NCBI GenBank assembly: GCA_011321845.1
Contig: DROQ01000134.1
Coordinates: 10,891 to 74,890 of the forward strand
Reading direction: 5' to 3'
Source of the DNA: Planctomycetota bacterium
Lineage (GTDB): Bacteria; Planctomycetota; UBA1135; GCA-002748355
Length of the DNA: 64,000 bases
In this document: in pieces, positions 1-64,000 of the stretch
How the letters are laid out: every line of letters begins with the position of its first letter
How positions within the stretch are numbered: position 1 is the first letter of the stretch
Program-made: the position numbers and the translations under genes
The notes under the pieces: model-generated
Seen by the model: the letters and a program-made list of their open reading frames with translations, nothing else
Databases searched by the model: none
What the model was told of the DNA's origin: nothing

Positions 1-2
1 GG

Positions 3-1664
3 GCGGCCTTCGCGAACAACTCCGCCTGTCTGCTGTTCTGCCTGGGCAAGGACCGGGAGGCTTGGACCGCGCTTCGCATTGCCGAGGCTACCCCCCAGGC
101 GAGGATCAACCGCGAACGGGTCCTGGCGGCTCGGGAGCAGGGGACCCGGCTCTTCCCTCCCCAGCTCGCCTTTCTTTCCCTGGAGAGCCCCTTCGTGGAG
201 GCTTCGAGGCGCGGGGAGGCCTTGGAGTGGGACGGGGAGGCTTGGGTGCGGCCCCAGGATCCCGTCCCCCAGGTTCCCTGGGATGTTTATCAAGGACCCA
301 ACGGGATCCCTCTCGAGGAGGGCGAGTTGCAGGCCGCCCGCCAATGCCTTCCCCGATCCCAGGCCCCAAGGCTTCCCGAGCTCCGACCGCAGCCGGGAGG
401 CCGCAAAATCCTGATTTGCATGTATGGCTGGGAGGAGAGTGGTGGGGGCACCATCCTGCCCCGGGATGTCGCCCTGGCCTTCGCCGCCCGTGGCCACGAG
501 GTCAGCGTATTCTACGCGGGGGCCGTCGAGAGGCCCGACCTCGCCCCCTACGGGATCGAGCGCAGGACCGAGCAGGGCGTCGAGCTGTTCGGCGTCTTCA
601 ACCGGCCCAGCCTCTTCCTGGACGGGACGAACCCGGCCCGGGAGATCGACGATCCCAAACTCCTGGCCCTCTTCGAGGAGGTCCTCGAGGAGAGAGACCC
701 GGAGATCGTCCACTGCTTCAACCTCCACAACCTGGGGATGAGCCTGGCCGCTGCGGCAAAGGCCCGGGGCAAGACGGTGATCTACAGCTCCAACAACTAC
801 TGGCCCCTCTGCCCTCGCCTCTATCTCTTCCACGAGGATCTGCGGCTTTGCGGGGGACCCTGGGATTCGGGGGAGAACTGTGCCGCCTGCCTGAAACGAC
901 CGGAGGAGAAGTCCGCCTTCGCTCTCCGGAGGGCCGCCGGCCGCATGCTCCTGAACGAGGCCATCGATTTCCACCTGGCCGTCTCGGAGCGGGTCCGCGA
1001 GATCTACCTGGCCCATGGCGCGAGAGCCGAGACCCTCTTCGTCCTCCCCCAGCAACCCAAGAGTCTGGACGCGATCTGGAAACACACCGGCAAGATCCGC
1101 CTCGCCACCCCGCGCCCGGAGGGTCCTCTTCGGGTGGGCTTTATCGGTTCCCTTCTCCCGCACAAGGGACCCCAGGTTCTCCTCGAAGCCCTCCGCGGTT
1201 TCACTCCCTCGGAGCTGCAAGCCCAGCTCTTCGGCCACTTCGAGGGCCCCTTCGCCGACTACCTCCAGGCCAAGAGCCCCCCCGGGCTCTGCCATTTCCA
1301 CGGCGCCTACCGTCCCGAGGACCTCCCCCGGATTCTCGCCCAGGTCGATGTCGTTGTCGTTCCCTCCATTTGGGAGGACTGCGCCCCCTTCGTAGTGGCC
1401 GAAGCCCTCGCCGCCCGCGCCCCCGTCCTCGGCAGCCGCATCGGCGGCATCCCCGATTTCATCGAGGAGGGCCGCACGGGCCTGCTCTTCCCTCCCGGGG
1501 ACGCCCAGGCCCTGCACCTCCATCTCCGGCGCCTCGTCCGGGAGCCCGGGACTCTTCGAGGGATGCAGGAGGCCATCCAGGCTCCACTGGGATTCGACGC
1601 CTACCTGGACCACCTCTGCGAAGTCTACGAACTCATCCAGGACCCCAGCCTCGCCGAGGCATGA
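3..1664 (+). CDS. Glycosyltransferase family 1 (GT-B, GT4-like). The 5' end is uncertain: the frame is open to the window edge and the ORF-track start at 195 is a GTG.
   Basis: N-terminal GT-B motif KILICMYGWEESGGGT...ARGHEV. C-terminal donor-binding region VVVPSIWEDCAPFVVAEALAARAPVLGSRIGGIPDFIEEGRTGLLF. The same frame runs without a stop from position 3, with G/C-rich third positions. Confidence 0.8.
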   Translation, partial: AAFANNSACLLFCLGKDREAWTALRIAEATPQARINRERVLAAREQGTRLFPPQLAFLSLESPFVEASRRGEALEWDGEAWVRPQDPVPQVPWDVYQGPNGIPLEEGELQAARQCLPRSQAPRLPELRPQPGGRKILICMYGWEESGGGTILPRDVALAFAARGHEVSVFYAGAVERPDLAPYGIERRTEQGVELFGVFNRPSLFLDGTNPAREIDDPKLLALFEEVLEERDPEIVHCFNLHNLGMSLAAAAKARGKTVIYSSNNYWPLCPRLYLFHEDLRLCGGPWDSGENCAACLKRPEEKSAFALRRAAGRMLLNEAIDFHLAVSERVREIYLAHGARAETLFVLPQQPKSLDAIWKHTGKIRLATPRPEGPLRVGFIGSLLPHKGPQVLLEALRGFTPSELQAQLFGHFEGPFADYLQAKSPPGLCHFHGAYRPEDLPRILAQVDVVVVPSIWEDCAPFVVAEALAARAPVLGSRIGGIPDFIEEGRTGLLFPPGDAQALHLHLRRLVREPGTLRGMQEAIQAPLGFDAYLDHLCEVYELIQDPSLAEA

Positions 1665-1779
1665 AGAGCCTTTCGCCCCCGTTGCGAAATCTCTAGGTCC
1701 GCCTGGGCAGACCAGGTCCCTGTGGGACTTGGTGTTGGGCCTAGGCTTTTCCCTGATCTGTTCTCCTGGACCTGGCCGG

Positions 1780-2343
1780 CTATCGCCCGTGCTTGGCCAG
1801 GTATTCCTTGGCCCGCACCAGGTAACCGGGAGTGCGCATCCCCACCTCCTTGGCTTCGGCGATGGCCTGCTCCAAGGGGATCCCCCCGTCCAGCACCCTC
1901 CAGACCAACCAGATCGCTCCGACGCGGTTGGCCGAGGCGCAGTGGAGGAGCAGCGGCTTCTCACTGTCGTTGAGGAGCTTCCTCGTTCGGTCGTAGACTT
2001 CGTCCGTCAGGAGCTTGGGCCCGTTCCAGGGGAGATAGACGTAGTTCATCCCATGGGACCTGGCCAGGGCCTCCTCGTTGAAGGGAAGCCGCTCACGGTA
2101 GTTCATCTGGATGACGGTTTTGATTCCCATCTTCTTGAGAAGGGCGAAGTCTTCCGGCTTGGGCTGTCCCGCCAAAAGGATCTTCCCAAAGCGGTGCACA
2201 TTGTAGATCGTGCCGATCTTCGCCTTCTCCAGTTTGACAGGGACAGAGGGTTTGGAGGCGGTCTTAGGTTCCGTCGAATGCGTGCTGCAAGCCAGTAAGA
2301 AAAACAGGAGAGAAGCCCCGAGGGCATCTTTGGCATATCTCAT
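1780..2343 (-). CDS. Lipoprotein, Cys-based phosphatase-like (DUF442 / dual-specificity PTP-like)
   Basis: ATG at 2343 opens a signal peptide with lipobox (MRYAKDALGASLLFFLLAC-S). P-loop-like HCASANRVG. The upstream 25 codons of the track ORF (to 2418) are Arg-rich and precede the signal peptide. Confidence 0.6.
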   Translation of the reverse strand: MRYAKDALGASLLFFLLACSTHSTEPKTASKPSVPVKLEKAKIGTIYNVHRFGKILLAGQPKPEDFALLKKMGIKTVIQMNYRERLPFNEEALARSHGMNYVYLPWNGPKLLTDEVYDRTRKLLNDSEKPLLLHCASANRVGAIWLVWRVLDGGIPLEQAIAEAKEVGMRTPGYLVRAKEYLAKHGR

Positions 2344-2656
2344 TTCGTTGTTCCTTGTCTGTGTTCTGCAGGACCTCGAATGAACCAGGCCACCCGCCCG
2401 TCCATCCGAGGTTTCCAAAAAAGATCCTGAGCCGATGGGTCCTATCTTCTCAGAATCCTCCCTCTACGGCCCAAAGAATGGCCATACAGGACCCTTGCAC
2501 AACCCTTTTCTCCCCGCAATTCCCCCCATCCGACATTCCAGCTCCCCCAACCCCCTTCCCCATCCAGCTCGAGTACCTCCCCCCCCTTCTCCCCGAAGCA
2601 GGCAGCCTCCCCCCCAATCCAAGCTCTCGATCCCCAATCCCAGACCCCAAGCTGAA

Positions 2657-2729
2657 CTCGGACTCCTCCAAGGGCTTTGGCCGACTTCGCCGAAGGCGCC
2701 TGAGGCCAAAGCCCTTGGAGGAGTCCGAG
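2657..2729. repeat. Perfect 26-bp inverted repeat (hairpin) with a 21-nt loop, in a ~560-bp noncoding gap
   Basis: The arm CTCGGACTCCTCCAAGGGCTTTGGCC (2657-2682) is the exact reverse complement of GGCCAAAGCCCTTGGAGGAGTCCGAG (2704-2729). The loop contains a small CGCC-GAA-GGCG hairpin. Confidence 0.9.
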
Positions 2730-2907
2730 CCGCGCGGAGGAAGAGTTTGCACGGCAGGGTGCCGAGGACGGGCTAAGGCCGGGGAACTCCCTCGGGGAGA
2801 TTACGAAAGACCAGGAAGGATCAGGATAGACCCGCCCATGGGATTTGAGCTTGCATCCCATGGGCGTGGGAAAAGAAAGACCTGCATCGGCTCTCTCCAG
2901 GGATCCT

Positions 2908-5427
2908 TCAACGGTTCCCGCCCAACTTGGTTTCGAGGCCATTGCTGAAGTACCATCCGAGCCGGTTCTTGGAAAAGGCGAGGACGAGGAACTGGCTGTA
3001 GACCTTGAGTCCGATCAGCTTGGGGTCCTGGGGAATGGTGAGGATGATGTCCGCGTTGCCTTGGATGTTGGTCTTGGTGGGTATCAGGAGATCCATGGAC
3101 TGGTAGAGAAAGCAGGAGGGGGCGCCCAAGGTCTTGAGATCCAGGGGAAGGGCCAGCAGACCCCAACGTGTGTTGCTCACTCCCAGGGAGAGGATGACGT
3201 TCGAGAAGGTGGCTTTTCGCAGGCTGAAGGCGACCCTCCCCCCGAGGACAGGCTCGTTGTTCGTTGCCGACCCGATGTGGAGGTTGGCCTTGCCCGGGCT
3301 CGGGCAGCTTGTCCCGAAGGTGCGCATGCTCCCCGGGACATGGGTCCAGTATTCCACCGTGACTTTGTGGGAGCGGTCCATGAGGAGGCTGAGCTGGTAG
3401 GGGGGGGAGGGGATGATGGCCCTTCCATCGACTACCCAACGGCGGATCGGATGAATCCCGAGTTTGGCAGGTGCCCTGAGGCTGACCCTCGCCCTGTCCG
3501 CATAGAGGAGGGCGAAGGGAGTGAGCCCCGTGTTCCTCTGATTGAAGTCGAGGGGGCTGGCGTAGACCCTCACCCCGCGGTTCGGGTTGGAGGAGTAGAT
3601 CTCCAGCTTTCTGCCCGCCTTGTATTCGGCGACCGCGGTCTCGGGGGTCGTTCCCGGGGCGCTGCTCATGAACTTGTGGAGGGTCCGGGTTCCAAGTGCC
3701 TGGGGAACCCCGTTCCAATGCCAGCGCTGGAACAGCCAGGTCCCGTTCCGGTTGACGAGGGAGGGGGCCGAGAGTTGGAGCTCCTGCTGCGGAACGAAAC
3801 TCCGCAGGAAGGGCGTCGAAGCGTTGCCTTGTCCATTCAGGTCCTTGACGCTGAGGCTGATCGGCGCTCCCCCGCTGAGCCCCCTGGAGGTCACCGAGAG
3901 GCCTGCGAAGCGGGGAAGGTCCCGGCTGCGCCCGAACCAGACATAACGGCACTGCTGGTTGGAGGCATTGGGTCCCCCCCGCAGCACGTTCATTGTTCCG
4001 ATCCAGGAGTTGGGCGCCAGGGGATGGGGAATGGAGGTGAAGTAATCTCCCCAGAGGTTGGAGGAAGGCCCTGAGGTTCCCCAAACCACCGTGGCATTGT
4101 CCAAGGGTTGGAAGGAGGGGCGGAGGTCGTCCACGATCCAAACGAGGTTGGTGGGGTACCACCCATTGCCCCCCACGGCGATCGTGCCCCCCAGGTACCC
4201 CTTGCTGTTGACGCTGACCGAGGGCCAGGCGAAGGCAAGGCGCGGGTTCCAAACCGTCTCCTCCTTCAGGAGCTTGCGGTCCGACTCTCTGAAGCGCAGC
4301 GCCCTCACGAAGGGACGTGGGAATTGCCCCCCCTTGGCCGAGGACCAGAGGAAACCGATTTCCCCGCGGGATACCCATGCTCCCATGGGCCGGGAGGAAG
4401 CCCGGCCCATCCACTTGCGCCCGTCGGGGCCGGGGCTGACCTTGGGGCCCGCGTACCAGAGGCCGTGGTTTCGGTCGTCCCAGGAGATGGTGTTGGACCC
4501 CTCTTTCCAGCGATAGATCCGGAACTTGCTCGTGCTCAGGTGGTCCCCGAAGTAGAGCGTGTGGGTTCCTCCAAAGGCCATCCGCCAGCCGGGTTGGCTG
4601 TTCTTGAGCGGCCACACCGAAAAGCCGAAGGGCTTGTGCGCCTTGATGGGTTTGAGGGGCAGGCGCGCGAGGACCTTGCCGCGTTCTCCCCCCGTCTCCC
4701 CGGGAAAGACCCAGGCCGTGAAGTAGAGGTAGTTGTCGGTATAGACCAGGTGGGGATAATCCAGCCAGGATTTGGGCTTGAAGCCCATGAGGGAGGGGCG
4801 AACGTAGAACGACCACCACTGACCCTTCTTGAGTTCCTCCCGGTTCGCCACCGCGATCCGGTAGCCGCCATTCTTGGTGGTCTTGCTGTACTGGTATTGG
4901 AGGAGCCAGACCGTGAGTCCCCATTTGGGAATGTAGATCGAATACTGGTCGCAGCAGAACGGTCCATCGACTACGGGGAACTTGGTGTAGGGGTTGATGT
5001 AGTTCCAGTCGCTTCCCCCATTCTGGGAGACCGCTGCCCACCAGTTGCCGGTCATGAAAGAGACATCCCGGTCCGCGGTGGCCGTGGGTTCCCCCACGAG
5101 GCTCCTCGAGCGGGCGGCGGGCGTGGCGTCCATGTTCAGCATGATTCGAATCTGCGTGGCCCCCGGACTCGGAGCGTTCACCAGGGTGGGGGGAGGGAGC
5201 GGGAGATCCTTCCCTGTTCCCACGGGGACGGGAGGGATCTTGGGCCTTGGGGGAAGGTTTCCGATCTTGGGCTTTTCCGGCAAGACCTTGGAAAAACCCG
5301 GTTTGGAGAGGATCGGAGCTTCCATCCAGAACTTCTTGGCTTGCACGGATCCCTGAGAGGGGCAGAGGCTCGCCAGGAAGAAAAGAAGGGGGAAAGAAAG
5401 GAAGAAAACGGAGGCTCTCGTACTCAT
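2908..5427 (-). CDS. Secreted hypothetical protein (839 aa) with the shared C-terminal Cys-pair module
   Basis: Signal peptide MSTRASVFFLSFPLLFFLASLCPSQG. Normal amino-acid composition, unlike the overlapping Arg/Pro-rich frames. N-terminal region carries WWAAVSQNGGSDW...FCCDQYSIY. The C-terminal 136 aa align to the ELWxxDGT protein C-termini. Confidence 0.8.
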   Translation of the reverse strand: MSTRASVFFLSFPLLFFLASLCPSQGSVQAKKFWMEAPILSKPGFSKVLPEKPKIGNLPPRPKIPPVPVGTGKDLPLPPPTLVNAPSPGATQIRIMLNMDATPAARSRSLVGEPTATADRDVSFMTGNWWAAVSQNGGSDWNYINPYTKFPVVDGPFCCDQYSIYIPKWGLTVWLLQYQYSKTTKNGGYRIAVANREELKKGQWWSFYVRPSLMGFKPKSWLDYPHLVYTDNYLYFTAWVFPGETGGERGKVLARLPLKPIKAHKPFGFSVWPLKNSQPGWRMAFGGTHTLYFGDHLSTSKFRIYRWKEGSNTISWDDRNHGLWYAGPKVSPGPDGRKWMGRASSRPMGAWVSRGEIGFLWSSAKGGQFPRPFVRALRFRESDRKLLKEETVWNPRLAFAWPSVSVNSKGYLGGTIAVGGNGWYPTNLVWIVDDLRPSFQPLDNATVVWGTSGPSSNLWGDYFTSIPHPLAPNSWIGTMNVLRGGPNASNQQCRYVWFGRSRDLPRFAGLSVTSRGLSGGAPISLSVKDLNGQGNASTPFLRSFVPQQELQLSAPSLVNRNGTWLFQRWHWNGVPQALGTRTLHKFMSSAPGTTPETAVAEYKAGRKLEIYSSNPNRGVRVYASPLDFNQRNTGLTPFALLYADRARVSLRAPAKLGIHPIRRWVVDGRAIIPSPPYQLSLLMDRSHKVTVEYWTHVPGSMRTFGTSCPSPGKANLHIGSATNNEPVLGGRVAFSLRKATFSNVILSLGVSNTRWGLLALPLDLKTLGAPSCFLYQSMDLLIPTKTNIQGNADIILTIPQDPKLIGLKVYSQFLVLAFSKNRLGWYFSNGLETKLGGNR

Positions 5428-5555
5428 TGGAAGGTTCCTTTGTTTCAGTGGACCTTCCGGGAAAGGGACAAATCCCTCCCGTTGTCACAGGTTTTTTTGA
5501 AAACGGGCAGGGAGGAGAGGAGCCAGGGAGGAGAGGAAGCGAGGGGGAGGAGGAT

Positions 5556-5632
5556 TGGTACGCCCGACAGGATTCGAACCTGTGACCTTCGGTTTAGGAA
5601 ACCGATGCTCTATCCTACTGAGCTACGGGCGC
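5556..5632 (-). tRNA. tRNA-Arg (anticodon CCT), 77 nt, CCA encoded
   Basis: The reverse complement reads GCGCCCG-TA-GCTCAGTAGGATAGAGC-A-TCGGT-TTCCTAA-ACCGA-AGGTC-ACAGG-TTCGAAT-CCTGT-CGGGCGT-A-CCA. All four stems pair (one G-U in the acceptor). The anticodon loop TTCCTAA gives CCT. Confidence 0.9.
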
Positions 5633-5771
5633 CCGGGGGATGCGTTTTTCCGGCAGGGGCGGGAAGATAGCGAATGGTAGGGGGGGATTCCAGTCTTAGG
5701 GAGGGACTGGCCGAAAAGAGGGGAGAGCATGGGGAGATGGGGAGAATGATGGGGGGAACGCGGGAGGTCTG

Positions 5772-6389
5772 ATGTTTGTTCGGCTTTGGATGACGGAGAA
5801 TCCCTTGACAGTGGGACCCAAGGAAAGGCTTGGGAAGGTCAAGGAGTTGATGGAGATCAACGAGATCCGGCGGATTCCCGTGGTCCAGGAGGGGAACTTG
5901 CTGGGCCTGGTGACCGAAGGGGACCTCAGGATCCTGCCCCCCGAGCGGCTCATGAGCCCCGCTTCGGAGATCATGGTGACCGAAGTGCTGACGATCTCCC
6001 CCTATGCGCCGCTCGAGGACGCGGTGCACATCATGCGCTCGAACAAGGTGGGATCCCTCCCCGTGGTCCACGAGGAGAAGCTGGTGGGGATCATCACGGA
6101 CTCCGATCTCTTCCATGCCATCGAGACCTTCATGGAGGCGGGGGCGGATTCGGCCCGCCTGACCTTCGATCTGGAAGGGAGCAAAACAGCCCTGGTCCTT
6201 CTGGGAAAGCTCGTCGAGGAGTTCGACCTGGAGGTCGACAACCTGGTCCTCCATCGCAGGATGGCCAATCCGGGGCGCAAGATCGCGGCGATGCGGGTCC
6301 GAGGGGATCGGGTGGAGGAATTCGTGGAACGCCTCTGGACCGATGGATACCGGGTTTTGCAGGTGGAAATTCCCCATCCCCACCCCTGA
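5772..6389 (+). CDS. CBS-pair domain protein with C-terminal ACT-like region (AcuB-like)
   Basis: Two CBS units (MTENPLTV...IRRIPVVQEGNLLGLVTEGDL and MVTEVLTISPYAPLEDAVHIMRSNKVGSLPVVHEEKLVGIITDSDL), followed by a ~70-aa alpha/beta tail. Confidence 0.85.
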   Translation: MFVRLWMTENPLTVGPKERLGKVKELMEINEIRRIPVVQEGNLLGLVTEGDLRILPPERLMSPASEIMVTEVLTISPYAPLEDAVHIMRSNKVGSLPVVHEEKLVGIITDSDLFHAIETFMEAGADSARLTFDLEGSKTALVLLGKLVEEFDLEVDNLVLHRRMANPGRKIAAMRVRGDRVEEFVERLWTDGYRVLQVEIPHPHP

Positions 6390-6449
6390 TCCTGTTCGGG
6401 ATCTCGAGAAGGGGGGGATCCCTCCTGGATTGAAGGGTATCCTTTGGGG

Positions 6450-8942
6450 ATGGATTCTCCCCTTTCCAGACGCTGCTTTTGGATCTGCGCCCTCCCTCTC
6501 TTCCTGCTGGCTGCCTGCGACCGGAGCGGGGGATCGGCCTCGGGCGCGCGCGTCGGGGGGCAGGGTTTGCGCCGGGAGCAGGGCTCCCTCCAGGTCGAGG
6601 GCCAGGCGGCCCTCGCGGCCTCCCTTCTTGCGGCCGACCCGCGGCGGGTGGGGGAGCCCTGGACCAAGGGGCCGGCCTCCCTCCTGGGGCAGGAGATGGG
6701 AGCCATGGGGGAGTCGGCCCTCCGGAGCCTCTTTTTGGAGAGCGGACAGGGCAGCTCTCTGCTCTGGTCTCCCTGGCTGCAACGAAAGGCGGAGGCGAGA
6801 AAGGCCCCCAAGGACCGGAACGCCAAGGCCGGGAACCTGGACGAGGTCCTGGACGCGCTGCGGCTGCAGTACGCCTTTCGCACCAACGCCAGGCTGCCCG
6901 AGGGTTTGGCGCAGGGCTATCTCCTCCCCGGGCGCCTGCTCCCCCGGCTCGCCTCGAGGCCCCGGGGCCGCGAGGATTACGGCCGGCTGCGGCTGCAAGC
7001 GCTGGCCGAACCGAGTCATGAGCTGAGGCCTGGGCAGCTCGGACAATCTCTGCTGGCGCTCAGTCGCGCCGCCAGCCTCCTCCTGGGGCGGGGGCGCGGA
7101 GACCTCTATGGGAGGACACCCAAGGAGGGGATGATCGGCCTGCTCCTCCTGGAGAAGGCCCTCGCCACCGAACGGCTCCTGCTGGCCCAGTGCGCCTTCG
7201 ACGGCAAGGCCCTGAGCGCCATCTCCGACCCTGAGCGCTTCGACCCCAAACTCAGCCCGCGGATCTTCCCCGCGCGCCTGCGCTGGACGGTGGAGTCCCC
7301 AGGCGCGGGTCTGCCCCCGCGCCCCGCTGGTTTCGTCCCTGTCGATCGCGGCGCGCAGCTCGCGGACCTGGCCGCCCTGCTGCGGGGGGCCGCCGCGCTC
7401 AGCTGGCTGGCGGATCCCAGGCAACCCAACCCCCTCCTGCGGCGGCTCTTCGAGGGGGACCCCTTTGGGGAGCCGGGGATCGGCGGGACCTCCGCCTCCT
7501 CCACCAACAAGACTCCTCCCTCCCAAGGGGCCGGGCTCTCCAGCGGGGTGATCTCCTGGGAGAAGCACACCAAGGGCCTGATCCAAGGCTACTGCCTGTC
7601 CTGCCATTCTCCGCCCGGCCCGAACGGCGGGTTCTCGGTGACGAGCTACAGCAACCTGCTCAAGGGGGGAAACCACCAGAAGACCAACCCCATCCTCGTC
7701 CCGAAGGATCACGGCAAGAGTCTGCTCTGGCAGATCCTGACCCCCACGCCGCCCAAGGGCTTCGACCGCATGCCCCAGTTCGGGCCCTACCTCAAGCCGG
7801 CGGAGATCCAGTTGATCGCGGACTGGATCGACGGGGGCGCCCTGGAGAAGGATCCGGGTGGTCGCGAGGTCCGTCCCCGGCCCGGTCTCGACAGCCTGCA
7901 GGTCTGCCTGCGGATGATGGCAGCCTCCTTCAGGGACCCGACCTCGGGAGCGCTGGTGGATCGGGCCGACCTCCAGGGGCGCGGGCAGGCCGTCTTCGCC
8001 GATTCCCTGGGGCAGGCCCTGCTGGCCCTGGCCGAGGCTCTCGAGGTGCGGCCGGAGGAGAGCCTCGCCCGGACTCTGCTCATGAGGAGCATGGAGTTCG
8101 CGAGTCGTTACCTCCTGGGCAAGGATGGGGAGGTCTTCGCGAGCTTCGACCTCGTGGCGGGGAAGGCCAGGGCCGGCGAGGCCGACCTCGGGCCGGCCGC
8201 CCGGCTGCTGACCGGGCTGCTCGAAGCCTCCCGCGTCCTGCGGCGCAGCGACCTCCGGGCGCGGGCTTTGCGGGCGGCAGCCGCCCTGCGGGCCAGGTTC
8301 TTGGACCAGGGAGGGCTGAGGCGCAGCTTCGCCACAGGGGAGGCCCTGCGGCTCGACCCGGGAACGGCGGCGGGGGTTCTGGATTTCCTCGCGGTCGAGG
8401 CGCGGGTGGGGACCGACCCTGGAGCAGCGCAGCGCTACCGGGATTTCTTCAAGCAGCTCAAGGGGATGGGGCTCATCCTCGCCGAGTGGCCGGAGGCGGG
8501 CGAGGCCTTTGGCGACGGAAACCCGGACAGCGATGGGGACGGGGTGCCCGAGGTGGGCAGCGCGGGGCTCCCCCCCTTGTTCGCGGCCGCGGTGGTCAAT
8601 GGGGATTTCGTGGCGGGGCGGGGCCTTCCCCAGCGGCCTATCCATTATTCCCGGGACGTCCTCCCCCTTCTCCTGCAGAAGTGCGGGAGCTGCCACGCGG
8701 GCGGGAACCGGCGCGGAGACTTCGCCCTGGACAGCTTTGGCGATCTCTTCAGGGGCGGGGCTTTTCGGGACCGGACGCGCATCCTCGTGCCGGGAGACCC
8801 CGGGGCCAGCTTCTTCTACCAAAAGGTGGAGCTGCGCAAGCCCCCCTTCGGAGTGCAGATGCCCCTAGGCTTCCCCCCCCTGGGGGGCAGCGGTCGGGCG
8901 CTGCTCCGTTCCTGGATCCAGGGAGGGGCCCGCAGGGACTGA
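6450..8942 (+). CDS. Lipoprotein with two planctomycete-type cytochrome c (PSCyt1-like, CxxCH) domains and alpha-helical repeat regions
   Basis: ATG at 6450 gives MDSPLSRRCFWICALPLFLLAAC-D (lipobox). CLSCH at 7593-7607 is followed by LLKGG...PILVPKDHGKSLLWQIL...MPQ...LKPAEIQLIADWIDGGA. CGSCH at 8682-8696 is followed by ILVPGDPGASFFYQKV...MPL...LLRSWIQGGA. Confidence 0.8.
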   Translation: MDSPLSRRCFWICALPLFLLAACDRSGGSASGARVGGQGLRREQGSLQVEGQAALAASLLAADPRRVGEPWTKGPASLLGQEMGAMGESALRSLFLESGQGSSLLWSPWLQRKAEARKAPKDRNAKAGNLDEVLDALRLQYAFRTNARLPEGLAQGYLLPGRLLPRLASRPRGREDYGRLRLQALAEPSHELRPGQLGQSLLALSRAASLLLGRGRGDLYGRTPKEGMIGLLLLEKALATERLLLAQCAFDGKALSAISDPERFDPKLSPRIFPARLRWTVESPGAGLPPRPAGFVPVDRGAQLADLAALLRGAAALSWLADPRQPNPLLRRLFEGDPFGEPGIGGTSASSTNKTPPSQGAGLSSGVISWEKHTKGLIQGYCLSCHSPPGPNGGFSVTSYSNLLKGGNHQKTNPILVPKDHGKSLLWQILTPTPPKGFDRMPQFGPYLKPAEIQLIADWIDGGALEKDPGGREVRPRPGLDSLQVCLRMMAASFRDPTSGALVDRADLQGRGQAVFADSLGQALLALAEALEVRPEESLARTLLMRSMEFASRYLLGKDGEVFASFDLVAGKARAGEADLGPAARLLTGLLEASRVLRRSDLRARALRAAAALRARFLDQGGLRRSFATGEALRLDPGTAAGVLDFLAVEARVGTDPGAAQRYRDFFKQLKGMGLILAEWPEAGEAFGDGNPDSDGDGVPEVGSAGLPPLFAAAVVNGDFVAGRGLPQRPIHYSRDVLPLLLQKCGSCHAGGNRRGDFALDSFGDLFRGGAFRDRTRILVPGDPGASFFYQKVELRKPPFGVQMPLGFPPLGGSGRALLRSWIQGGARRD

Positions 8943-8945
8943 GGC

Positions 8946-10826
8946 ATGCTCGGGCAGGCTAGGAGAGGAGGGAGGACCTGGCCCTGGGGCCTGGGGGCGG
9001 CGCTCGTCCTCCTGCTCCTCGCCCTCTGGGTGCACGACCCCCGGGGACTGCACTTCAAGGCCGACGATTTTCCCACGATCGCCTACGCGAGCGAGTTCGG
9101 GCGGGTGCTCCGGGACTTCGCCGGGCCCCAGTACGACCTGAGTTTCTTTGTGTTCCACCGGCCTCTGATCACCCTCTCCCTCTGGGGGGACTTCCAATTC
9201 TTCGGGGTCCAGCCCCTGGGCTTTTTCGTGATGAACCTCCTGGCCTTTTGGATTTCCCTGGTTCTGCTCCAGCGGATCCTCGCCCTCGCGATGGGGGGGG
9301 CCGCCGGGGAGATCGCCGGGTTGGTTCTCGCCCTGCTCTGGCTCTTCCACCCCGTCCCCATCGCTTCCCTGGAGTGGGTGGTGGGGCGGGTGGACACCCA
9401 TGTCGTCCCCTGGATCCTGGCGGCGGTCTATTTCCATCTCCGGGCGCGCAGGGGGGGAGCGGTTTGGCCCGTCTGGCTCTCCGCCGTTCTCGCCCTGCTG
9501 ACCAAGGAGTCCGCCCTGGGCCTTCCCCTGATCCTCCTGGGGGTGGACCTCCTGGACCGGGGGAAGAATGCCCCGAAGCAACCGGGCCTCCCCTCGCTCG
9601 TCTTCCTGGTTCTCATCCCCCTGAACCTCCTCTTTCGTTGGATCTATCTCGGACAACTCCTCGGAGGCTACGGCTTTTTGAAGGCCGCCCGCCTCGACCT
9701 CCCCGCCATGCTCGAGGGTCTTGCCAACACCCTCTCCCTCTCGCTCTTTCCGCGGGAGGTCTCCAGCCCCCTGCTCCAGTGGGGTCTCCCCGCTCTCCTC
9801 GTGGCAGGCCTTCTCCTCTTCTGCCGGCAGGCGGGAAAAGGGGGCTGGCGGCGCCTGGCCGGCATCCTTCTGCTGGGGATGGGGCTCTTCGGACCGCTGG
9901 CCCTGCTGCTGCCTTCGATGCGGGATCCCGCCAACCAGCGCTACGCCTATCTGGCCTGCATGGGACCTTGGCTCGGAGCCCTGGCCCTGCTCCAACTCCC
10001 CGCCCGTGAGGGGTCGCGGCCCAGGACCCTCTCCCCCCTGTTTCTCCTCGCCCTGCTCTGGCTCCTTCCCGCCCAGACGCGGGAGAAGGGCCGAATGGCG
10101 GTGCATGACCGCTTCGTCGCCCAGACCCTGCGCCTCATGGGAGAGGCCGCCCGCATGGAGGCGGGCATTGCGCCGAACCTGCCCCTGGTCCTCTCGGGCC
10201 GGGCCGGGGCGGCCTGCCATCCCCAGCGCTTCCTCTGGGGTCTGGGTTCGATTCAGAAGCCTCCCTTCGTGCGCGCGCCCCAGTTCCAGCGGGAGGTGGT
10301 CAGCCTGCGCGCCCTGCATCCGAGCGCCACCCCCGTCCCCGAGTCTCTCGCCGCCGCCGGCCTCAAGGCCGTGGTCCGGGTCCGGGAGGATGGTGACAGC
10401 CTGCGCCTGGTCCTCCGCCGGGCGCAGAGGGTCCGCGAGGCCCGCCCCCTCGGTTTCACGGGGCGCCTCGATCTCGCGGTACAAAAACGCGCCAAAGCCC
10501 AGGGGGACAGGGGACCGGGTTTCGCCCTTGGGCCCGGGTTCGGGGGAGAGGTGGCCCTCTGCACCAGCCTGGGCTCCTACCTGCTCCGGCTCCCGACGCG
10601 GCCCCGGGAGCGCCTGAGCCTGTGGGAGCTGCTCACCCTTCCCATCCAGTCGGAGGGCGCTCCGCTGCCCGGCCTCTGGATCCTCTGGAACGCCTTCGAT
10701 CTCTGTCCCGAGCAGCCCCTCCAGCTCTTTTGGCGGGAAGGGGGGGAAGTGGTGCACGCCCGCCTTTTTGTTGACCGGGCCTTTACCAAGGGGTTGGCCC
10801 GCGCCATGGAGGGAGCCCGTCGATGA
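8946..10826 (+). CDS. Polytopic membrane protein, putative GT-C-type glycosyltransferase (PMT/TMTC-like N-terminal region)
   Basis: About 11 hydrophobic segments. First loop FKADDFPTIAY...FHRPLITLSLWGDFQFFGVQPLGFFVMNLL resembles the PMT_2/TMTC-type acidic-loop region. Starts 3 nt after the upstream stop (TGAGGCATG). Confidence 0.65.
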   Translation: MLGQARRGGRTWPWGLGAALVLLLLALWVHDPRGLHFKADDFPTIAYASEFGRVLRDFAGPQYDLSFFVFHRPLITLSLWGDFQFFGVQPLGFFVMNLLAFWISLVLLQRILALAMGGAAGEIAGLVLALLWLFHPVPIASLEWVVGRVDTHVVPWILAAVYFHLRARRGGAVWPVWLSAVLALLTKESALGLPLILLGVDLLDRGKNAPKQPGLPSLVFLVLIPLNLLFRWIYLGQLLGGYGFLKAARLDLPAMLEGLANTLSLSLFPREVSSPLLQWGLPALLVAGLLLFCRQAGKGGWRRLAGILLLGMGLFGPLALLLPSMRDPANQRYAYLACMGPWLGALALLQLPAREGSRPRTLSPLFLLALLWLLPAQTREKGRMAVHDRFVAQTLRLMGEAARMEAGIAPNLPLVLSGRAGAACHPQRFLWGLGSIQKPPFVRAPQFQREVVSLRALHPSATPVPESLAAAGLKAVVRVREDGDSLRLVLRRAQRVREARPLGFTGRLDLAVQKRAKAQGDRGPGFALGPGFGGEVALCTSLGSYLLRLPTRPRERLSLWELLTLPIQSEGAPLPGLWILWNAFDLCPEQPLQLFWREGGEVVHARLFVDRAFTKGLARAMEGARR

Positions 10827-12619
10827 AGCGGCCCAGGACCTGGACCCTCCTGGTGGGGCTCATGGGCTCCGGCCTGGGAGCGGCATCCCCTTTTTCGCAG
10901 GGAGCGCCCCCCGCCCTCGAGTTCGTCAGGATGCAGCGCAGGCAGTGGGGGAGTTCTGAAATAAGGGTCCTGAGGCGGCGGGGGAGGATCGTCGGGGTGG
11001 TCCTCCAAAAGGCGCCCCCCTCCCTCGAGGGGATCGAGTTGCCCTTCGCCTTTCCTTTTCCGACTTCCTGCGAGCGGATCGAGGTCTGGGAGCCTCCCGG
11101 AGGCAAGGGCCTGGTCCTTTTCGAGGCCGGGGTGCGGGAGGACCTCTGGGTGCATGTGATCCGTCGCTGGGGGGAGTCCTTCCACGGCTACAGCTTGAAG
11201 GTCCCGGGCGGGCGCCTTCCGCCTCTGCGCTTTGCTCCCATCATGGACCTTGCGGGGGAGACTCTGAGTTTCCTTTACGAGGACCGAGGGGGGATCCACT
11301 TCGAGGTGCACTCCTTTACGGCGCGGGCCCTGCCGGTTCTTTTCAGCAGGACTCTCGCTTCCCTTCCCACCCGGGTCCAGCTTCAGACGGTTTTGCACGA
11401 TCCTTGGATCGAGGTGCGTGTGGATGGCGCGAGGTGGAAGGGACCCGGGGAGCGGGTCTTCCGCGAGGGCTCCTTCCGGGAGGATCGCTTCCTTCACCCG
11501 CTCGCGGCCTTTCCCATTCCCTCGGTCCCCCTGCTGGACCTGGGAGGCATCCCCGAGAAGGGGGAAAAAACCGCGCAATTCTTTTTGAAAAACCCCGGGC
11601 GCCTGCCTCTGCCCCTGCAATGGTCCTTTTCCAAGAAAAGCGGCTGGAAACTCAGGATCCGTCCCCAGGCGGGGACCCTCAAGCCGGGGGAGAAGCGCGC
11701 CTTTACCCTCAGGGTCCAGGATGGGGGGCCGGGCGGGAGCCCGACCCTTTCCCTGGGCCTGATTGCCCGAAGCCCCAGCGGGGGAGGGGATCCTCTCGTG
11801 GAAATCCCCCTGCGGGGCCGGCGGAGCGCGGTCCCCGACCAGACTCCCCCGGAGCTGCGCCCGGAGCGGATCCGGCTGCGGTTCGCGCCGGAGATGCGCA
11901 TCCTTGTGGAGGGCCTGCCGGGAGCGGTCCGTGACAGCCATCCCCCGATCCGCTTGGGAGGACCGGGGGGCAAGGAGGCCCTGGCCTCCGAGGACGGGGC
12001 CTTCCGTCTCCTTGTTCCGCGGACACCTGGGGGGAAGGTCCTGCTCTGGACCCAGGACGCCCTCGGCAACCGCGGCCGCCCGATTTCCGTGGGCCGGCTC
12101 GAGGACCGGGAGCCGCCCAAGTGGGATCCGTCCAGGATCCGACTGAGCCTTCCCGTAAACGGCAAGGTGCAGCTCCTGGGCGCTCCTGGCGCACTCCGGG
12201 ATGACACCCCTCCCCTGGAACTCGAGGTCGAGATCGACGGGAAAACCCTCCCCAAATCCTTTCCCGTTCGCCGGGATGGATCCTTCCGGCTGCGCCTCGC
12301 GGCTCGGCCCGGGCAGCGCATCCTCCTGGTTGCTCGGGACAGTTCCGTTCCCTCCAGGCGCTCGCTCAAGCTGCCGGTGGGGATCGTCCTCCCCTATCTC
12401 GAGCGAAGCAGTTCCAAGGAGGCCTTGCTCCACGGTCCCCCCTTTGCTCCCTTCGAGCTGATCTTTCGGGCGGGCAAGACCCCTCTATCCAAGCGGAGGG
12501 GACGCTTGGACTCCAAGGGCAGAGCCAGTTTCGCCCTCCACCAAAAACTCTGGAGGGTCGAGCGGGTCCGCGTCCAGGACCCCGCCTCGGAGCGCTGGTA
12601 TGAGCTGCAATGGAAATAG
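10823..12619 (+). CDS. Secreted hypothetical protein with Ig-like repeats
   Basis: ATGA overlap with the upstream gene. Signal peptide MKRPRTWTLLVGLMGSGLGAASPFSQG. Internal ~90-aa duplication (DQTPPELRPERIRLRF...DGAFRLLV... and DREPPKWDPSRIRLSL...DGSFRLRL...). Confidence 0.7.
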   Translation: MKRPRTWTLLVGLMGSGLGAASPFSQGAPPALEFVRMQRRQWGSSEIRVLRRRGRIVGVVLQKAPPSLEGIELPFAFPFPTSCERIEVWEPPGGKGLVLFEAGVREDLWVHVIRRWGESFHGYSLKVPGGRLPPLRFAPIMDLAGETLSFLYEDRGGIHFEVHSFTARALPVLFSRTLASLPTRVQLQTVLHDPWIEVRVDGARWKGPGERVFREGSFREDRFLHPLAAFPIPSVPLLDLGGIPEKGEKTAQFFLKNPGRLPLPLQWSFSKKSGWKLRIRPQAGTLKPGEKRAFTLRVQDGGPGGSPTLSLGLIARSPSGGGDPLVEIPLRGRRSAVPDQTPPELRPERIRLRFAPEMRILVEGLPGAVRDSHPPIRLGGPGGKEALASEDGAFRLLVPRTPGGKVLLWTQDALGNRGRPISVGRLEDREPPKWDPSRIRLSLPVNGKVQLLGAPGALRDDTPPLELEVEIDGKTLPKSFPVRRDGSFRLRLAARPGQRILLVARDSSVPSRRSLKLPVGIVLPYLERSSSKEALLHGPPFAPFELIFRAGKTPLSKRRGRLDSKGRASFALHQKLWRVERVRVQDPASERWYELQWK

Positions 12620-12720
12620 CCGCTCCCCGAGGGTGGGAGCGGCGAGGAGCTTCGGGGGCCTGGCCCGAGTTCGGCCCCGACCGAGGATCTGGGAACCGGA
12701 ACGCAATGGCTCCGATAGGC

Positions 12721-14139
12721 TCAGAACCATAGTGGCATGAGGATGGGAGAGGGCCGGATGTCTCCCTCCTGATCCCCGAGCCGGATCGGGTTTCCCTTGT
12801 CGTCCACCCAGACGCCCTTTTTGTTGGGGAAGCCCCGCCATGCCAGGTATTTTTGCTTTTGGGCTCCGGTCAAGGGCTTTCCGTTTCGGAGGATGCGCAC
12901 CCTGTCGTCCAGGATGGTGTTGGTTCCATCCCTGTTTTTCCCGTCCACGGGGACGATGAACTGGACGATCCCCATTCCACCCAGGCCGCCCAAGTTCCCG
13001 GCCATCGACCGGCTGGGAGGGAAGGCGTATTTTTTGGAAAAGGGCTCCGAAGAGGTTTTCCCCAAACCGGAGACCCCGCCATCCGCGCTCACCGAGAAGG
13101 AATTGTCCTTTTCACCATAGGTCCCGCCATGCACATGGAGGTCAATGCCCTTTCTCGAGGCGAGGATGACCATTCCCCCTGATCCTCCTCCTCCGGCGCC
13201 TCCCCATTGGCTGCTTCCCCCGGGTTCGCCCCCACCCCCGTCTCCACCGTTGGCGCTGATCTGCCCCTTGGGACCGACGATGATCTTGCCGAGGGCGTAG
13301 ACGAGGACTGCACCTCCTCCTCCGCCCCCTCCGGCGCCCTTTTCGTCGAGACGGAAGTTCGGGCGATAGTAGCGGTCGCCCCCGCCTCCTCCTCCGCTCC
13401 CTCCAAAGGGTCGGAGGATTTCCCCGTGGATGAGCCGCTTTTGATGGACATCCACCGCCCATCCCCAGAAATCGTTGTCCTTGCGACGATCGAAGAGGAG
13501 GAGAGAGCCGGGGGCTCCTCCCAAGACCTTGCTTCGGCCCTGGCCAAAACCCCCAAAGCCGATCTGTTGGACATTGCGGAGCGTTTTGGGATCAAAGCGG
13601 AGGGGGAAATAGGGGTCTCCCTTGGTGGAGAAGCTCCCACCACCCCCTCCCGCGCCGGAGATCCCGCCCGTGGTGTTGGCCAATCCTCCCACCCCGCCCA
13701 GTCCGAGGATCCCGAAGGGGCCGAAGCCCATTTCGCCTCCAGGGCTGTGTCCGGTGGAGTTGGGGGATCCCCGCCCTCCCGCGCCCCCGGCGGGTCCGGG
13801 CTTACCCCCGGGAGAGGGGAAGTTGGCGGAGTTCAAAGTGTCTACGTTGGGTGCGTTCTGTCCATCGCCATCCAGCCGCCCGTTTACGACCAGGTCACCG
13901 AGGGAGACCAGGATCAGGGGGTTGGGGCCTTCGGCGTGGACGCGGATTCCCTGGTCGATTTGGACTCTGTTGAAAACAAAGATCCCCCCTTTGAACACCT
14001 TGGATCCAATCTTTTGGCTGGCGGTGTTCAGCACCAGGCTTTTTTTGGGCTGGAAAACGGTCTGGGCTTGGAGCCCAGGGGCGCCGAGCAAAGCGAGCAG
14101 AAGGGACGAGGGAAGAAAGGGGAAGCGGGTGGATTCCAT
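12721..14139 (-). CDS. Secreted glycine-rich protein (predicted beta-solenoid)
   Basis: AGGAGG sits 6 nt before the ATG at 14139. Signal peptide MESTRFPFLPSSLLLALLGAPGLQAQ. Gly runs GGGGGGG alternate with short beta-like segments (AVLVYALGKIIVGPKGQISANGGDGGGG, GGMVILASRKGIDLHV). Confidence 0.8.
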   Translation of the reverse strand: MESTRFPFLPSSLLLALLGAPGLQAQTVFQPKKSLVLNTASQKIGSKVFKGGIFVFNRVQIDQGIRVHAEGPNPLILVSLGDLVVNGRLDGDGQNAPNVDTLNSANFPSPGGKPGPAGGAGGRGSPNSTGHSPGGEMGFGPFGILGLGGVGGLANTTGGISGAGGGGGSFSTKGDPYFPLRFDPKTLRNVQQIGFGGFGQGRSKVLGGAPGSLLLFDRRKDNDFWGWAVDVHQKRLIHGEILRPFGGSGGGGGGDRYYRPNFRLDEKGAGGGGGGGAVLVYALGKIIVGPKGQISANGGDGGGGEPGGSSQWGGAGGGGSGGMVILASRKGIDLHVHGGTYGEKDNSFSVSADGGVSGLGKTSSEPFSKKYAFPPSRSMAGNLGGLGGMGIVQFIVPVDGKNRDGTNTILDDRVRILRNGKPLTGAQKQKYLAWRGFPNKKGVWVDDKGNPIRLGDQEGDIRPSPILMPLWF

Positions 14140-14266
14140 TGCTGTCCTCCTGGAAAAGGAAAAGGGGGCTGTCCAGGAAGAAATAGGCGCGAAGGGGAGC
14201 CCGCGTAATGCGTCCTACTTGCAAATCATTGTTTTTTTGGTGGGAGGAATCGCTTCCCCCCTCGGG

Positions 14267-14683
14267 CTAGGTCGCGCCCGGGGTCTGGTTGAGCGAGGTG
14301 AAGTGGGAGGTCACCACGCGCCAGTCTTTGCCGGGGAAGAGGACGAGGGCCATGCTGAGATGGCCGCCGGTCTCGACCTCGTGGCCAGTGGGATCCACCT
14401 GGAGCAGGTTCCACTCGAGGACGACCGAAGAGAAGCGATCCTCGAAGACCTGGATCCTGGGGTTCTTGAAGGAGAGCTTGACGTTGTCGAGGTAGCGGAA
14501 TTCCTGATCGAGGGCTTCCTCAAAGGCTCCCCATCCCTGGTCCAGGCGACCCGAGTGGTCGATGTGCAGGAATTTGGGGTTCGTCCAGAAGTACGACCGA
14601 AAGGTCTTGAGATCCTGGCTGTTAAAGGCTTGGCGGATCTCACGGAGTCGGTCTTCGATGGCTTTGATCGTTCCTGAGCTCAT
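14267..14683 (-). CDS. NTF2-fold protein (SnoaL/DUF4440-like)
   Basis: Its length and the pattern IKAIEDRLREIRQAFNSQDLKTFRSYF...VVLEWNLLQVDPTGHEVETGGHLSMALV..DWRVVTSHFT are typical of NTF2-like proteins. I preferred the ATG at 14683 to the GTG at 14692. Confidence 0.65.
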   Translation of the reverse strand: MSSGTIKAIEDRLREIRQAFNSQDLKTFRSYFWTNPKFLHIDHSGRLDQGWGAFEEALDQEFRYLDNVKLSFKNPRIQVFEDRFSSVVLEWNLLQVDPTGHEVETGGHLSMALVLFPGKDWRVVTSHFTSLNQTPGAT

Positions 14684-14828
14684 GGTCCTCACAGATGCTC
14701 ATGGTCTCGGTCGGAGGAGATCCCTCCGGCCACGAATGGACGAAATCCGAATGACTGGTCCCCAGAGGGCTTTCTTCCCGAGAGCCGCAGCCTGGAGCCA
14801 CTCAATCGAAACGGTTGATAAGGGCGAT

Positions 14829-16160
14829 CTAGTGGTTTTTCAAACCTTTGTAGAAAGGCTCCTTTTCCTTTTCGTATCGAATCTTACCGAGGACGATGGC
14901 GGTCTCAACGAAGGATTTGTAAGAGAGAGGGTCCCCGTCCAGGATCAGGATGTCCGCGTCCTTGCCGACCTCCAGGGAGCCGATCCGGTCGTCCACTCCC
15001 AGGATCTTGGCGGCTTGGAGGGTGATGGTGGAGAGGGCCTTCTCATTGTCCATTCCGCCACGGACGGCGAAGCAGGCATCCATGAAGGGGGTGTTCAGAT
15101 CCCGGCCCAGGAGGCCCCCGAGGCCCATTCCGTTTCCGCCGAACCGCCCGGGGGGAGGAGTGACGGTCAAAGGAACCCCAGCCTTGGCCAGGATGTAGGG
15201 GCCTTGGATGTTGGAGCCGTTCTCTTCGATGCGAGTGGGGTCGGGCTCCACGTGGACTCGGGGCTGAAGAATACAGGAGGAGTGGGTGGCGGCGATTTCA
15301 TCGGGGATGATCCAGGCCTCGACGGGTCCATTGAGGACGATGCCTTTGCCAAGGAGTTTGGCGAGCCTCAAGGCTTCGCGGATCTGGGACACGGTCCGCG
15401 CTCCGGAAATGAGGAGTTTGGCCTTGCCTTCGAGGATGGGGAGGAGGGCGAGGCTGGCCTTGTCCGCCTTGGGGGCCTTGACCTTGGTGTCCCCGGCGAC
15501 TTTTTTCGCTTCATAGGCCGCTTTCTCCTTCTGGTACTTCCGGGTTTTTTCCAGGGCTTCTCTCAGCTTTTTCCAGGCGGAGGGGGAGGAGGGAACAGAC
15601 ATGGATTTCAATGTTCCCGCCTTGACGAGGATCTCGTCCAGCTCCCTGGGGATCAGCCTGAGGACTGCGGAATTGCCCGAAGGGAGGGTCCCCCCACGGG
15701 CGGGCATGTAGAGGTAACTGGTGATTCCGACCGCGATCGCCCTCCGGATCGTCTGGTCAAAGGGGTTGTAGTAGTCCTGAAAATCCTTGGACGGCCTGCC
15801 TCGCAGTCCCAAGGCAGGGGCCTGGACCATGATGAAGCCGGGGGAAATGTGCTTGTCCTTGGCGTCGAGGATCTTGCACCCCTTGGGGAGGTCCAGATGG
15901 AAACCGAAGGCTTTGATCTTGCCGTCCTCGACCAGAAGGGTGGCGTCCCGAACCACCTTGCCGTCTCCGATGTGGAAGGTTCCTCCCTGGATGGCCAGGG
16001 GCCGGGTTTTGGCCTTCTTGGCGGTTTTTTTCGCCGGAGCCTTGGGGGTGCTGGGTGGGGCGGCCTTTTTACTCCGCCGGCTCGAAGGACGAGTCTGGGA
16101 AGAAGCCCCGAGAGCGAGCATCCCAGTGGCGAGGGCGATCATTGCGTAGCTGCGTTTCAT
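14829..16160 (-). CDS. Secreted amidohydrolase-fold protein, module 9 (HxH motif absent)
   Basis: Signal peptide MKRSYAMIALATGMLALGASSQ from the ATG at 16160. N-terminal LLVEDGKIKAFG...ILDAKDKHISPGFIMVQAP, where HxH would be expected. C-terminal DDRIGSLEVGKDADILILDGDPLS. Confidence 0.75.
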   Translation of the reverse strand: MKRSYAMIALATGMLALGASSQTRPSSRRSKKAAPPSTPKAPAKKTAKKAKTRPLAIQGGTFHIGDGKVVRDATLLVEDGKIKAFGFHLDLPKGCKILDAKDKHISPGFIMVQAPALGLRGRPSKDFQDYYNPFDQTIRRAIAVGITSYLYMPARGGTLPSGNSAVLRLIPRELDEILVKAGTLKSMSVPSSPSAWKKLREALEKTRKYQKEKAAYEAKKVAGDTKVKAPKADKASLALLPILEGKAKLLISGARTVSQIREALRLAKLLGKGIVLNGPVEAWIIPDEIAATHSSCILQPRVHVEPDPTRIEENGSNIQGPYILAKAGVPLTVTPPPGRFGGNGMGLGGLLGRDLNTPFMDACFAVRGGMDNEKALSTITLQAAKILGVDDRIGSLEVGKDADILILDGDPLSYKSFVETAIVLGKIRYEKEKEPFYKGLKNH

Positions 16161-16209
16161 TTCAGTCTTGGTCCTGGTTTGTTCCTTCCATGTTTCGGGC
16201 TTGAAATGC

Positions 16210-17778
16210 CTAGTCCTGGTCTTGGTCCGAGGGGAGGGGGTGGACCCTGCGCCCTTCGAAGTAAATGGCCTCGAGTCTGGTCGCCGGGCCAAAGGGGGTC
16301 CCCACCAGGTGGATCAAGTTGGCGGCCCTGCCTTTTTGGATGAAACCCAACTCCTTGTCGACTCCCAGTGACTTGGCGACTTCACCGGTGCAGAGGGAGA
16401 CGAGCTTGGCCAAGGAGATGCCGGCCTGGCGGAAGCGACTCATCCGGAAGGAGAGGCTCGCCAGGGAAGCGGCGTTGTCTCCGGGAACCAGGGCGAGGGG
16501 GACGCCTGCGTCGAGGAGGCGCTTGGCCGGGCAGATGAACCATTGGGTGTCCTCGGCGAAGGCCAGCTGCACGGGGAGGACCACGCGAGCCTTGTACTTC
16601 TTGAGGAGGGGGATGACCTGGTCCAGGGTCTCCCGGGAGAGGCGCGAGTACTTTTGGACCACGGTCAAAGAGATTTTGTAGGTTTCCAGGTAGGAGGAGA
16701 GGGCTCTCAAGCCTTGGAGCAACTCTCCCAGGCCGCCGACCTGGAGGACGAGGGGACGTTTGCCCTCGAGGACTTCTGCGAGGACGACCAGCTTGGGGTC
16801 CTCCTTGGGGGCGGCCTTTTTCTTGGGGGCCGGTTTGGGGGCAGTCTTTTGGGCCGGCTTGGTCCTTGGCTTTTGGGGGGCGGGTTTCGGAGCCGGTTTC
16901 GGGCTTGGTTTGGGACTCGGCTTGGGGCTCGGCTTGGGGCTCGGCTTGGGAACAGGCTTTGGGGTCGGCTTGGGATGGGATCCCTTTCCCTTGCTCGGCG
17001 TCCCTTTGCTCGGGGAGGAAGCCTTGGAAGGGCCGGCTGTTTTGCCTTTTTTGGGGGCAGCCGCCTTCTTGCGGGCTTTGAGGAGTTGGACGGCTTTGTC
17101 GAAGTTCGTTTGGATCGCTTTTTGGGCATTGGAGCCGTAGCCCATGCGGAGCCAGAGGAAGAGCCCGTCTTTGAGCACCCATTTCTTGGGATCGCCGATC
17201 CCGATGCGCAGAACGGATTCTTGCCCAACGATTCCCGTGCGCGAGGGATGGACAGCCACGGTGGTGACGCCTCCCCGGAGGAGGTCTCTCCAGAGGGTGT
17301 TGTTGGGGTTCACCATGGAGCTGGCTTTGGCGGTGGGGTTGAAGGCAAAGCTCCCCGAACTACGGGCGGAGGGTTGGGGCATGCGCCGCCTGCGCCGCCT
17401 GTGGGGGTTGGGTCTGCCTGGCCGTTTCAGCTGGGGCGCCGTGGAGGCGGGGAGGGCAGCGTGGACGAGGCCGGGGATCAAGGCTCCACCTTCGACTCGT
17501 TTCATCGAGGGAGGGATGCGAAGTTTCGCGCCCATGTCCAGGATCTTGCCCTTGCGGACCAGGACCGTCTGGTTCCTGAGGACCTTGCCGCTTCCGTCAT
17601 AGACATCGACGTGGAGGAAGGCGATGTCCTCCGCCTTCTTGTCGAGGACCTTCTCGGCCGGGGTTCGTTTGTCCTTTTGGTCTTCGTCTGCGCGCGTTTT
17701 CGCTCCCAGCCTGGGAGCGAGACTCCCGAGGAGGAGGAGTCCCGTGAGGAGGGAGAGCGTTCGTTTCTTGGTCGACAT
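16210..17778 (-). CDS. Secreted amidohydrolase-fold protein, module 8 (HxH absent), with a long Lys/Pro linker
   Basis: Signal peptide MSTKKRTLSLLTGLLLLGSLA from the ATG at 17778. GALIPGLVHAALPAS in place of HxH. PKPTPKPVPKPSPKPSPKPSPKPSPKPAPKPAP linker. Degenerate C-terminal DKELGFIQKGRAANLIHLVG. Confidence 0.7.
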   Translation of the reverse strand: MSTKKRTLSLLTGLLLLGSLAPRLGAKTRADEDQKDKRTPAEKVLDKKAEDIAFLHVDVYDGSGKVLRNQTVLVRKGKILDMGAKLRIPPSMKRVEGGALIPGLVHAALPASTAPQLKRPGRPNPHRRRRRRMPQPSARSSGSFAFNPTAKASSMVNPNNTLWRDLLRGGVTTVAVHPSRTGIVGQESVLRIGIGDPKKWVLKDGLFLWLRMGYGSNAQKAIQTNFDKAVQLLKARKKAAAPKKGKTAGPSKASSPSKGTPSKGKGSHPKPTPKPVPKPSPKPSPKPSPKPSPKPAPKPAPQKPRTKPAQKTAPKPAPKKKAAPKEDPKLVVLAEVLEGKRPLVLQVGGLGELLQGLRALSSYLETYKISLTVVQKYSRLSRETLDQVIPLLKKYKARVVLPVQLAFAEDTQWFICPAKRLLDAGVPLALVPGDNAASLASLSFRMSRFRQAGISLAKLVSLCTGEVAKSLGVDKELGFIQKGRAANLIHLVGTPFGPATRLEAIYFEGRRVHPLPSDQDQD

Positions 17779-17834
17779 GATCTGTACGCCTTTACTTGCT
17801 TTTGGATCTCTTGCTTGCATCACCCGCATCCGGG

Positions 17835-19250
17835 TTAGAACTTGCGTCGCTTGTGGTTTTTTCCACCCGGGTCGCAGTTGTAGTAAAAGGTTCCGTTCAC
17901 CATGGCCCGGCGGACATAGTTGCGGGGGTCGAGGGGATCTCCAGTCCAGAGGACGAGGTCAGCGTCTTTGCCCACCTCGATGCTTCCGACCCGGTGGTCC
18001 GCGCCGATGAATCGGGCGGGGTTGATCGTGAGTCCCCGGATCGCGTAGGAGTCGGGCAGCCCGAGACGCACTGCCATGGCCGCTTGGACCGAGAGTTCCT
18101 CCTGGGGGACGACAGGGGCGTCCGTGTTGATCGCGATGCCATCCCGGCCGACCCCCGGGACTCCCTCGGGCCAGCCCAGCTTGCCTCCGAGAGCCCATCC
18201 CGCCGCAAGGCCGATGAACCGGCTGGTGTCACGATCGAACTGGTACTGCCGCGGCCCCAGGGCGATGGGGACTCCCCGCTTGAAGGCTTCTCCCGCCAGG
18301 CGGTAGGCGTCGAAGGTTCCGTGATCCACAAAGGTCCAGAGCCCGAACTCGTCGTGCAGCTCTCTCAGGGTTTCCAGGCAGACCTGGTAGGCCTGGGTGT
18401 GGACGCTGACGGGATACTCGTTGCGGAAGAGGCCGCGCAGGTATTCGAGGTCGGGTTGGAACTCGGGCTTTTCCTTGAGCTTGCCCGCGTCGTAGGCCTC
18501 CCATTTCTGGTAGTAGGCGCGCCCTCGCTCGAACATGGCCCGTAGGCCGAAATTCATGCCGATCCTCCCCGCGCCCATGTCCCCCGCGCGGCGCTCGGGG
18601 TTGCCCGCCTGGGCGACCTTGAGACTGCCCGGGAAGCGGATCAGGGCTTCGCTGGCGCTTCTGCCCGCAGTCTTGGTCAGAGTGCCGAAGCCTCCCGAGT
18701 TGGAACCCGAGCCGGGGATGTAGAGGACGGAGGTCACTCCACCGGCGAGGGCGCGCTTGATCTGTGGATGGTGGATGCCGACCAGGTCGAGGGTCCGAAA
18801 CTCGGGGTTGGTCGGATGGACGGTGTCGTTGAGGTCCCAGCCCGCCCCCGCGATGTGGCAGTGCAGGTCAACGAACCCTGGGAGCAGCCAGCCATCCCCC
18901 AGCTCGACTCTTTGGTAGCCTTGGGGGATCTTGATTTCCGAGGCTGGTCCCACGGCAAGGATCTTGCCCCGGTGGACCAGGACCACCCCGTCTTCGATGG
19001 GGGCTGAGGTCACAGGGAGGATGCGGCTCGCGAAAAGGGCGAGGTCCTTCGAATCGAAATCCTTGGGACCCCATTTGGCCACCTTGTAATCCTTTTCCTC
19101 CTTGGGCCGGTGCCCGAAGTCGATCTTGAAGGTCGCGGCCTGGGCCGGGCTCTTCCTGGGAGAAGTATCCTTCTCCTGCCCCAAGAGAGGAGAGAGGAGA
19201 AGGGTGGCGGTGAAAAAGACGGTGTAAGGGTTCTGGATCCGATGCATCAT
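17835..19250 (-). CDS. Secreted amidohydrolase, module 7. This is the only member with an intact HxH metal motif.
   Basis: LLPGFVDLHCHI (D-x-H-x-H). Later candidate ligands are VSVHTQ, FVDHGT and AINTDAP. C-terminal DHRVGSIEVGKDADLVLWTGDPLD. ATGA overlap with the upstream gene (ATG 19250, TGA 19249-19247). Confidence 0.85.
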   Translation of the reverse strand: MMHRIQNPYTVFFTATLLLSPLLGQEKDTSPRKSPAQAATFKIDFGHRPKEEKDYKVAKWGPKDFDSKDLALFASRILPVTSAPIEDGVVLVHRGKILAVGPASEIKIPQGYQRVELGDGWLLPGFVDLHCHIAGAGWDLNDTVHPTNPEFRTLDLVGIHHPQIKRALAGGVTSVLYIPGSGSNSGGFGTLTKTAGRSASEALIRFPGSLKVAQAGNPERRAGDMGAGRIGMNFGLRAMFERGRAYYQKWEAYDAGKLKEKPEFQPDLEYLRGLFRNEYPVSVHTQAYQVCLETLRELHDEFGLWTFVDHGTFDAYRLAGEAFKRGVPIALGPRQYQFDRDTSRFIGLAAGWALGGKLGWPEGVPGVGRDGIAINTDAPVVPQEELSVQAAMAVRLGLPDSYAIRGLTINPARFIGADHRVGSIEVGKDADLVLWTGDPLDPRNYVRRAMVNGTFYYNCDPGGKNHKRRKF

Positions 19251-22069
19251 TTGTTCTCCCCTGCGTTTTCCTGGAGGCCGTTCGCGGTCTTGGCGCTGTT
19301 GTCCACGGCCAGCTTTCCATGCACCCATACTTTGAGAATCCGGCTGCGAAGATCGAAGGGGTCCCCACTCAGGAGGACGAGGTCAGCGTCGCAACCTCGG
19401 TCGATCCTGCCGATCCTTTTGTCCAAGCCGTAACCCGCCGCGGGTGCACCGGTAATGGCCTTGCGCGCCTGCTTGGGGCTCATGCCCTGAGAAACCGCCC
19501 AGGCAGCGTGGACGGGAAGGAACTTGGTTCCTGCCTGCGCCCTTGTAATCAGGGCGATGTCCAGTCCCTGGCGATCCAGAGCGTCCGCGAGGGAGTGGTA
19601 GACCCCCTTCTCCATGTAGCCCAGTTCCTCGGGGCGGAGAAGAATCGTCAGCCGCGTTCCCTTGGGGAGCTTGAGGGGGTGTTCGGCGATTTCACGAGCG
19701 GATCCCTGGAGGACGAGCTGGAGTTTGGATTGGACCAGGACGCTGTCCACGGCGGCCTGGGCCGCGTCCCGGTTGGCGCAGCTGACGACCAGAGCGGCCC
19801 CGTCCTCGAAGACCGCCCGGAAAGGTTCCAGGCTCTTGTTGGTCTTGTCCTTGGTTTCCTCCTCCGGTTCGCTTTCGGCTTTGCTTGGGCTCCCTCCTCC
19901 TTCGGTCCTGTCCAACTCAAAGGTGATGGGGATGGGGACGGGAGCGTTCTTGACACTTCCTTCCATGTGATCCCCCGAAACCTCCGCTTCGATGTTCACA
20001 GAAGCGCCTTGAATTTTGGCCTTGAAGGTCAGGCGGGGAGGGTTCCAGTCCCCGGTGAGTTGGATCTTGCGAGGCCCGGTCATTTTGGCCTGAAGGGTCG
20101 CTTGCACCTTGGAACCGTTCAGACTCATGATCACCTTGAGTTCCGAACGCATGCTTCCTGCTTTGACCGTTCCCTTCCAGGTCCCGCTGATGGGATCCTT
20201 CTTCTGCTTCTTGGGTTTGGGGCTCGGGGCGGGCTTGGCCTTTGCGACCTTTTTTGGGTAGAGGTAGTCCTTGGCTTTTTTGAGGATGCCCTGGATCTGC
20301 GCCACCCCGCTCTTGCCTCCCCGGGAGAGGAGCAAGCGGATGCCCGCAATCTCCTTGAGCACAAAATCCTCCCGGTCCCCCTTGGGGTCCAGGTAGGTTT
20401 TGACTGCAGGAACGCGGGAACTGACCGGACCCGAATCGTCCGGGCTTACGAAAAGGGTGGTGATCCCCGCCTCGAGGGCGTCTCGAAAGGCGGGATCCCT
20501 CGGATCCAGGGCCGCGGCCACGTCGACACTGGTCGAGGCGGTGATCCTGGTCCCGGAACTCTGGTGGAGGCCAAGCTTGGAGGCGGCCGCGATCATGCCG
20601 GGCATGAGGACGGCGCTGGGAAACTCGAGGATCTTGGCGCCGGGTGGGATCAGGGCTTCGGGACCGAAGTCGAGGATCTTGCCGTCCTGGACGACGACGA
20701 GGGAATTGTGTTGTTCGGTTCCATTTCCCAAGAGGATGCGCCCGCAGCGGAGGGCGAAGGTCTCCCGCACCCTCTTTTTCGCATAGGCGTTCTTGCCGTC
20801 CACCCAGACTTCGAGGATGCGGGTGCGGGCGTCGAAGGGGTCCCCGGTGAGAATGATGAAGTCGGCGTCCTTGCCTTCTTCGAGAGAACCGATCCGGTCG
20901 GCGACGCCGCTGGCTCTCGCGGCTTCGAGGGTGATGGCCTTGATGGCTTCGTGTTCCGGGAGGCCGTAGCGGCAGGCCAGGCCCGCGAGCATGAGGAGTT
21001 TGTCCAGGTCGCGGTCCGTGCCGGGGACGAGGGCGATCGGCACACCGGCCTTGGAGAGGATGCCGGCTGTAGCCGGTGCGTTGAAGGGCTTGCCTCCCGG
21101 GATCCGGTAATCCCCCTGGAGCGGGTGGGCGGGATCCAGGGGGAGGCTCAAGATGGTGGTGACGGCTTGCTTCCCCAGCTCCGCCTTGAGCGCGGCGGCT
21201 TCGAGAGGACGATCCAGCACGATCGAGGCTCCAAGGCGCCTGGCGAGGTCGAGACCCTGCAGGATCTCCCCCGTGGTCTCCGCGTGGAGGTGGATGGGGA
21301 GCTTGCCCTGGGTGACCGCCCGGAGCGGACCGAGGTCGGTCCTCTTGCCGAACTCCGGGGTGGTCCGGAGCTTGGGATCCTTGGCGAGGTCGAAGGCTTT
21401 TTCCAGGATCTCGATCTGACTGGAAAGGCTGGTACCCCACTGCTTGCGGGCAGGGCGGAGGGGATTGTCCGCGGTGGGGGCCGCAACGGGCTCGAACACG
21501 GGAGGGGGGACCCTCGAGTTCCGGGTCAAGTTGATATCGAGGCCGGCGGCGTTGGAAAGGCTGCGGGCGGCCTCCCCGGGACCCGCGAGCTTGACGACGG
21601 AGCCCAGGCCGGGGACGAGCCGGCTTTTTCCGGGAGAAAGGTACATCGAGGTGATGCCCCCGGCGAGGAGCCTGCTGTGATCCGCGAAGGAGTCGAAGTT
21701 GTCCTCGGCCACGAGGTCGGGCCGGATGTTGTCCTCCACGTCCCGGGCGGCCAGGCCTGTGTAGGCAGCGACGATGCCCGGCATGAGGGTGTTCCGGGAG
21801 GCGTCGATCACCTTGGTCCCCTTGGGGATGGGGCCCTTGTCCTTTTGGATCTTGAGGATCTTGCCATCCTGGAGGTAGATGCGAACTCCCTCGAGGACAC
21901 GACCGTCGCCCACGTAGACCCGGCCCGCGCGGATGCAGGTGCTCGGAACCTGGGCGCTGGAGGTTTTGGCCTCCGGAGCCTTGGGGGTCGTGGATTGTGC
22001 GGGGACCGCCAGGGAGAAGGCCCCGAGGCAGAGGCCTCCCAAGCTGGATTTCAAGAGTCTTCCCCTCAT
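19247..22069 (-). CDS. Secreted fusion of two amidohydrolase-fold modules (modules 5 and 6, both lacking HxH), with an embedded small beta-sandwich-like insert
   Basis: Signal peptide MRGRLLKSSLGGLCLGAFSLAVPAQS. Two lead-ins (MPGIVAAYTGL and MPGMIAAASKL). Two C-terminal signatures (ADRIGSLEEGKDADFIILTGDPFD and DKRIGRIDRGCDADLVLLSGDPFD). Insert ISGTWKGTVKAG...VSGDHMEGSVKN. Confidence 0.75.
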   Translation of the reverse strand: MRGRLLKSSLGGLCLGAFSLAVPAQSTTPKAPEAKTSSAQVPSTCIRAGRVYVGDGRVLEGVRIYLQDGKILKIQKDKGPIPKGTKVIDASRNTLMPGIVAAYTGLAARDVEDNIRPDLVAEDNFDSFADHSRLLAGGITSMYLSPGKSRLVPGLGSVVKLAGPGEAARSLSNAAGLDINLTRNSRVPPPVFEPVAAPTADNPLRPARKQWGTSLSSQIEILEKAFDLAKDPKLRTTPEFGKRTDLGPLRAVTQGKLPIHLHAETTGEILQGLDLARRLGASIVLDRPLEAAALKAELGKQAVTTILSLPLDPAHPLQGDYRIPGGKPFNAPATAGILSKAGVPIALVPGTDRDLDKLLMLAGLACRYGLPEHEAIKAITLEAARASGVADRIGSLEEGKDADFIILTGDPFDARTRILEVWVDGKNAYAKKRVRETFALRCGRILLGNGTEQHNSLVVVQDGKILDFGPEALIPPGAKILEFPSAVLMPGMIAAASKLGLHQSSGTRITASTSVDVAAALDPRDPAFRDALEAGITTLFVSPDDSGPVSSRVPAVKTYLDPKGDREDFVLKEIAGIRLLLSRGGKSGVAQIQGILKKAKDYLYPKKVAKAKPAPSPKPKKQKKDPISGTWKGTVKAGSMRSELKVIMSLNGSKVQATLQAKMTGPRKIQLTGDWNPPRLTFKAKIQGASVNIEAEVSGDHMEGSVKNAPVPIPITFELDRTEGGGSPSKAESEPEEETKDKTNKSLEPFRAVFEDGAALVVSCANRDAAQAAVDSVLVQSKLQLVLQGSAREIAEHPLKLPKGTRLTILLRPEELGYMEKGVYHSLADALDRQGLDIALITRAQAGTKFLPVHAAWAVSQGMSPKQARKAITGAPAAGYGLDKRIGRIDRGCDADLVLLSGDPFDLRSRILKVWVHGKLAVDNSAKTANGLQENAGENK

Positions 22070-23388
22070 TTGCCTCGACCTCCTCCGGCCGAGGTCCGGC
22101 TGCCCTTGACTCCGGTCAGCGCCTTGACACGGGGGTCCTTGCTCCGTTGGTAGATCAGCTTGCCTCCGGCCAGCAGGTGGGTTACCACGCTCTCAGGTTC
22201 GAAGGGGGGCGCGGAGCGAACCTGGATAAAGGCTTCCATTCCCTTTTGGATCTTCCCCACCCGCCTGGAGAGCCCGAGAACGGCGGCGGCCTCAGTGGTG
22301 AATCCTTCGAGAGCTTTTTCGGGACTCAGGCCGTAGCGGATGGCGGTTCCGCATTGCCAGGTGGGGTAGTTCAGGGTTGGGCTCGAGCTGCGTCCCCAAC
22401 GCCCGGAGGTCGCGGGGGTGGTCAGGGCGAAACGAAGACCCGCGTCGGCGAAGACCCGGGCCGGGCTGACCCGTTTCTGGTCCTTGGTGATGGGGTCGGT
22501 TTCGATGATCTCCAGATTGGGATCCAGGACCAGGGGAATCCCCCGCAGCTTGACAAAGGGCTGGAGGAGCTTGACCGCCTTGTAGCAGTCTCCCCCCAGA
22601 ACAAAGGTCACGGGGAAACGGAAGCGCTGGCAGAGCCGGATGGCCGCGGGCACATCCGTCGCTCCGGGGATGTAGAGCATGGCGCGGATCTTCCCCTCGA
22701 GGAGGTCGACCAGGGGTTTCTTGAGGGGATCGAGAACCTCTTCGAATTCCTTCTTGGTGGTGGCTCCGTTGGCCTTGTCCTCCTCGAACTCTTTCTTTCT
22801 CCGTTCGAAGTCGCTCTTGGCGTTCTTGGCATCCTCCAAGGCGGTCAAGATGGTTCGGTAGTGATCCGCCCTGCTTCCCCGTGTCGGTTTGAGAGAGATC
22901 TTCAGGACCGAGGGCTCGAGGATCTGCATTTCCTCCGGGGTTTTTCCCCAGGGTTGGAAGACTCCGCCTGTTCCCCCGATGGCGCAGGCGTTTCCGGGGA
23001 CGACATGGATCACGCCGTACCCCGCGCGCCGGCAGTTCTCGAAGAAGGTGTCGACGGGGTTGATGGAGTCCATCACGCTGAGGAAGGGGGTCACAGGCAT
23101 GGACTCATTTTCCCTGTCCATTCCTCCCGAGCCGTGGGCCAGCACGAAGGCGGGCATCACGTATCCCTTGCGGGCGTCGATGACGCGGGCGTTCCAGGGG
23201 ACTTGGATGTCCTTGCCGATCTCCCGGATCTTGCCGTCCTTGATCAGGATGGTCACGTTCTCGAGAGTGCTCCCCGGCTCGAGCATGACCTTGCCCGCCC
23301 GGATGGCGAGCTGGTCCTGGGCCTTGGAGGCCGGGCCGAGGAGGAAGGGGGTGAGGGAAAGGAGCGAAACTGCGAGGAGCTTGTTCAT
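22066..23388 (-). CDS. Secreted amidohydrolase-fold protein, module 4 (HxH absent)
   Basis: The ATG at 23388 opens signal peptide MNKLLAVSLLSLTPFLLGPASKAQ. An alternative TGATG-coupled start at 23463 would add 25 non-signal residues. YVMPAFVLAHGSG in place of HxH. Degenerate C-terminal SRRVGKIQKGMEAF. Confidence 0.7.
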   Translation of the reverse strand: MNKLLAVSLLSLTPFLLGPASKAQDQLAIRAGKVMLEPGSTLENVTILIKDGKIREIGKDIQVPWNARVIDARKGYVMPAFVLAHGSGGMDRENESMPVTPFLSVMDSINPVDTFFENCRRAGYGVIHVVPGNACAIGGTGGVFQPWGKTPEEMQILEPSVLKISLKPTRGSRADHYRTILTALEDAKNAKSDFERRKKEFEEDKANGATTKKEFEEVLDPLKKPLVDLLEGKIRAMLYIPGATDVPAAIRLCQRFRFPVTFVLGGDCYKAVKLLQPFVKLRGIPLVLDPNLEIIETDPITKDQKRVSPARVFADAGLRFALTTPATSGRWGRSSSPTLNYPTWQCGTAIRYGLSPEKALEGFTTEAAAVLGLSRRVGKIQKGMEAFIQVRSAPPFEPESVVTHLLAGGKLIYQRSKDPRVKALTGVKGSRTSAGGGRGK

Positions 23389-23462
23389 CGGTACCAAAAG
23401 GTTGAAGGAACGAAAGATACGGTGCTGGTTCTTGGAGGAAGGACCTTGGATCGGGAGGTTCA

Positions 23463-24680
23463 TCAGCGCTTGGCCTCCCCTTGGACGGTTCTCCCTGAAA
23501 TCAGGACCCTCACGGGGTGGCTGCCCAGGGAGAGAGGATGTCCCGACCAGAGAACGAGGTCGGCGTCGAGACCCTTTTTGATGCTGCCTACGCGATCGGC
23601 GATCCCCAGGATGTCCGCGGGGACGGAGGTGACCGCCGCGAGGGCCTGCTCTCGGCTGAGGCCGCCACGCACGGTGAAGGCCGCCTCCTGGATCAGTGGG
23701 AGCCTGGTGATTCCGCGCCCCGTCTGGATCGCGAAACGGATCCCTTTTTTGGCGAGAAGGGTTGCGGTGTCCAAGTGGGGGGTGGCCCCGTCGGGGACCA
23801 GGCTCGCCGAGGGGGCGGTGAGGAGGACGGGGAAACCTGCCTTCTCGAGCTGGTCCAGTGCGAAGTAGGCCTCGGAGGCCCCGTCGATGACGATTTTGAG
23901 CCCGAACTCCCTGGCCAGCCGGAGAGCGGTCCGGATGTCCTGATCGGCCCGGGCCGTCATGCGGCAGCGGATCTTGCCTTGGAGGGTGCCCAGGAGGACC
24001 TTGGTTCCCCGGTCGGGTTCGCGGCGGACCTTGGTGTCCCGATATTTCATGGCTTTGTAAAAGGCTCGGCGGATCTCCCAGATGGTTCCCATGCGGGTCG
24101 TAGGCCTGCGGTTGTAGAGGGAAGTGGGCTTGCCCCAGCGGGGGGGGCGGTTGCCGTATCCCGGCAGGGTGCCGAGAGTGACGCGGAGTCCGCTCCCTGA
24201 TTTCAGGAGGCGCTCCTGGAGGGGTCCCCCGGTCTTGAGGATGGCGTCGAGGCCTCCGATGACGTTGTAGCCACCCGGACTGACGCAGGCCGTGGTCACC
24301 CCGTTCTCGAGGGCGAAGCGGAAGGCGGGGCTCTTCAGGTCGATCGCGTCCTTGACCTGGATGGCCGGGGTGACTTCTTCGGACTGTTCGTTTTCCTGGT
24401 CGCTCGGGAGGCCGAGGGCGGTGTTGGCGTCAACGAGGCCGGGGGTGAGGAAGAGCCCGCTCGCGTCGATGACCTGGTCACTGGGCAGTGGTTCGACCTT
24501 GCCGACGGCCTGGATCTTGCCGTCCACGATGCGAACCGAGATCCCCTTGGTGAACCCTCCCTCACCCGTGAAGACCTGGGCTCCCTGGATGACGATCGGT
24601 TTCTCCTGGGCTCCGCCCGAGGCACAGAGGAGGGTAGCGAAAAGGCCGGACAACAGCCATTGCTGCGCTTGTGTGTTCAT
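23463..24680 (-). CDS. Secreted amidohydrolase-fold protein, module 3 (HxH absent)
   Basis: The ATG at 24680 gives MNTQAQQWLLSGLFATLLCASGGAQ. LTPGLVDANTALGL in place of HxH. C-terminal ADRVGSIKKGLDADLVLWSGHPLS. Confidence 0.75.
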   Translation of the reverse strand: MNTQAQQWLLSGLFATLLCASGGAQEKPIVIQGAQVFTGEGGFTKGISVRIVDGKIQAVGKVEPLPSDQVIDASGLFLTPGLVDANTALGLPSDQENEQSEEVTPAIQVKDAIDLKSPAFRFALENGVTTACVSPGGYNVIGGLDAILKTGGPLQERLLKSGSGLRVTLGTLPGYGNRPPRWGKPTSLYNRRPTTRMGTIWEIRRAFYKAMKYRDTKVRREPDRGTKVLLGTLQGKIRCRMTARADQDIRTALRLAREFGLKIVIDGASEAYFALDQLEKAGFPVLLTAPSASLVPDGATPHLDTATLLAKKGIRFAIQTGRGITRLPLIQEAAFTVRGGLSREQALAAVTSVPADILGIADRVGSIKKGLDADLVLWSGHPLSLGSHPVRVLISGRTVQGEAKR

Positions 24681-24685
24681 TGGAT

Positions 24686-25894
24686 CTACTTTTCTCCCTG
24701 ATTGGAGTTTTTCTTGGGCTGGGTCCTGGTCTTCCAGACCACCTTGCCGGAGCGGACCACGCAGAGGAGTTTGCTGCGCAGGTCCCAGGGGTCTCCGCTC
24801 CAGATGCAGAGGTCGGCGCGGCGGCCCTTGAGGAGGCTGCCCACCTGATCCTGGATTTTGAGCAGGGAGGCGGGGACCGAGGTCAAGGAGGCGAGGGCGA
24901 GCTTGGGGTCCAATCCCTGCCGGACGGCGGTCCATAGGGTGAAGCCGAAGCGCGGCAGGCCGGCCTTGTCGAAGCCTTCGCCGCTGAAGGCGAAGGGGAT
25001 CTTGGCTTTGGCGAGCTTGAGGGGGAGGCGGAGGGCTTTTTTGGAGCTGTTGGGGCTGAGGGGGTCGAGGACGACTCCGATCTCCAGCTCCTTGATGCGG
25101 GGGAGGCTGAGGGCGGCCTCGTTGGCGTGAATGAGGAATCCCTCGAGCTTGTCCTCCTCGAAGAGGTCCAGCGCGGCTTGGATCTGGGGGAGGGTCCGGC
25201 AGGCGATGCCCACCACCCGGCCTCCTCCCAGCGCGGAAGCGAAGACGGAGAGCACCGGGTCGTTTCCCTTCTCAAGAGGGTTTCTGGCGTCCTCAAAGCT
25301 GTTGCGCAGGATGTCGACCGCTCCCAGGAGACTGGTGGGGGGGCGCCCCCGGTTGAGCACCGCGTTGGTGAGGGAGAGCTTGAGATAGGCTTCTCCCTGG
25401 GCTGTGAGGGAGGAGGGCCCTGGCTGGATCCAGGCTGCGCTGCCCCCGGCCAGGTTCCCGTCGTCGGGGGCCAGGGCGATGGTCGTGACGCCGCGGCGCA
25501 GGAGGGCTTTCCAGCGAGGGGCGAAGGGGTCGTAGGCGCTTTTTGCGTTCCATTTTGGAGCCATCGCGAAATTCCGCTCCCGCAGCTCCCCCGCTCGGGC
25601 GAGATCGGGGGGGAGGCAGTGGATGTCGATGAAGGCTGGTGTCACGACCGCTCCCTCGTAGACCAGTTTGTTCGGGGTCAGGGAGTCGAAGGGGAGGTCT
25701 CCCGGCTTTCCGCTCCGTTCCGCAACATCCTGGATGCGCCCCTTCTCGATCAGCAGGCTGCCTCTGGCCAGGACCTGTTGACCGGAGAGATGGATCCTTC
25801 CCGCGCGGACGACGAGCCGTTCTTGGGCGTGGGTCCTGGAGAGGAAGAGGGAGAGAGCGAGGAGGGGGAGGAACCCCCGCAGCTGAACCTTCAT
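24686..25894 (-). CDS. Secreted amidohydrolase-fold protein, module 2 (only the first His retained: IDIHCL)
   Basis: Signal peptide MKVQLRGFLPLLALSLFLSRTHAQ. VVTPAFIDIHCLPP. C-terminal QDQVGSLLKGRRADLCIWSGDPWD. ATGA overlap with the upstream gene (25894/25891). Confidence 0.75.
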   Translation of the reverse strand: MKVQLRGFLPLLALSLFLSRTHAQERLVVRAGRIHLSGQQVLARGSLLIEKGRIQDVAERSGKPGDLPFDSLTPNKLVYEGAVVTPAFIDIHCLPPDLARAGELRERNFAMAPKWNAKSAYDPFAPRWKALLRRGVTTIALAPDDGNLAGGSAAWIQPGPSSLTAQGEAYLKLSLTNAVLNRGRPPTSLLGAVDILRNSFEDARNPLEKGNDPVLSVFASALGGGRVVGIACRTLPQIQAALDLFEEDKLEGFLIHANEAALSLPRIKELEIGVVLDPLSPNSSKKALRLPLKLAKAKIPFAFSGEGFDKAGLPRFGFTLWTAVRQGLDPKLALASLTSVPASLLKIQDQVGSLLKGRRADLCIWSGDPWDLRSKLLCVVRSGKVVWKTRTQPKKNSNQGEK

Positions 25895-27540
25895 TGTTGT
25901 TCCTCAATCTTTTGCAGCTTGCTGCGTCTGAGAAGATAGATGGGGCGTGATCCGGGGGAGAGGGGGGCTCCCTTCCAGACGATCCAGGGGATGGTGGCCC
26001 GCTTGGAGAGCACTCCGCAAACCTTGAAGGCCGATGGCCCCAACATCGCGATGGCGTCCCTTTCGCTCGCCCCAAAGGTTGTTGCCCGCGCCGCCACCGC
26101 GGGTAGCAGCCTGGCATGGAGTTTCCCTCCCGAGCCCAAGGCTACGGGGATCCCTTCCTTGGCCAGGGTGGCCGCCGAATAGGCCCAATGCTGCTCCCGG
26201 AGGGCGAGGCGCCTGGCCGGGACCGAACTCTCTTCGGGGAGGGCCTGGGGGATGAGGAGGACATTGGCTTCTTCCCCCCGAATCTCCGCGGCGACCTTCC
26301 AGGCCTCGGTCCCCCCGGCGATCGTGAGATGCTTGAGGGAGTGGCGATGGGCGAGGTCGAGCAGAGCGAGGATCTCCTTGGCCCGGTGGATTTCGACGAT
26401 GAGGGCCAGTTTCCCGTCCAGGATCTTGCGGAAAGCTTCGAGCTGGGGGTCTCGTTTGGGCCTTTTGGGATAGGCCGGACGTTTGGGGGCCTTGCCGGTC
26501 TTGGCTCCCTGGGTGGATGGGGCTTTCGGTTTTTTGGCGACGGATTTGGCCTTGGCCTTTTTGAGCGCTTCTTGCTGGAGTCGCATCTGCTTCTCGAGCT
26601 GCTTGCGAACCCGGTCCCGGATCTGTGGGGGATAGCGCTTCAGGATCTTATTGATGAGTTCGGGAGTGAGGAGGGGCATCTTTCGCCGGCGTCCCCTTCG
26701 TTTCGTCGGTTTCGGGGCGGCAGAGACCACCTTCTCCCCCGGTTTCAGGGGGTGCTTCTTGTAGTAAGAAAGGAATTCCTTGCGCTTTTTCTGGTATTCC
26801 TGCAACTCCTTCTCGAACTTCTTCCAGGCCTTTGCATAGGCCTTGGCCTTTTTGAAAAGGTTCTCCAGGGGCTGGACCACCTTGTCGTAGGAAAGATTGT
26901 TCACCGGGCTTGTGGGAGAGGAGAGTTTCATCCAGACCGCCCCGGGGAGGGAGCCGAGGAAACCCTTCTTCATGTCCACCAGGACGAGGGCGCCCGGCCC
27001 CGTTGTGGAAGGCCTGGGGGAACCTGGAACGTAGAACCCCCCATAGCCTTCCTGGCTCAGGAGGGGGCGATACCCGGTCTGCCAGGGTTCCAGGGAGGAG
27101 CGGAGAGGCATCCCCGCGAGGAGCTTGCTGTCCCCCAGGGCCGCCTTGGAGAGGAATTGGGTGGAGCAGGCATCGATGAAAGCGGGAGAGAGGGTGGATC
27201 TAGGGACCGCACTCAGGTCTATGACCTTGGCCTTGATCTTGTCCTTGGCAAGGGGCAGCTCCTTCTCCTGGCGTGGGAGGAGATCGATCAGGCGGCCCCG
27301 CCGAAAAACGGCCCAAAACCCCTGTTTTCCGGGTTTGCGATCCGCCAAGGGGCCTTCGGGGGTCCAGGAGACCCGGGCCAGGCCCAGGACCAGGACCCTC
27401 CTCTGGCCGAGCCAGCGCTCCAGGGGGCCGACCGGCTTTTGGGCTGGGACCTTCCTTGGGCTCGGTTGTTGCCCTTGCGTTGGTTTGGATGTCTGGGCAG
27501 GGAAGAGGCTTAGGCCAACGAGGAGGGAGGTCCAGATCAT
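25891..27540 (-). CDS. Secreted amidohydrolase-related protein, module 1 (most degenerate), with a ~140-aa highly basic insert
   Basis: N-terminal hydrophobic leader MIWTSLLVGLSLFPAQ. KVIDLSAVPRSTLSPAFIDACSTQ aligns to the PGFIDxHxH region of its paralogs. GIPVALGSGG is like the GVPIALVPG of the paralogs. Lys/Arg-rich insert KKAKAYAKAWKKFEKELQEYQKKRKE...KRPKRD. Confidence 0.6.
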   Translation of the reverse strand: MIWTSLLVGLSLFPAQTSKPTQGQQPSPRKVPAQKPVGPLERWLGQRRVLVLGLARVSWTPEGPLADRKPGKQGFWAVFRRGRLIDLLPRQEKELPLAKDKIKAKVIDLSAVPRSTLSPAFIDACSTQFLSKAALGDSKLLAGMPLRSSLEPWQTGYRPLLSQEGYGGFYVPGSPRPSTTGPGALVLVDMKKGFLGSLPGAVWMKLSSPTSPVNNLSYDKVVQPLENLFKKAKAYAKAWKKFEKELQEYQKKRKEFLSYYKKHPLKPGEKVVSAAPKPTKRRGRRRKMPLLTPELINKILKRYPPQIRDRVRKQLEKQMRLQQEALKKAKAKSVAKKPKAPSTQGAKTGKAPKRPAYPKRPKRDPQLEAFRKILDGKLALIVEIHRAKEILALLDLAHRHSLKHLTIAGGTEAWKVAAEIRGEEANVLLIPQALPEESSVPARRLALREQHWAYSAATLAKEGIPVALGSGGKLHARLLPAVAARATTFGASERDAIAMLGPSAFKVCGVLSKRATIPWIVWKGAPLSPGSRPIYLLRRSKLQKIEEQQ

Positions 27541-27665
27541 ATTCCGTCTGCGGTCGTTAAGGAAAAGGATGTCGGGGAAGGAGGGCAGCTGCCGTCATAC
27601 GAAAAGAGGGGCAATCCTGCCAGCGGCATTCTGAAATTCGAGCCGTTCATGTTACCCTTCTCCCG

Positions 27666-28259
27666 ATGCGTAGCCCGACGGTTTATTGTGGTCCGATGTG
27701 GGGGGGGAAGACCGAGGCCCTGATCTCCCGCCTTGTCCGTGCCCGGATCCAGGAGATCCCTGTTCTCGCGTTCAATCCGCACTTGAACGACCGCTATGGG
27801 ACGCGGGACATCCGCGCGCACTCGGGGGCGAGCTTTCCCGCGACTCCGGTGCATTCCGGGGAAGAAATCCTCGAGGTGGTCCGCCGGGAGCAGCCACAGG
27901 TTGTGGGGATCGACGAGTTTTTCATGATCCCTTCTGCCCTGGCGGCGGTCGAGTACATGGTCCACCGGAGGATCAAGGTCGTGGTCTCCACTCTGGACCT
28001 GGATTCCGAGGGCGTCATTTGGGAGGGACTGGGGCAACTGCTCGCCATGGCTGAGGAAGTCGTCAAATGCCCTGCCGTATGCGCGGTCTGCAAAGCCGAC
28101 GCGTATTTCACCTTCCGCAAGGGCTACGCTCCCTCCGAGCGGGTTCTGGTGGGGGCGGATGAGTTTTACGAGCCCCGCTGCCGCCGTTGCTTCGACCAGG
28201 GGCAGGAGGCCAAGCGAGCGGCTACGGGGGAGGGCTCCCTTTTTGACGGGGGGTCTTGA
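27666..28259 (+). CDS. tdk: Thymidine kinase
   Basis: P-loop GPMWGGKTEALI, DEFFM (Walker B-like), and the C-terminal Cys cluster CPAVCAVC...PRCRRC typical of type II thymidine kinases. Confidence 0.9.
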   Translation: MRSPTVYCGPMWGGKTEALISRLVRARIQEIPVLAFNPHLNDRYGTRDIRAHSGASFPATPVHSGEEILEVVRREQPQVVGIDEFFMIPSALAAVEYMVHRRIKVVVSTLDLDSEGVIWEGLGQLLAMAEEVVKCPAVCAVCKADAYFTFRKGYAPSERVLVGADEFYEPRCRRCFDQGQEAKRAATGEGSLFDGGS

Positions 28260-28356
28260 CGCTCAGGAAGGATTGCGGAAGATTCCCATGTTATGGAAGG
28301 TCTCATGTGCCCTCCGTGGAAAACGCCATCCTTGTTCGCCGAAAAAAAGAGGAATC

Positions 28357-28536
28357 ATGCCGATCTATCGTTTCTTATGTGGCACGGATATCTTTGAATA
28401 TGAAATGCCCACCAAGGCCGAAGCCCAATTCCTATGCCTCCAAGAGCATGGAAGCCCCTGCGTGTTCCAGGAGGAGGTGGAAATCCCCCCTGCTGAGGAG
28501 CAGAGTCGTTCCGACCAGGAATCTTCCTCTACCTAG
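28357..28536 (+). CDS. Small hypothetical protein (59 aa); the N-terminus resembles a degenerate FmdB-type zinc-ribbon start
   Basis: AAGAGGA sits 4 nt upstream of the ATG at 28357. Begins MPIYRFLCGTDIFEYEM (compare the MPIYEYRC..C...FE family start) but lacks paired CxxC motifs. Acidic tail. Confidence 0.35.
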   Translation: MPIYRFLCGTDIFEYEMPTKAEAQFLCLQEHGSPCVFQEEVEIPPAEEQSRSDQESSST

Positions 28537-28602
28537 GGCATCTTCTCCACGTAGCGGATGGGAAGCCCTCTCTCCCCGGAAGCAGCCTGAACCTGGGGAA
28601 GC

Positions 28603-31089
28603 ATGGAAATAGAGGGCTATGAAATCCTCGGATCCTTGGGCGCTGGGGGAATGGGGGATGTCTATCTTGCTCGAGATGTCAAGCTGGACCGGATGGTTGC
28701 GCTCAAGCTGCTCTCGGAGAAGCTTTGCGCCCAGGCAGGGTTTCGCACGCGGTTCCTCCGGGAAATCCATGCTCTCGCACGGCTCAAACACGCCAACCTC
28801 GTCCCTGTTTTCGAGGGCGGCATCCATGGAAGAACGCCTCATTATTCCATGGCTTTTGTCCCGGGCCGGAGCCTCCAACAGGTTCTGAGAGTCCTGCGCG
28901 CCCGGCGGGACAGGGGTCTGGAATGGTTTACTCCCGAAGCCCTGGAAGAAGCGGCCGGTCTCCAATTCACGGGCACCAGCTATATCGAAATGATCCTCTG
29001 GTGGATCCTGGGCCTCGCCGACGCCCTCACCCACGCCCACCAGAAAGGAATCCTGCACCTGGATCTCAAGCCCTCCAACGTCATGATCACCCCGGATGGG
29101 ACACCCATTCTCCTGGATTTCGGGGTGGCCCAGATCCTCGAGAAGGGCTGGGGCAAGGGGGAGTTCTGTGGGACCCCCTCCTACATGGCTCCCGAGCGCT
29201 TGCTGAGTCGGGGAAGGCATGTGGGGGAGTTTTCGGACGCTTACAGCCTGGCGGTTCTCTTGTTCGAACTCCTGACTCTGGAGTTGCCGGTTCCCGGGAG
29301 GGGGATGATCGAGCTTTGTCGGAACCACCGGAACGGGGTCCTCAGGGATCCCCGAGACCTCCAGGAGAAGATCCCCGTCGAGCTGGCCCAGATCCTGAGG
29401 AAGGCTCTGGCCAAGGAGCCCGCGGTGAGCTATCTCGATGTCCGTTCCTTCGCGGAGGACTTGACGAAGTTTCGGGATTTCGAGCCCTTGCAGCTTCCGG
29501 GCATTCCTCTCGGCCTGCGTCTTCGGCGCATCGCCCGGAAATGGCGCCGCCCTCTTCTCCGCGGAGCGGGGGGACTGGTTTTGGGGGCTTGCCTCCTTCT
29601 GCTCTTTTTCTATGGGGCCCGATGGAGAAAAGGAGCTAGCGAGACGGAGAGGGAGGCGGAGGTCCAGGCTTACTCCTTTTTGAGTATGGCCAGGAAGGCT
29701 TTGGAGAGCCGGGATCTGAGGGGGACCCAACATTTTCTCCAGCTTGCCCGGGGGATGTCCAAGGATCCCAGGCTTGTGGAAGGGGTCGCCGGCCTCGAAA
29801 CGAGCCTGGCCGCGGAGAGGGACCAGGCCATCCGCCTGCTGAGGAACAAGGTTTTGGCCAAGGACGCTGGAGGAGTCGGCGAGCTGGTCCAGCGCCTGCG
29901 CCCCCTGATCCAGGGGGATCCCCATTTGCGTCCTCTCCTGCTCCAGGGAATGGCTCTTGAGCGAGAAAGGAGGGAGAGGGACTGGCTCCTTTCCAAGGAC
30001 GAGGAAGTTCAGAAGGCGGCGCTTTTTCGGCTCGCCTGCGATCTTTCCAAGGGGGTTGTCAGCGAGGGGGCGAGGCTCCTGGCCTTTCGCAAAATCCTTC
30101 AGGAGGCGCGTCTTCCCGAAGAAGCGTTGCTCTGTCTTTGGGCCGGGGGTTGGAGTCGATGGAAGGGAGAGCTGCGGGTGGGAATCGGGCGATGGGAGGA
30201 TCATGTCCAGCTCACCCTCCTCCTCCTTCTCGCCTATGACCCCAAGGAACCCTTCGCGACCTGGGCGAGGAGGCAGAACAAAAAGTATTTCGACTTCAAG
30301 TGGAAGGACAGCAGGATCCAAAGGCCCCTTCTTCCGGGCCTGGCGACCTATCAGCGAGAGGCCAGAGCGCAGGGAGCCGAGGCTCTCTACCAAAAGTTGC
30401 GTGGTTTCGGGCGCTTCTTGCGCTTCTACCAGAGAGGGGCTTTTCAATGGCCGGGGATTGGATTCGCGGTGTATCGGGCTCCCCTGTTCTATGGGCTCCA
30501 GCTCCGTCTCGCCTGGGGGCTCCCACTCGAGGAGAGAGAGGGGCTGGAGTTGCTCCGAATCGCCCCTCTGCGGCTCAGGCTCAAGGTCCTCTGGGCCCTT
30601 TTTTGGTCCCGAAGGGGTCCCCCCTCTCCAGAACTTCTGGAACTCCTCGGCTCCCGTTGGAAGGGAGGAATGAACCGGGATGAAGGGGAAATGCTCTCCA
30701 TCCTCGCCCATTGGAACCCAAGCTCCGCTTGGGCTTTTTTTCAACGATTCGGTTTGAACAAGGGGTTGGATCCTAGGGAGTTTGCGTTCTTCTTGAGTGC
30801 GATTCCACCGGCCAAGACCGAGTCCTTTTGCAAGGAGGTTCTTGGGGATCTGGCCTCTCCCAGGGTCTACCGGGAGGGGGTTCAACGGTTCCATGCTGGA
30901 TTCAAAGCGCCCTCTCTGGCTTCGCGGAATTTGGAAGGAGGTGATCCCCGGATCCTGGCGGATGCGCTCGCCCTCATTCGAGCGGCGGATGTGAGCGACA
31001 TTCCCATGCTGAAGCGCCTCTCCGAAAGTCCCTTCATGATGATTCGAGAAGAGGCCTCGAAGCGGATGCGCGCTCTGGAGGGGAGGTGA
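28603..31089 (+). CDS. Membrane Ser/Thr protein kinase (non-RD: HLD catalytic loop) with a large helical C-terminal domain
   Basis: LGAGGMGDVYLA (G-loop), VALKLL, GILHLDLKPSNVMI, LLDFGVAQ, GTPSYMAPE. TM segment GGLVLGACLLLLFFYGA. C-terminal HEAT-like helices. Confidence 0.9.
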   Translation: MEIEGYEILGSLGAGGMGDVYLARDVKLDRMVALKLLSEKLCAQAGFRTRFLREIHALARLKHANLVPVFEGGIHGRTPHYSMAFVPGRSLQQVLRVLRARRDRGLEWFTPEALEEAAGLQFTGTSYIEMILWWILGLADALTHAHQKGILHLDLKPSNVMITPDGTPILLDFGVAQILEKGWGKGEFCGTPSYMAPERLLSRGRHVGEFSDAYSLAVLLFELLTLELPVPGRGMIELCRNHRNGVLRDPRDLQEKIPVELAQILRKALAKEPAVSYLDVRSFAEDLTKFRDFEPLQLPGIPLGLRLRRIARKWRRPLLRGAGGLVLGACLLLLFFYGARWRKGASETEREAEVQAYSFLSMARKALESRDLRGTQHFLQLARGMSKDPRLVEGVAGLETSLAAERDQAIRLLRNKVLAKDAGGVGELVQRLRPLIQGDPHLRPLLLQGMALERERRERDWLLSKDEEVQKAALFRLACDLSKGVVSEGARLLAFRKILQEARLPEEALLCLWAGGWSRWKGELRVGIGRWEDHVQLTLLLLLAYDPKEPFATWARRQNKKYFDFKWKDSRIQRPLLPGLATYQREARAQGAEALYQKLRGFGRFLRFYQRGAFQWPGIGFAVYRAPLFYGLQLRLAWGLPLEEREGLELLRIAPLRLRLKVLWALFWSRRGPPSPELLELLGSRWKGGMNRDEGEMLSILAHWNPSSAWAFFQRFGLNKGLDPREFAFFLSAIPPAKTESFCKEVLGDLASPRVYREGVQRFHAGFKAPSLASRNLEGGDPRILADALALIRAADVSDIPMLKRLSESPFMMIREEASKRMRALEGR

Positions 31090-33872
31090 GCGGCCCTTCT
31101 CCGATACCCACTCCCTTTGGGAGTTGGAAAAAGGGTCCCTTCCATCTGGGACCCTGGGTTCTCCTTGCCCTTGTTTCCAGGAACGATCGATTCTTGATGT
31201 TCGAGGCCAAAGACAGGGCAATGGATCGTCGGGTCTTTCTTGTCTTTTCCTGGGAGGGGGAGCCCGCCTTGCTGGATCTCCACCAAGCCTGGGGGAAGTT
31301 TTCAGGACCTCCCCTTCCCCGAGTTCTCCAGCTTGCCAAGGTGGATGGACCCGAAGGGGAGAGCCTCTCCTGTTTGGTCCTCGAAGGAATGCAGGGAGTG
31401 GCCTTCCCCCCCCGACTCAAGAGAGCCCGGTGGATCGAGTTGGGGCAGACCCTCTGCCTGGCGATGCAGGAACTCCTGGATTCGGGTCTGGGATACTCCG
31501 AGTTTTCATCCCAGGATCTTCGCATGGATCGGGAGGGGGAGGTTCTCCTGTTGCCTCCCTTTCCTTCCTCTGGGGCTCAAAAGGGTGGGGGGCTTTCCCA
31601 GCATTCCGGGCGCCGGGCGGTGAGAAGCATCGCCGGGCTGTTGCTTCAGGGACTCAAGGGATCCAAGCAGAGGGACCTGGGAGAGCAGGGAAGGGACTTG
31701 AAGGGGCTCCCCGCCGATCTTCGCTTGGTGCTGCGCAATTGCTTCAGGGGTGAGGCTGGGACGAGATACGCAAATCCTCGGCAATTGGGATGGGAACTGG
31801 GGAGGATTCTCCGTCATGAGCCGGTCCCGAATCCCGGGCGGAATCTGAGGAAGGGACTGGAACGGATCCTGGGGGCGATCCTGCTTGTCGCGGTTCTGCT
31901 CCTTTTTGCCCAGGGAGCCTTGCGCCTTCTCCAGGCTCGCAGCCAGGCTTTGTCCCTGGAGGCCCAGAGGATCGAAAACTTCGGTTTGCTCCTGGGTGAC
32001 TTTCGCGCGGGTTTGGAGGAGGGATCCTTCGAGAGGGCGGCCAAGCTCCTGGAAAATCTGGAGGCGATGAAGCTTCGGCAGGGGGAGAAGCTTCTCAACC
32101 AGGCGAAGGGAGATTTTCAAAGGAAATTGCGCGAACACTTTGGAGAACTCTTTCTTTTGGCCGAAGCGAAACCCGATTTGAAGCGGATTCGGACCTTGGC
32201 CCAAGGCTTGTTTTTCTTGCGCTGGGGTCCTTCCCATCTATGGCCCAGGCCTGGAAAGGAATTCCTGCAAAAGATCCAAAAGGTGCGAAGGCAGGCGGAG
32301 CACGCGAGCCATTTCCTCCAGTCCTTCACTTCGCTTCCCACCTTCCTGGAAGGACAAACCCTGCGGCGGGTGATGAGTCCGGATCCTTTGCGGAAACAGT
32401 TCCAGCGTCTTTGTAGGGACAAGCCCGACTGCCTCCCCTATGCAGAACAGGCCCTCATGGAGTTGAGAAAGGGCTTGGACCCGAGATCCTCCCTCCTTCT
32501 TCTGGAAGTGTTTCTGGCCCTCCCCGAGGACCGACGGCTTGAATGGTTGCAGCAATGGCTGCCCGAGGCGTCGACCGAGGAAATCCTTTTTGTCTGTCTT
32601 TCCTCGGCCTTTCGGGAGCGGGAGCGGTCCCTGCCGATTCTCGACAAGGTTCTCGATGTTTTGGAAAAGAGATCGTCCGAGGTCCTTCAGGGGAGAGACC
32701 TTTTTGGAGATGAGGTCCACAACCGAGTCTCCAGGGCGCTTGTGACGGTCTATTCCGCCAAGGAGACCTGGCCTTTTTGGAAAAAGCATTATCCCCTTTT
32801 CGAACCCCTTTGCTTCGGCTACCCCCGAACTCTGGGATCGTCCCTTCTCCTCATGCGGGGGATCCTGGACCCCAAGGGAACGGAGAAGCGTTGGCACAAC
32901 TGGGTGCGGAGGGGGGACCTCAGGGTCTTCTTCCACCCGGAGCTTTGCACGGATCCCAGGCTCCAGGCAGAGGCCGAAGGCCTGGTTCGTCTCTGCGTCC
33001 GCCCCGCTTCGAAGAGCGTCTCCGTGCCCGCCTATTGGAGCAAACCCGGCTTTCGGAATTTGGCCCCCTTCGCCCTCCTCTACTTTTTTTCACGGAGCCC
33101 ACAGCACTTTCCCCTGCAGGATCCCCAACTTCGATCTTTGTTCTGGGTCAAGGTCTTCGAGAGCTTTTCCGAAGGGGGATTTACCTTCAGGTCCTTCCCA
33201 ATCGTGAAACGTTTCCCCGAGAAGGACTGGGCTCTTCCCCTCTTTCGCCGTTTCCTCCGGCTCAATGGGGATTCTCATATGGCCCTTTGGCAATTCTATT
33301 TCCAAGGAGAGGGCCGCTATCTTCTCCTGGACTGCCTGGTCCAAAAGCGCGCCTTCCCTTTCCTGGAGGACCATCTCGGGGAGATCCTGGAGTCGGACCG
33401 TTTCCCCGCGCAAAAGTTTTGCCTGAGCCTGTTGCTCAAGGCCCGCCAGGCCGGATTGCTTTCCGAGCTTTGGGGTCCTCGCTTACGCTCTTATCTATCG
33501 AGAGTCGCGAGCCCCTACCTTCGATCCCTTGCCCTGGGATGCTTGGAGGAAGTGGGCGCCCTGGAGATCCAAACCTTTCTTGAGCTTCGCTCCTCTTCGC
33601 TGCCCACGGTTCGGAAACGGGCTTGGACCTGGCTCCTTGAGGCGGGGCATCTGGAGAAAGCCTGGGACATCCTTGGGGGGAGCGAGGTCCCCCCCAAGCT
33701 TCTGCCTCCCCTCGGAGACTTGAAGATGGTCGAAACCCTCTTCCAGCGCCTGGCCCAAACTTCGGCCCGCGGTGGGGCTGCCCAAGGGGAGGGAGGTCCC
33801 AAGGAGGTTCCCATCCTCTCCGCCAGGAGAGCCCATTATTTCAAAGCCCTTGAATCCTTACGGAATCGGTGA
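31086..33872 (+). CDS. Membrane pseudokinase-like protein with a long HEAT/ARM-like C-terminal domain
   Basis: GTG start overlaps the kinase stop (GTGA at 31086-31089). The ~250-aa N-terminal region has kinase-like spacing, but I see no recognisable G-loop, VAIK Lys, HRD or DFG (GYSEFSSQDLRMDREGEVLLLPPFPSS). TM segment ILGAILLVAVLLLFAQGAL. The start codon is uncertain. Confidence 0.65.
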   Translation: MSGPSPIPTPFGSWKKGPFHLGPWVLLALVSRNDRFLMFEAKDRAMDRRVFLVFSWEGEPALLDLHQAWGKFSGPPLPRVLQLAKVDGPEGESLSCLVLEGMQGVAFPPRLKRARWIELGQTLCLAMQELLDSGLGYSEFSSQDLRMDREGEVLLLPPFPSSGAQKGGGLSQHSGRRAVRSIAGLLLQGLKGSKQRDLGEQGRDLKGLPADLRLVLRNCFRGEAGTRYANPRQLGWELGRILRHEPVPNPGRNLRKGLERILGAILLVAVLLLFAQGALRLLQARSQALSLEAQRIENFGLLLGDFRAGLEEGSFERAAKLLENLEAMKLRQGEKLLNQAKGDFQRKLREHFGELFLLAEAKPDLKRIRTLAQGLFFLRWGPSHLWPRPGKEFLQKIQKVRRQAEHASHFLQSFTSLPTFLEGQTLRRVMSPDPLRKQFQRLCRDKPDCLPYAEQALMELRKGLDPRSSLLLLEVFLALPEDRRLEWLQQWLPEASTEEILFVCLSSAFRERERSLPILDKVLDVLEKRSSEVLQGRDLFGDEVHNRVSRALVTVYSAKETWPFWKKHYPLFEPLCFGYPRTLGSSLLLMRGILDPKGTEKRWHNWVRRGDLRVFFHPELCTDPRLQAEAEGLVRLCVRPASKSVSVPAYWSKPGFRNLAPFALLYFFSRSPQHFPLQDPQLRSLFWVKVFESFSEGGFTFRSFPIVKRFPEKDWALPLFRRFLRLNGDSHMALWQFYFQGEGRYLLLDCLVQKRAFPFLEDHLGEILESDRFPAQKFCLSLLLKARQAGLLSELWGPRLRSYLSRVASPYLRSLALGCLEEVGALEIQTFLELRSSSLPTVRKRAWTWLLEAGHLEKAWDILGGSEVPPKLLPPLGDLKMVETLFQRLAQTSARGGAAQGEGGPKEVPILSARRAHYFKALESLRNR

Positions 33873-34884
33873 ACTCGGTCTCCTTGGTGGCGGGGTTCAG
33901 GATTACGCATTGGACCCAAAAATTGCGGAAACCCTTGGGGAAGAGGGCGAAGGGGTAGACCCTGGTTTTTCCTTTGCCGAAGGGATCCAGGGTCGTGGCC
34001 TCGAGAAGGAAGGGGAAGGGAGGGGTGAGGCTCAGATGCCATTCTCCCACAGGGCCGGGGATGGGAGTTTTCAGGAGACCAGGGGAGAGATAAACGATCC
34101 CCAATCCCGAGGCGCCGATCTGTCCTCCCTGGATCTCGAAAAAGAGCTTGTCCTTGCGTCCGGCGTCCGGGTGCAGGGTCTCGATGCCTTTGAGGGTCTC
34201 CTCTCCGAGCCCATAGGCCTTGGAGATCAAAACGGTCTGGAGGACCGGTTCGATGAACACCCCCGTGGTCTCGAGGACGTCCAAGGTTCTCCCGCCCAGC
34301 GGGAGGGCGCGGGTTTGGCCGGCGGGCCGCTCGAAGGCGTAGACCTCTTTTTGAAAAGGGGCGGGGACCCGGGGCCTTTGGCTGTCCCGAGGGAGGTTCA
34401 GTTGCCCATGGATCGAGGGCCCATCCAAGGGCCATTTGGGGGCTTTGGGGAGGGCGATCTTGATCCCGAAATTCTGGGGGATCTGTTGGGGGAAGCCGAC
34501 GGTGAGCAAGAAGTTGTAGGCCTTTTGTCCTTGGTCCCCGAAACCGAAGAGGCGGAAGCTGGATTTGAGGACCTCTTTGTTCAGGTCGGGGTGCACTCCA
34601 TCCTTGTCATAGGGGACGTAGGAGAGGGTGATGTTTTCCTGCGTTGCGGCTTCCTCGTCCTGGGCCGTGAGGCGAAAACCGACCGCCGAGAACTTTCCGT
34701 TGAGGTAGCCTCTCGGTTGCATCATGAAAAGTTCGGTGGCTCCTCCCCGGGCGAGCCCTCGAACGGTCCCGTTGATTTTCCGGTTGGAAAACGCCTTCTC
34801 GAAAAAACCGTGGGCCATGAGACTGGAGCCCAGGAGAAGAAGGAGAAGCACCAAGAGCAGGAGGAGGCGTGGGGAGGGTCTCAT
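33841..34884 (-). CDS. Secreted hypothetical protein, paralog B of a tandem pair
   Basis: ATGA overlap with the upstream paralog (34884/34881). Signal peptide MRPSPRLLLLLVLLLLLLGSSLMAHG. Collinear similarity to the 34881-35894 product (F.MQP..., GFR...QD, F.LFG.G, FGI...LP...WP.DG). Confidence 0.75.
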   Translation of the reverse strand: MRPSPRLLLLLVLLLLLLGSSLMAHGFFEKAFSNRKINGTVRGLARGGATELFMMQPRGYLNGKFSAVGFRLTAQDEEAATQENITLSYVPYDKDGVHPDLNKEVLKSSFRLFGFGDQGQKAYNFLLTVGFPQQIPQNFGIKIALPKAPKWPLDGPSIHGQLNLPRDSQRPRVPAPFQKEVYAFERPAGQTRALPLGGRTLDVLETTGVFIEPVLQTVLISKAYGLGEETLKGIETLHPDAGRKDKLFFEIQGGQIGASGLGIVYLSPGLLKTPIPGPVGEWHLSLTPPFPFLLEATTLDPFGKGKTRVYPFALFPKGFRNFWVQCVILNPATKETEFTDSVRIQGL

Positions 34885-35894
34885 TGGGCCTTGACTCTGG
34901 CTGCGTCGGAGAAGCTGAGATGAAAGGGTTTGACCTGGAGGAAGGCGGCCTGTGCCCAGATGGTGGTTTTGGGGGGGAGGGTGAGGCTGGGGGTGGTGGC
35001 CTTGCCTTGCTTGTCCAGGGGGACGGCGGGGAGGTAGAGGCTCCCTGCAAGTGTGGGGAAGACGGTCCCGAAGGGGGTCGAAAGGGGAGTGGCGGCCTTG
35101 CTGCCCGAGATCAGGATGATGCCGAAGCCGCCGCCGAAGCGATCTCCAGCGAGCCGGAATCCCGTCTTGTCCGAGCGGCTCACAAGGGGAAAGAGGGACT
35201 CGGGGCCGAAGAGTTTCTCGTTGCTCCCGTAGGCGGAGGACTCGTTGAAGAACTGGAGGACGGGTTGGTCGAGCAGGACCCCGAGGCGGAAGGTGGAACC
35301 GGCCGGGCCGAAGGCCTGGGCGCTCCCGTTGCTCGCCTTTTTATAGGTCCACTGGGGTTTGGGAGTTGCGCTGCCCAGCTTGAGATTGGTTCCCGCCTGG
35401 TAGTGGACGGTGACACCGTCCTGAGGCCAGGTTCCTCGTGGGATAGGGAGGGTGAGGCGGATACCGAATTGTGCGGGGGCAACCACTGGGGTTCCGAGAG
35501 TGAGGGTATAGGAGTAGGCCGCGCTTCCCGAGCCACTGCCGAAGAGCTTGAAGTTCATCGAGGAACCCGCGACGACTCCTCCTGCGCTCGTGTCCGGTTT
35601 CCCCGTTGTTCCGGCAAAGCGGACGAGGGCCAGGTTGATGGTCTCCGCCGTGGACTGATCCTGGTCCTGCAGGACGATCCGGAAGCCACTGACCTTGCCG
35701 TAGCCCGTGTGCGCCTCGGGGGGCTGCATGAAATACAGAGTGTCCACCGTGCCTCCACCGTCCCGGACCGTCGCGGAGGTGTGGTTGGTGTTGTAAAAGG
35801 TCTTCTCGTTACGACCCTGGGGTGCCTGGGCCTCGAGGCCGGTGGTCAAACTGAGGAGGCAGGGAACCAGGAGAAGGAATAGCTGTTTTTTCAT
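34881..35894 (-). CDS. Secreted hypothetical protein, paralog A of a tandem pair
   Basis: The ATG at 35894 gives signal peptide MKKQLFLLLVPCLLSLTTGLEAQA (the track start at 35906 is a TTG). Located 49 nt downstream of the leuS stop, on the same strand. Confidence 0.75.
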   Translation of the reverse strand: MKKQLFLLLVPCLLSLTTGLEAQAPQGRNEKTFYNTNHTSATVRDGGGTVDTLYFMQPPEAHTGYGKVSGFRIVLQDQDQSTAETINLALVRFAGTTGKPDTSAGGVVAGSSMNFKLFGSGSGSAAYSYTLTLGTPVVAPAQFGIRLTLPIPRGTWPQDGVTVHYQAGTNLKLGSATPKPQWTYKKASNGSAQAFGPAGSTFRLGVLLDQPVLQFFNESSAYGSNEKLFGPESLFPLVSRSDKTGFRLAGDRFGGGFGIILISGSKAATPLSTPFGTVFPTLAGSLYLPAVPLDKQGKATTPSLTLPPKTTIWAQAAFLQVKPFHLSFSDAARVKAQ

Positions 35895-35943
35895 TGGTGA
35901 ATCCAAGGAAGAGGGGGGACTTCTCCAAGGATACCACAGCGGT

Positions 35944-38601
35944 TCAGGTCGCGACCAGGTTTACGAGCCTCCCGGGGACATAAATCTCCTTACGGAGGGT
36001 TTTTCCCTCGAGTTGGGACTTGACGGCTTCCTTGGCTTTGCTGAGCACAAATTCTTTCTCCGCGTCCTTGGGGATCTTGATCCTCGCGCGGACTTTGCCC
36101 AGGACCTGGACCGCGATCTCGACCTCCTCGTCCACGAGGAGGGCGGGGTCGTAGGAGGGCCAGGGTTCATAGGCGAGACTCTCGGTGTGGCCCAGTCGCT
36201 CCCAGAGTTCCTCGGCGAGATGGGGGGCGAAGGGAGCCAGGAGCAGGAGGAAACGCTCGGCCTGGGTTCTTTCCAACTGGTCCACTCTTTTTGTGGCTTC
36301 GTTGACGAAGACCATCATCGCCGAGATCGCAGTGTTGAACCGCATCCCTTCCAGATCCTGTCCGACCTTGGCGATACAGCGGTGCAGGGCCTTCTCAAGC
36401 TCGGGATCGGGCGTGCCCGGATTCGCGAGATGGGGCCGAAGGGGGGGCGGGTTCTCCTTCCCCTCAGGGACGAAGAGGCGCCAGACCCTCCCCAGAAAAC
36501 GATGTACTCCGGGGAGGTCGTCGGGGTTCCAGGGGCAGCTCGCTTCGAGGGGGCCCATGAACATCTCGTAGAGCCGCATGGTATCCGCCCCCCAGTTCCG
36601 GATGACATCATCGGGGTTCTCGACGTTCTTCAGGGACTTGGACATCTTGGCGACGATGCGTTCCAGTTCCTCCCCTGTTTCCTTGTGGTAGAACTTGTTT
36701 CCTCGTTCCTCTGCCATATCCACGGGGACGAGGGCGCCGCGGGAATCCTTGTAGGCATGGCTGAGGACCATCCCCTGGTTGAAGAGTTTTTGGAAAGGCT
36801 CTTTGGTGTGGACGAGACCCAGGTCATAGAGGACCTTGTGCCAGAAGCGGGCGTAGAGCAGGTGCAGGACAGCGTGCTCGGCTCCTCCGACATAGAGGTC
36901 TACAGGACCCCAGTATTGTTCGGCCTCCTTGGACCAGGCTTCCTTGTCGTTGTGGGGATCCATGAAACGCAGGTAGTACCAACAGGAACCAGCCCATTGC
37001 GGCATCGTGTTGGTCTCCCGGAGAGCAGGTTTCCCTGTCTCGGGGTCCACCGTCTCCAGCCAGTCTTTGGCCTTGGAGAGGGGTGGAGCGAAGGTTCCAC
37101 TCGGTTTGAAGTCGTCCATTTCGGGGAGAGTGACCGGCAGATCCTCGTCCCGAACCCGTTTGATGGTCCCGTCCTGCAGGTGGAGGATGGGGAAGGGTTC
37201 CCCCCAATACCTCTGCCTCGAAAAAAGCCAGTCCCGCAGGCGGTAGGTCACCTTGGCCTGACCCAGTCCCTTGGACTCCAGCCACTGGGTCATCTTGGCC
37301 TTGGCCTCGTCGGTGGGCAGGCCATCCAGGGAGATCTCGGCGTTGGAGGAATGGACGGCAACTCCTTTTCCCACGAAGCACTCGAGGATCTCTCCGTCTC
37401 GCTCGACTCTCCGGACAAAGCCCTTCTTCTCGGCCTCCTTGGGATCCTTGGGTCGCTCTCCGCCATCGACGACCTGGAGGATCTTCAGCCCATATTGCAG
37501 GGCGAAGTCGAAGTCCCGCTCATCCCCTCCCGGGACTGCCATGATGGCTCCGGTCCCATAGCCCATGAGCACGTAATCTGCGATCCAGATCGGGATCCGC
37601 GCCCTTGGATCGTCCTCGGGGAAAACCGGATTCAGGGCATAGGCCCCCGTGAAGACCCCTGTTTTGTCCTTGTTGAGTTCGGTGCGGGCGAGATCCGTCT
37701 TGGTCGCCGCCTCCCTCTGGTACGCCGCGACCTCTTCTCTTTGCTCGGGGGTGGTAATCTCGTTCACAAGAGGATGCTCCGGGGCCAGCACCATGTAGGT
37801 CGCCCCAAAGAGGGTATCCGGGCGGGTAGTGAAAACGGCCAGTTCCTCCTCCGGCCTGTCCGCCAGGCGGAACCGGACCTCCGCCCCCTCGCTGCGCCCG
37901 ATCCAGCTGCGCTGCATGGCCTTGACCGATTCCGGCCAGTCCAGTTCCTCCAGGTCCTCCAGCAGTCGGTCCGCGTAGGCCGTGATCTTGAGCATCCACT
38001 GTTTGAGCGGCTTCCGCTCACAGGGGTGGTCTCCTCGCTCGCTCCGTCCGTCGATGACTTCTTCGTTTGCGAGGACGGTGCCCAGAGCGGGGCACCACCA
38101 GACGGGAACTTCGGCCTGGTAGGCCAGCCCCATGTCGAAGAGCCTCGTAAAAATCCATTGGGTCCAGTGGTAGTATCGGGGATCCGTGGTCGCGATCTCA
38201 CGGCTCCAGTCATAGCTGAAGCCGAGGCTCTTCAACTGCTTCTTGAAGCCTTGGATGTTCTTGGAGGTCGTGACCGCAGGGTGGGTCCCGGTCTGGATCG
38301 CGTATTGCTCCGCAGGGAGTCCGAAACTGTCCCAGCCCATGGGATGGAGGACGTTATAGCCTTGCATCCTTTTGAACCGGGCGAGGATGTCCGTCGCGGT
38401 ATAGCCCTCCGGATGCCCCACATGCAACCCTGCCCCCGAAGGGTAGGGGAACATATCGAGGATGTAGAACTTGGGTTTGTTCGGGTCGAAGGAGTCTTCT
38501 CCCGGATTCGGAGCTTTGAAGATCTCTTTCTCTTCCCAAATCTTCTGCCACTTCGCCTCAATGGCCTGGGGCACGTACTGGTTTCTCTGTTTCTCTTCCA
38601 T
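35944..38601 (-). CDS. leuS: Leucyl-tRNA synthetase
   Basis: [26 protein letters not shown] (HIGH region), KMSKSLKN (KMSKS), and full-length collinearity with bacterial LeuS. I chose the ATG at 38601 ([19 protein letters not shown]) because the upstream 65 codons of the track ORF translate the repeat region. Confidence 0.95.
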
Positions 38602-38671
38602 AACGATGGGCGTCCTACGATTGAACCCGCGTGTTTCAAGGCCTAAACCATACATCCCTCCCCAACCCCCC

Positions 38672-38792
38672 CCCCACGCTTTTCCCCAGAAACCCCAGCA
38701 GATAACCCCAGTAGGGAACGCCTCCAGGCGTTTCATGTAGAAAACCCCTTCAGGGGTTTTAAGTAGGAAACGCCTCCAGGCGTTTCCTATCC
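38672..38792 (+). repeat. REP-like array (left): 2 half-units plus 3 GTAG-headed palindromic hairpins
   Basis: GTAG-GGAACGCC-TCCA-GGCGTTTC, GTAG-AAAACCCC-TTCA-GGGGTTTT and GTAG-GAAACGCC-TCCA-GGCGTTTCC at 38711-38787. They are preceded by CAGAAACCCCA and GCAGATAACCCCA half-units. Confidence 0.85.
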
Positions 38793-38813
38793 CCAACTTC
38801 CACTCCCCCCCCC

Positions 38814-39278
38814 ATGTCCTATATTCCCCCCATGTCCAAAACCGACTACATCCCCCGCCCCATGCCCCCCTGGGAACTCATCTTCTGGCTCCTCCTCGAC
38901 GCCGCCATCCTCTACCTCCTCATCCGAGTCGGCCTCACCCACCCCGACGCCCGCGGGATCGGCACCCACGAACAGCTCGGAAGACCCCCCTGCTCCTGGC
39001 CCATCCTCTACAACATGCCCTGCCCCACCTGCGGGGTGACCACCGCCACCGCCCACCTCCTGCACTTGCATCCGATTCGGGCCTTCCTCACGCAGCCCTT
39101 TGGAATGGCCTTGGCGCTCAGCGCGGTGGGGATGGTTCTGGGTTCGATTTGGTTTGGAGTTCGTGGGGAGAGTTTGTTGTTTCGGTTGTCGCGGTGGAAT
39201 TGGGGTTTGGTTTTGCTGGGGGGGGTGGTGTTGTTGTTGGTTTCGTGGTGGTGGAAGGTCGCGACTTGGGGGGGGTGA
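38814..39278 (+). CDS. DUF2752-like small membrane protein
   Basis: [25 protein letters not shown] matches the CPxCGxTR-type motif of DUF2752. 3-4 hydrophobic segments. The start could also be a downstream Met. Confidence 0.7.
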
Positions 39279-39280
39279 GG

Positions 39281-39436
39281 GGGAAACGCCTGGAGGCGTT
39301 TCCTACTTAAAACCCCTGGAGGGGTTTTCTACGCAAAACCCCTGGAGGGGTTTTCTACTTGAAACGCCTGGAGGCGTTCCCTACTGGGGTTTCCTACTGG
39401 CGTTTCCTACTGGGGTTTTCTGCGGGTGTTTTCTAG
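39281..39436 (-). repeat. REP-like array (right, inverted relative to the left array): 4 GTAG-headed hairpins plus 4 half-units of 13 nt
   Basis: The minus strand reads GTAGGGAACGCCTCCAGGCGTTTC, GTAGAAAACCCCTCCAGGGGTTTT (twice) and GTAGGAAACGCCTCCAGGCGTTTCC. These are preceded by GCTAGAAAACACCC, GCAGAAAACCCCA, GTAGGAAACGCCA and GTAGGAAACCCCA. The array overlaps the last ~18 codons of the adjacent GT gene. Confidence 0.85.
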
Positions 39437-40616
39437 CGGGGGGGGCTTGGAGGGCTTGGAGGCGGGTTTGGGTGATGGATTGCCAGGAGAGTTGGGTTTC
39501 GGCGTAGGTGCGGGCGGCTTTTCCGAGCTTGGTTCGTTTTTCGTGGCTCTCCTGGAGGGGGAAGAGGAGGTCGAGGAATTCTTGGACCTGGGAGAAGAGG
39601 AGGATGCCCCGGGTTTCACCGCTCTCGAAGCCGCGGGCTCCGAAAGGGGTGCTGAGGACGGGGAGTCCGGAGGCGAGGTATTGGCAGACCTTCTGGTTCA
39701 TGCCGCTCCCGCTGAACATAGGGTTGATCGCGCAGTCGGCGGCTCGGAAGCAGGGGAGGAGATCGTCTAAGGGGCCGGTCTCCAGGAGGCGGGGGGACTT
39801 GGAGGGGCGAGGGCAGACCGACCCGGCGACGAGGAAGAAGCTGCGGGCATCGCTGAAAGGATGAAGCTCCTGGTGGATGTAGGCGAGGGCTTCTTTGTTG
39901 GGATGGTGGGCCGAGCCCGTGAAGAGGATGACGTGGACGTCCCGGGGGATCCCCAGTTGTTTTCGAGCTTGAAGTCGCTCTTCCTGGGTGGCGGGGCGGT
40001 AGGCTTCGATGTCCACTCCGGGCGGGCTGATCCAGGTGGGGCCACCGGGGCTGCCAAAGCACTCCTCGAACTGCCTGGCTTCTCCCTCATGGTAGACGAA
40101 GCGGTGATCGGCCTCCCTCCAGGCTCGGCCTTCGACTTCCTTGGCCTGGAGAAGGGCTTTGCCTCCCCCCCGAAGGAGGAGGGCGGATTCGTGAAGATCG
40201 GTTTCGAGATTGTGATGGATCAAGAGGATCGGGCCACGAACATGGCGCTTCGCGAAGGCAAAGGGCCAGGGGCTCTCCACGATGGCGGCGTCCGCCTCCT
40301 GCAAGAGGTTGCGGACGGTGGGAGGAGCCTTGCGCTCCAGCAGCCGGGAAAGCTGAACAGGAGGAAGTCGGCCTGTTCCACGGAGTTTGCGGTTCAGCAG
40401 GTCCCAGAGGGAGAGGACGCGGTGTTCCCGGAGCCCGCCTCCGATGTCCTGCTCGAAGGAGTGGAAATGGAGGGGTTCAAAGGAGCGGAGCCCCGCGGTG
40501 ACGAGGGAAACCTCATGGCCCAGGGAGAGCAGGCGACGAGCCGGCTCGAGGACGGCGATGTGGGCGGCGGAGCGGGGGGGGAAGACGCCGAATGGGGCCA
40601 GGACGACGAGCTTCAT
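39381..40616 (-). CDS. Glycosyltransferase family 1 (GT4-like)
   Basis: MKLVVLAPFGVFPPRSAAHIAVLEPARRLLSLGHEV (N-terminal GT-B). FTGSAHHPNKEAL...INPMFSGSGMNQKVCQYLASGLPVLSTPFGARG (C-terminal domain). ATGA overlap with the upstream gene (40616/40613). Confidence 0.85.
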   Translation of the reverse strand: MKLVVLAPFGVFPPRSAAHIAVLEPARRLLSLGHEVSLVTAGLRSFEPLHFHSFEQDIGGGLREHRVLSLWDLLNRKLRGTGRLPPVQLSRLLERKAPPTVRNLLQEADAAIVESPWPFAFAKRHVRGPILLIHHNLETDLHESALLLRGGGKALLQAKEVEGRAWREADHRFVYHEGEARQFEECFGSPGGPTWISPPGVDIEAYRPATQEERLQARKQLGIPRDVHVILFTGSAHHPNKEALAYIHQELHPFSDARSFFLVAGSVCPRPSKSPRLLETGPLDDLLPCFRAADCAINPMFSGSGMNQKVCQYLASGLPVLSTPFGARGFESGETRGILLFSQVQEFLDLLFPLQESHEKRTKLGKAARTYAETQLSWQSITQTRLQALQAPPARKHPQKTPVGNASRKPQ

Positions 40617-41659
40617 TTTCGGTGGGGCGGGCTCGAGGGGGGCCGGTTCGGAGGAAGGAAGCGCAGCACCGTGAAGATCGCGGGGCGGCCTTCGCTCCCG
40701 TAGAGGACACCTCCGCCCCCGGGCAAAAAGTCGATTGCCTCGTGGAGTCCTCGCCGGCCGAGTTTGAAGCTGGCCAAAAGCTTGGGGGGCTGGGAGGAAC
40801 CGCCGGGACCTCCCGCATCCTTGGCCTGGGGGTCGGGGAGGGCGTAGATCCGGAGAAACAAAAAACCGAGGAGTGCAAGGCTGCGGGTCTCGGGGTCCAC
40901 CGAGGCGCCCGAAATGCTCCGGCTGCGACCCGTGGGTCCGTCGATCTGAATGGTGGTGAGAAGGCGGGCTTCGACCCGGTGGCTGATGGGGAGTTTTTTA
41001 TAGCGAACCCAGGGTTCGAAGGTGTAGATGCGGGCCCGTCCTCCGAACTCCCGCTCCACAAGGCCGAGGACCTTGCCCCCGGGAAACAGGAAGAGGGATT
41101 CGACGTTGGGAGGGCGAAGTTCTTTTTCTCTTGGGGAGGGCTTGGGGGAGAGGAAGAAGTGCAGCTCGAAGCGGCTGGCGAATGCGGAGCGATATAGGGG
41201 GGGCGGACTGCCTTGGGGAGGAAGAGGGAGATCCTTGCCGATGACAGGCTCGGGGATGGCGAAAACGAGGGAAGCGGGACCCTTGGAGGTGCCGAAGATG
41301 TTTCGCCCGGTGTCCGCGATGTAGATCCAGGGGCGTCCTCCCGGCCCCTTGCCGATACAGAGGTCCTCCCAGTCGATGGAACGTGCGCCCCGGACTCGCA
41401 GCCGGAAGCGCAATTTCCGCTTGGGGCCGATCGCGTAGAGGTAGGGCCCGTCTCCCGAGTCGTTGTGGACCCAGATCCAACCCGGGTTGGCTCGGGAAAA
41501 CGCGAGTCCGCTCGTTTCCTTGAGGTAGGGGGAGTCGATCCGGAAATCCTGGACGGATGGGGGCGCTGCTTTTGTCGGGGCCTGGGAGGGTCTGAGAACC
41601 AACCCCAATGCGAGGAGGCTCAACAAGGATCCACCTCCTCCGGGAGGGGGGGGATCCAT
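40613..41659 (-). CDS. Secreted hypothetical protein, possibly beta-propeller (SdiA-regulated/phytase-like pattern)
   Basis: The ATG at 41659 gives MDPPPPGGGGSLLSLLALGLVL. ETSGLAFS...WVHNDSGDGPYLYAIG...IDWEDLCIG...PWIYIADTG resembles E-SGL...D-SG...DxEd...yiaD repeats. The start overlaps the upstream gene by 40 nt and is uncertain. Confidence 0.55.
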   Translation of the reverse strand: MDPPPPGGGGSLLSLLALGLVLRPSQAPTKAAPPSVQDFRIDSPYLKETSGLAFSRANPGWIWVHNDSGDGPYLYAIGPKRKLRFRLRVRGARSIDWEDLCIGKGPGGRPWIYIADTGRNIFGTSKGPASLVFAIPEPVIGKDLPLPPQGSPPPLYRSAFASRFELHFFLSPKPSPREKELRPPNVESLFLFPGGKVLGLVEREFGGRARIYTFEPWVRYKKLPISHRVEARLLTTIQIDGPTGRSRSISGASVDPETRSLALLGFLFLRIYALPDPQAKDAGGPGGSSQPPKLLASFKLGRRGLHEAIDFLPGGGGVLYGSEGRPAIFTVLRFLPPNRPPSSPPHRK

Positions 41660-42090
41660 CCGGGGTGGGAGTCGTGGCGGCAGAGGCGGAGGATGTTCTC
41701 GCCCTCTTCGCTCCTCTGGAAGGAGACCTCGCCCATGACCCCTTCGAGGATTCCAAGGCCCCTTCCCCCCTCTTGTTCCGGGGAGGGGAGAGGACGTTTT
41801 CCGGGCGTCTTTTTCCAACCGCTTCCCTTGTCTCGGAGAACCAGTTGGATGTCTTGGTCCGTGGCAATGAACTCCAGGTCGATGGGACCCGCATGGTCCT
41901 GGTAGCTGTGGCGGGAGATATTGGAGAGGGCCTCGTCGAGAGCGAGCTGCATCTCGTGTATGGCGGCCTCGTCCAGCGGTTTTCCCGTGGCGCGGAGGAA
42001 ACGTTCCAAGCGCCGCCGGGCATCGGCATGACGCTCGAGCTCGCTGGAGATCTGAAATCGAAGCCGCAAATTCATTGGATGTCTATCCAT
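41620..42090 (-). CDS. RsbW/SpoIIAB-like anti-sigma-factor serine kinase (HATPase_c_2-type)
   Basis: N-box LALDEALSNISRHSY, G1 LRDKGSG, G2 GGRGLGILEGVM, ~150 aa. The start is either ATG 42090 or ATG 42075. Confidence 0.75.
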   Translation of the reverse strand: MDRHPMNLRLRFQISSELERHADARRRLERFLRATGKPLDEAAIHEMQLALDEALSNISRHSYQDHAGPIDLEFIATDQDIQLVLRDKGSGWKKTPGKRPLPSPEQEGGRGLGILEGVMGEVSFQRSEEGENILRLCRHDSHPGWIPPLPEEVDPC

Positions 42091-42113
42091 GGCTCCATGG
42101 ATTGTCGCTCTCT

Positions 42114-43211
42114 TCAGCGATAACGCAAGGCGATGATGGGGGCGGTCCCATTCTGGAGGGTCCCTTTTTTGGCTTTGAGGTCGTTGATCGCGAAGACACG
42201 GGCCGTTCGGATGGGGCCGAGAATCTGGACCTTGCGACCCTTGCTCAGAACGAGGCCCATGGGGTTGGCGCTGAGATCCGCGCTGACCGCCTGTGCGAAG
42301 ATCCATTGGTTCCAGAGATCCTGACGCTTGGGGAGGGGAAAGACCCAACCTCCTGTTCCCTGTTTGCTTGTCTTGAAGGCTCTGGCCAGGACCCAATTGG
42401 TGTTGACGTAGCAGCCTTTCGCCCCGAAGGGTCCTAGGTGAAAAGGGGTCACCTTGCCGAAGGCGAGCCCCGGAGGTTCGTGGGTCCCCATGGCGATCAT
42501 GGCCGGGACCTCGGGGGGGGCGCCCACCAGCTTCCAGGCGATCGAGCCTCCCGCTTGAAAGCTGGGGCTGTTGGTCAGAACGAGAGGTTTGCCCGTTGTG
42601 CTGACTTTGCAGGCGGGTCCGACACTCCCAAAATCCTGGGCCGGGCTGGTCGGGAAGAGGGGCGAGTCGAGGCGATACGCTCCTTTGGGTTGGGCTTTGA
42701 TAGAGATCTCGAGGAGCAGGGGGCCCTTGGTTTGGAGATAAACAAAGGGCTTGTCGAGCTTGAGGACAATGTTGAAGGGGCGCGGCCCTTTGGGGAGTTT
42801 GGGCTGGCTGGGGAGGGCGAGCCGCTTGTCCGCAATGACCACGGTGTCGTCATCGCCCCGGTTCTTGGCGAAGATCTCGCTCAGGTTGTCGAAGCTGCGT
42901 GGGCTATGGCTGAGGAAGAGCTGGAGGTGGACATAGGCCTTGGCGCTGATGGTATCTGCCCCTTTCTGGTCGGACCAGTCGGCCCGGATCGCGATTTCCG
43001 TGATGGATTTGGGTTTGTTCTCGATGACCCAGGGTTGGTAGATGGCCTGCATTCGGATCGGCAGCGAGAGCCCAAAGGGGAGGCTCGTTCCCGCCCTTCC
43101 TTCGACCTTTTCGAATCCTTCGGGGAGGATCAGGGTCTTTTGCGTTTGGCCCATCCCGGTGAGGAGGGGGAGGGCGCAACCGAGAGAGCAGAAAAATTTT
43201 CCAAGATTCAT
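42114..43211 (-). CDS. Secreted hypothetical protein (365 aa) with the shared C-terminal Cys-pair module
   Basis: GGAGG sits 6 nt before the ATG at 43211. Signal peptide MNLGKFFCSLGCALPLLTGMGQTQ. The C-terminal GPACKVSTTGKPLVL...LVGAPPEVPAMIAMG...LGPFGAKGCYVN...QWIFAQAV...ANPMGLVLSKG aligns to the ELWxxDGT C-termini. Confidence 0.75.
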   Translation of the reverse strand: MNLGKFFCSLGCALPLLTGMGQTQKTLILPEGFEKVEGRAGTSLPFGLSLPIRMQAIYQPWVIENKPKSITEIAIRADWSDQKGADTISAKAYVHLQLFLSHSPRSFDNLSEIFAKNRGDDDTVVIADKRLALPSQPKLPKGPRPFNIVLKLDKPFVYLQTKGPLLLEISIKAQPKGAYRLDSPLFPTSPAQDFGSVGPACKVSTTGKPLVLTNSPSFQAGGSIAWKLVGAPPEVPAMIAMGTHEPPGLAFGKVTPFHLGPFGAKGCYVNTNWVLARAFKTSKQGTGGWVFPLPKRQDLWNQWIFAQAVSADLSANPMGLVLSKGRKVQILGPIRTARVFAINDLKAKKGTLQNGTAPIIALRYR

Positions 43212-43380
43212 TGGAGACCTCCAGCCCCAAGGGGGGCGGTGAATGACCGAAACCTCCCTTGAGATCGGCCTTTTCGGGGGGGGAGCTGAAACCTCGGATC
43301 CAGACCTCCCCGCCACCTCGAACTTCCTCCTCAAGGGGACTGTTGCAAATTCCGACAAGGCATTCGGAAAAGGGGGGTAC

Positions 43381-44901
43381 ATGGTGGATCAGTCGCTGCA
43401 TCTTGAATCAATCGGGGAAGTGCCGAAGGAAGTGAACTACGGGGTTCGGTACGCCCAACTTCATCGCGATATCGAGAAGGGATTGGAGTCCGAAAAGGTC
43501 TGGGAAGAGCTTTGCAGGATTTGTGTGCTCACCGATCGGATGGGGGAAGCAGTTTATGCCTTTCGGAAGGTGACCAGCCCTCATCTTGTAGAAACTTTGG
43601 CGATGATGTTGGCCAAAAAGGGCGTGCATGTGCATGGAACCGCGACGCCTTCGCCTTCCGTTGCGCCTTCTACGGATCCTGCTGTTTCCAGGCCGGCTCG
43701 TTCTCCGAAAAGGCGCAGTTCCATCGGAACCCCCAGGGGTTCTCAGAGGGGAGTCTCTGGGGCGCCCCGCCCGGCGGCCTCCCGTGGATCCGTGGGGGGG
43801 ACTCTCAGGACTCATAGGAATACCAGTAGCAGGCGGTCCATGGGGCAGCCCGGGGTTCGGAGTCACGCCTCCTCTCAGGCCCCTGTGGGGGAAGTTCCCG
43901 AAACTCTAGGGGAAAGGGTGCAGGACGCGTTCCAATACCTTTTCCTGGATTCCATGCCTGTGTCGCTGACTTTGCTGACCCTGGCCTTCCCCCTGGCTGC
44001 CGCGGTGGGGATGCTCTTGCCCCCGGTGGGCTGGGGGCCTCTGGACACGGTCTTGAAAAACTTGCCCTTTTTGGCCGCCCTGCTGGTTTTGACCAAGGCG
44101 GCTTCGGCCATTCATCAAGCCTCGATCCAGGGTGAGGAGGATCCTCCGAGATTGTTCGAAGGGTTTCCGATGAAGGGGCTGCGGGTCTTTGGGAACTCCC
44201 TCTTTCTTGTGGGCCTGTTTTTGGGGCCGGGGGCGGTCTCGCTTTTGGCGGGGCTCCCTGCCTCCGTCTGGATGAGTCTGGGTGCGGGAGGGCTCTTTCT
44301 CCTTCCAGCTGCCTTTCTTTGCCTTTCGATGACCGAGAGGCTCGAGAATGTCTTCTCCCACCGTCTCCTAGTGGTTCCCTTCGCGAAACCCAGTGAATAC
44401 TTCCAGCTTTCTCTGACCTTCTTGGTGGGTGCTGGGATCCCCGGCCTGATCCTGGCGTTGCTCTCAGGTCTGCCTTCGTACGTGGGGCCGGCCCTGCTGG
44501 GACCGCTCTTCGTAGTTCCGGCGATCGCCCTTGCGCGGTTTTCGGGCCACTTCATCTACGCGAACCTTGCCGACCTCCAGCGAGCCTTCGGGATCGAGCC
44601 GAAGTCCGCGCTGCGCCGGGTTCGCAAGCGGGCTCCATCGAGGCCCCGGGTGCGGGCTCTTCCCTCCTGGGATCAGCAGGCCGCGCCTCGGCTGAAGGGG
44701 ACCGCTCCCGCTCACCGCAGGATCAGCACTCCAGGACCCAAGGCCGCGCCCGCCCCGGTGACCCGCAAAGCCGCGCCCCCCGCCCAGGGGTCCAAGCCTC
44801 AACCCGCGCGCAAGCAGGTTCGTGGCCGCCAGGCAGCACGGAAATCCCGGACTCGCGAGCCGGGCATGATCGGCAACCACAAGCACACACCTCTGCGCTG
44901 A
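43381..44901 (+). CDS. Hypothetical membrane protein with disordered Ser/Arg/Pro-rich linker and basic C-terminal tail
   Basis: AAAAGGGGGG precedes the ATG at 43381. About 6 hydrophobic segments lie between roughly aa 200 and 420. The tail is Arg/Lys/Pro-rich. The upstream part of the track ORF (from 43243) is optional. Confidence 0.6.
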   Translation: MVDQSLHLESIGEVPKEVNYGVRYAQLHRDIEKGLESEKVWEELCRICVLTDRMGEAVYAFRKVTSPHLVETLAMMLAKKGVHVHGTATPSPSVAPSTDPAVSRPARSPKRRSSIGTPRGSQRGVSGAPRPAASRGSVGGTLRTHRNTSSRRSMGQPGVRSHASSQAPVGEVPETLGERVQDAFQYLFLDSMPVSLTLLTLAFPLAAAVGMLLPPVGWGPLDTVLKNLPFLAALLVLTKAASAIHQASIQGEEDPPRLFEGFPMKGLRVFGNSLFLVGLFLGPGAVSLLAGLPASVWMSLGAGGLFLLPAAFLCLSMTERLENVFSHRLLVVPFAKPSEYFQLSLTFLVGAGIPGLILALLSGLPSYVGPALLGPLFVVPAIALARFSGHFIYANLADLQRAFGIEPKSALRRVRKRAPSRPRVRALPSWDQQAAPRLKGTAPAHRRISTPGPKAAPAPVTRKAAPPAQGSKPQPARKQVRGRQAARKSRTREPGMIGNHKHTPLR

Positions 44902-44936
44902 CCCAGGGATTGGGGCCTGGCAAAAAACCAACCAAG

Positions 44937-44970
44937 AAGCCTTTTCACTCTCCAGCGAAAAGGCTTTTTT
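44937..44970 (+). terminator. Rho-independent terminator
   Basis: AAGCCTTTTC (44937-46) pairs with GAAAAGGCTT (44957-66), followed by a T-run to 44970, 36 nt after the stop at 44901. A second GC hairpin, CCCGCGGC-CGGA-GCCGCGGG at 44980-44999, faces the convergent gene. Confidence 0.75.
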
Positions 44971-45030
44971 CCTAAGGTTCCCGCGGCCGGAGCCGCGGGC
45001 TTTACCGCAGGGATTCAGGGAGGATCGTGC

Positions 45031-45441
45031 TTACCTGCCTTCTCCGGTTTCGGCGTCGCCCTTTTCCGGCTGCTCGTCGAAGAAGGTGCCCTGGTAGATC
45101 TGCAGGGGCTCGATCTTGGGGCCATTGGGGTTCAGTTCCGCCAGGCCATAGAAAGGCGTGGCGACAAAATCCAGCGCGTGCAGGGCGCAGGAAATCGTGT
45201 GATCGAAGAGGCGGTAGGTAAAGGTGAAGGGGAAGAAGACGACCTGGGTCGCGTCTCCGCTTTCGAAGCCCTTCTGAATGTTCGCGGCGTCCGCCGCCCC
45301 ATCCGTTCCTGCGCCATAGAGAATGATCCCGGGGGATGCCACGGTGATCAGGAGATCCTTCCCTGCTCTGCGAGCAGTGCCGCAGCTAGCGGCCATCATC
45401 AGGAACGAGCCAAGAAGGGCGAAAAGGAGATGCTTCTTCAT
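45031..45441 (-). CDS. Hypothetical lipoprotein (136 aa)
   Basis: The ATG at 45441 gives MKKHLLFALLGSFLMMAASC-G (lipobox). The upstream part of the track ORF is non-signal sequence. Confidence 0.65.
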   Translation of the reverse strand: MKKHLLFALLGSFLMMAASCGTARRAGKDLLITVASPGIILYGAGTDGAADAANIQKGFESGDATQVVFFPFTFTYRLFDHTISCALHALDFVATPFYGLAELNPNGPKIEPLQIYQGTFFDEQPEKGDAETGEGR

Positions 45442-45666
45442 TTCCGTGAAACCTGCGATCTCAGAAGACTTCCCACGACAAGGGTTCCAGGCGAGATAAA
45501 CCCGGCACAAACCCTCAGGGGACAAATGGACTTGTCTCGACACCGGATGAGTCCTTAGTAGCGGCATCATCCAGGTTTACGAGGGGGGCGACCCATCTCC
45601 GATGGATGGGAGGACCCATTCTTGACAAGAGCCGGGCTCCTGCCAAGGACTTTTTTTCCAGGAGGC

Positions 45667-47037
45667 CTAGTCTCCTGCCGTCACGACACTTACCTTGGCC
45701 TCGATTTTCTCCTTCCGGATCAGGGCGGGCCAGTAGCCAATGATCTCCTGGGCCTTGGGGCGGCCCCCCGCGAAGCCCGTGACTCCGGGGGGGCCCGAAG
45801 TGACGAGAGGCACGATTTCCATGCCAAAGCGGTCCACCTTGGCCCGATCCGGCCCCCTGACTCCCATGCGCAGGACGACCTCGGGGGGCTGTTCCACCGT
45901 GGGCCAGATCCCTTCGAAGCAGACAGAGGTCCCGAGGAATTCGACGAGACGCTGGTCCTCATCAAAGGTGACGCCATCGCTGGCGAGGCGCTCCCAGACG
46001 ATCTGGGCCGAGAGCCTGGCTTTTTCCAGGGCGTCGGGACCGGAGACCGTGAGTTGTCCAAGGGCCTTGTATCCGTCGCGGTAGGAGATGGAGACCTTGT
46101 AGAAGGGGGTCGCGGGTTTGCCTTTGACACCGGAAACGGCGACGCGGTTTTCCCCTTCCTGGCTCAATTGAATGGTCGTGAAGTCGGCGACCACCTCGGG
46201 GCCGATGTAATCGTTGGGGTCACCCATTTCGTAGACCAGCTGGCTCCGCACCGTGTCCAGGTCCACGAGGCCACCGGTTCCCTCGTGTTTCGTGACGACA
46301 AAGTTGCCATCGGGCCGGGCTTCGATCACGGGATAGCCGACCCGGGCCAGGTTGGGAATCCTTCGCCAATCACTGAAATTGCCCCCGGTGCATTGGGCAC
46401 CGCACTCCACGATGTGCCCTGCGACCGTTCCGGCCGCCAGCTTGTCCAGGTCCTCGAAGGTCCAGCCGAATTCATGGATCATCGGGGCCAGGACCAGGGA
46501 GGGGTCGGTCAACCTGCCGCCCACGATGATCTGCGCACCCTGCTTCAGGCACTCGACGATGGGGGCCGCGCCCAGGTAGACGTTGGCGCTCAGGATCCGG
46601 TCTCGGACGGTTTCCAGGGGTTCGCCACTGTCCATGTTGCGGAGTTCCTCGCCCCCGCTCATGAGCGCGTCCAGGTCGGCGAGGATGTCATCTCCCTCGA
46701 TCATCCCGATCTTGAGATCGGCCATTCCTTTCTGTTTCGCCAGTTCCTGGATGGCCGCGACGCAGGCCTGGGGGTTGACCCCGCCCGCGTTGGCGATGAC
46801 TTTGACTCCTTTTTCGACGATTTCGGGGAGGAGCCGGTCGAGCATGCGCACAAAGTCAGTGGCGTAGCCCGCATCGGGCCGGCGGCTCTTCTGCTTTTGC
46901 ATGATGCTCATGGTGACTTCGGCCAGATAGTCGAGGGTCAGATAGTCGAGCGGGCCTTCGCGAAGGAGGCGGATGGGGCCGAGGATCGAATCCCCCCAAA
47001 ACCCTTGTCCGTTGGCGATGCGTACGAGCTTTTTCAT
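45667..47037 (-). CDS. AtuA-like protein (DUF1446, acyclic terpene utilisation family)
   Basis: The ATG at 47037 gives MKKLVRIANGQGFWGDS...LDYLTLDYLAEVTMSIM...GYATDF...KVIANAGGVNP...IGMIEGDD, the characteristic DUF1446 N-terminal pattern. Confidence 0.8.
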   Translation of the reverse strand: MKKLVRIANGQGFWGDSILGPIRLLREGPLDYLTLDYLAEVTMSIMQKQKSRRPDAGYATDFVRMLDRLLPEIVEKGVKVIANAGGVNPQACVAAIQELAKQKGMADLKIGMIEGDDILADLDALMSGGEELRNMDSGEPLETVRDRILSANVYLGAAPIVECLKQGAQIIVGGRLTDPSLVLAPMIHEFGWTFEDLDKLAAGTVAGHIVECGAQCTGGNFSDWRRIPNLARVGYPVIEARPDGNFVVTKHEGTGGLVDLDTVRSQLVYEMGDPNDYIGPEVVADFTTIQLSQEGENRVAVSGVKGKPATPFYKVSISYRDGYKALGQLTVSGPDALEKARLSAQIVWERLASDGVTFDEDQRLVEFLGTSVCFEGIWPTVEQPPEVVLRMGVRGPDRAKVDRFGMEIVPLVTSGPPGVTGFAGGRPKAQEIIGYWPALIRKEKIEAKVSVVTAGD

Positions 47038-47272
47038 TTGGCGTCTCCAGTGCCTGGTGTCAGCCTCGGATTGAACACCATTGGAGGCGGGGGGACAATG
47101 CGGTTCTTGATGGGTGTGGGGGAAAAAGCGCTTGTTGGGCGATCCGCTTTCGCGGGTTCCCGGGCCATCGCGGATGTTTCCCGCCCTTGCGGGATTGGCC
47201 GAGCGGAGAAAGGGAGGACCCTGGCGGAAAGGGGAGAACGGCCAAGGTGGGGCGGCTCCGCCCAACAGGCAG

Positions 47273-48856
47273 TCAGGAGCTGGGTTGAACCCGGGGCTTG
47301 GTCCGCTTTCCGAAGCGGAGCTTGTTTTTGATCCAGATCCAGGACTTGCGCTTGAGCTCGATCAAGAAGGTTTCCATCTTCCGGGTTTCTTTACCGCGGA
47401 GGACATTCCAGGTCAGGGTGAAAACCCGCCAGGGGTGGGTCAGCATGGAGACGGCGTAGAAGTTGAGGAGGATCTTATATTTCCAGGCTGTCAGCTCCTT
47501 GGCGCTCAAGTGGTCGCAGTAATTGTTGCGCTCTTCGAGCTTCTCGTCGTTGGCGAAGATGGGGGTGAGGAGGAACTTGTCCGAGAGGTCGATTCTTCCC
47601 TGTTCCATGAGTTCCCGGTAGAGCTGGGTGTTGGGGATGGGGAAGAAGAAGCCGATGGCCACGTCGTCGATGCCGGCGCGCCCCAGCTTGCGGGCCAGGC
47701 GCGCGGTCTCCTTGAGGTCTTCCTTGGTGTCGTGGGGAAAGCCGATGACGATGAAGGCCGTGATGTTGAGCTTGTGCTTGACCGACGCGCGGACCGCCCG
47801 CATCAGGGAGTCTTCCTTCATCTGCTTGCGGATGAGTTTGCGGGTGCGCTCGCTTCCGCTTTCGGGAGCGAAGGCCAGGGAGCGTCCGTTCGTGAGGTGC
47901 AGGAGGCGGGCGACCTCGTCGTCGATGACTTCGCAGCGGGTTCCCGAGGGGAACTGCCAGGAGATCTTGAGGTTCCGTTTGAGGATCTCGTTGCAGAACT
48001 CGATGATCCAGGGCTTTTTCAGGATGGCAGTAAGGTCCTGGAAGGGGAAGTTGGTCGCCCCGTACTCCTTGACGTAGAACTCGATCTCATCGACCACGTT
48101 GGAAGGGGTCCGGGCATACCAGCGGGTGGTCCACATGCCGGGGTTGGAGCAGTAGGTGCACTGGTAGGGACAGCCCCTCGTCGCGAGAATGGGGATGGTT
48201 TTCCCCATGTTCAGGCCATTGATGAGGTCGTATTTGTTGTAGGTCTCGATGTCGAAGAGGTCCCAGGCGGGCCAGGGGATGTCGTCCAGATCCTTGCGGC
48301 GGACACGCCTTTCGTTGCGGATGGGTTTGCCCTCGGGGTGGCCCCCTTCCCGGTAGCAGACACTCTTGATCCCGGGGAATTCCCGCTGCCCCTTTTCGAG
48401 AGCGTCGAAGAGCTCGACCGCAGCCTCTTCCCCCTCCCCCAGAATGATGGCATCGATGGGAGCCTGTTCCATGGAAAGCTCCGGGAGCCCCGAAAAATGC
48501 TCTCCACCGCAGATGATGGGGAGGTCGGGGTGGTCCCTGCGAATCTGCTGGATGATGCGCCGGACCAGGGGCCAACTGAAGGACCAGAGGTTGGTGATCG
48601 CCACAGCTTCGGTCTCGGGTCGGATCCTGGCGCTGATCTCCTGAGGAGAGAGCCCGAGCCGGAAAATGGATTTGTCCAATTCGTCCTGGACCACTTCTTC
48701 GGGGGCTTCGGCCACGGCATCGATGACACTGAGCTTATGCCCTGCCTCGCGGAGGCTCCCCGCGATATAGGCCAGCCCCAGCGGCAGGGCCGGCCTGAGG
48801 GCGGTCATTGCGTGGACGTTGAGATAGACCGGTGGATGGATCAGTTGGATGTTCAT
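47273..48856 (-). CDS. B12-binding-domain radical SAM protein
   Basis: The ATG at 48856 gives MNIQLIHPP...LGLAYIAGSLREAGHKLSVID (B12-binding-like Rossmann). ATRGCPYQCTYCS (CxxxCxxC). FPHDTKEDL region. Confidence 0.85.
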   Translation of the reverse strand: MNIQLIHPPVYLNVHAMTALRPALPLGLAYIAGSLREAGHKLSVIDAVAEAPEEVVQDELDKSIFRLGLSPQEISARIRPETEAVAITNLWSFSWPLVRRIIQQIRRDHPDLPIICGGEHFSGLPELSMEQAPIDAIILGEGEEAAVELFDALEKGQREFPGIKSVCYREGGHPEGKPIRNERRVRRKDLDDIPWPAWDLFDIETYNKYDLINGLNMGKTIPILATRGCPYQCTYCSNPGMWTTRWYARTPSNVVDEIEFYVKEYGATNFPFQDLTAILKKPWIIEFCNEILKRNLKISWQFPSGTRCEVIDDEVARLLHLTNGRSLAFAPESGSERTRKLIRKQMKEDSLMRAVRASVKHKLNITAFIVIGFPHDTKEDLKETARLARKLGRAGIDDVAIGFFFPIPNTQLYRELMEQGRIDLSDKFLLTPIFANDEKLEERNNYCDHLSAKELTAWKYKILLNFYAVSMLTHPWRVFTLTWNVLRGKETRKMETFLIELKRKSWIWIKNKLRFGKRTKPRVQPSS

Positions 48857-48875
48857 CGAGTCGTGGAAGAGAGGT

Positions 48876-48976
48876 GCGGAACGCTTCCGTGCAGCATGCT
48901 CTTGCGAAGAACGTTCTTGGGAAGAACCTTCCTGCGCAGAACCTTTCTGCACGGAAACTTTGCAGAACCTTTCTAC
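48876..48976 (-). promoter_or_regulatory. Array of ~7 tandem 13-15-bp dyad-containing repeats in the leader of the radical SAM gene
   Basis: Plus-strand units: GCGGAACGCTTCCGT, GCAGCATGCTCTTGC, GAAGAACGTTCTTGG, GAAGAACCTTCCTGC, GCAGAACCTTTCTGC, ACGGAAACTTTGC, AGAACCTTTCTAC. The array lies 20-120 nt upstream of the ATG at 48856. Confidence 0.6.
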
Positions 48977-49112
48977 GCCGAACCCAGCCGGTTCCGCGCA
49001 GAGGTTGTGACCATGGAGGGCCTGAAGCACTCATTCCCCCCACCCTGGGAGTATACCGGGGTCCTCCCTTCGCGGCAGAGCTTAGAAGCTTTTCTTTCGA
49101 AAGATTTGCAAC

Positions 49113-50459
49113 TTACATTCGCTCGATGATGGCGTTCCCAAAGCCCGAACAGCTCAACTCCTCGATGTCTTCCCGGCCTTCTCCTCGCATCAACCGGGCC
49201 AGGTCATAGGTGACCCTACCCTGCTGGATCGCCTCCGAGAGCCCCTTGCGGATCAGAATCGCCGCCTCGTTCCAGCCCAGGTGCTCCAGCATCATGACGG
49301 CGGAGAGGATCAGGGAGCCCGGATTGACCTTGTCCATGCCCGTGTATTTGGGGGCCGTGCCGTGGGTCGCTTCGAAAAGTCCCACAGTATCGGACATGTT
49401 CGCTCCCGGCCCCAGGCCCAGGCCTCCGACCAGGGCGATGGCCGCATCCGAAAGGTAGTCCCCGTTCAGGTTGGGGGTCGCGAGAACGCTGTATTCCCCA
49501 GGCCTGGTCTGGATCTGCTGGAAGATGGAGTCCGCAATCCGGTCCTTGATCAGGATTTTCCCATCGGGCACTTTGCCGTCGAACTCGTCCCAGACGCGTT
49601 TTTCGCTGATCGTCTGGTCCTTGAACTCCCGTTCGGCCAATTCGTAGCCCCATTTCGCAAAGGAACCCTCGGTGAACTTCATGATGTTCCCCTTGTGGAC
49701 CAGGGTGACCGAGGGGAGCCTCTGATCAATGGCCCATTGGATGGCCTTGCGGACCAGGCGTTCGGTTCCGAAGAGGGAGATGGGTTTGACTCCGATTCCC
49801 GAGTCGGGCCTGATTTCGCGACCGGTCTTGGCCTTGATCAGGTCGATGATCGCGAGAGCCATCTCGCTTCCACGCTCATAATCGAAGCCTGCGTACACGT
49901 CCTCGGTGTTTTCGCGGAAGATGACGAAGTCCACCTGGTTCGCGAATTTGTTGGGTGCCGGGACCCCCTCGAAGTATTTGATGGGCCTTACACAGGCGAA
50001 GAGGTCGAGATACTGCCGGAAGCGGACATTGATGCTCCTGAAGCGGGGACAGACCGAATCGGTTTTTCCGCAGTTGTCGCATTTGCCCTCATGGTTCTGC
50101 TGGTGCGCGCAGTTGAGGCAGACATGGGTTTCTTCTCCGATGGGGGTGGTAAAGGGTCCCTTGATGGCCACCTTGAGATAGCGGATGGCCTCGACCGTCT
50201 CCTCGGGGAACTCGCTGCCATACTTCTGCAAGCCCTCGTAGCCCGCGTAGAGGGGGCACCAGGCGATGGCGCGGTCCCCGCCATAGGCTTTGTCGACGGC
50301 GGCGTTCACCACATTCTGCATCACGGGAGTGATATCGATCCCGATCCCATCGCCTCGCAAGACTCCGATGATGGGCTTGCTCCCAACCACCATCTTTCCA
50401 TCCCGGTATTCGATCAAATCGCCTTCGGGAATCGTTACTTTTTCGAATTTCATTTTCAT
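49113..50459 (-). CDS. icd: NADP-dependent isocitrate dehydrogenase (homodimeric type) carrying a Cys-rich insertion
   Basis: Collinear with E. coli-type Icd (GVLRGDGIGIDITP, TLVHKGNIMKFTEG, LNGDYLSDA, ATHGTAPKY, VNPGSLILSA). Extra segment EETHVCLNCAHQQNHEGKCDNCGKTDSVCPRF. Confidence 0.95.
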   Translation of the reverse strand: MKMKFEKVTIPEGDLIEYRDGKMVVGSKPIIGVLRGDGIGIDITPVMQNVVNAAVDKAYGGDRAIAWCPLYAGYEGLQKYGSEFPEETVEAIRYLKVAIKGPFTTPIGEETHVCLNCAHQQNHEGKCDNCGKTDSVCPRFRSINVRFRQYLDLFACVRPIKYFEGVPAPNKFANQVDFVIFRENTEDVYAGFDYERGSEMALAIIDLIKAKTGREIRPDSGIGVKPISLFGTERLVRKAIQWAIDQRLPSVTLVHKGNIMKFTEGSFAKWGYELAEREFKDQTISEKRVWDEFDGKVPDGKILIKDRIADSIFQQIQTRPGEYSVLATPNLNGDYLSDAAIALVGGLGLGPGANMSDTVGLFEATHGTAPKYTGMDKVNPGSLILSAVMMLEHLGWNEAAILIRKGLSEAIQQGRVTYDLARLMRGEGREDIEELSCSGFGNAIIERM

Positions 50460-50609
50460 CGTCCTCGGACTGGAAACCTAAACTGAGGCCAGAGCATAGG
50501 GCTTGGGAGGCCGAGTTACAGAGGGAGAGTGGAGCCATTCGGGGCGGATTGTCGCAAAAAGCCCCGAGGCCCTGGAGGCCCATGTCCCAGTTGAAGGAGA
50601 ATCGAGGTC

Positions 50610-53600
50610 TCAGTTTCCGAAAGCGCTGAAGACGCCGTTGCTCATCTCCCATTGAAGGGCTGGGAGGATGAGATACCAGGTCTGGTAGGCGATGCGGACC
50701 CCCTTGAGAGTGGGGGTGTTGGGGACCGGATAGTTCTGGGTCCAGGTGCCGGAGGCCGGGACCGGGAAGGTGGACAGGGGCATCCAGAAGGAGAGCAGGT
50801 TGATATAGCTCATGCAGCTTGCGCCGAGGGTTGGAAGGGGGATGGCGTTGGGGTCCACCTGGACTCCCTGGAGCTGAATGCCGATGGCGCGGGGCTTGGC
50901 GCCGGCCCCACGCAGGTTCATGGTCCCGCCGAGGATCGGATCGGTGCCGGCCAGGGTCGGGAAGCGGGTTGCCGAAGTGCTGCAGGGATGTCCGACGGGC
51001 TTGCTGTTGGCGCCGGGGAAGTATTTGAAAAGCTCGGCACCCTTGGTGGGATGCGTTGCCCGCATCAGGATCTGGCCCCTGGAGAGGGTCATGTAATCCG
51101 GTGCGCTGGAGGCTTTTCCGGGTCGAACTTCGGGGACGAGCACCGTTCCAGCCGAGGTCCCATCGGTTCTCCAAAGCTCGCTTCCTGAAGCGAGGTTGAA
51201 AGCCAGGAAGTAAACATAGCGCGATCCTAAGCGGGTGTACCGATAGGAATAGGTAGATTCCTTGCCCTTGGAGATGTCTTTTAAAAGATGGGTTCCTCCT
51301 GAAGTCCCATCCGAAACCCATATCTCATGACCGTTGATTCCATCATAGGCCCGGAAAAGGAGTTTGCCGTTCAGGGCGATGAGGTTGGTCGGGGCCGAAG
51401 TGAAGAATCCGGGGCGGATGTCTTTGACCATGCGGGTTCCAGCCGCTTTACCGTTGGAGACCCAGAGTTCTTTGCCATAAGTTCCCCCATCGGCGGTGAA
51501 AAAGAGCTTGTTTCCGACGGCGGTCAACTGGAGTGGATCCGAACCCCTGCTCCCGGGTCGGAGATCCTTGACCAGGGCGGTGCCCGAAGAGGTCCCGTCA
51601 GTGACCCACAGTTCGGACCCAAGGCCGGATTTATAGGCTCTGAAGTAGAGCTTGCCGCCCATGGCCGCGAAGGGCCCCGGGCTGGAACTGGAGGCGCCGG
51701 GGTTGATATCGGCGACCATCCTGGTTCCCGAGGCCGTCCCATCGGTGGCCCAAAGCTCGGATCCGTTGCTTCCATCGTTGGCTCGGAAATAGATCTTGCC
51801 CTTCCAAAAGTAGAAGCCGGCCGGATCGCTGGGGTTGGCACCCGAACGGATATCTTTGAGCATCCTGGTCCCAGCCGAAGTGCCATCGCTGATCCAGGGT
51901 TCCAAGCCATTCGTGCCGTCGGAGGCTTTGAAAAGGAGCCAGGATCCAAAGGCTGTGAGTTCGTCGGGAAAGGATCCCAAGGATCCGCTTCGAATGTCTT
52001 TGACCATCGCCGTCCCCGCGCGGCTCCCATTGGTGGCCCAAAGTTCGGTGCCGTTGAGTCCGTCATTCGCCCGGAAGAAGACTCGGTTTCCTGCCTGGGT
52101 GAGGTTACCGATTTTGGAGCCGAAAAAGCCCGGCCGGATGTCCTTGAGGAGGAAGGTCCCTGCGCTGGTCCCATTGGAGGTCCAGAGTTCGTCTCCCTTG
52201 ATCTCATCGTTGGCGACGAAGATGGTTTGATTGAATTTGTCAGTCAAGAAGGATGGATGAGAACTCCTGTTTCCATTGGTGGCAAGGTCCTTGAGGAGAG
52301 TCGTTCCCACAGTCGTACCATTGCTCACCCAAGGCTCCAACCCATGAGTGCCGTCATTGGCCCTGAGGTAGACTCTTCCAAAGCTGGTGAAGAGTTCAAA
52401 GGCGAGGGAACCCGTGCTCCCCGGACGAATGTTCTTGAGCAAACTGGTCCCCGCGCTGGTCCCATCCGTGATCCAAAGCTCAGTGCCGTTGGTTCCATCG
52501 TTTGCGGTAAAGAGCGCTTTTCCGGGTGCGAAGGCGGTGATCCAATCCGGATTGGAGCCGGCTTTCCCCGTTCGGATGTCCTTGACCAGGGTGGTTCCGG
52601 CTGCGGTGCCATCGCTGATCCACAGTTCCCTACCGCTGTTGGGATGGAAGGCCCGGAAGAGGAGCTTGGACCCAAAGGCTGCGAGTTTATGGGGGAGGGA
52701 TCCCAAGAGTCCGCTTCGGATGTCCTTGACCATTTTCGTTCCTGCGCTGGTTCCATCCGTGACCCAGAGTTCCAATCCATGGACTCCGTCATTTGCCTGG
52801 AAGTAGAGCTTGTTTCCCACGGTGGTCAGGAAACGGGGAGCCGAGTAAAGGGGGCCTGGTCGGATGTCCTTGACCAAGGTGGTCCCGGCTGCGGTGCCAT
52901 CGCTCACCCAGAGCTCAAAGCCTCTGACTCCATCTGTCGCTGCGAAGTAAACCTTGGAGCCCATGCGGGTCAAGTGAATGGGGTGAGAGCTGCCGGCACC
53001 CCCATCGATGTTCTTGATCATATAGGTTCCTTTGGCGGTGCCATCGGAGACCCAAAGTTCAAATCCATGGATGCCGTCGTCGGCACGGAAGATGATCTTG
53101 TTGCCCAATGCGGTAAAGTCTCCGGGGTAGGAAGGGTGGCTACCGGGGAAGATATCCTTGACTCTCCTGGTCCCGGCCCGAGTCCCATCGGAGACCCAAA
53201 GCTCGCGGCCGGAGATTTGATCGTCAGCCACGAAGAAGACTTTGTTTCCCGCAGAGGTGAGAATGTCGGGGTTGGAGTTCTTCGATCCCGGCCAGATGTC
53301 TTTCATCAGTTTTGTTCCGGCGGACGTTCCGTCCGAGATCCAGAGTTCGCGACCATGAGTCTTTTCAGAAGCGGAGAAGAGGATCTTGGAGCCCAACCTG
53401 GTCAAGTACAAGGGAGAAGAACCCATTCCCCCCTTCTGAATATCTTTGACAAGCACTGTGGACCGGGAGGATCCGACCGTTTTGAAGAGTTCGGTCCCTG
53501 TCGAAGGCGTCGAGGCTTGGAAATAGACGACGGGTCCCACCCTTGTCCAACCGGAGGGATAGGAAGAGGGATTGTTGATGGCCTGGGTGTTGATGTCCTT

Positions 53601-53705
53601 GACCAGGGTGGGTGCTTGGGAGAAGGACGGACTAGCCAGTGTGAGGGAGACCATGAGGGGCATACCGAGCTTTGAGATCGCTCTTGCTAGATGGGTTGTT
53701 GTCAT
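50610..53705 (-). CDS. Secreted ELWxxDGT repeat protein, paralog 1 (~17 repeats of ~48 aa plus the C-terminal Cys-pair module)
   Basis: GGAG sits 7 nt before the ATG at 53705 (the track start at 53717 is a TTG). Signal peptide ...MPLMVSLTLASPSFSQA. Repeats G.ELW(V/I)SDGT.AGT.(L/M)VKDI.PG...S.P..L...G.K..F.A.D. This is the ELWxxDGT repeat family of NCBIfam/TIGRFAMs. Confidence 0.9.
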   Translation of the reverse strand: MTTTHLARAISKLGMPLMVSLTLASPSFSQAPTLVKDINTQAINNPSSYPSGWTRVGPVVYFQASTPSTGTELFKTVGSSRSTVLVKDIQKGGMGSSPLYLTRLGSKILFSASEKTHGRELWISDGTSAGTKLMKDIWPGSKNSNPDILTSAGNKVFFVADDQISGRELWVSDGTRAGTRRVKDIFPGSHPSYPGDFTALGNKIIFRADDGIHGFELWVSDGTAKGTYMIKNIDGGAGSSHPIHLTRMGSKVYFAATDGVRGFELWVSDGTAAGTTLVKDIRPGPLYSAPRFLTTVGNKLYFQANDGVHGLELWVTDGTSAGTKMVKDIRSGLLGSLPHKLAAFGSKLLFRAFHPNSGRELWISDGTAAGTTLVKDIRTGKAGSNPDWITAFAPGKALFTANDGTNGTELWITDGTSAGTSLLKNIRPGSTGSLAFELFTSFGRVYLRANDGTHGLEPWVSNGTTVGTTLLKDLATNGNRSSHPSFLTDKFNQTIFVANDEIKGDELWTSNGTSAGTFLLKDIRPGFFGSKIGNLTQAGNRVFFRANDGLNGTELWATNGSRAGTAMVKDIRSGSLGSFPDELTAFGSWLLFKASDGTNGLEPWISDGTSAGTRMLKDIRSGANPSDPAGFYFWKGKIYFRANDGSNGSELWATDGTASGTRMVADINPGASSSSPGPFAAMGGKLYFRAYKSGLGSELWVTDGTSSGTALVKDLRPGSRGSDPLQLTAVGNKLFFTADGGTYGKELWVSNGKAAGTRMVKDIRPGFFTSAPTNLIALNGKLLFRAYDGINGHEIWVSDGTSGGTHLLKDISKGKESTYSYRYTRLGSRYVYFLAFNLASGSELWRTDGTSAGTVLVPEVRPGKASSAPDYMTLSRGQILMRATHPTKGAELFKYFPGANSKPVGHPCSTSATRFPTLAGTDPILGGTMNLRGAGAKPRAIGIQLQGVQVDPNAIPLPTLGASCMSYINLLSFWMPLSTFPVPASGTWTQNYPVPNTPTLKGVRIAYQTWYLILPALQWEMSNGVFSAFGN

Positions 53706-54095
53706 TGTTGACTCCAATGAAAAGAAGGGGAGATGCCTCGAAAAAGAGGCGGAGAAACAGCTCGACTCAGGTGGGTAGGAAAGAAGATTCCTTTACCCTT
53801 CGAAGGGTAGGGGGGGCCTCGGAATGATTTGGGAATCCTGAGAACGAAAGGAAAACAAAAGAGAAAACAAAAGATAGGGCAGCCCTTTCCAGGGAGAAAT
53901 CCTGGGGGAATGCCCAGGGGGAAAGATCCTTGAATCCGACACAGCCCTGAAGAGAACACTACAGACAGCCCTCCAAAAGGGATTCTGCCAGAATCTGTTT
54001 CTGGGCATGTGTTTTTCCCAAGCGCCAGGCGAGCGTTTGATGAGGAAGTTGCGGTGGGTGGGGGAGATTCTTCCAGAACATGCTGGAGAGTCTTC

Positions 54096-54124
54096 ATTGT
54101 GAGAAACAATGTGACATCCGTCAA
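54096..54124 (-). promoter_or_regulatory. Putative sigma70-type promoter of ELW paralog 1
   Basis: The minus strand reads TTGACG-N17-CACAAT (TTGACGGATGTCACATTGTTTCTCACAAT). A CATTGT-N5-ACAATG dyad overlaps the -10 element. The analogous element is present upstream of paralogs 2 and 3. Confidence 0.4.
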
Positions 54125-54193
54125 TAGCTGGATTTGGGGGGCTCGACGCGATCTGGAAGGGGGCAAGGGAGATCCGCCAAGGAATCTCGGCCG

Positions 54194-54229
54194 AAAAAAA
54201 AGCCCAGCTCCCTCGAAAAGGGGCTGGGC
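54194..54229 (-). terminator. Rho-independent terminator of ELW paralog 2
   Basis: The minus strand reads GCCCAGCCCC-TTTTCGA-GGGAGCTGGGC followed by T8, 42 nt after the stop at 54271. Confidence 0.8.
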
Positions 54230-54270
54230 CGATCCCTCAGGTTTCCCTGAGAGTGTTCCGCTCGGGAAAC

Positions 54271-57200
54271 TCAGTTTCCGAGGGCGCTGAAGACGCCGTT
54301 GCTCATCTCCCATTGAAGGGCGGGGAGGATGATGTACCAGGTCTGGAAAGCGACGCGGACGCCCTTGAGGGTGGCGTCATTGGGGACCGGGTAGTTCTGG
54401 GTCCAGTTTCCGGAGGCCGGGACGCCGAAGGTCGACAGGGGCATCCAGAAGGAGAGGAGGTTGATGTAGCTGTTGCAGCCCGCGCCCAGAGCGGTGAGGG
54501 GGATGGCGTTGAGATTGACGCCGGCTCCCAGGAGCTGGACGCCGACGGCGCCGGGCTTGGCACCCGCACCCCGGAGCTTCATGGTCCCGCCGATGACGGG
54601 ATCGGTGCCCATCAGGTGGGGACGGCGCGTCGCCGAGGTGCTGCAGGGGTGGCCAACCATCTTGGTGTTGGCTCCCGGGAAGAACTTGAAGGGCTCGGTT
54701 CCCTTGACAGGGTCCGTAGCCCGGAAGATCAGCATCCCGTTGGAGAGGACGAGTCCGCTCGGTGTGCTGCTGTTTGTCCCGGGCCTGATGTCTGCGACAA
54801 GGGAGGTCCCCGCGGTCGTTCCATCGGTCTTCCAAAGCTCGGTTCCCGTTGTGGCATCCCTCGCCACGAAGAATCCGAAGCGAGAGCCGGTCGTGAGGAA
54901 GTTAAAGGGGAAGGAACTCGAGGAACCGGAGTAGATGTCCTTGAGGAGGGTCGTCCCCGCCGATGTGCCGTCCGAGATCCAAGGCTCGGTTCCCTTGGTC
55001 CCGTCGTTGGCCCGGAACAGGAGCTTTCCGTTCAGGTCCCCAAGGATGGTGATGCTTGAGCTGAAAGAGCCGGCGCGGATGTCTTTGACCATCTTGGTTC
55101 CCGTGGAGGTTCCATCGCTGACCCAAAGCTCAGAGCCGTTGGTTCCGTCGTTCGCGACGAAGAAGACCTTTCCCCCGGAGGCAGTCAGGGAGGAAGGGAA
55201 GCTGCTCAAGGACCCGGGGCGGATATCCTTGACCTGTGCCGTCCCTGTGCCGGTCCCGTCCGTGGCCCAAAGCTCAGTTCCCGCACCTGACTTGAAGGCC
55301 CGGAAGAAAAGCTTGTTCCCATTGGCGGTCAGATTCGAGGGCGAGGAGCTGGAAGAGCCCGGGTTGATGTCGGCGACCATGGTGGTTCCAGTGGCCGTTC
55401 CGTCCGTTTTCCACAGTTCCGTCCCTTTGAGTCCGTCATTGGCCGTGAAGAAGAGCATGCCCTTGAAGGAAACAAAGTTGCTCGGGAAGCTGCTGAAAAC
55501 GCCGGATCGAATGTCCTTGACCAGGACGGTTCCAGCAGCGGTTCCATCCGAAATCCAAAGCTCCGAACCCTTGGTGCCGTCGGAAGCCCGGAAGAGGACC
55601 TTGTCACCCATCGGGGTCAGGAAGCTGGGGAAGCTACTGAGGGATCCAGGCCGGATATCCTTGACCAATTTCGTCCCTGCCGGTGTTCCATCACTGACCC
55701 AAAGCTCGGTCCCGTTCGTCGTATCGAATGCCCGGAAGAACATCTTGTTTCCTGCCAGGACGAAATTGGAGGGAGAGGAACTCAGGCTGCCCGTGCGGAT
55801 GTCTTTGAGCATTTTTGTTCCCGCCGCGCTTCCATCCGTGATATAGAGCTCGGTTCCGGAGACCCCGTCATTCGCCGAGAAGAGGCTCCGGTTGAACTTA
55901 TCCGTGAAGCCGAAGGGGAAGGAGGAGCTTGTTCCACCCGCGTTTCCGTTGAGGTCTTTGACAAGCTTGGTCCCCGAAGAGGTCCCATCTGTGATCCAGG
56001 GCTCGCTCCCCACGACGCTGTCATTGGCGCTGAAGTAAGCTTTTCCGAAAACGGCGTGGAAGCCGAAGGGGAAGGAGCTGAAGGATCCAGCGCGAATGTC
56101 CTTGAGAAGGCTAGTCCCCGCTGCAGTCCCATCTGTGACATAGAGTTCTGTTCCCGTAGTGCTGTCGGAAGCCGTGAAGACCATCTTGCTGGCGGACAAG
56201 GCTGTAAAATTCCGGGGGGAGGAGCTACTGGAACCGGAGCGGATGTCTTTGAGGAGAGTGGTCCCAGCGGCGGTTCCATCGGAAATCCAAAGCTCGGATC
56301 CTGCGGTCGAGGTGAAGGCTCTGAAGACAAATTTGCTGCCTAGGGCCGTCATGCCGAAGGGAGAGGAACTTCCCGAACCCGAACGAATATCCTTGACGAG
56401 CTTGGTTCCTGAGATTGTTCCATCCGTGACCCAGAGTTCCCGGCCGTTCGTGGAATCGAAGGCAGAGAAATAGATCTTGCTCCCGATCCGGGAAAAGGAG
56501 CTGGGGGAGGAGCTTCCTGATCCCGCCTGGATGTTTTTCAGAAGAGAAGTCCCCACAGCGGTTCCATCCGTGATCCAAAGCTCGGTACCATTGGTCCCGT
56601 CATTGGCGCTGAAGACGACTTTGCTTCCCAAAGTCGTAAAGTTGAAGGGGAAGGAGCTGAATGGACCTGAGCGAACGTCCTTGAGAAGAGTCGTTCCGGC
56701 TGCCGTTCCATCCGAGACCCAGGGCTCGGTGCCATTGGTCCCATCATTGGCGCGGAAGATGACTTTGGAGCCGACCGCGGTCAGACCAAAGATCGAGGAA
56801 CTGGACGCTCCCGCCCGGATGTCTTTGACCAACTTTGTCCCAGCAGTGGTCCCATCGGTGACCCAAAGTTCAGCTCCATTGATTCCATCGTTAGCAATGA
56901 AGAAGACCTTGGTCCCGGCAACGACCATCCCGAAGGGGCTGGAGGAGTTTGCGCCCGGTCGGATGTCTTTGAGCAAGGTCGTTCCAGCGCTGGTTCCATC
57001 GGAAATCCAGAGTTCACGGCCTTTGGTGGGTCCGAAGGCGCTGAAAAGGATTTTGGTTCCCAAAACAACGAGGCTGCTGGGAGAGGAACTGGAGCTTCCC
57101 GAGCGGATGTCCTTGACGAGGGTCGTGCTTGCTGGGGTCCCTATCGTTCGAAACAGTTCGGTCCCGGTTGTGCTGGTGAAAGCGGAAAAATAGGTGAGAG

Positions 57201-57390
57201 GACCGATATTTACGAAATTCCTCGGAGAGGAGGAAGGATTGGGAAGAGGTTTGGTGTTGATGTCCTTGATCAGGGCTGGCCCCTGGGAACTCGCGGTTCC
57301 CGGAAGAAAGAGGGCTACCCCCAAGGAAAGGGCACTTAGAAGAGGTACATAGAATTCCCGGATACCCCGGCGGAAAGATGGCTCTACCAT
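54271..57390 (-). CDS. Secreted ELWxxDGT repeat protein, paralog 2
   Basis: TTGGAGTAAACAATG start context, conserved with paralog 1. Signal peptide ...LLSALSLGVALFLPGTASSQG. About 17 ELW..DGT repeats. C-terminal module ...GHPCSTSATRRP...ALGAGCNSYINLLSFWMPLSTF...QWEMSNGVFSALGN. Confidence 0.9.
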   Translation of the reverse strand: MVEPSFRRGIREFYVPLLSALSLGVALFLPGTASSQGPALIKDINTKPLPNPSSSPRNFVNIGPLTYFSAFTSTTGTELFRTIGTPASTTLVKDIRSGSSSSSPSSLVVLGTKILFSAFGPTKGRELWISDGTSAGTTLLKDIRPGANSSSPFGMVVAGTKVFFIANDGINGAELWVTDGTTAGTKLVKDIRAGASSSSIFGLTAVGSKVIFRANDGTNGTEPWVSDGTAAGTTLLKDVRSGPFSSFPFNFTTLGSKVVFSANDGTNGTELWITDGTAVGTSLLKNIQAGSGSSSPSSFSRIGSKIYFSAFDSTNGRELWVTDGTISGTKLVKDIRSGSGSSSPFGMTALGSKFVFRAFTSTAGSELWISDGTAAGTTLLKDIRSGSSSSSPRNFTALSASKMVFTASDSTTGTELYVTDGTAAGTSLLKDIRAGSFSSFPFGFHAVFGKAYFSANDSVVGSEPWITDGTSSGTKLVKDLNGNAGGTSSSFPFGFTDKFNRSLFSANDGVSGTELYITDGSAAGTKMLKDIRTGSLSSSPSNFVLAGNKMFFRAFDTTNGTELWVSDGTPAGTKLVKDIRPGSLSSFPSFLTPMGDKVLFRASDGTKGSELWISDGTAAGTVLVKDIRSGVFSSFPSNFVSFKGMLFFTANDGLKGTELWKTDGTATGTTMVADINPGSSSSSPSNLTANGNKLFFRAFKSGAGTELWATDGTGTGTAQVKDIRPGSLSSFPSSLTASGGKVFFVANDGTNGSELWVSDGTSTGTKMVKDIRAGSFSSSITILGDLNGKLLFRANDGTKGTEPWISDGTSAGTTLLKDIYSGSSSSFPFNFLTTGSRFGFFVARDATTGTELWKTDGTTAGTSLVADIRPGTNSSTPSGLVLSNGMLIFRATDPVKGTEPFKFFPGANTKMVGHPCSTSATRRPHLMGTDPVIGGTMKLRGAGAKPGAVGVQLLGAGVNLNAIPLTALGAGCNSYINLLSFWMPLSTFGVPASGNWTQNYPVPNDATLKGVRVAFQTWYIILPALQWEMSNGVFSALGN

Positions 57391-57641
57391 TGTTTACTCC
57401 AATGAAGGGATTTGGAAAACCTCGGAAGGAGGTCATGAAAAAGAAGAGAGTCCGATTTCTTTGGAGGAAACCCGCGGGAAAAAACCGGTGAGGGTCCCCT
57501 GGGAATCGAACATTGTCCTTTGCAGAGGAGTGTTGGTAGAAAATGGGTCCAAACCTCTTCTCCAAAGCCCTGGTCAGGATTCAGGTTCAAAAAAGAAGGT
57601 TGGTGTGAGAGGTTGGTTCAGGAAGTCCCTGAAGAACCTCC

Positions 57642-57670
57642 ATTCTGGGAAAAAAAGCTGTTTCCGTCAA
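57642..57670 (-). promoter_or_regulatory. Putative sigma70-type promoter of ELW paralog 2
   Basis: The minus strand reads TTGACG-N17-CAGAAT (TTGACGGAAACAGCTTTTTTTCCCAGAAT). Confidence 0.4.
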
Positions 57671-57813
57671 CGACCGTGTTTGGGGAAGGATTTCCTGGTC
57701 GCATATCCACCTGGAAGGATTCCCACAGGTCTTCCTCTTTCGATCAAGACGTTCGGTCAAGATGATTGAGGGGATCGGGGCGACAAGGGGCCGATCGAGG
57801 AAAACCTGCCAAG

Positions 57814-57846
57814 AAAAAGCCCAGCCCCTTCAGGAAGGGGCTGGGC
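57814..57846 (-). terminator. Rho-independent terminator of ELW paralog 3
   Basis: Perfect 12-bp stem GCCCAGCCCCTT-CCTG-AAGGGGCTGGGC followed by TTTTT on the minus strand. Confidence 0.85.
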
Positions 57847-57886
57847 GGATCCACTTGGTGTCACCGAAGGTTTTCCGCTCGGAAAC

Positions 57887-60800
57887 TCAATTCCCGAGAG
57901 TGCTGAAGACTCCGTTGCTCATCTCAAAGGCAACGGGGGAGAGGAGGATGTACCAGGTCTGGAAGCCGACATGGATCCCCTTGAGGGAGGGATCGTTGGA
58001 GATGGTGTAATTCCGGGTCCAGGAGCCGGTGGGGGAGACGTTGAACGTGGATATGGGCATATAGAAGGCGTTCGGGTTGATGTAGCTCATACAATTGGGG
58101 CTGAGGGGCGGGATGGGGGAGGCGTTGTTGTTCACCTGGACTCCCAGGAGTTGGATGGCGACCGCGCCGGGTTTGGCACCCTTGCCGTGAAGGCTCATTG
58201 TGCTTCCGATGACTGGGTCGGTGCCGACCAGGATCGGGAAGCGGGTCGCAGACGTGCTGCAGGGATGGCCGACGGGCTTGCTGTTGGCGCCGGGGAAGTA
58301 TTTGAAGAGTTCGGAGCCCTTGGTTGGGTGCGTGGCCTGCATCATGAGTTGACCGTTGGAGAGCACCAAGTTGTTGGGGGAGCTGCTGGCACTTCCAGGC
58401 CGTACCTCGGGAACCAGGATGGTTCCTGCTGGGGTTCCATCCGTCCTCCAGAGCTCCTTTCCGTTCGTGGGATTCGTGGCTGAGAAGAAGATGTAGCGGG
58501 AACCTTTTCGGGTGAACTGGGAGGGATAGGAAGAGCCTGAACCGCTGGAGATGTCCTTCAGGAGGCTGGTCCCGGTGGAGGTTCCATCGGAGACCCAAGG
58601 CTCGAAGCCGTTGGTCCCATCACTTGCGCGGAAAACGAGCTTGCCGTTCAATGCGGTGAGATAGGAGGGAGATGAGGAGGAGGATCCACTGCGGATGTCC
58701 TTGACCAACATCGTTCCGGCGGCTGTGCCGTTGGAGACCCAAAGTTCGGTGCCCTTGGTCCCATCGTTTGCGGTGAAGAAAAGTTTGTTTCCAATCGCCG
58801 TGAGGAAGGAGGGGGTGGAACCGGAGGTTCCGGAACGGATGTCCTTGACCATCGTGGTTCCCGTGGAGGTTCCGTCTGTCACCCAGAGTTCGTATCCTGC
58901 TCCTGTCTTTTTGGCCCGGAAGTAGAGCTTGCCACCCATGGCCGCAAAATAGGAGGGGTTGGAGCTGGCGGAGCCCGGGTTGATATTGGACACCATGGTG
59001 GTCCCCGCGGTCGTCCCATCGGTGACCCAGAGCTCGGTGCCGTTGGAGCTGTCGTAGGCGGAGAAGTAGACCTTACCCTTCCAGAGGTAGAAGCCGCTGG
59101 GATAGCTGCTGAAGGACCCCGAACGAATATCCTTGAGTATCATGGTCCCGGTCACGGTTCCATCGCTGATCCAGAGCTCGTAGCCTTTGGTGCCATCGTT
59201 GGCCCTGAAGAGGATCTTGTTTCCGAAGGCGAACAGGTTCGAAGGACTGCTGCTGGAGGCTCCAGGGTTGATGTTCTTGACCATGGCCGTGCCGGCGGGG
59301 GTCCCGTTGGTGGCCCAAAGCTCGTAGCCGTTGACCCCGTCATTGGCGCGGAAGAAGACCCGGTTTCCTACAATGGTAAGATAGTTGGGGCTCGAGCCGG
59401 AGGAGCCTGCCCGGATATCCTTGAGGAGGGCGGTCCCTGCTGTGGTTCCATTGGAGGCCCAGAGTTCGGTTCCATGGATTCCATCGTTGGCCACGAAAAC
59501 CGTTCGGTTGAACTTGTCGGTAAGGTTGGTGGGAATGGAGCTGGCGGTTTTGCCTAAAGTGTTCGCAATGTCTTTCAGAAGCGTGGTCCCTGCGGCGGTG
59601 CCGTTTGTCACCCAGGGCTCATAGCCGTGGGTCCCGTCATTGGCCCGGAAGTAAACCTTGCCAAATGCAGCGAAGAGATAGAAGGGGGAGGAACTGAGGC
59701 TGCCGGAACGGATGTCCTTGAGCAGGCTGGTCCCAGCGCTCGTTCCGTCGGTAACCCAAACCTCGTTCCCCTTCGTGCCGTCATTCGCTGTGAAAACCGC
59801 CTTGCTGGTTGAAATCGGGGTGATCCAATTCAGATTGGGACTGAAGCTTCCTGTGCGGATCTCCTTAACCAAGGTGGTTCCGGTCCCGGTGCCGTCACTG
59901 ATCCAGAGCTCGGAGCCATGGGTGGTGTCTCTCGCCTGGAAGAGGAGCTTGGAGCCAAAGGCGGTGAGCCGGCTGGGGTCGGAGCCGAAAGATCCGCTGC
60001 GGATGTCCTTGACCAGGACCGTTCCAGCACTTGTCCCGTTGGTGACCCAGAGCTCGTTCCCCGTGGTTCCATCGTTTGCCTGGAAGTAGACCTTGCTCCC
60101 GACCCTTACCAGGTTGCTGGGGTAGGAGCTTAAAGATCCGCTGCGGATGTTCTTGACCAGTACCGTTCCAGCGCTTGTCCCGTCGGTGGCCCAGAGCTCG
60201 GTGCCGGTGGCCGGGGAAGAAGCGGAAAAGTAGACCTTGGAACCCATGACTGCCATGTAAGCAGGATTGGAGCCAGGCGATCCCGCATAGATGTCCTTGA
60301 CCATGGTGGTCCCGGCGGAAGTGCCATCCGAGATCCAAAGCTCCTTGCCCTTCGTGCCGTCGTTGGCGCGGAAGAGGATTTTGTTTCCGAATGGAGTGAT
60401 GTTGGAGGGGAAGGAACCACTTGGACCGGAATAGATGTTCTTGACCATCGTGGTCCCCGCGGAGGTCCCGTCGGTCACCCAGAGTTCGTAGCCGTTGATT
60501 CCATCGTTGGCGACGAAGAAAACTTTGCCTCCTGCGGCTGTTAGGTTGTAGGGCGAAGAACTCGGTGAGCCTGAACGAATGTCCTTGACCATCGAGGTTC
60601 CCGCTGAGGTTCCGTCGGTGATCCACAGTTCCTGCCCGTTGGTTGTATTCCTAGCAACGAAGACAACCTTGCTTCCCAACCTGGTGAGGTAGGAGGGGTT
60701 GGAACCGGAGGTTCCGGACCGGATGTCCTTGACCAGGACCGTGGACGCGGAGGACCCACCTGTCTTAAAGAGTTCGCTCCCAGTGGTGGGAGTCGAAGCC

Positions 60801-60988
60801 TTGAAATAAACGACCGGCCCGATGTTCACCCAGTTCGAGGGATAGGAGGAGGGGTTGGGGAGAGGTTGCGTGTTGATGTCCTTGACCAGGGTTGGTGCCT
60901 GGCCCAAAGAAAGGCTACCCAGCGCGAGGGAGGCCAAGAGAGACAAGCCGAGCTTGGGCATTGTTTTGGAGGATGTGATTTTTTTCAT
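57887..60988 (-). CDS. Secreted ELWxxDGT repeat protein, paralog 3
   Basis: Signal peptide MKKITSSKTMPKLGLSLLASLALGSLSLGQA. About 17 repeats. C-terminal module. Visibly closest in sequence to paralog 4 across the shared region. Confidence 0.9.
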   Translation of the reverse strand: MKKITSSKTMPKLGLSLLASLALGSLSLGQAPTLVKDINTQPLPNPSSYPSNWVNIGPVVYFKASTPTTGSELFKTGGSSASTVLVKDIRSGTSGSNPSYLTRLGSKVVFVARNTTNGQELWITDGTSAGTSMVKDIRSGSPSSSPYNLTAAGGKVFFVANDGINGYELWVTDGTSAGTTMVKNIYSGPSGSFPSNITPFGNKILFRANDGTKGKELWISDGTSAGTTMVKDIYAGSPGSNPAYMAVMGSKVYFSASSPATGTELWATDGTSAGTVLVKNIRSGSLSSYPSNLVRVGSKVYFQANDGTTGNELWVTNGTSAGTVLVKDIRSGSFGSDPSRLTAFGSKLLFQARDTTHGSELWISDGTGTGTTLVKEIRTGSFSPNLNWITPISTSKAVFTANDGTKGNEVWVTDGTSAGTSLLKDIRSGSLSSSPFYLFAAFGKVYFRANDGTHGYEPWVTNGTAAGTTLLKDIANTLGKTASSIPTNLTDKFNRTVFVANDGIHGTELWASNGTTAGTALLKDIRAGSSGSSPNYLTIVGNRVFFRANDGVNGYELWATNGTPAGTAMVKNINPGASSSSPSNLFAFGNKILFRANDGTKGYELWISDGTVTGTMILKDIRSGSFSSYPSGFYLWKGKVYFSAYDSSNGTELWVTDGTTAGTTMVSNINPGSASSNPSYFAAMGGKLYFRAKKTGAGYELWVTDGTSTGTTMVKDIRSGTSGSTPSFLTAIGNKLFFTANDGTKGTELWVSNGTAAGTMLVKDIRSGSSSSSPSYLTALNGKLVFRASDGTNGFEPWVSDGTSTGTSLLKDISSGSGSSYPSQFTRKGSRYIFFSATNPTNGKELWRTDGTPAGTILVPEVRPGSASSSPNNLVLSNGQLMMQATHPTKGSELFKYFPGANSKPVGHPCSTSATRFPILVGTDPVIGSTMSLHGKGAKPGAVAIQLLGVQVNNNASPIPPLSPNCMSYINPNAFYMPISTFNVSPTGSWTRNYTISNDPSLKGIHVGFQTWYILLSPVAFEMSNGVFSTLGN

Positions 60989-61319
60989 TGGTCGCTCCGA
61001 AAAAAAGGGTGGAAAGAAGCCTCCGGAAAGAGACGCGAAAAAAAACTAAAAAAATGCCAAGCTGGATGAAGATCCCTTCACCCTGTGAAGGGACTGAGAC
61101 ATTCCCAGGAGGAGGCGAAAAAAGGCCTCATTTCAAAGAGGTAATTTCTTGGGGCTCGGGGACATCTATCCTGGAATCGAACCCAGCATTTTTTTGATTT
61201 GCGAACGTTGGAAAAAAGGGTCCTGGCCTTCCTGCCTATCCCCTAGCAATGATCTGGAGGCGAACTTCAAAGGAAACGCTTAGGGTGGGGTAAACCTAGG
61301 GAAAAGCCATGAAACCCAC

Positions 61320-61347
61320 ATTTTGAGAAAAAAAAGAATGATGTCAA
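61320..61347 (-). promoter_or_regulatory. Putative sigma70-type promoter of ELW paralog 3
   Basis: The minus strand reads TTGACA-N16-CAAAAT (TTGACATCATTCTTTTTTTTCTCAAAAT). Confidence 0.4.
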
Positions 61348-61492
61348 GGACCCGATTCGCCGCAGGGTTTTCTTCGTCGCTCATCTGGGGGGAGGGTGGA
61401 GATCACCTTTTTCCCTCCGACAGGGCAAGGAGGGGGCGAGGCCAAGAGGAAAGAGGAGGAAAGGGGCTAAGGGTAAGGGGGAATCAGCCAAG

Positions 61493-61526
61493 AAAAAAGC
61501 CCAGCCCCTTCAGGAAGGGGCTGGGC
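61493..61526 (-). terminator. Rho-independent terminator of ELW paralog 4
   Basis: The stem-loop sequence is identical to that of the paralog 3 terminator (GCCCAGCCCCTTCCTGAAGGGGCTGGGC), followed by T6. Confidence 0.85.
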
Positions 61527-61600
61527 GGATACCTCAGGGGATCCTGAGGGTTTTCAGCTCGGATCCCTCAGGGAATCCTGAGGGATTCCGCTCGGAAAAC

Positions 61601-64000
61601 TCAGTTTCCGAGGGTGCTGAAGAAGCCGTTGCTCATCTCCCATGTGACGGAGGGGAGGATCACATACCAGGTCTGGAAGCCGACTTGGACACCCATGAGG
61701 GTGGCGTCGTTGGGGACCGGGAAGCTCTGGGCCCAATTTCCGGTGGCGGAAACGCCAAAGGTGGACAGGGGCATCCAGAAGGAGAGCAGGTTGATGTAGC
61801 TCACGCAGTTGGTGCCGAGGGCCACGAGGGGGATGGCATTGTTGTTGACCTGGACTCCCAGGAGTTGAACGCCGATGGCGCCTGGTTTGGCATTGTAGCC
61901 GCGGAGGTTCATCACGCTTCCGATGACCGGGTCGGTGCCGACCAGGGTCGGGTAGCGGGTCGCAGACGTGCTGCAGGGATGGCCGACGGGCTTGCCGTTG
62001 GCGCCGGGGAAGTATTTGAAGAGCTCGACGCCCTTGGTCGCGTGCGTTGCCCGCATCATGAGTTGACCATTGGAGAGGGTCATGTAGTTGGGAGCAGTGC
62101 TGGCGCTTCCGGGACGGACCTCGGGCACCATGACGGTGCCGGCCGTTGTTCCATTCGTCCTCCAGAGCTCGTTCCCGTTGGTGGGATTCGAGGCGGAGAA
62201 GAAGGCGTAGCGGGATCCCGTCCGGGTGAACCGGTAGGGATAGGAGGAACCGGAGCCGCTGGAGATGTCCTTCAGGATGCTGGTCCCGGCGGTCGTTCCA
62301 TCGGAGATCCAAGGCTCATAGCCGTTGGTCCCGTCATTCGCCCGGAAAAGAAGCTTGCCGTTCAAGGCCGTGAAATAGTTGGGGAAGGAGGAGGAGGAGC
62401 CACTGCGGATGTTTTTGACCAACATCGTTCCGGCGGCCGTGCCGTTGGAGACCCAAAGCTCGGTTCCGTTGGTTCCATCGTTCGCGGTGAAGAAGAGTTT
62501 GTTTCCAACCGTCGTGAGGTAGGTGGGGTAGGAACTGAGAGATCCGGAACGGATGTCCTTGACCATGGTCGTACCCGTGGAGGTTCCGTCAGTGACCCAG
62601 AGCTCGGTCCCGAAGCCTGTTTTATAGGCCCGGAAGTAGAGCTTGCCTCCCATGGCCGCGAAGGAATAGGGGCTGGAGCTTGCGGAGCCCGGGTTGATGT
62701 TGGCGACCATGGTGGTCCCCGCAGCCGTCCCGTCGGTGACCCAGAGCTCGGTTCCGTTGGTTCCGTCGTTGGCCGAGAAGTAGACCTTGCCCTTCCAGAA
62801 GTAGAAGTTGCTGGGATAGCTGCTGAAAGACCCAGACCGGATATCCTTGAGCATCATGGTTCCGGCCGTAGTGCCGTCGCTGATCCAAAGCTCGGATCCA
62901 TTGGTGCCGTCATAGGCGCTGAAGAGGAGCTTGTTGCCGAAAGCGAAGAGGTAGGAAGGATTGCTGCTTGCGGAGCCCGGGCGGATGTTTTTGACCATGG
63001 CCGTGCCGGCGGGGGTTCCGTTGGTGGCCCAAAGCTCGTAGCCATTGACTCCGTCATTGGCGCGGAAGAAGACCAGATTCCCCACCAGGGTCAGATTGCT
63101 GGGATACGAGCTGGAGGAGCCTGCCCGGATATCCTTGAGGAGGGCGGTTCCTGCCGCCGTTCCATTGGAGGCCCAGAGCTCGGTTCCATTGACCCCGTCG
63201 TTGGCGGTGAAGATCGTGCGGTTGAACTTGTCGGTCAGGTTGCTGGGATAGGAACTGGCGGTTCCGCCTGAAACGTTTGCCAGATCCTTCAGGAGGGTGG
63301 TTCCTGCGGCCGTGCCGTTGCTCACCCAGGGCTCGGTGCCGTGGGTTCCGTCATTGGCCCGGAAGTAGACCCTGCCAAAAGCGGCGAAGAGATAGTAGGG
63401 GGAGGAACTGAAGCTGCCGGGGCGAATGTCCTTGAGCAGGTTGGTCCCAGCGCTGGTCCCGTCGGTGATCCAAAGTTCGCTTCCATTCGTTCCGTTGTTC
63501 GCCGTAAAGAGTGCCTTGCTGGTCGAGATCGGGGTGATCCAATCCGGATAGGCGCTGGAGCCTCCGGACCAGATATCCTTGACCAGAGTGGTCCCGGCCG
63601 AGGTGCCGTCGCTGATCCAAAGCTCGTACCCACTGGTACCGTCGTTCGCCCGGAAGAGGAGCTTGGAGCCAAAGGCCGTGAGCCGGTAGGGGTAGGAACC
63701 GATGGATCCGCTGCGGATGTTCTTGACCAGAACCGTTCCCGCGCTGGTCCCGTCGGAGGTCCAGAGTTCGTCTCCATTGGTGCCATCGTTGGCCCGGAAG
63801 AAGATCTTGCTCCCGACGGTTACCAGGTAGCGGGGGTAGGAACTGGAGGACCCAGTGCGGATGTTCTTGATCATCACCGTTCCCGTGCTGGTCCCGTCGG
63901 TGGCCCAGAGTTCAGTACCATTGGTTCCGTCGTTGGCCGCAAAGTAGACCTTGGAACCCAGGACCGCCAGGTAGGAAGGATAGGAGCTGCCGGATCCTGC
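61601..64000 (-). CDS. Secreted ELWxxDGT repeat protein, paralog 4 (5' end lies beyond the window)
   Basis: The frame stays open past the track Met at 63877 to position 64000 (...GSGSSYPSYLAVLGSKVYFAANDGTNGTELWATDGTSTGTVMI...). Collinear with paralog 3. C-terminal module present. Confidence 0.9.
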   Translation of the reverse strand, partial: AGSGSSYPSYLAVLGSKVYFAANDGTNGTELWATDGTSTGTVMIKNIRTGSSSSYPRYLVTVGSKIFFRANDGTNGDELWTSDGTSAGTVLVKNIRSGSIGSYPYRLTAFGSKLLFRANDGTSGYELWISDGTSAGTTLVKDIWSGGSSAYPDWITPISTSKALFTANNGTNGSELWITDGTSAGTNLLKDIRPGSFSSSPYYLFAAFGRVYFRANDGTHGTEPWVSNGTAAGTTLLKDLANVSGGTASSYPSNLTDKFNRTIFTANDGVNGTELWASNGTAAGTALLKDIRAGSSSSYPSNLTLVGNLVFFRANDGVNGYELWATNGTPAGTAMVKNIRPGSASSNPSYLFAFGNKLLFSAYDGTNGSELWISDGTTAGTMMLKDIRSGSFSSYPSNFYFWKGKVYFSANDGTNGTELWVTDGTAAGTTMVANINPGSASSSPYSFAAMGGKLYFRAYKTGFGTELWVTDGTSTGTTMVKDIRSGSLSSYPTYLTTVGNKLFFTANDGTNGTELWVSNGTAAGTMLVKNIRSGSSSSFPNYFTALNGKLLFRANDGTNGYEPWISDGTTAGTSILKDISSGSGSSYPYRFTRTGSRYAFFSASNPTNGNELWRTNGTTAGTVMVPEVRPGSASTAPNYMTLSNGQLMMRATHATKGVELFKYFPGANGKPVGHPCSTSATRYPTLVGTDPVIGSVMNLRGYNAKPGAIGVQLLGVQVNNNAIPLVALGTNCVSYINLLSFWMPLSTFGVSATGNWAQSFPVPNDATLMGVQVGFQTWYVILPSVTWEMSNGFFSTLGN

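Follow-up and report, generated by a model that had tools for sequence, protein, structure and literature searches.

Paired GTAG-headed hairpin arrays beside a planctomycete DUF2752 gene, probable members of a dispersed REP-type family

The two hairpin arrays enclosing a DUF2752 membrane-protein gene in the DNA stretch under study (64 kb, termed the window) are copies of a dispersed, lineage-specific and probably mobile repeat family of the GTAG-REP type. A likely overall account is that both arrays represent separate arms of a GTAG-tagged, REP/BIME-like family with a RAYT-type mode of spread. Dispersal, presence/absence polymorphism, covariation of the hairpins, effects on the ends of open reading frames (ORFs) and residence of the enclosed gene were observed, and confidence in these is high.

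Architecture of the arms and their hairpins

The left arm is located on the + strand in the spacer upstream of leuS (leucyl-tRNA synthetase, 35944..38601, − strand; Pfam tRNA-synt_1_2, tRNA-synt_1 and Anticodon_1), which is divergent from the DUF2752 gene (38832..39278, + strand). A C-rich tract with a C10 run (38660..38675, + strand) lies directly 5' of the arm; the run varies in length and is C9 in the assemblies L062 and L063. It is followed by a stretch holding degenerate 13-nt half-units only (38676..38710, + strand; ACGCTTTTCCCCA, GAAACCCCA and GCAGATAACCCCA), including a period-13 row of TRF at 38687-38711. The three full units of 26 nt (38711..38789, + strand) are arranged head-to-tail and consist of GTAG, an 8-bp stem and a TCCA or TTCA loop. 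They read GTAGGGAACGCC-TCCA-GGCGTTTC at 38711, GTAGAAAACCCC-TTCA-GGGGTTTT at 38737 and GTAGGAAACGCC-TCCA-GGCGTTTC at 38763, which corresponds to the subtype order GGAACGCC, AAAACCCC, GAAACGCC. An inner C-rich tail, CCCCAACTTCCACTCCCCCCCCC (38790..38813, + strand), closes the arm and is likewise found 3' of solo arms in L064 and L065.

The right arm (39281-39436, − strand) comprises four full 26-nt units arranged head-to-tail (39281..39384, GTAG at 39384, 39358, 39332 and 39306) in the subtype order GGAACGCC, AAAACCCC, AAAACCCC, GAAACGCC, and four half-units of 13 nt (39385..39436), two of them exact (GTAGGAAACCCCA, GTAGGAAACGCCA) and two degenerate (GCAGAAAACCCCA, CTAGAAAACACCC). The half-units are translated within a C-terminal extension of the neighboring glycosyltransferase (GT), which opens with a C8 run directly 5' of the arm (39437..39446, − strand; G8 on the + strand). 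At the other end, the inner C-rich tail (39267..39281, − strand; G8-TGA-G5 on the + strand) overlaps the DUF2752 stop codon. C/G homopolymer runs flank both arms on each side, a feature absent from the first-pass annotation of this DNA. The GTAG-headed palindrome arrays in inverted orientation around DUF2752, which that annotation had described, are plainly visible in the sequence. Half-units, reported there for both arrays, do occur in both, but exact copies are restricted to the right arm.

Within each arm, one orientation and a 26-nt spacing are maintained throughout, and the single switch of orientation falls between the arms, which are complementary over 97 nt (89%) and 78 nt (90%). TRF returned period 26 with 3.0 and 3.9 copies and period 13 with 3.3 copies. 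With up to one mismatch, GTAGRRAACSCC matched 13 times in the 64-kb window (2.6 expected), and 11 of these matches are at the two-array locus; for the palindrome pattern, all seven matches (0.07 expected) are located there. No full unit was found elsewhere in the window by either search. The z-scores for DNA folding were −7.7 for the left arm and −7.1 to −8.2 for the right arm.

A set of 50 units from the window, L079 and the loci of metagenome Ga0256832 has an invariant GTAG, except for one ATAG, a stem of 8 bp and a TCCA loop. Among the 29 distinct units, 98.7% of the stem cells are paired, and compensatory double changes were found in four of the eight stem pairs, a value reached by none of 500 shuffles; the units had been pre-filtered for at most two stem mismatches. 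G.T wobble pairs occur on the GTAG strand only. The stem is maintained by compensatory changes among the subfamilies represented in this pre-filtered set.

Copies at unrelated loci

A metagenome scan with the exact pattern retrieved nine contigs of Ga0256832 with two to three units apiece. Their similarity to the window is confined to the arrays, and their arms adjoin unrelated housekeeping genes. In the vent population of the window, a compact two-arm element is located upstream of aspS on contig L079 (approx 11995-12250), which shares ENA samples with the window's contig and with L063. Approximately 80 kb of this population (window plus L079) contain at least two loci with four arms. The first-pass annotation had considered the units REP-like and GTAG-tagged, and this reading, here for a dispersed family, is borne out by copies at other, unrelated loci of this population and of a second metagenome, by the covarying stems and by the stop codons that GTAG lends to flanking ORFs. 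A unit scan of viral contigs gave no matches. With a looser pattern (NNNN loop) applied to genome contigs, a related family with GTGG and GTAG heads surfaced in the Planctomycetota MAG JALSSW01; among the matches listed, those of the looser pattern were mostly single chance matches inside coding sequences (CDS).

Two forms of the repeat are distinguishable. Compact two-arm elements (L079, L070, L072 and L066) have inner units and central hairpins, which the window arms do not; the latter are of a form with a solo arm and a C-rich tail, as in L064 and L065. The best match of the left arm is L066 (92%) and that of the right arm L073 (91%), and neither window arm is nearer to the other than to copies at other loci. 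The order of subtypes within an arm is kept across loci, while the number of right units differs between assemblies (three in L079 versus two in L070).

Assembly noise, or a tandem duplication that arose locally on either side of the gene with no dispersed family behind it, would be compatible with the restriction of the units to one locus within the 64-kb window, with short contigs ending inside arrays (L063, L070 and L080) and with the homopolymer and unit-number differences between assemblies. Such a local origin is extremely improbable in view of three independent assemblies from two samples that agree on the structure, the conservation of subtype order across loci and the presence of like-ordered arms beside at least nine unrelated genes.

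Resident genes, empty sites and rewritten ORF ends

The enclosed ORF encodes a DUF2752 protein, as previously annotated (PF10825, E 5e-9). The position 38814 given for its beginning is where the ORF opens; the probable start codon is at 38832. DUF2752 was also rightly described as the only + strand gene in its block, which extends over approximately 9.4 kb (33.8-43.2 kb of the window, gene calls of L062). Among the longest ORFs of the window, many were orphans in the Pfam search, and the region 28432-31221 has a kinase called on the + strand in L062.

The divergent leuS(−)/DUF2752(+) arrangement is kept in equal relative orientation in the relatives L074 and L075, neither of which has arrays. 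The leuS product (885 aa) has an equal gene and arrangement in both, the DUF2752 orthologs (73% and 71% identity) likewise adjoin leuS without arrays, and L075 also retains the convergent GT gene, 28 nt downstream of DUF2752. Since the relatives keep leuS/DUF2752 at this locus without arrays, DUF2752 is evidently a long-standing resident. The aspS spacer, occupied in L079, is empty in the relatives L083, L084/85 and L086. No target-site duplication is recognisable, the spacers of the empty-site relatives being too diverged for a precise boundary.

According to the first-pass annotation, the repeats might have captured the gene as cargo or might delimit an invertible segment. The arms would then be terminal inverted repeats of one element, a REPIN-like doublet or MITE, carrying DUF2752, or sites of a switch inverting it. 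The inverted, 89–90% complementary arms (over up to 97 nt) do enclose exactly one ORF, the only + strand gene of its block, and compact two-arm relatives exist. A single element or switch is nevertheless very unlikely. The gene and its neighborhood are conserved without arrays in L074 and L075, in the latter including GT, and more distant DUF2752 homologs were found in unrelated contexts, also without arrays. Both window arms have the solo form with its C-rich tail rather than the inner units and central hairpins of compact elements, and they are not each other's closest relatives. The window, L062 and L063 (three assemblies, two independent samples) are colinear and have one orientation, with seven differences between the window and L062, two of which fall in the left-arm region. 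No recombinase or transposase was detected in the neighborhood by Pfam, gene calls or profile HMM. The presence of DUF2752 without repeats in relatives is an outcome that the first-pass annotation had itself named as refuting, and the cargo and inversion proposals are both unsupported. A composite transposon or MITE is no better match: the supposed cargo stays in the relatives and the ends alone are missing, again with no recognisable target-site duplication. CRISPR arrays and integron attC sites were rejected as well, the units being 2 nt apart without spacers and the enclosed gene being resident. A replication origin or terminus, considered for a GC-skew dip at 38.6–39.1 kb, was dismissed; to the left and right of the dip the skew is positive, and synteny is conserved without the arrays.

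The right arm affects the ends of both adjoining genes. The last two glycine codons and the TGA of DUF2752 lie in the G-run that forms the inner tail of the arm, and the protein ends in WGG* here versus WH* or WK* in the orthologs. The convergent GT4-family glycosyltransferase (39381..40616, − strand; Pfam) has as its stop codon the TAG (39381-39383) of the outermost GTAG of the right arm. Its residues 1-390 align without gaps (71% identity) to the 390-aa ortholog of L075, ending at the ortholog's own stop, whereas residues 391-411 (39384-39446) are 21 extra amino acids encoded by the C-run and the half-units. The earlier statement that the right array supplies the C-terminus of this protein was thus confirmed. 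To judge from these alignments, the right arm has overwritten the stop codons of both DUF2752 and GT.

Similar effects are seen at other loci. Of eight arm-adjacent ORFs, five have the TAG of a GTAG as their stop codon, and one ends at a degenerate GTAA. At gene 3' ends, the GTAG strand was the sense strand in all cases examined, and the 13/26-nt phasing places TAG in all three frames. The consistent sense orientation and the three-frame stops would also be expected if the arrays were selected by the host, either with the 12-nt motif GTAGGAAACGCC as the site of a DNA- or RNA-binding protein, used as direct (13-nt) or inverted (hairpin) copies, or with the hairpins as transcript-end modules (terminator, stabiliser or insulator of closely packed genes) maintained and multiplied as useful. 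The strand-specific, G.U-compatible wobble is in line with this, stemless half-units would fit binding sites for monomers, and E. coli REP/BIMEs are known to bind IHF and gyrase and to stabilise mRNA (background in PMC2817692 and PMC3733652). Host selection as the origin of the arrays is unlikely, considering that the orthologous spacers of five relatives do without them and that two arms (the left arm of the window and the L079 element) are located upstream of genes rather than at 3' ends. Canonical terminators, which this genome does use (57819-57846 and 61499-61526), have a long GC stem followed by a T-tract, both of which are missing from the hairpins. Scans for sigma-70 promoters and intrinsic terminators found nothing in the arrays, and Rfam at a permissive E-value returned sub-threshold noise only (miRNA models, CsrC). 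Function and mobility of the arms are not mutually exclusive.

Relation to known repeat families and possible mode of spread

Families GTAG-1 to -24 of GTAG-REPs, including those of Rhodopirellula baltica, Planctomyces spp. and Opitutus terrae, were described by Di Nocera et al. 2013 (PMC3733652), where such repeats with RAYTs are reported for Planctomycetes and Verrucomicrobia and the TAG of GTAG as stop of flanking ORFs is a hallmark. The RAYT (TnpA-REP) transposases of GTAG-REPs are treated in Nunvar 2010 (PMC2817692) and Messing 2012 (PMC3479197). The window units share with GTAG-REPs the 5' GTAG beside a short palindrome with a stem of 6–9 bp and a short loop, subfamilies differing by compensated stem changes with tolerated G-T pairs, a clustered or dimeric arrangement, an extragenic or ORF-end position, a host among the PVC bacteria, and the provision of TAG stops and REP-encoded C-terminal extensions for flanking ORFs. 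The GTGG heads of the related JALSSW01 family resemble those of O. terrae GTAG-20. In contrast to GTAG-REPs, the window family is almost exclusively head-to-tail in a strict 26-nt register, such tandems being rare among the published GTAG families (PMC3733652). Its arms also differ in their outer runs of stemless 13-nt half-units, which have no described counterpart, in a fixed subtype order, in a C-rich tail at the arm end, and in having no linked RAYT so far.

The BIMEs of E. coli (mosaic REP clusters) likewise combine several REP subtypes in a set order, joined by conserved linkers; however, BIMEs alternate REP orientation, whereas the window arms are uniform and fall outside that definition. 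The compact elements of L079, L070, L072 and L066 resemble the REPINs of Pseudomonas fluorescens (Bertels & Rainey 2011, PMC3116915, as cited in PMC3733652), as they are inverted REP sets able to fold, around a short centre, into a single long hairpin. A REPIN consists of two single, inverted REPs approximately 70 nt apart that replicate as a unit, while solo arms are common in the window family. The window pair itself is not a REPIN; its arms are separated by approximately 490 nt and a resident gene and are not closest relatives. Like IS200/IS605-family elements and their non-autonomous derivatives (PATEs), the units may have hairpin ends that are handled in single-stranded form, next to a conserved tetranucleotide used for cleavage or as target. 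They differ from these elements in being far shorter and in showing no transposase gene, left/right-end asymmetry or defined ends. Taken together, the arrays fall within the GTAG-REP/BIME kind already described, and their architecture of head-to-tail units and half-units is unusually regular.

Each arm consists of outer 13-nt half-units (GTAG plus the 5' stem half), three to five head-to-tail 26-nt units and a C-rich tail. In the proposed course of events, one arm would have inserted into the divergent leuS/DUF2752 spacer and another into the very short convergent DUF2752/GT spacer, replacing both native stops; DUF2752 now ends with WGG-TGA within the arm tail, and GT runs for 21 codons through the C-run and half-units to the TAG of GTAG. 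An inverted arrangement would be expected half the time from two independent insertions. The arms may have spread in trans as single-stranded hairpin DNA by a Y1/HUH (RAYT-type) transposase reading the hairpin and the GTAG, and the resident hairpins would serve mainly as 3'-UTR structures and as three-frame stop for the abutting gene. The strict phasing might arise because each unit re-creates a GTAG site for the addition of the next one.

Mobilisation of the arms by a RAYT-type enzyme is a plausible but tentative part of this scheme. In the window and the population loci (approximately 100 kb), no RAYT/Y1 gene was found by regex, tblastn (queries 4ER8 and the RAYT of L035) or profile HMM. RAYT-like proteins of PF01797 are very abundant in Planctomycetota (more than 6000 unlinked matches). 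The L035 RAYT, encoded 170 nt from a GTAGGAAACGCC match, was rejected as cognate enzyme because this match lies inside the neighboring CDS and the gene is flanked by other hairpins (AAAGGTG-ACATC-CACCTTT).

Growth of the arms may differ from classical REP/REPIN spread, since head-to-tail tandems are rare in published families and the half-units have no described counterpart. An improbable variant would make the arms a self-extending phased array instead of classical RAYT-moved REPs. Here, an existing GTAG would be the specific site beside which a new 26-nt hairpin unit, or an abortive half-unit of 13 nt, is added, following a target rule like that of IS200/IS605, and natural ...G-TAG stop codons would serve as entry points. 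Such a target tetranucleotide would lead to phased head-to-tail growth beside GTAG and to entry at ...G-TAG stops; with site-specific addition, arms would abut ORF ends in sense and in exact register, and outer half-units would decay with distance. The module would be retained for its three-frame stops and 3'-UTR hairpins amid very short convergent spacers.

The locus reveals no new gene cassette, switch or defence system, and the lesson for annotation is modest: contigs end at the arrays, and the 3' ends of nearby ORFs are repeat-derived. The dispersed GTAG-REP-type family provides a well-resolved case from an uncultured deep-sea, hydrothermal-vent planctomycete, whose phylum has so far yielded few descriptions of repeats of this sort. 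Filled and empty sites can be clearly compared, and the two convergent genes illustrate concretely how repeats rewrite gene ends. Its regular architecture of 13-nt half-units and 26-nt units in fixed order makes it a natural system for studying how REP clusters grow. If the arms do extend themselves at GTAG, they would display the birth of REP clusters together with a transposition-coupled rewriting of gene 3' ends.

Hairpin arrays on both sides of the DUF2752 gene

Two arrays built from one kind of short unit are located at 38660-39446 of the window. The left array, on the plus strand, contains three full units of 26 nt (starting at 38711, 38737 and 38763), in each of which GTAG is followed by two complementary 8-nt stem arms around a TCCA loop (TTCA in one unit) and by a linker of 2 nt. 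The right array, on the minus strand, contains four full units with their GTAG at 39384, 39358, 39332 and 39306. The arrays of GTAG-headed units described in the first-pass annotation were confirmed with minor corrections by these coordinates as well as by repeat periods, pattern counts and arm complementarity. Half-units of 13 nt, which had been reported for both arrays, were indeed found before the full units on the left (38676-38710, plus strand) and outside of them on the right (four copies, 39385-39436, minus strand), but exact copies are restricted to the right array, where two of the four are exact (GTAGGAAACCCCA and GTAGGAAACGCCA) and two degenerate; those of the left array are all degenerate. 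Tandem Repeats Finder returned period 26 (3.0 and 3.9 copies) and period 13 (3.3 copies), and the arms are complementary to each other by 89% over 97 nt and 90% over 78 nt. The 12-mer head pattern was matched 13 times in the window (2.6 expected), 11 of these at the array locus, where all seven matches to the palindrome pattern (0.07 expected) are also found. Single-stranded DNA folds of the arms gave z-scores of -7 to -8, and, by thermodynamics only, RNA that covers both arms could fold into a panhandle of some 95 bp. An Rfam search gave no match near the gathering score, and a promoter and terminator scan detected nothing inside the arrays.

At the various loci, arms are composed of several parts in a set order. 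The half-units are outermost. Inward of them come a GGAACGCC unit, in which the GTAG strand has a G.T wobble, then between one and three AAAAC(C/G/A)(C/T)C units and, innermost, GAAACGCC or GAAAAGCC. Solo arms, found in the metagenome loci L064 and L065 and on both sides in the window, have a C-rich tail after the inner unit. Compact elements of approximately 220-260 nt (L079, L070, L072 and L066) carry two different central hairpins and then an inverted arm, and L067 and L068 are inverted doublets lacking the central hairpins. In 29 distinct units, gathered with up to two stem mismatches allowed, which has to be considered for the pairing figures, 98.7% of the stem cells are paired. Compensatory double changes are present at four of the eight stem pairs, and each of the stem cores CGC, CCC, CGT, CAC and AGC has its matching partner. 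Covariation at this level was reached in 0 of 500 shuffles, and slid controls collapsed.

Runs of C on the GTAG strand bracket both arms (C10 at 38666 and C9 at 38805; G8 at 39268 and 39438 on the plus strand), and 5 of the 16 C/G runs of at least 8 nt in the window lie within the 780 nt of the array locus (38666-38675, 38805-38813, 39218-39225, 39268-39275 and 39438-39445). Such runs also occur in the flanks of L064, L072 and L073; in most arms, 5-10-nt C runs directly precede the first unit on its 5' side and recur in the tail that follows the last unit, and one run varies in length among assemblies (C10 or C9). They may be part of the element, reflect a target preference or stem from slippage of AAAACCCC half-units. 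The GC skew at 38600-39450 changes its sign halfway through the DUF2752 ORF (about -0.42 to +0.43), the 5' half being C-rich and the 3' half G/T-rich, a pattern absent from lower-GC orthologs. Together with the flanking runs, this renders the 0.8-kb segment compositionally quasi-palindromic; the skew flip may simply be strand bias of the surrounding minus-strand block.

Other repeats in the window are of different kinds. A perfect palindrome of 28 nt with a 12-bp stem, GCCCAGCCCCTTCAGGAAGGGGCTGGGC, is found in two identical copies (57819-57846 and 61499-61526), each preceded by an A-run on the plus strand, as in canonical intrinsic terminators on the minus strand. Both copies (flanks 57847-57900 and 61527-61612) lie just past two large paralogous minus-strand ORFs (57887-60988 and 61601-63877) and are thus ordinary terminators used by the genome, quite unlike the GTAG units. 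The 61.5-kb copy is followed by a small hairpin array of period 34 (CCTCAGGG-GATC-CCTGAGG type). The same ORFs host 144-nt tandem repeats (59972-60274 and 63689-63974; about two copies, 73-80% matches), which probably encode 48-residue repeat domains; a Pfam search gave no match for either ORF. Tandem repeats at 16792-16974 (periods 12/24/30, GGGGCT/CTTGGGG-type motif) and 48900-48984 (period 15) have no sequence relationship with the GTAG units. Most long ORFs tested throughout the window had no Pfam match at E <= 1e-5, some of the picks being on the wrong strand in this 62% GC DNA; Pfam-orphan proteins are also numerous among independent gene calls at 28.8-49.3 kb.

Gene order and gene ends at the arms

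The arrays are located between leuS (35944-38601, minus strand) and a GT4-type glycosyltransferase gene (39381-40616, minus strand) and enclose the plus-strand DUF2752 ORF (Pfam DUF2752, E 5e-9; start probably 38832). Gene calls of the near-identical contig L062 bear out that DUF2752 is the sole plus-strand gene at approximately 33.8-43.2 kb, and include neither a recombinase nor a transposase there. The closest DUF2752 homologs (73% and about 70% identity) are divergent from leuS in the relatives L074 and L075, the latter keeping the convergent glycosyltransferase gene 28 nt downstream of DUF2752. No GTAG units were found in L074 or L075, and more distant homologs in other contexts are likewise devoid of arrays. 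At the aspS locus, three relatives (L083, L084/85 and L086; 52-55% GC compared to about 61% in the array-bearing population) have short, empty spacers. Since relatives lack arrays at both loci, the arms are lineage-specific insertions. Judged by this gene order, DUF2752 is a resident gene, and the earlier suggestion of a captured cargo gene is contradicted by the leuS/DUF2752 pair kept without arrays in L074 and L075. An invertible segment, the other reading proposed for the inverted geometry, is disfavored as well, since the window, L062 and L063 are all colinear and no recombinase was called in the block. The left arm is most similar to L066 (92%) and the right arm to L073 (91%), compared to only 89-90% between the two, and both belong to the solo type. 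The simplest reading of these similarities is two independent insertions on either side of DUF2752, in which case the inverted orientation is a 1-in-2 outcome.

The right array was also correctly held to encode the C-terminal end of the glycosyltransferase. Compared to its 390-aa ortholog in L075 (71% identity, gapless up to the final residue of the ortholog), the protein has 21 extra residues (about 18 codons had been estimated), which are encoded by the C-run and the half-units, and the stop codon is the TAG in the GTAG of the first full unit. DUF2752 ends with WGG-TGA within the G-run tail, where orthologs finish with WH or WK, and the ancestral 28-nt spacer is no longer recognisable in the window. 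Both convergent stop codons have been replaced by the right arm. Elsewhere, the TAG of the outermost GTAG is the stop codon in five of eight arm-adjacent ORFs, with a degenerate GTAA in one of the eight. In all of these cases, the ORF has the GTAG strand as its sense strand. Successive TAGs reach all three frames, as neither 13 nor 26 is divisible by 3.

Dispersal of the family

Part of L062, a 212-kb hydrothermal-vent metagenome contig (ENA ERZ940665), matches the window at 99.97% identity; for L063, a 925-bp contig from another sample (ERZ27262687), the identity is 99.5%. In the left-arm region, both contigs depart from the window in the same two ways, with C9 for C10 and TCCA for the loop TTCA. 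When metagenome contigs were scanned for the exact pattern, ten loci were retrieved; nine of them, from JGI metagenome Ga0256832, have two to three units each and resemble the window in the arrays only. A viral-contig scan for the unit found none. Neighbours of the dispersed arms are unrelated housekeeping genes (nucleoside transporter, rubrerythrin, NAD synthase, TatA/B, YigZ-like protein, thioredoxin and ATP synthase). The ATP synthase epsilon subunit encoded beside the L070 element is 100% identical to a protein on L079 (104 kb, ENA sample of the window's contig) and is also encoded on L080, from the sample of L063. On L079, a complete element occupies approximately 11995-12250, in the spacer that separates aspS from a divergent gene of 469 aa, so that one population has two loci or more within about 80 kb. 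Both array-bearing divergent spacers of this population (the L079 spacer and 38602-38831 in the window) are directly upstream of aspS and leuS, respectively; with n=2 only, this proximity to aminoacyl-tRNA synthetase genes may be coincidence.

Four contigs of the Planctomycetota MAG JALSSW01 (L009; L011, 400-770; L057, 7350-7700; L059, 3440-3640) carry a related family, in which the heads are GTGG/GTAG, the half-units direct and the hairpins different, so that the half-unit-plus-hairpin design is not unique to one lineage. Its direct half-units are GTGGAAAACCCC and its hairpins AAAACCCC-TCCG-GGGGTTTT, GAAAGCCC-TCYG-GGCTTTC and AAAACGC-TAGA-AGCGTTTT; a linker of about 45 nt is conserved, and inverted half-units are located at the far end here too.

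Relationship to GTAG-REPs and RAYT transposases

The GTAG-tagged REPs described for over 80 species, among them Rhodopirellula, Planctomyces and Opitutus, have short loops and 6-9-bp stems; their subfamilies show compensated changes, G-T pairs occur, and O. terrae has a GTGG variant (Di Nocera et al., PMC3733652). They form clusters and gene-flanking arrays, with copies within or at the ends of ORFs, the GTAG termini explicitly supplying TAG stops of flanking ORFs, and RAYT gene products are the presumed mobilising enzymes (PMC3733652). By its sequence features, the family of the window, L079 and Ga0256832 is of the GTAG-REP kind. It differs from the published families in three respects: its units follow one another head-to-tail, an arrangement described as rare among those families, it has stemless half-units, and the order of its subtypes is fixed. 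Strictly speaking, it is no BIME, since orientation does not alternate, and the pair of arms in the window is not a REPIN.

No Y1/HUH gene was found by motif regex in the window or any locus of its population. Over the window and population loci, no RAYT was detected by tblastn with E. coli TnpA-REP (PDB 4ER8) or a planctomycete RAYT from L035, nor with a profile HMM from 120 PF01797 proteins on all six-frame ORFs. The L035 enzyme, a RAYT-like Y1 transposase of 225 aa (850-1615; HUH motif HWHLLI; YIEANP) from the Planctomycetota MAG FK4.bin106, is bracketed by inverted copies of the 19-nt palindrome AAAGGTG-ACATC-CACCTTT, a classic REPtron-like unit. It was rejected as the enzyme of the window family because its flanking hairpins belong to a different, unrelated repeat family. 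More than 6000 PF01797 homologs (E <= 1e-10) of it were retrieved from a protein collection, many from Phycisphaerae/Tepidisphaeraceae MAGs and many on very short contigs, and none of them is attributable to the window's genome. We infer from family resemblance that a RAYT would be the mobilising enzyme.

Overall, the arrays are real and non-random, and represent a dispersed REP-type family, with insertions to the left and to the right of a resident gene. Going by the resemblance to known families, the most likely mechanism would be RAYT-type single-strand mobilisation of the arms, with phased growth beside GTAG. Thereafter, as position and orientation suggest, the arms may have been tolerated or have become mildly useful as hairpins at 3' ends and as stops that act in any frame. 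The GTAG-REP kind is already known; particular to the family in the window is its tidy, somewhat unusual architecture.
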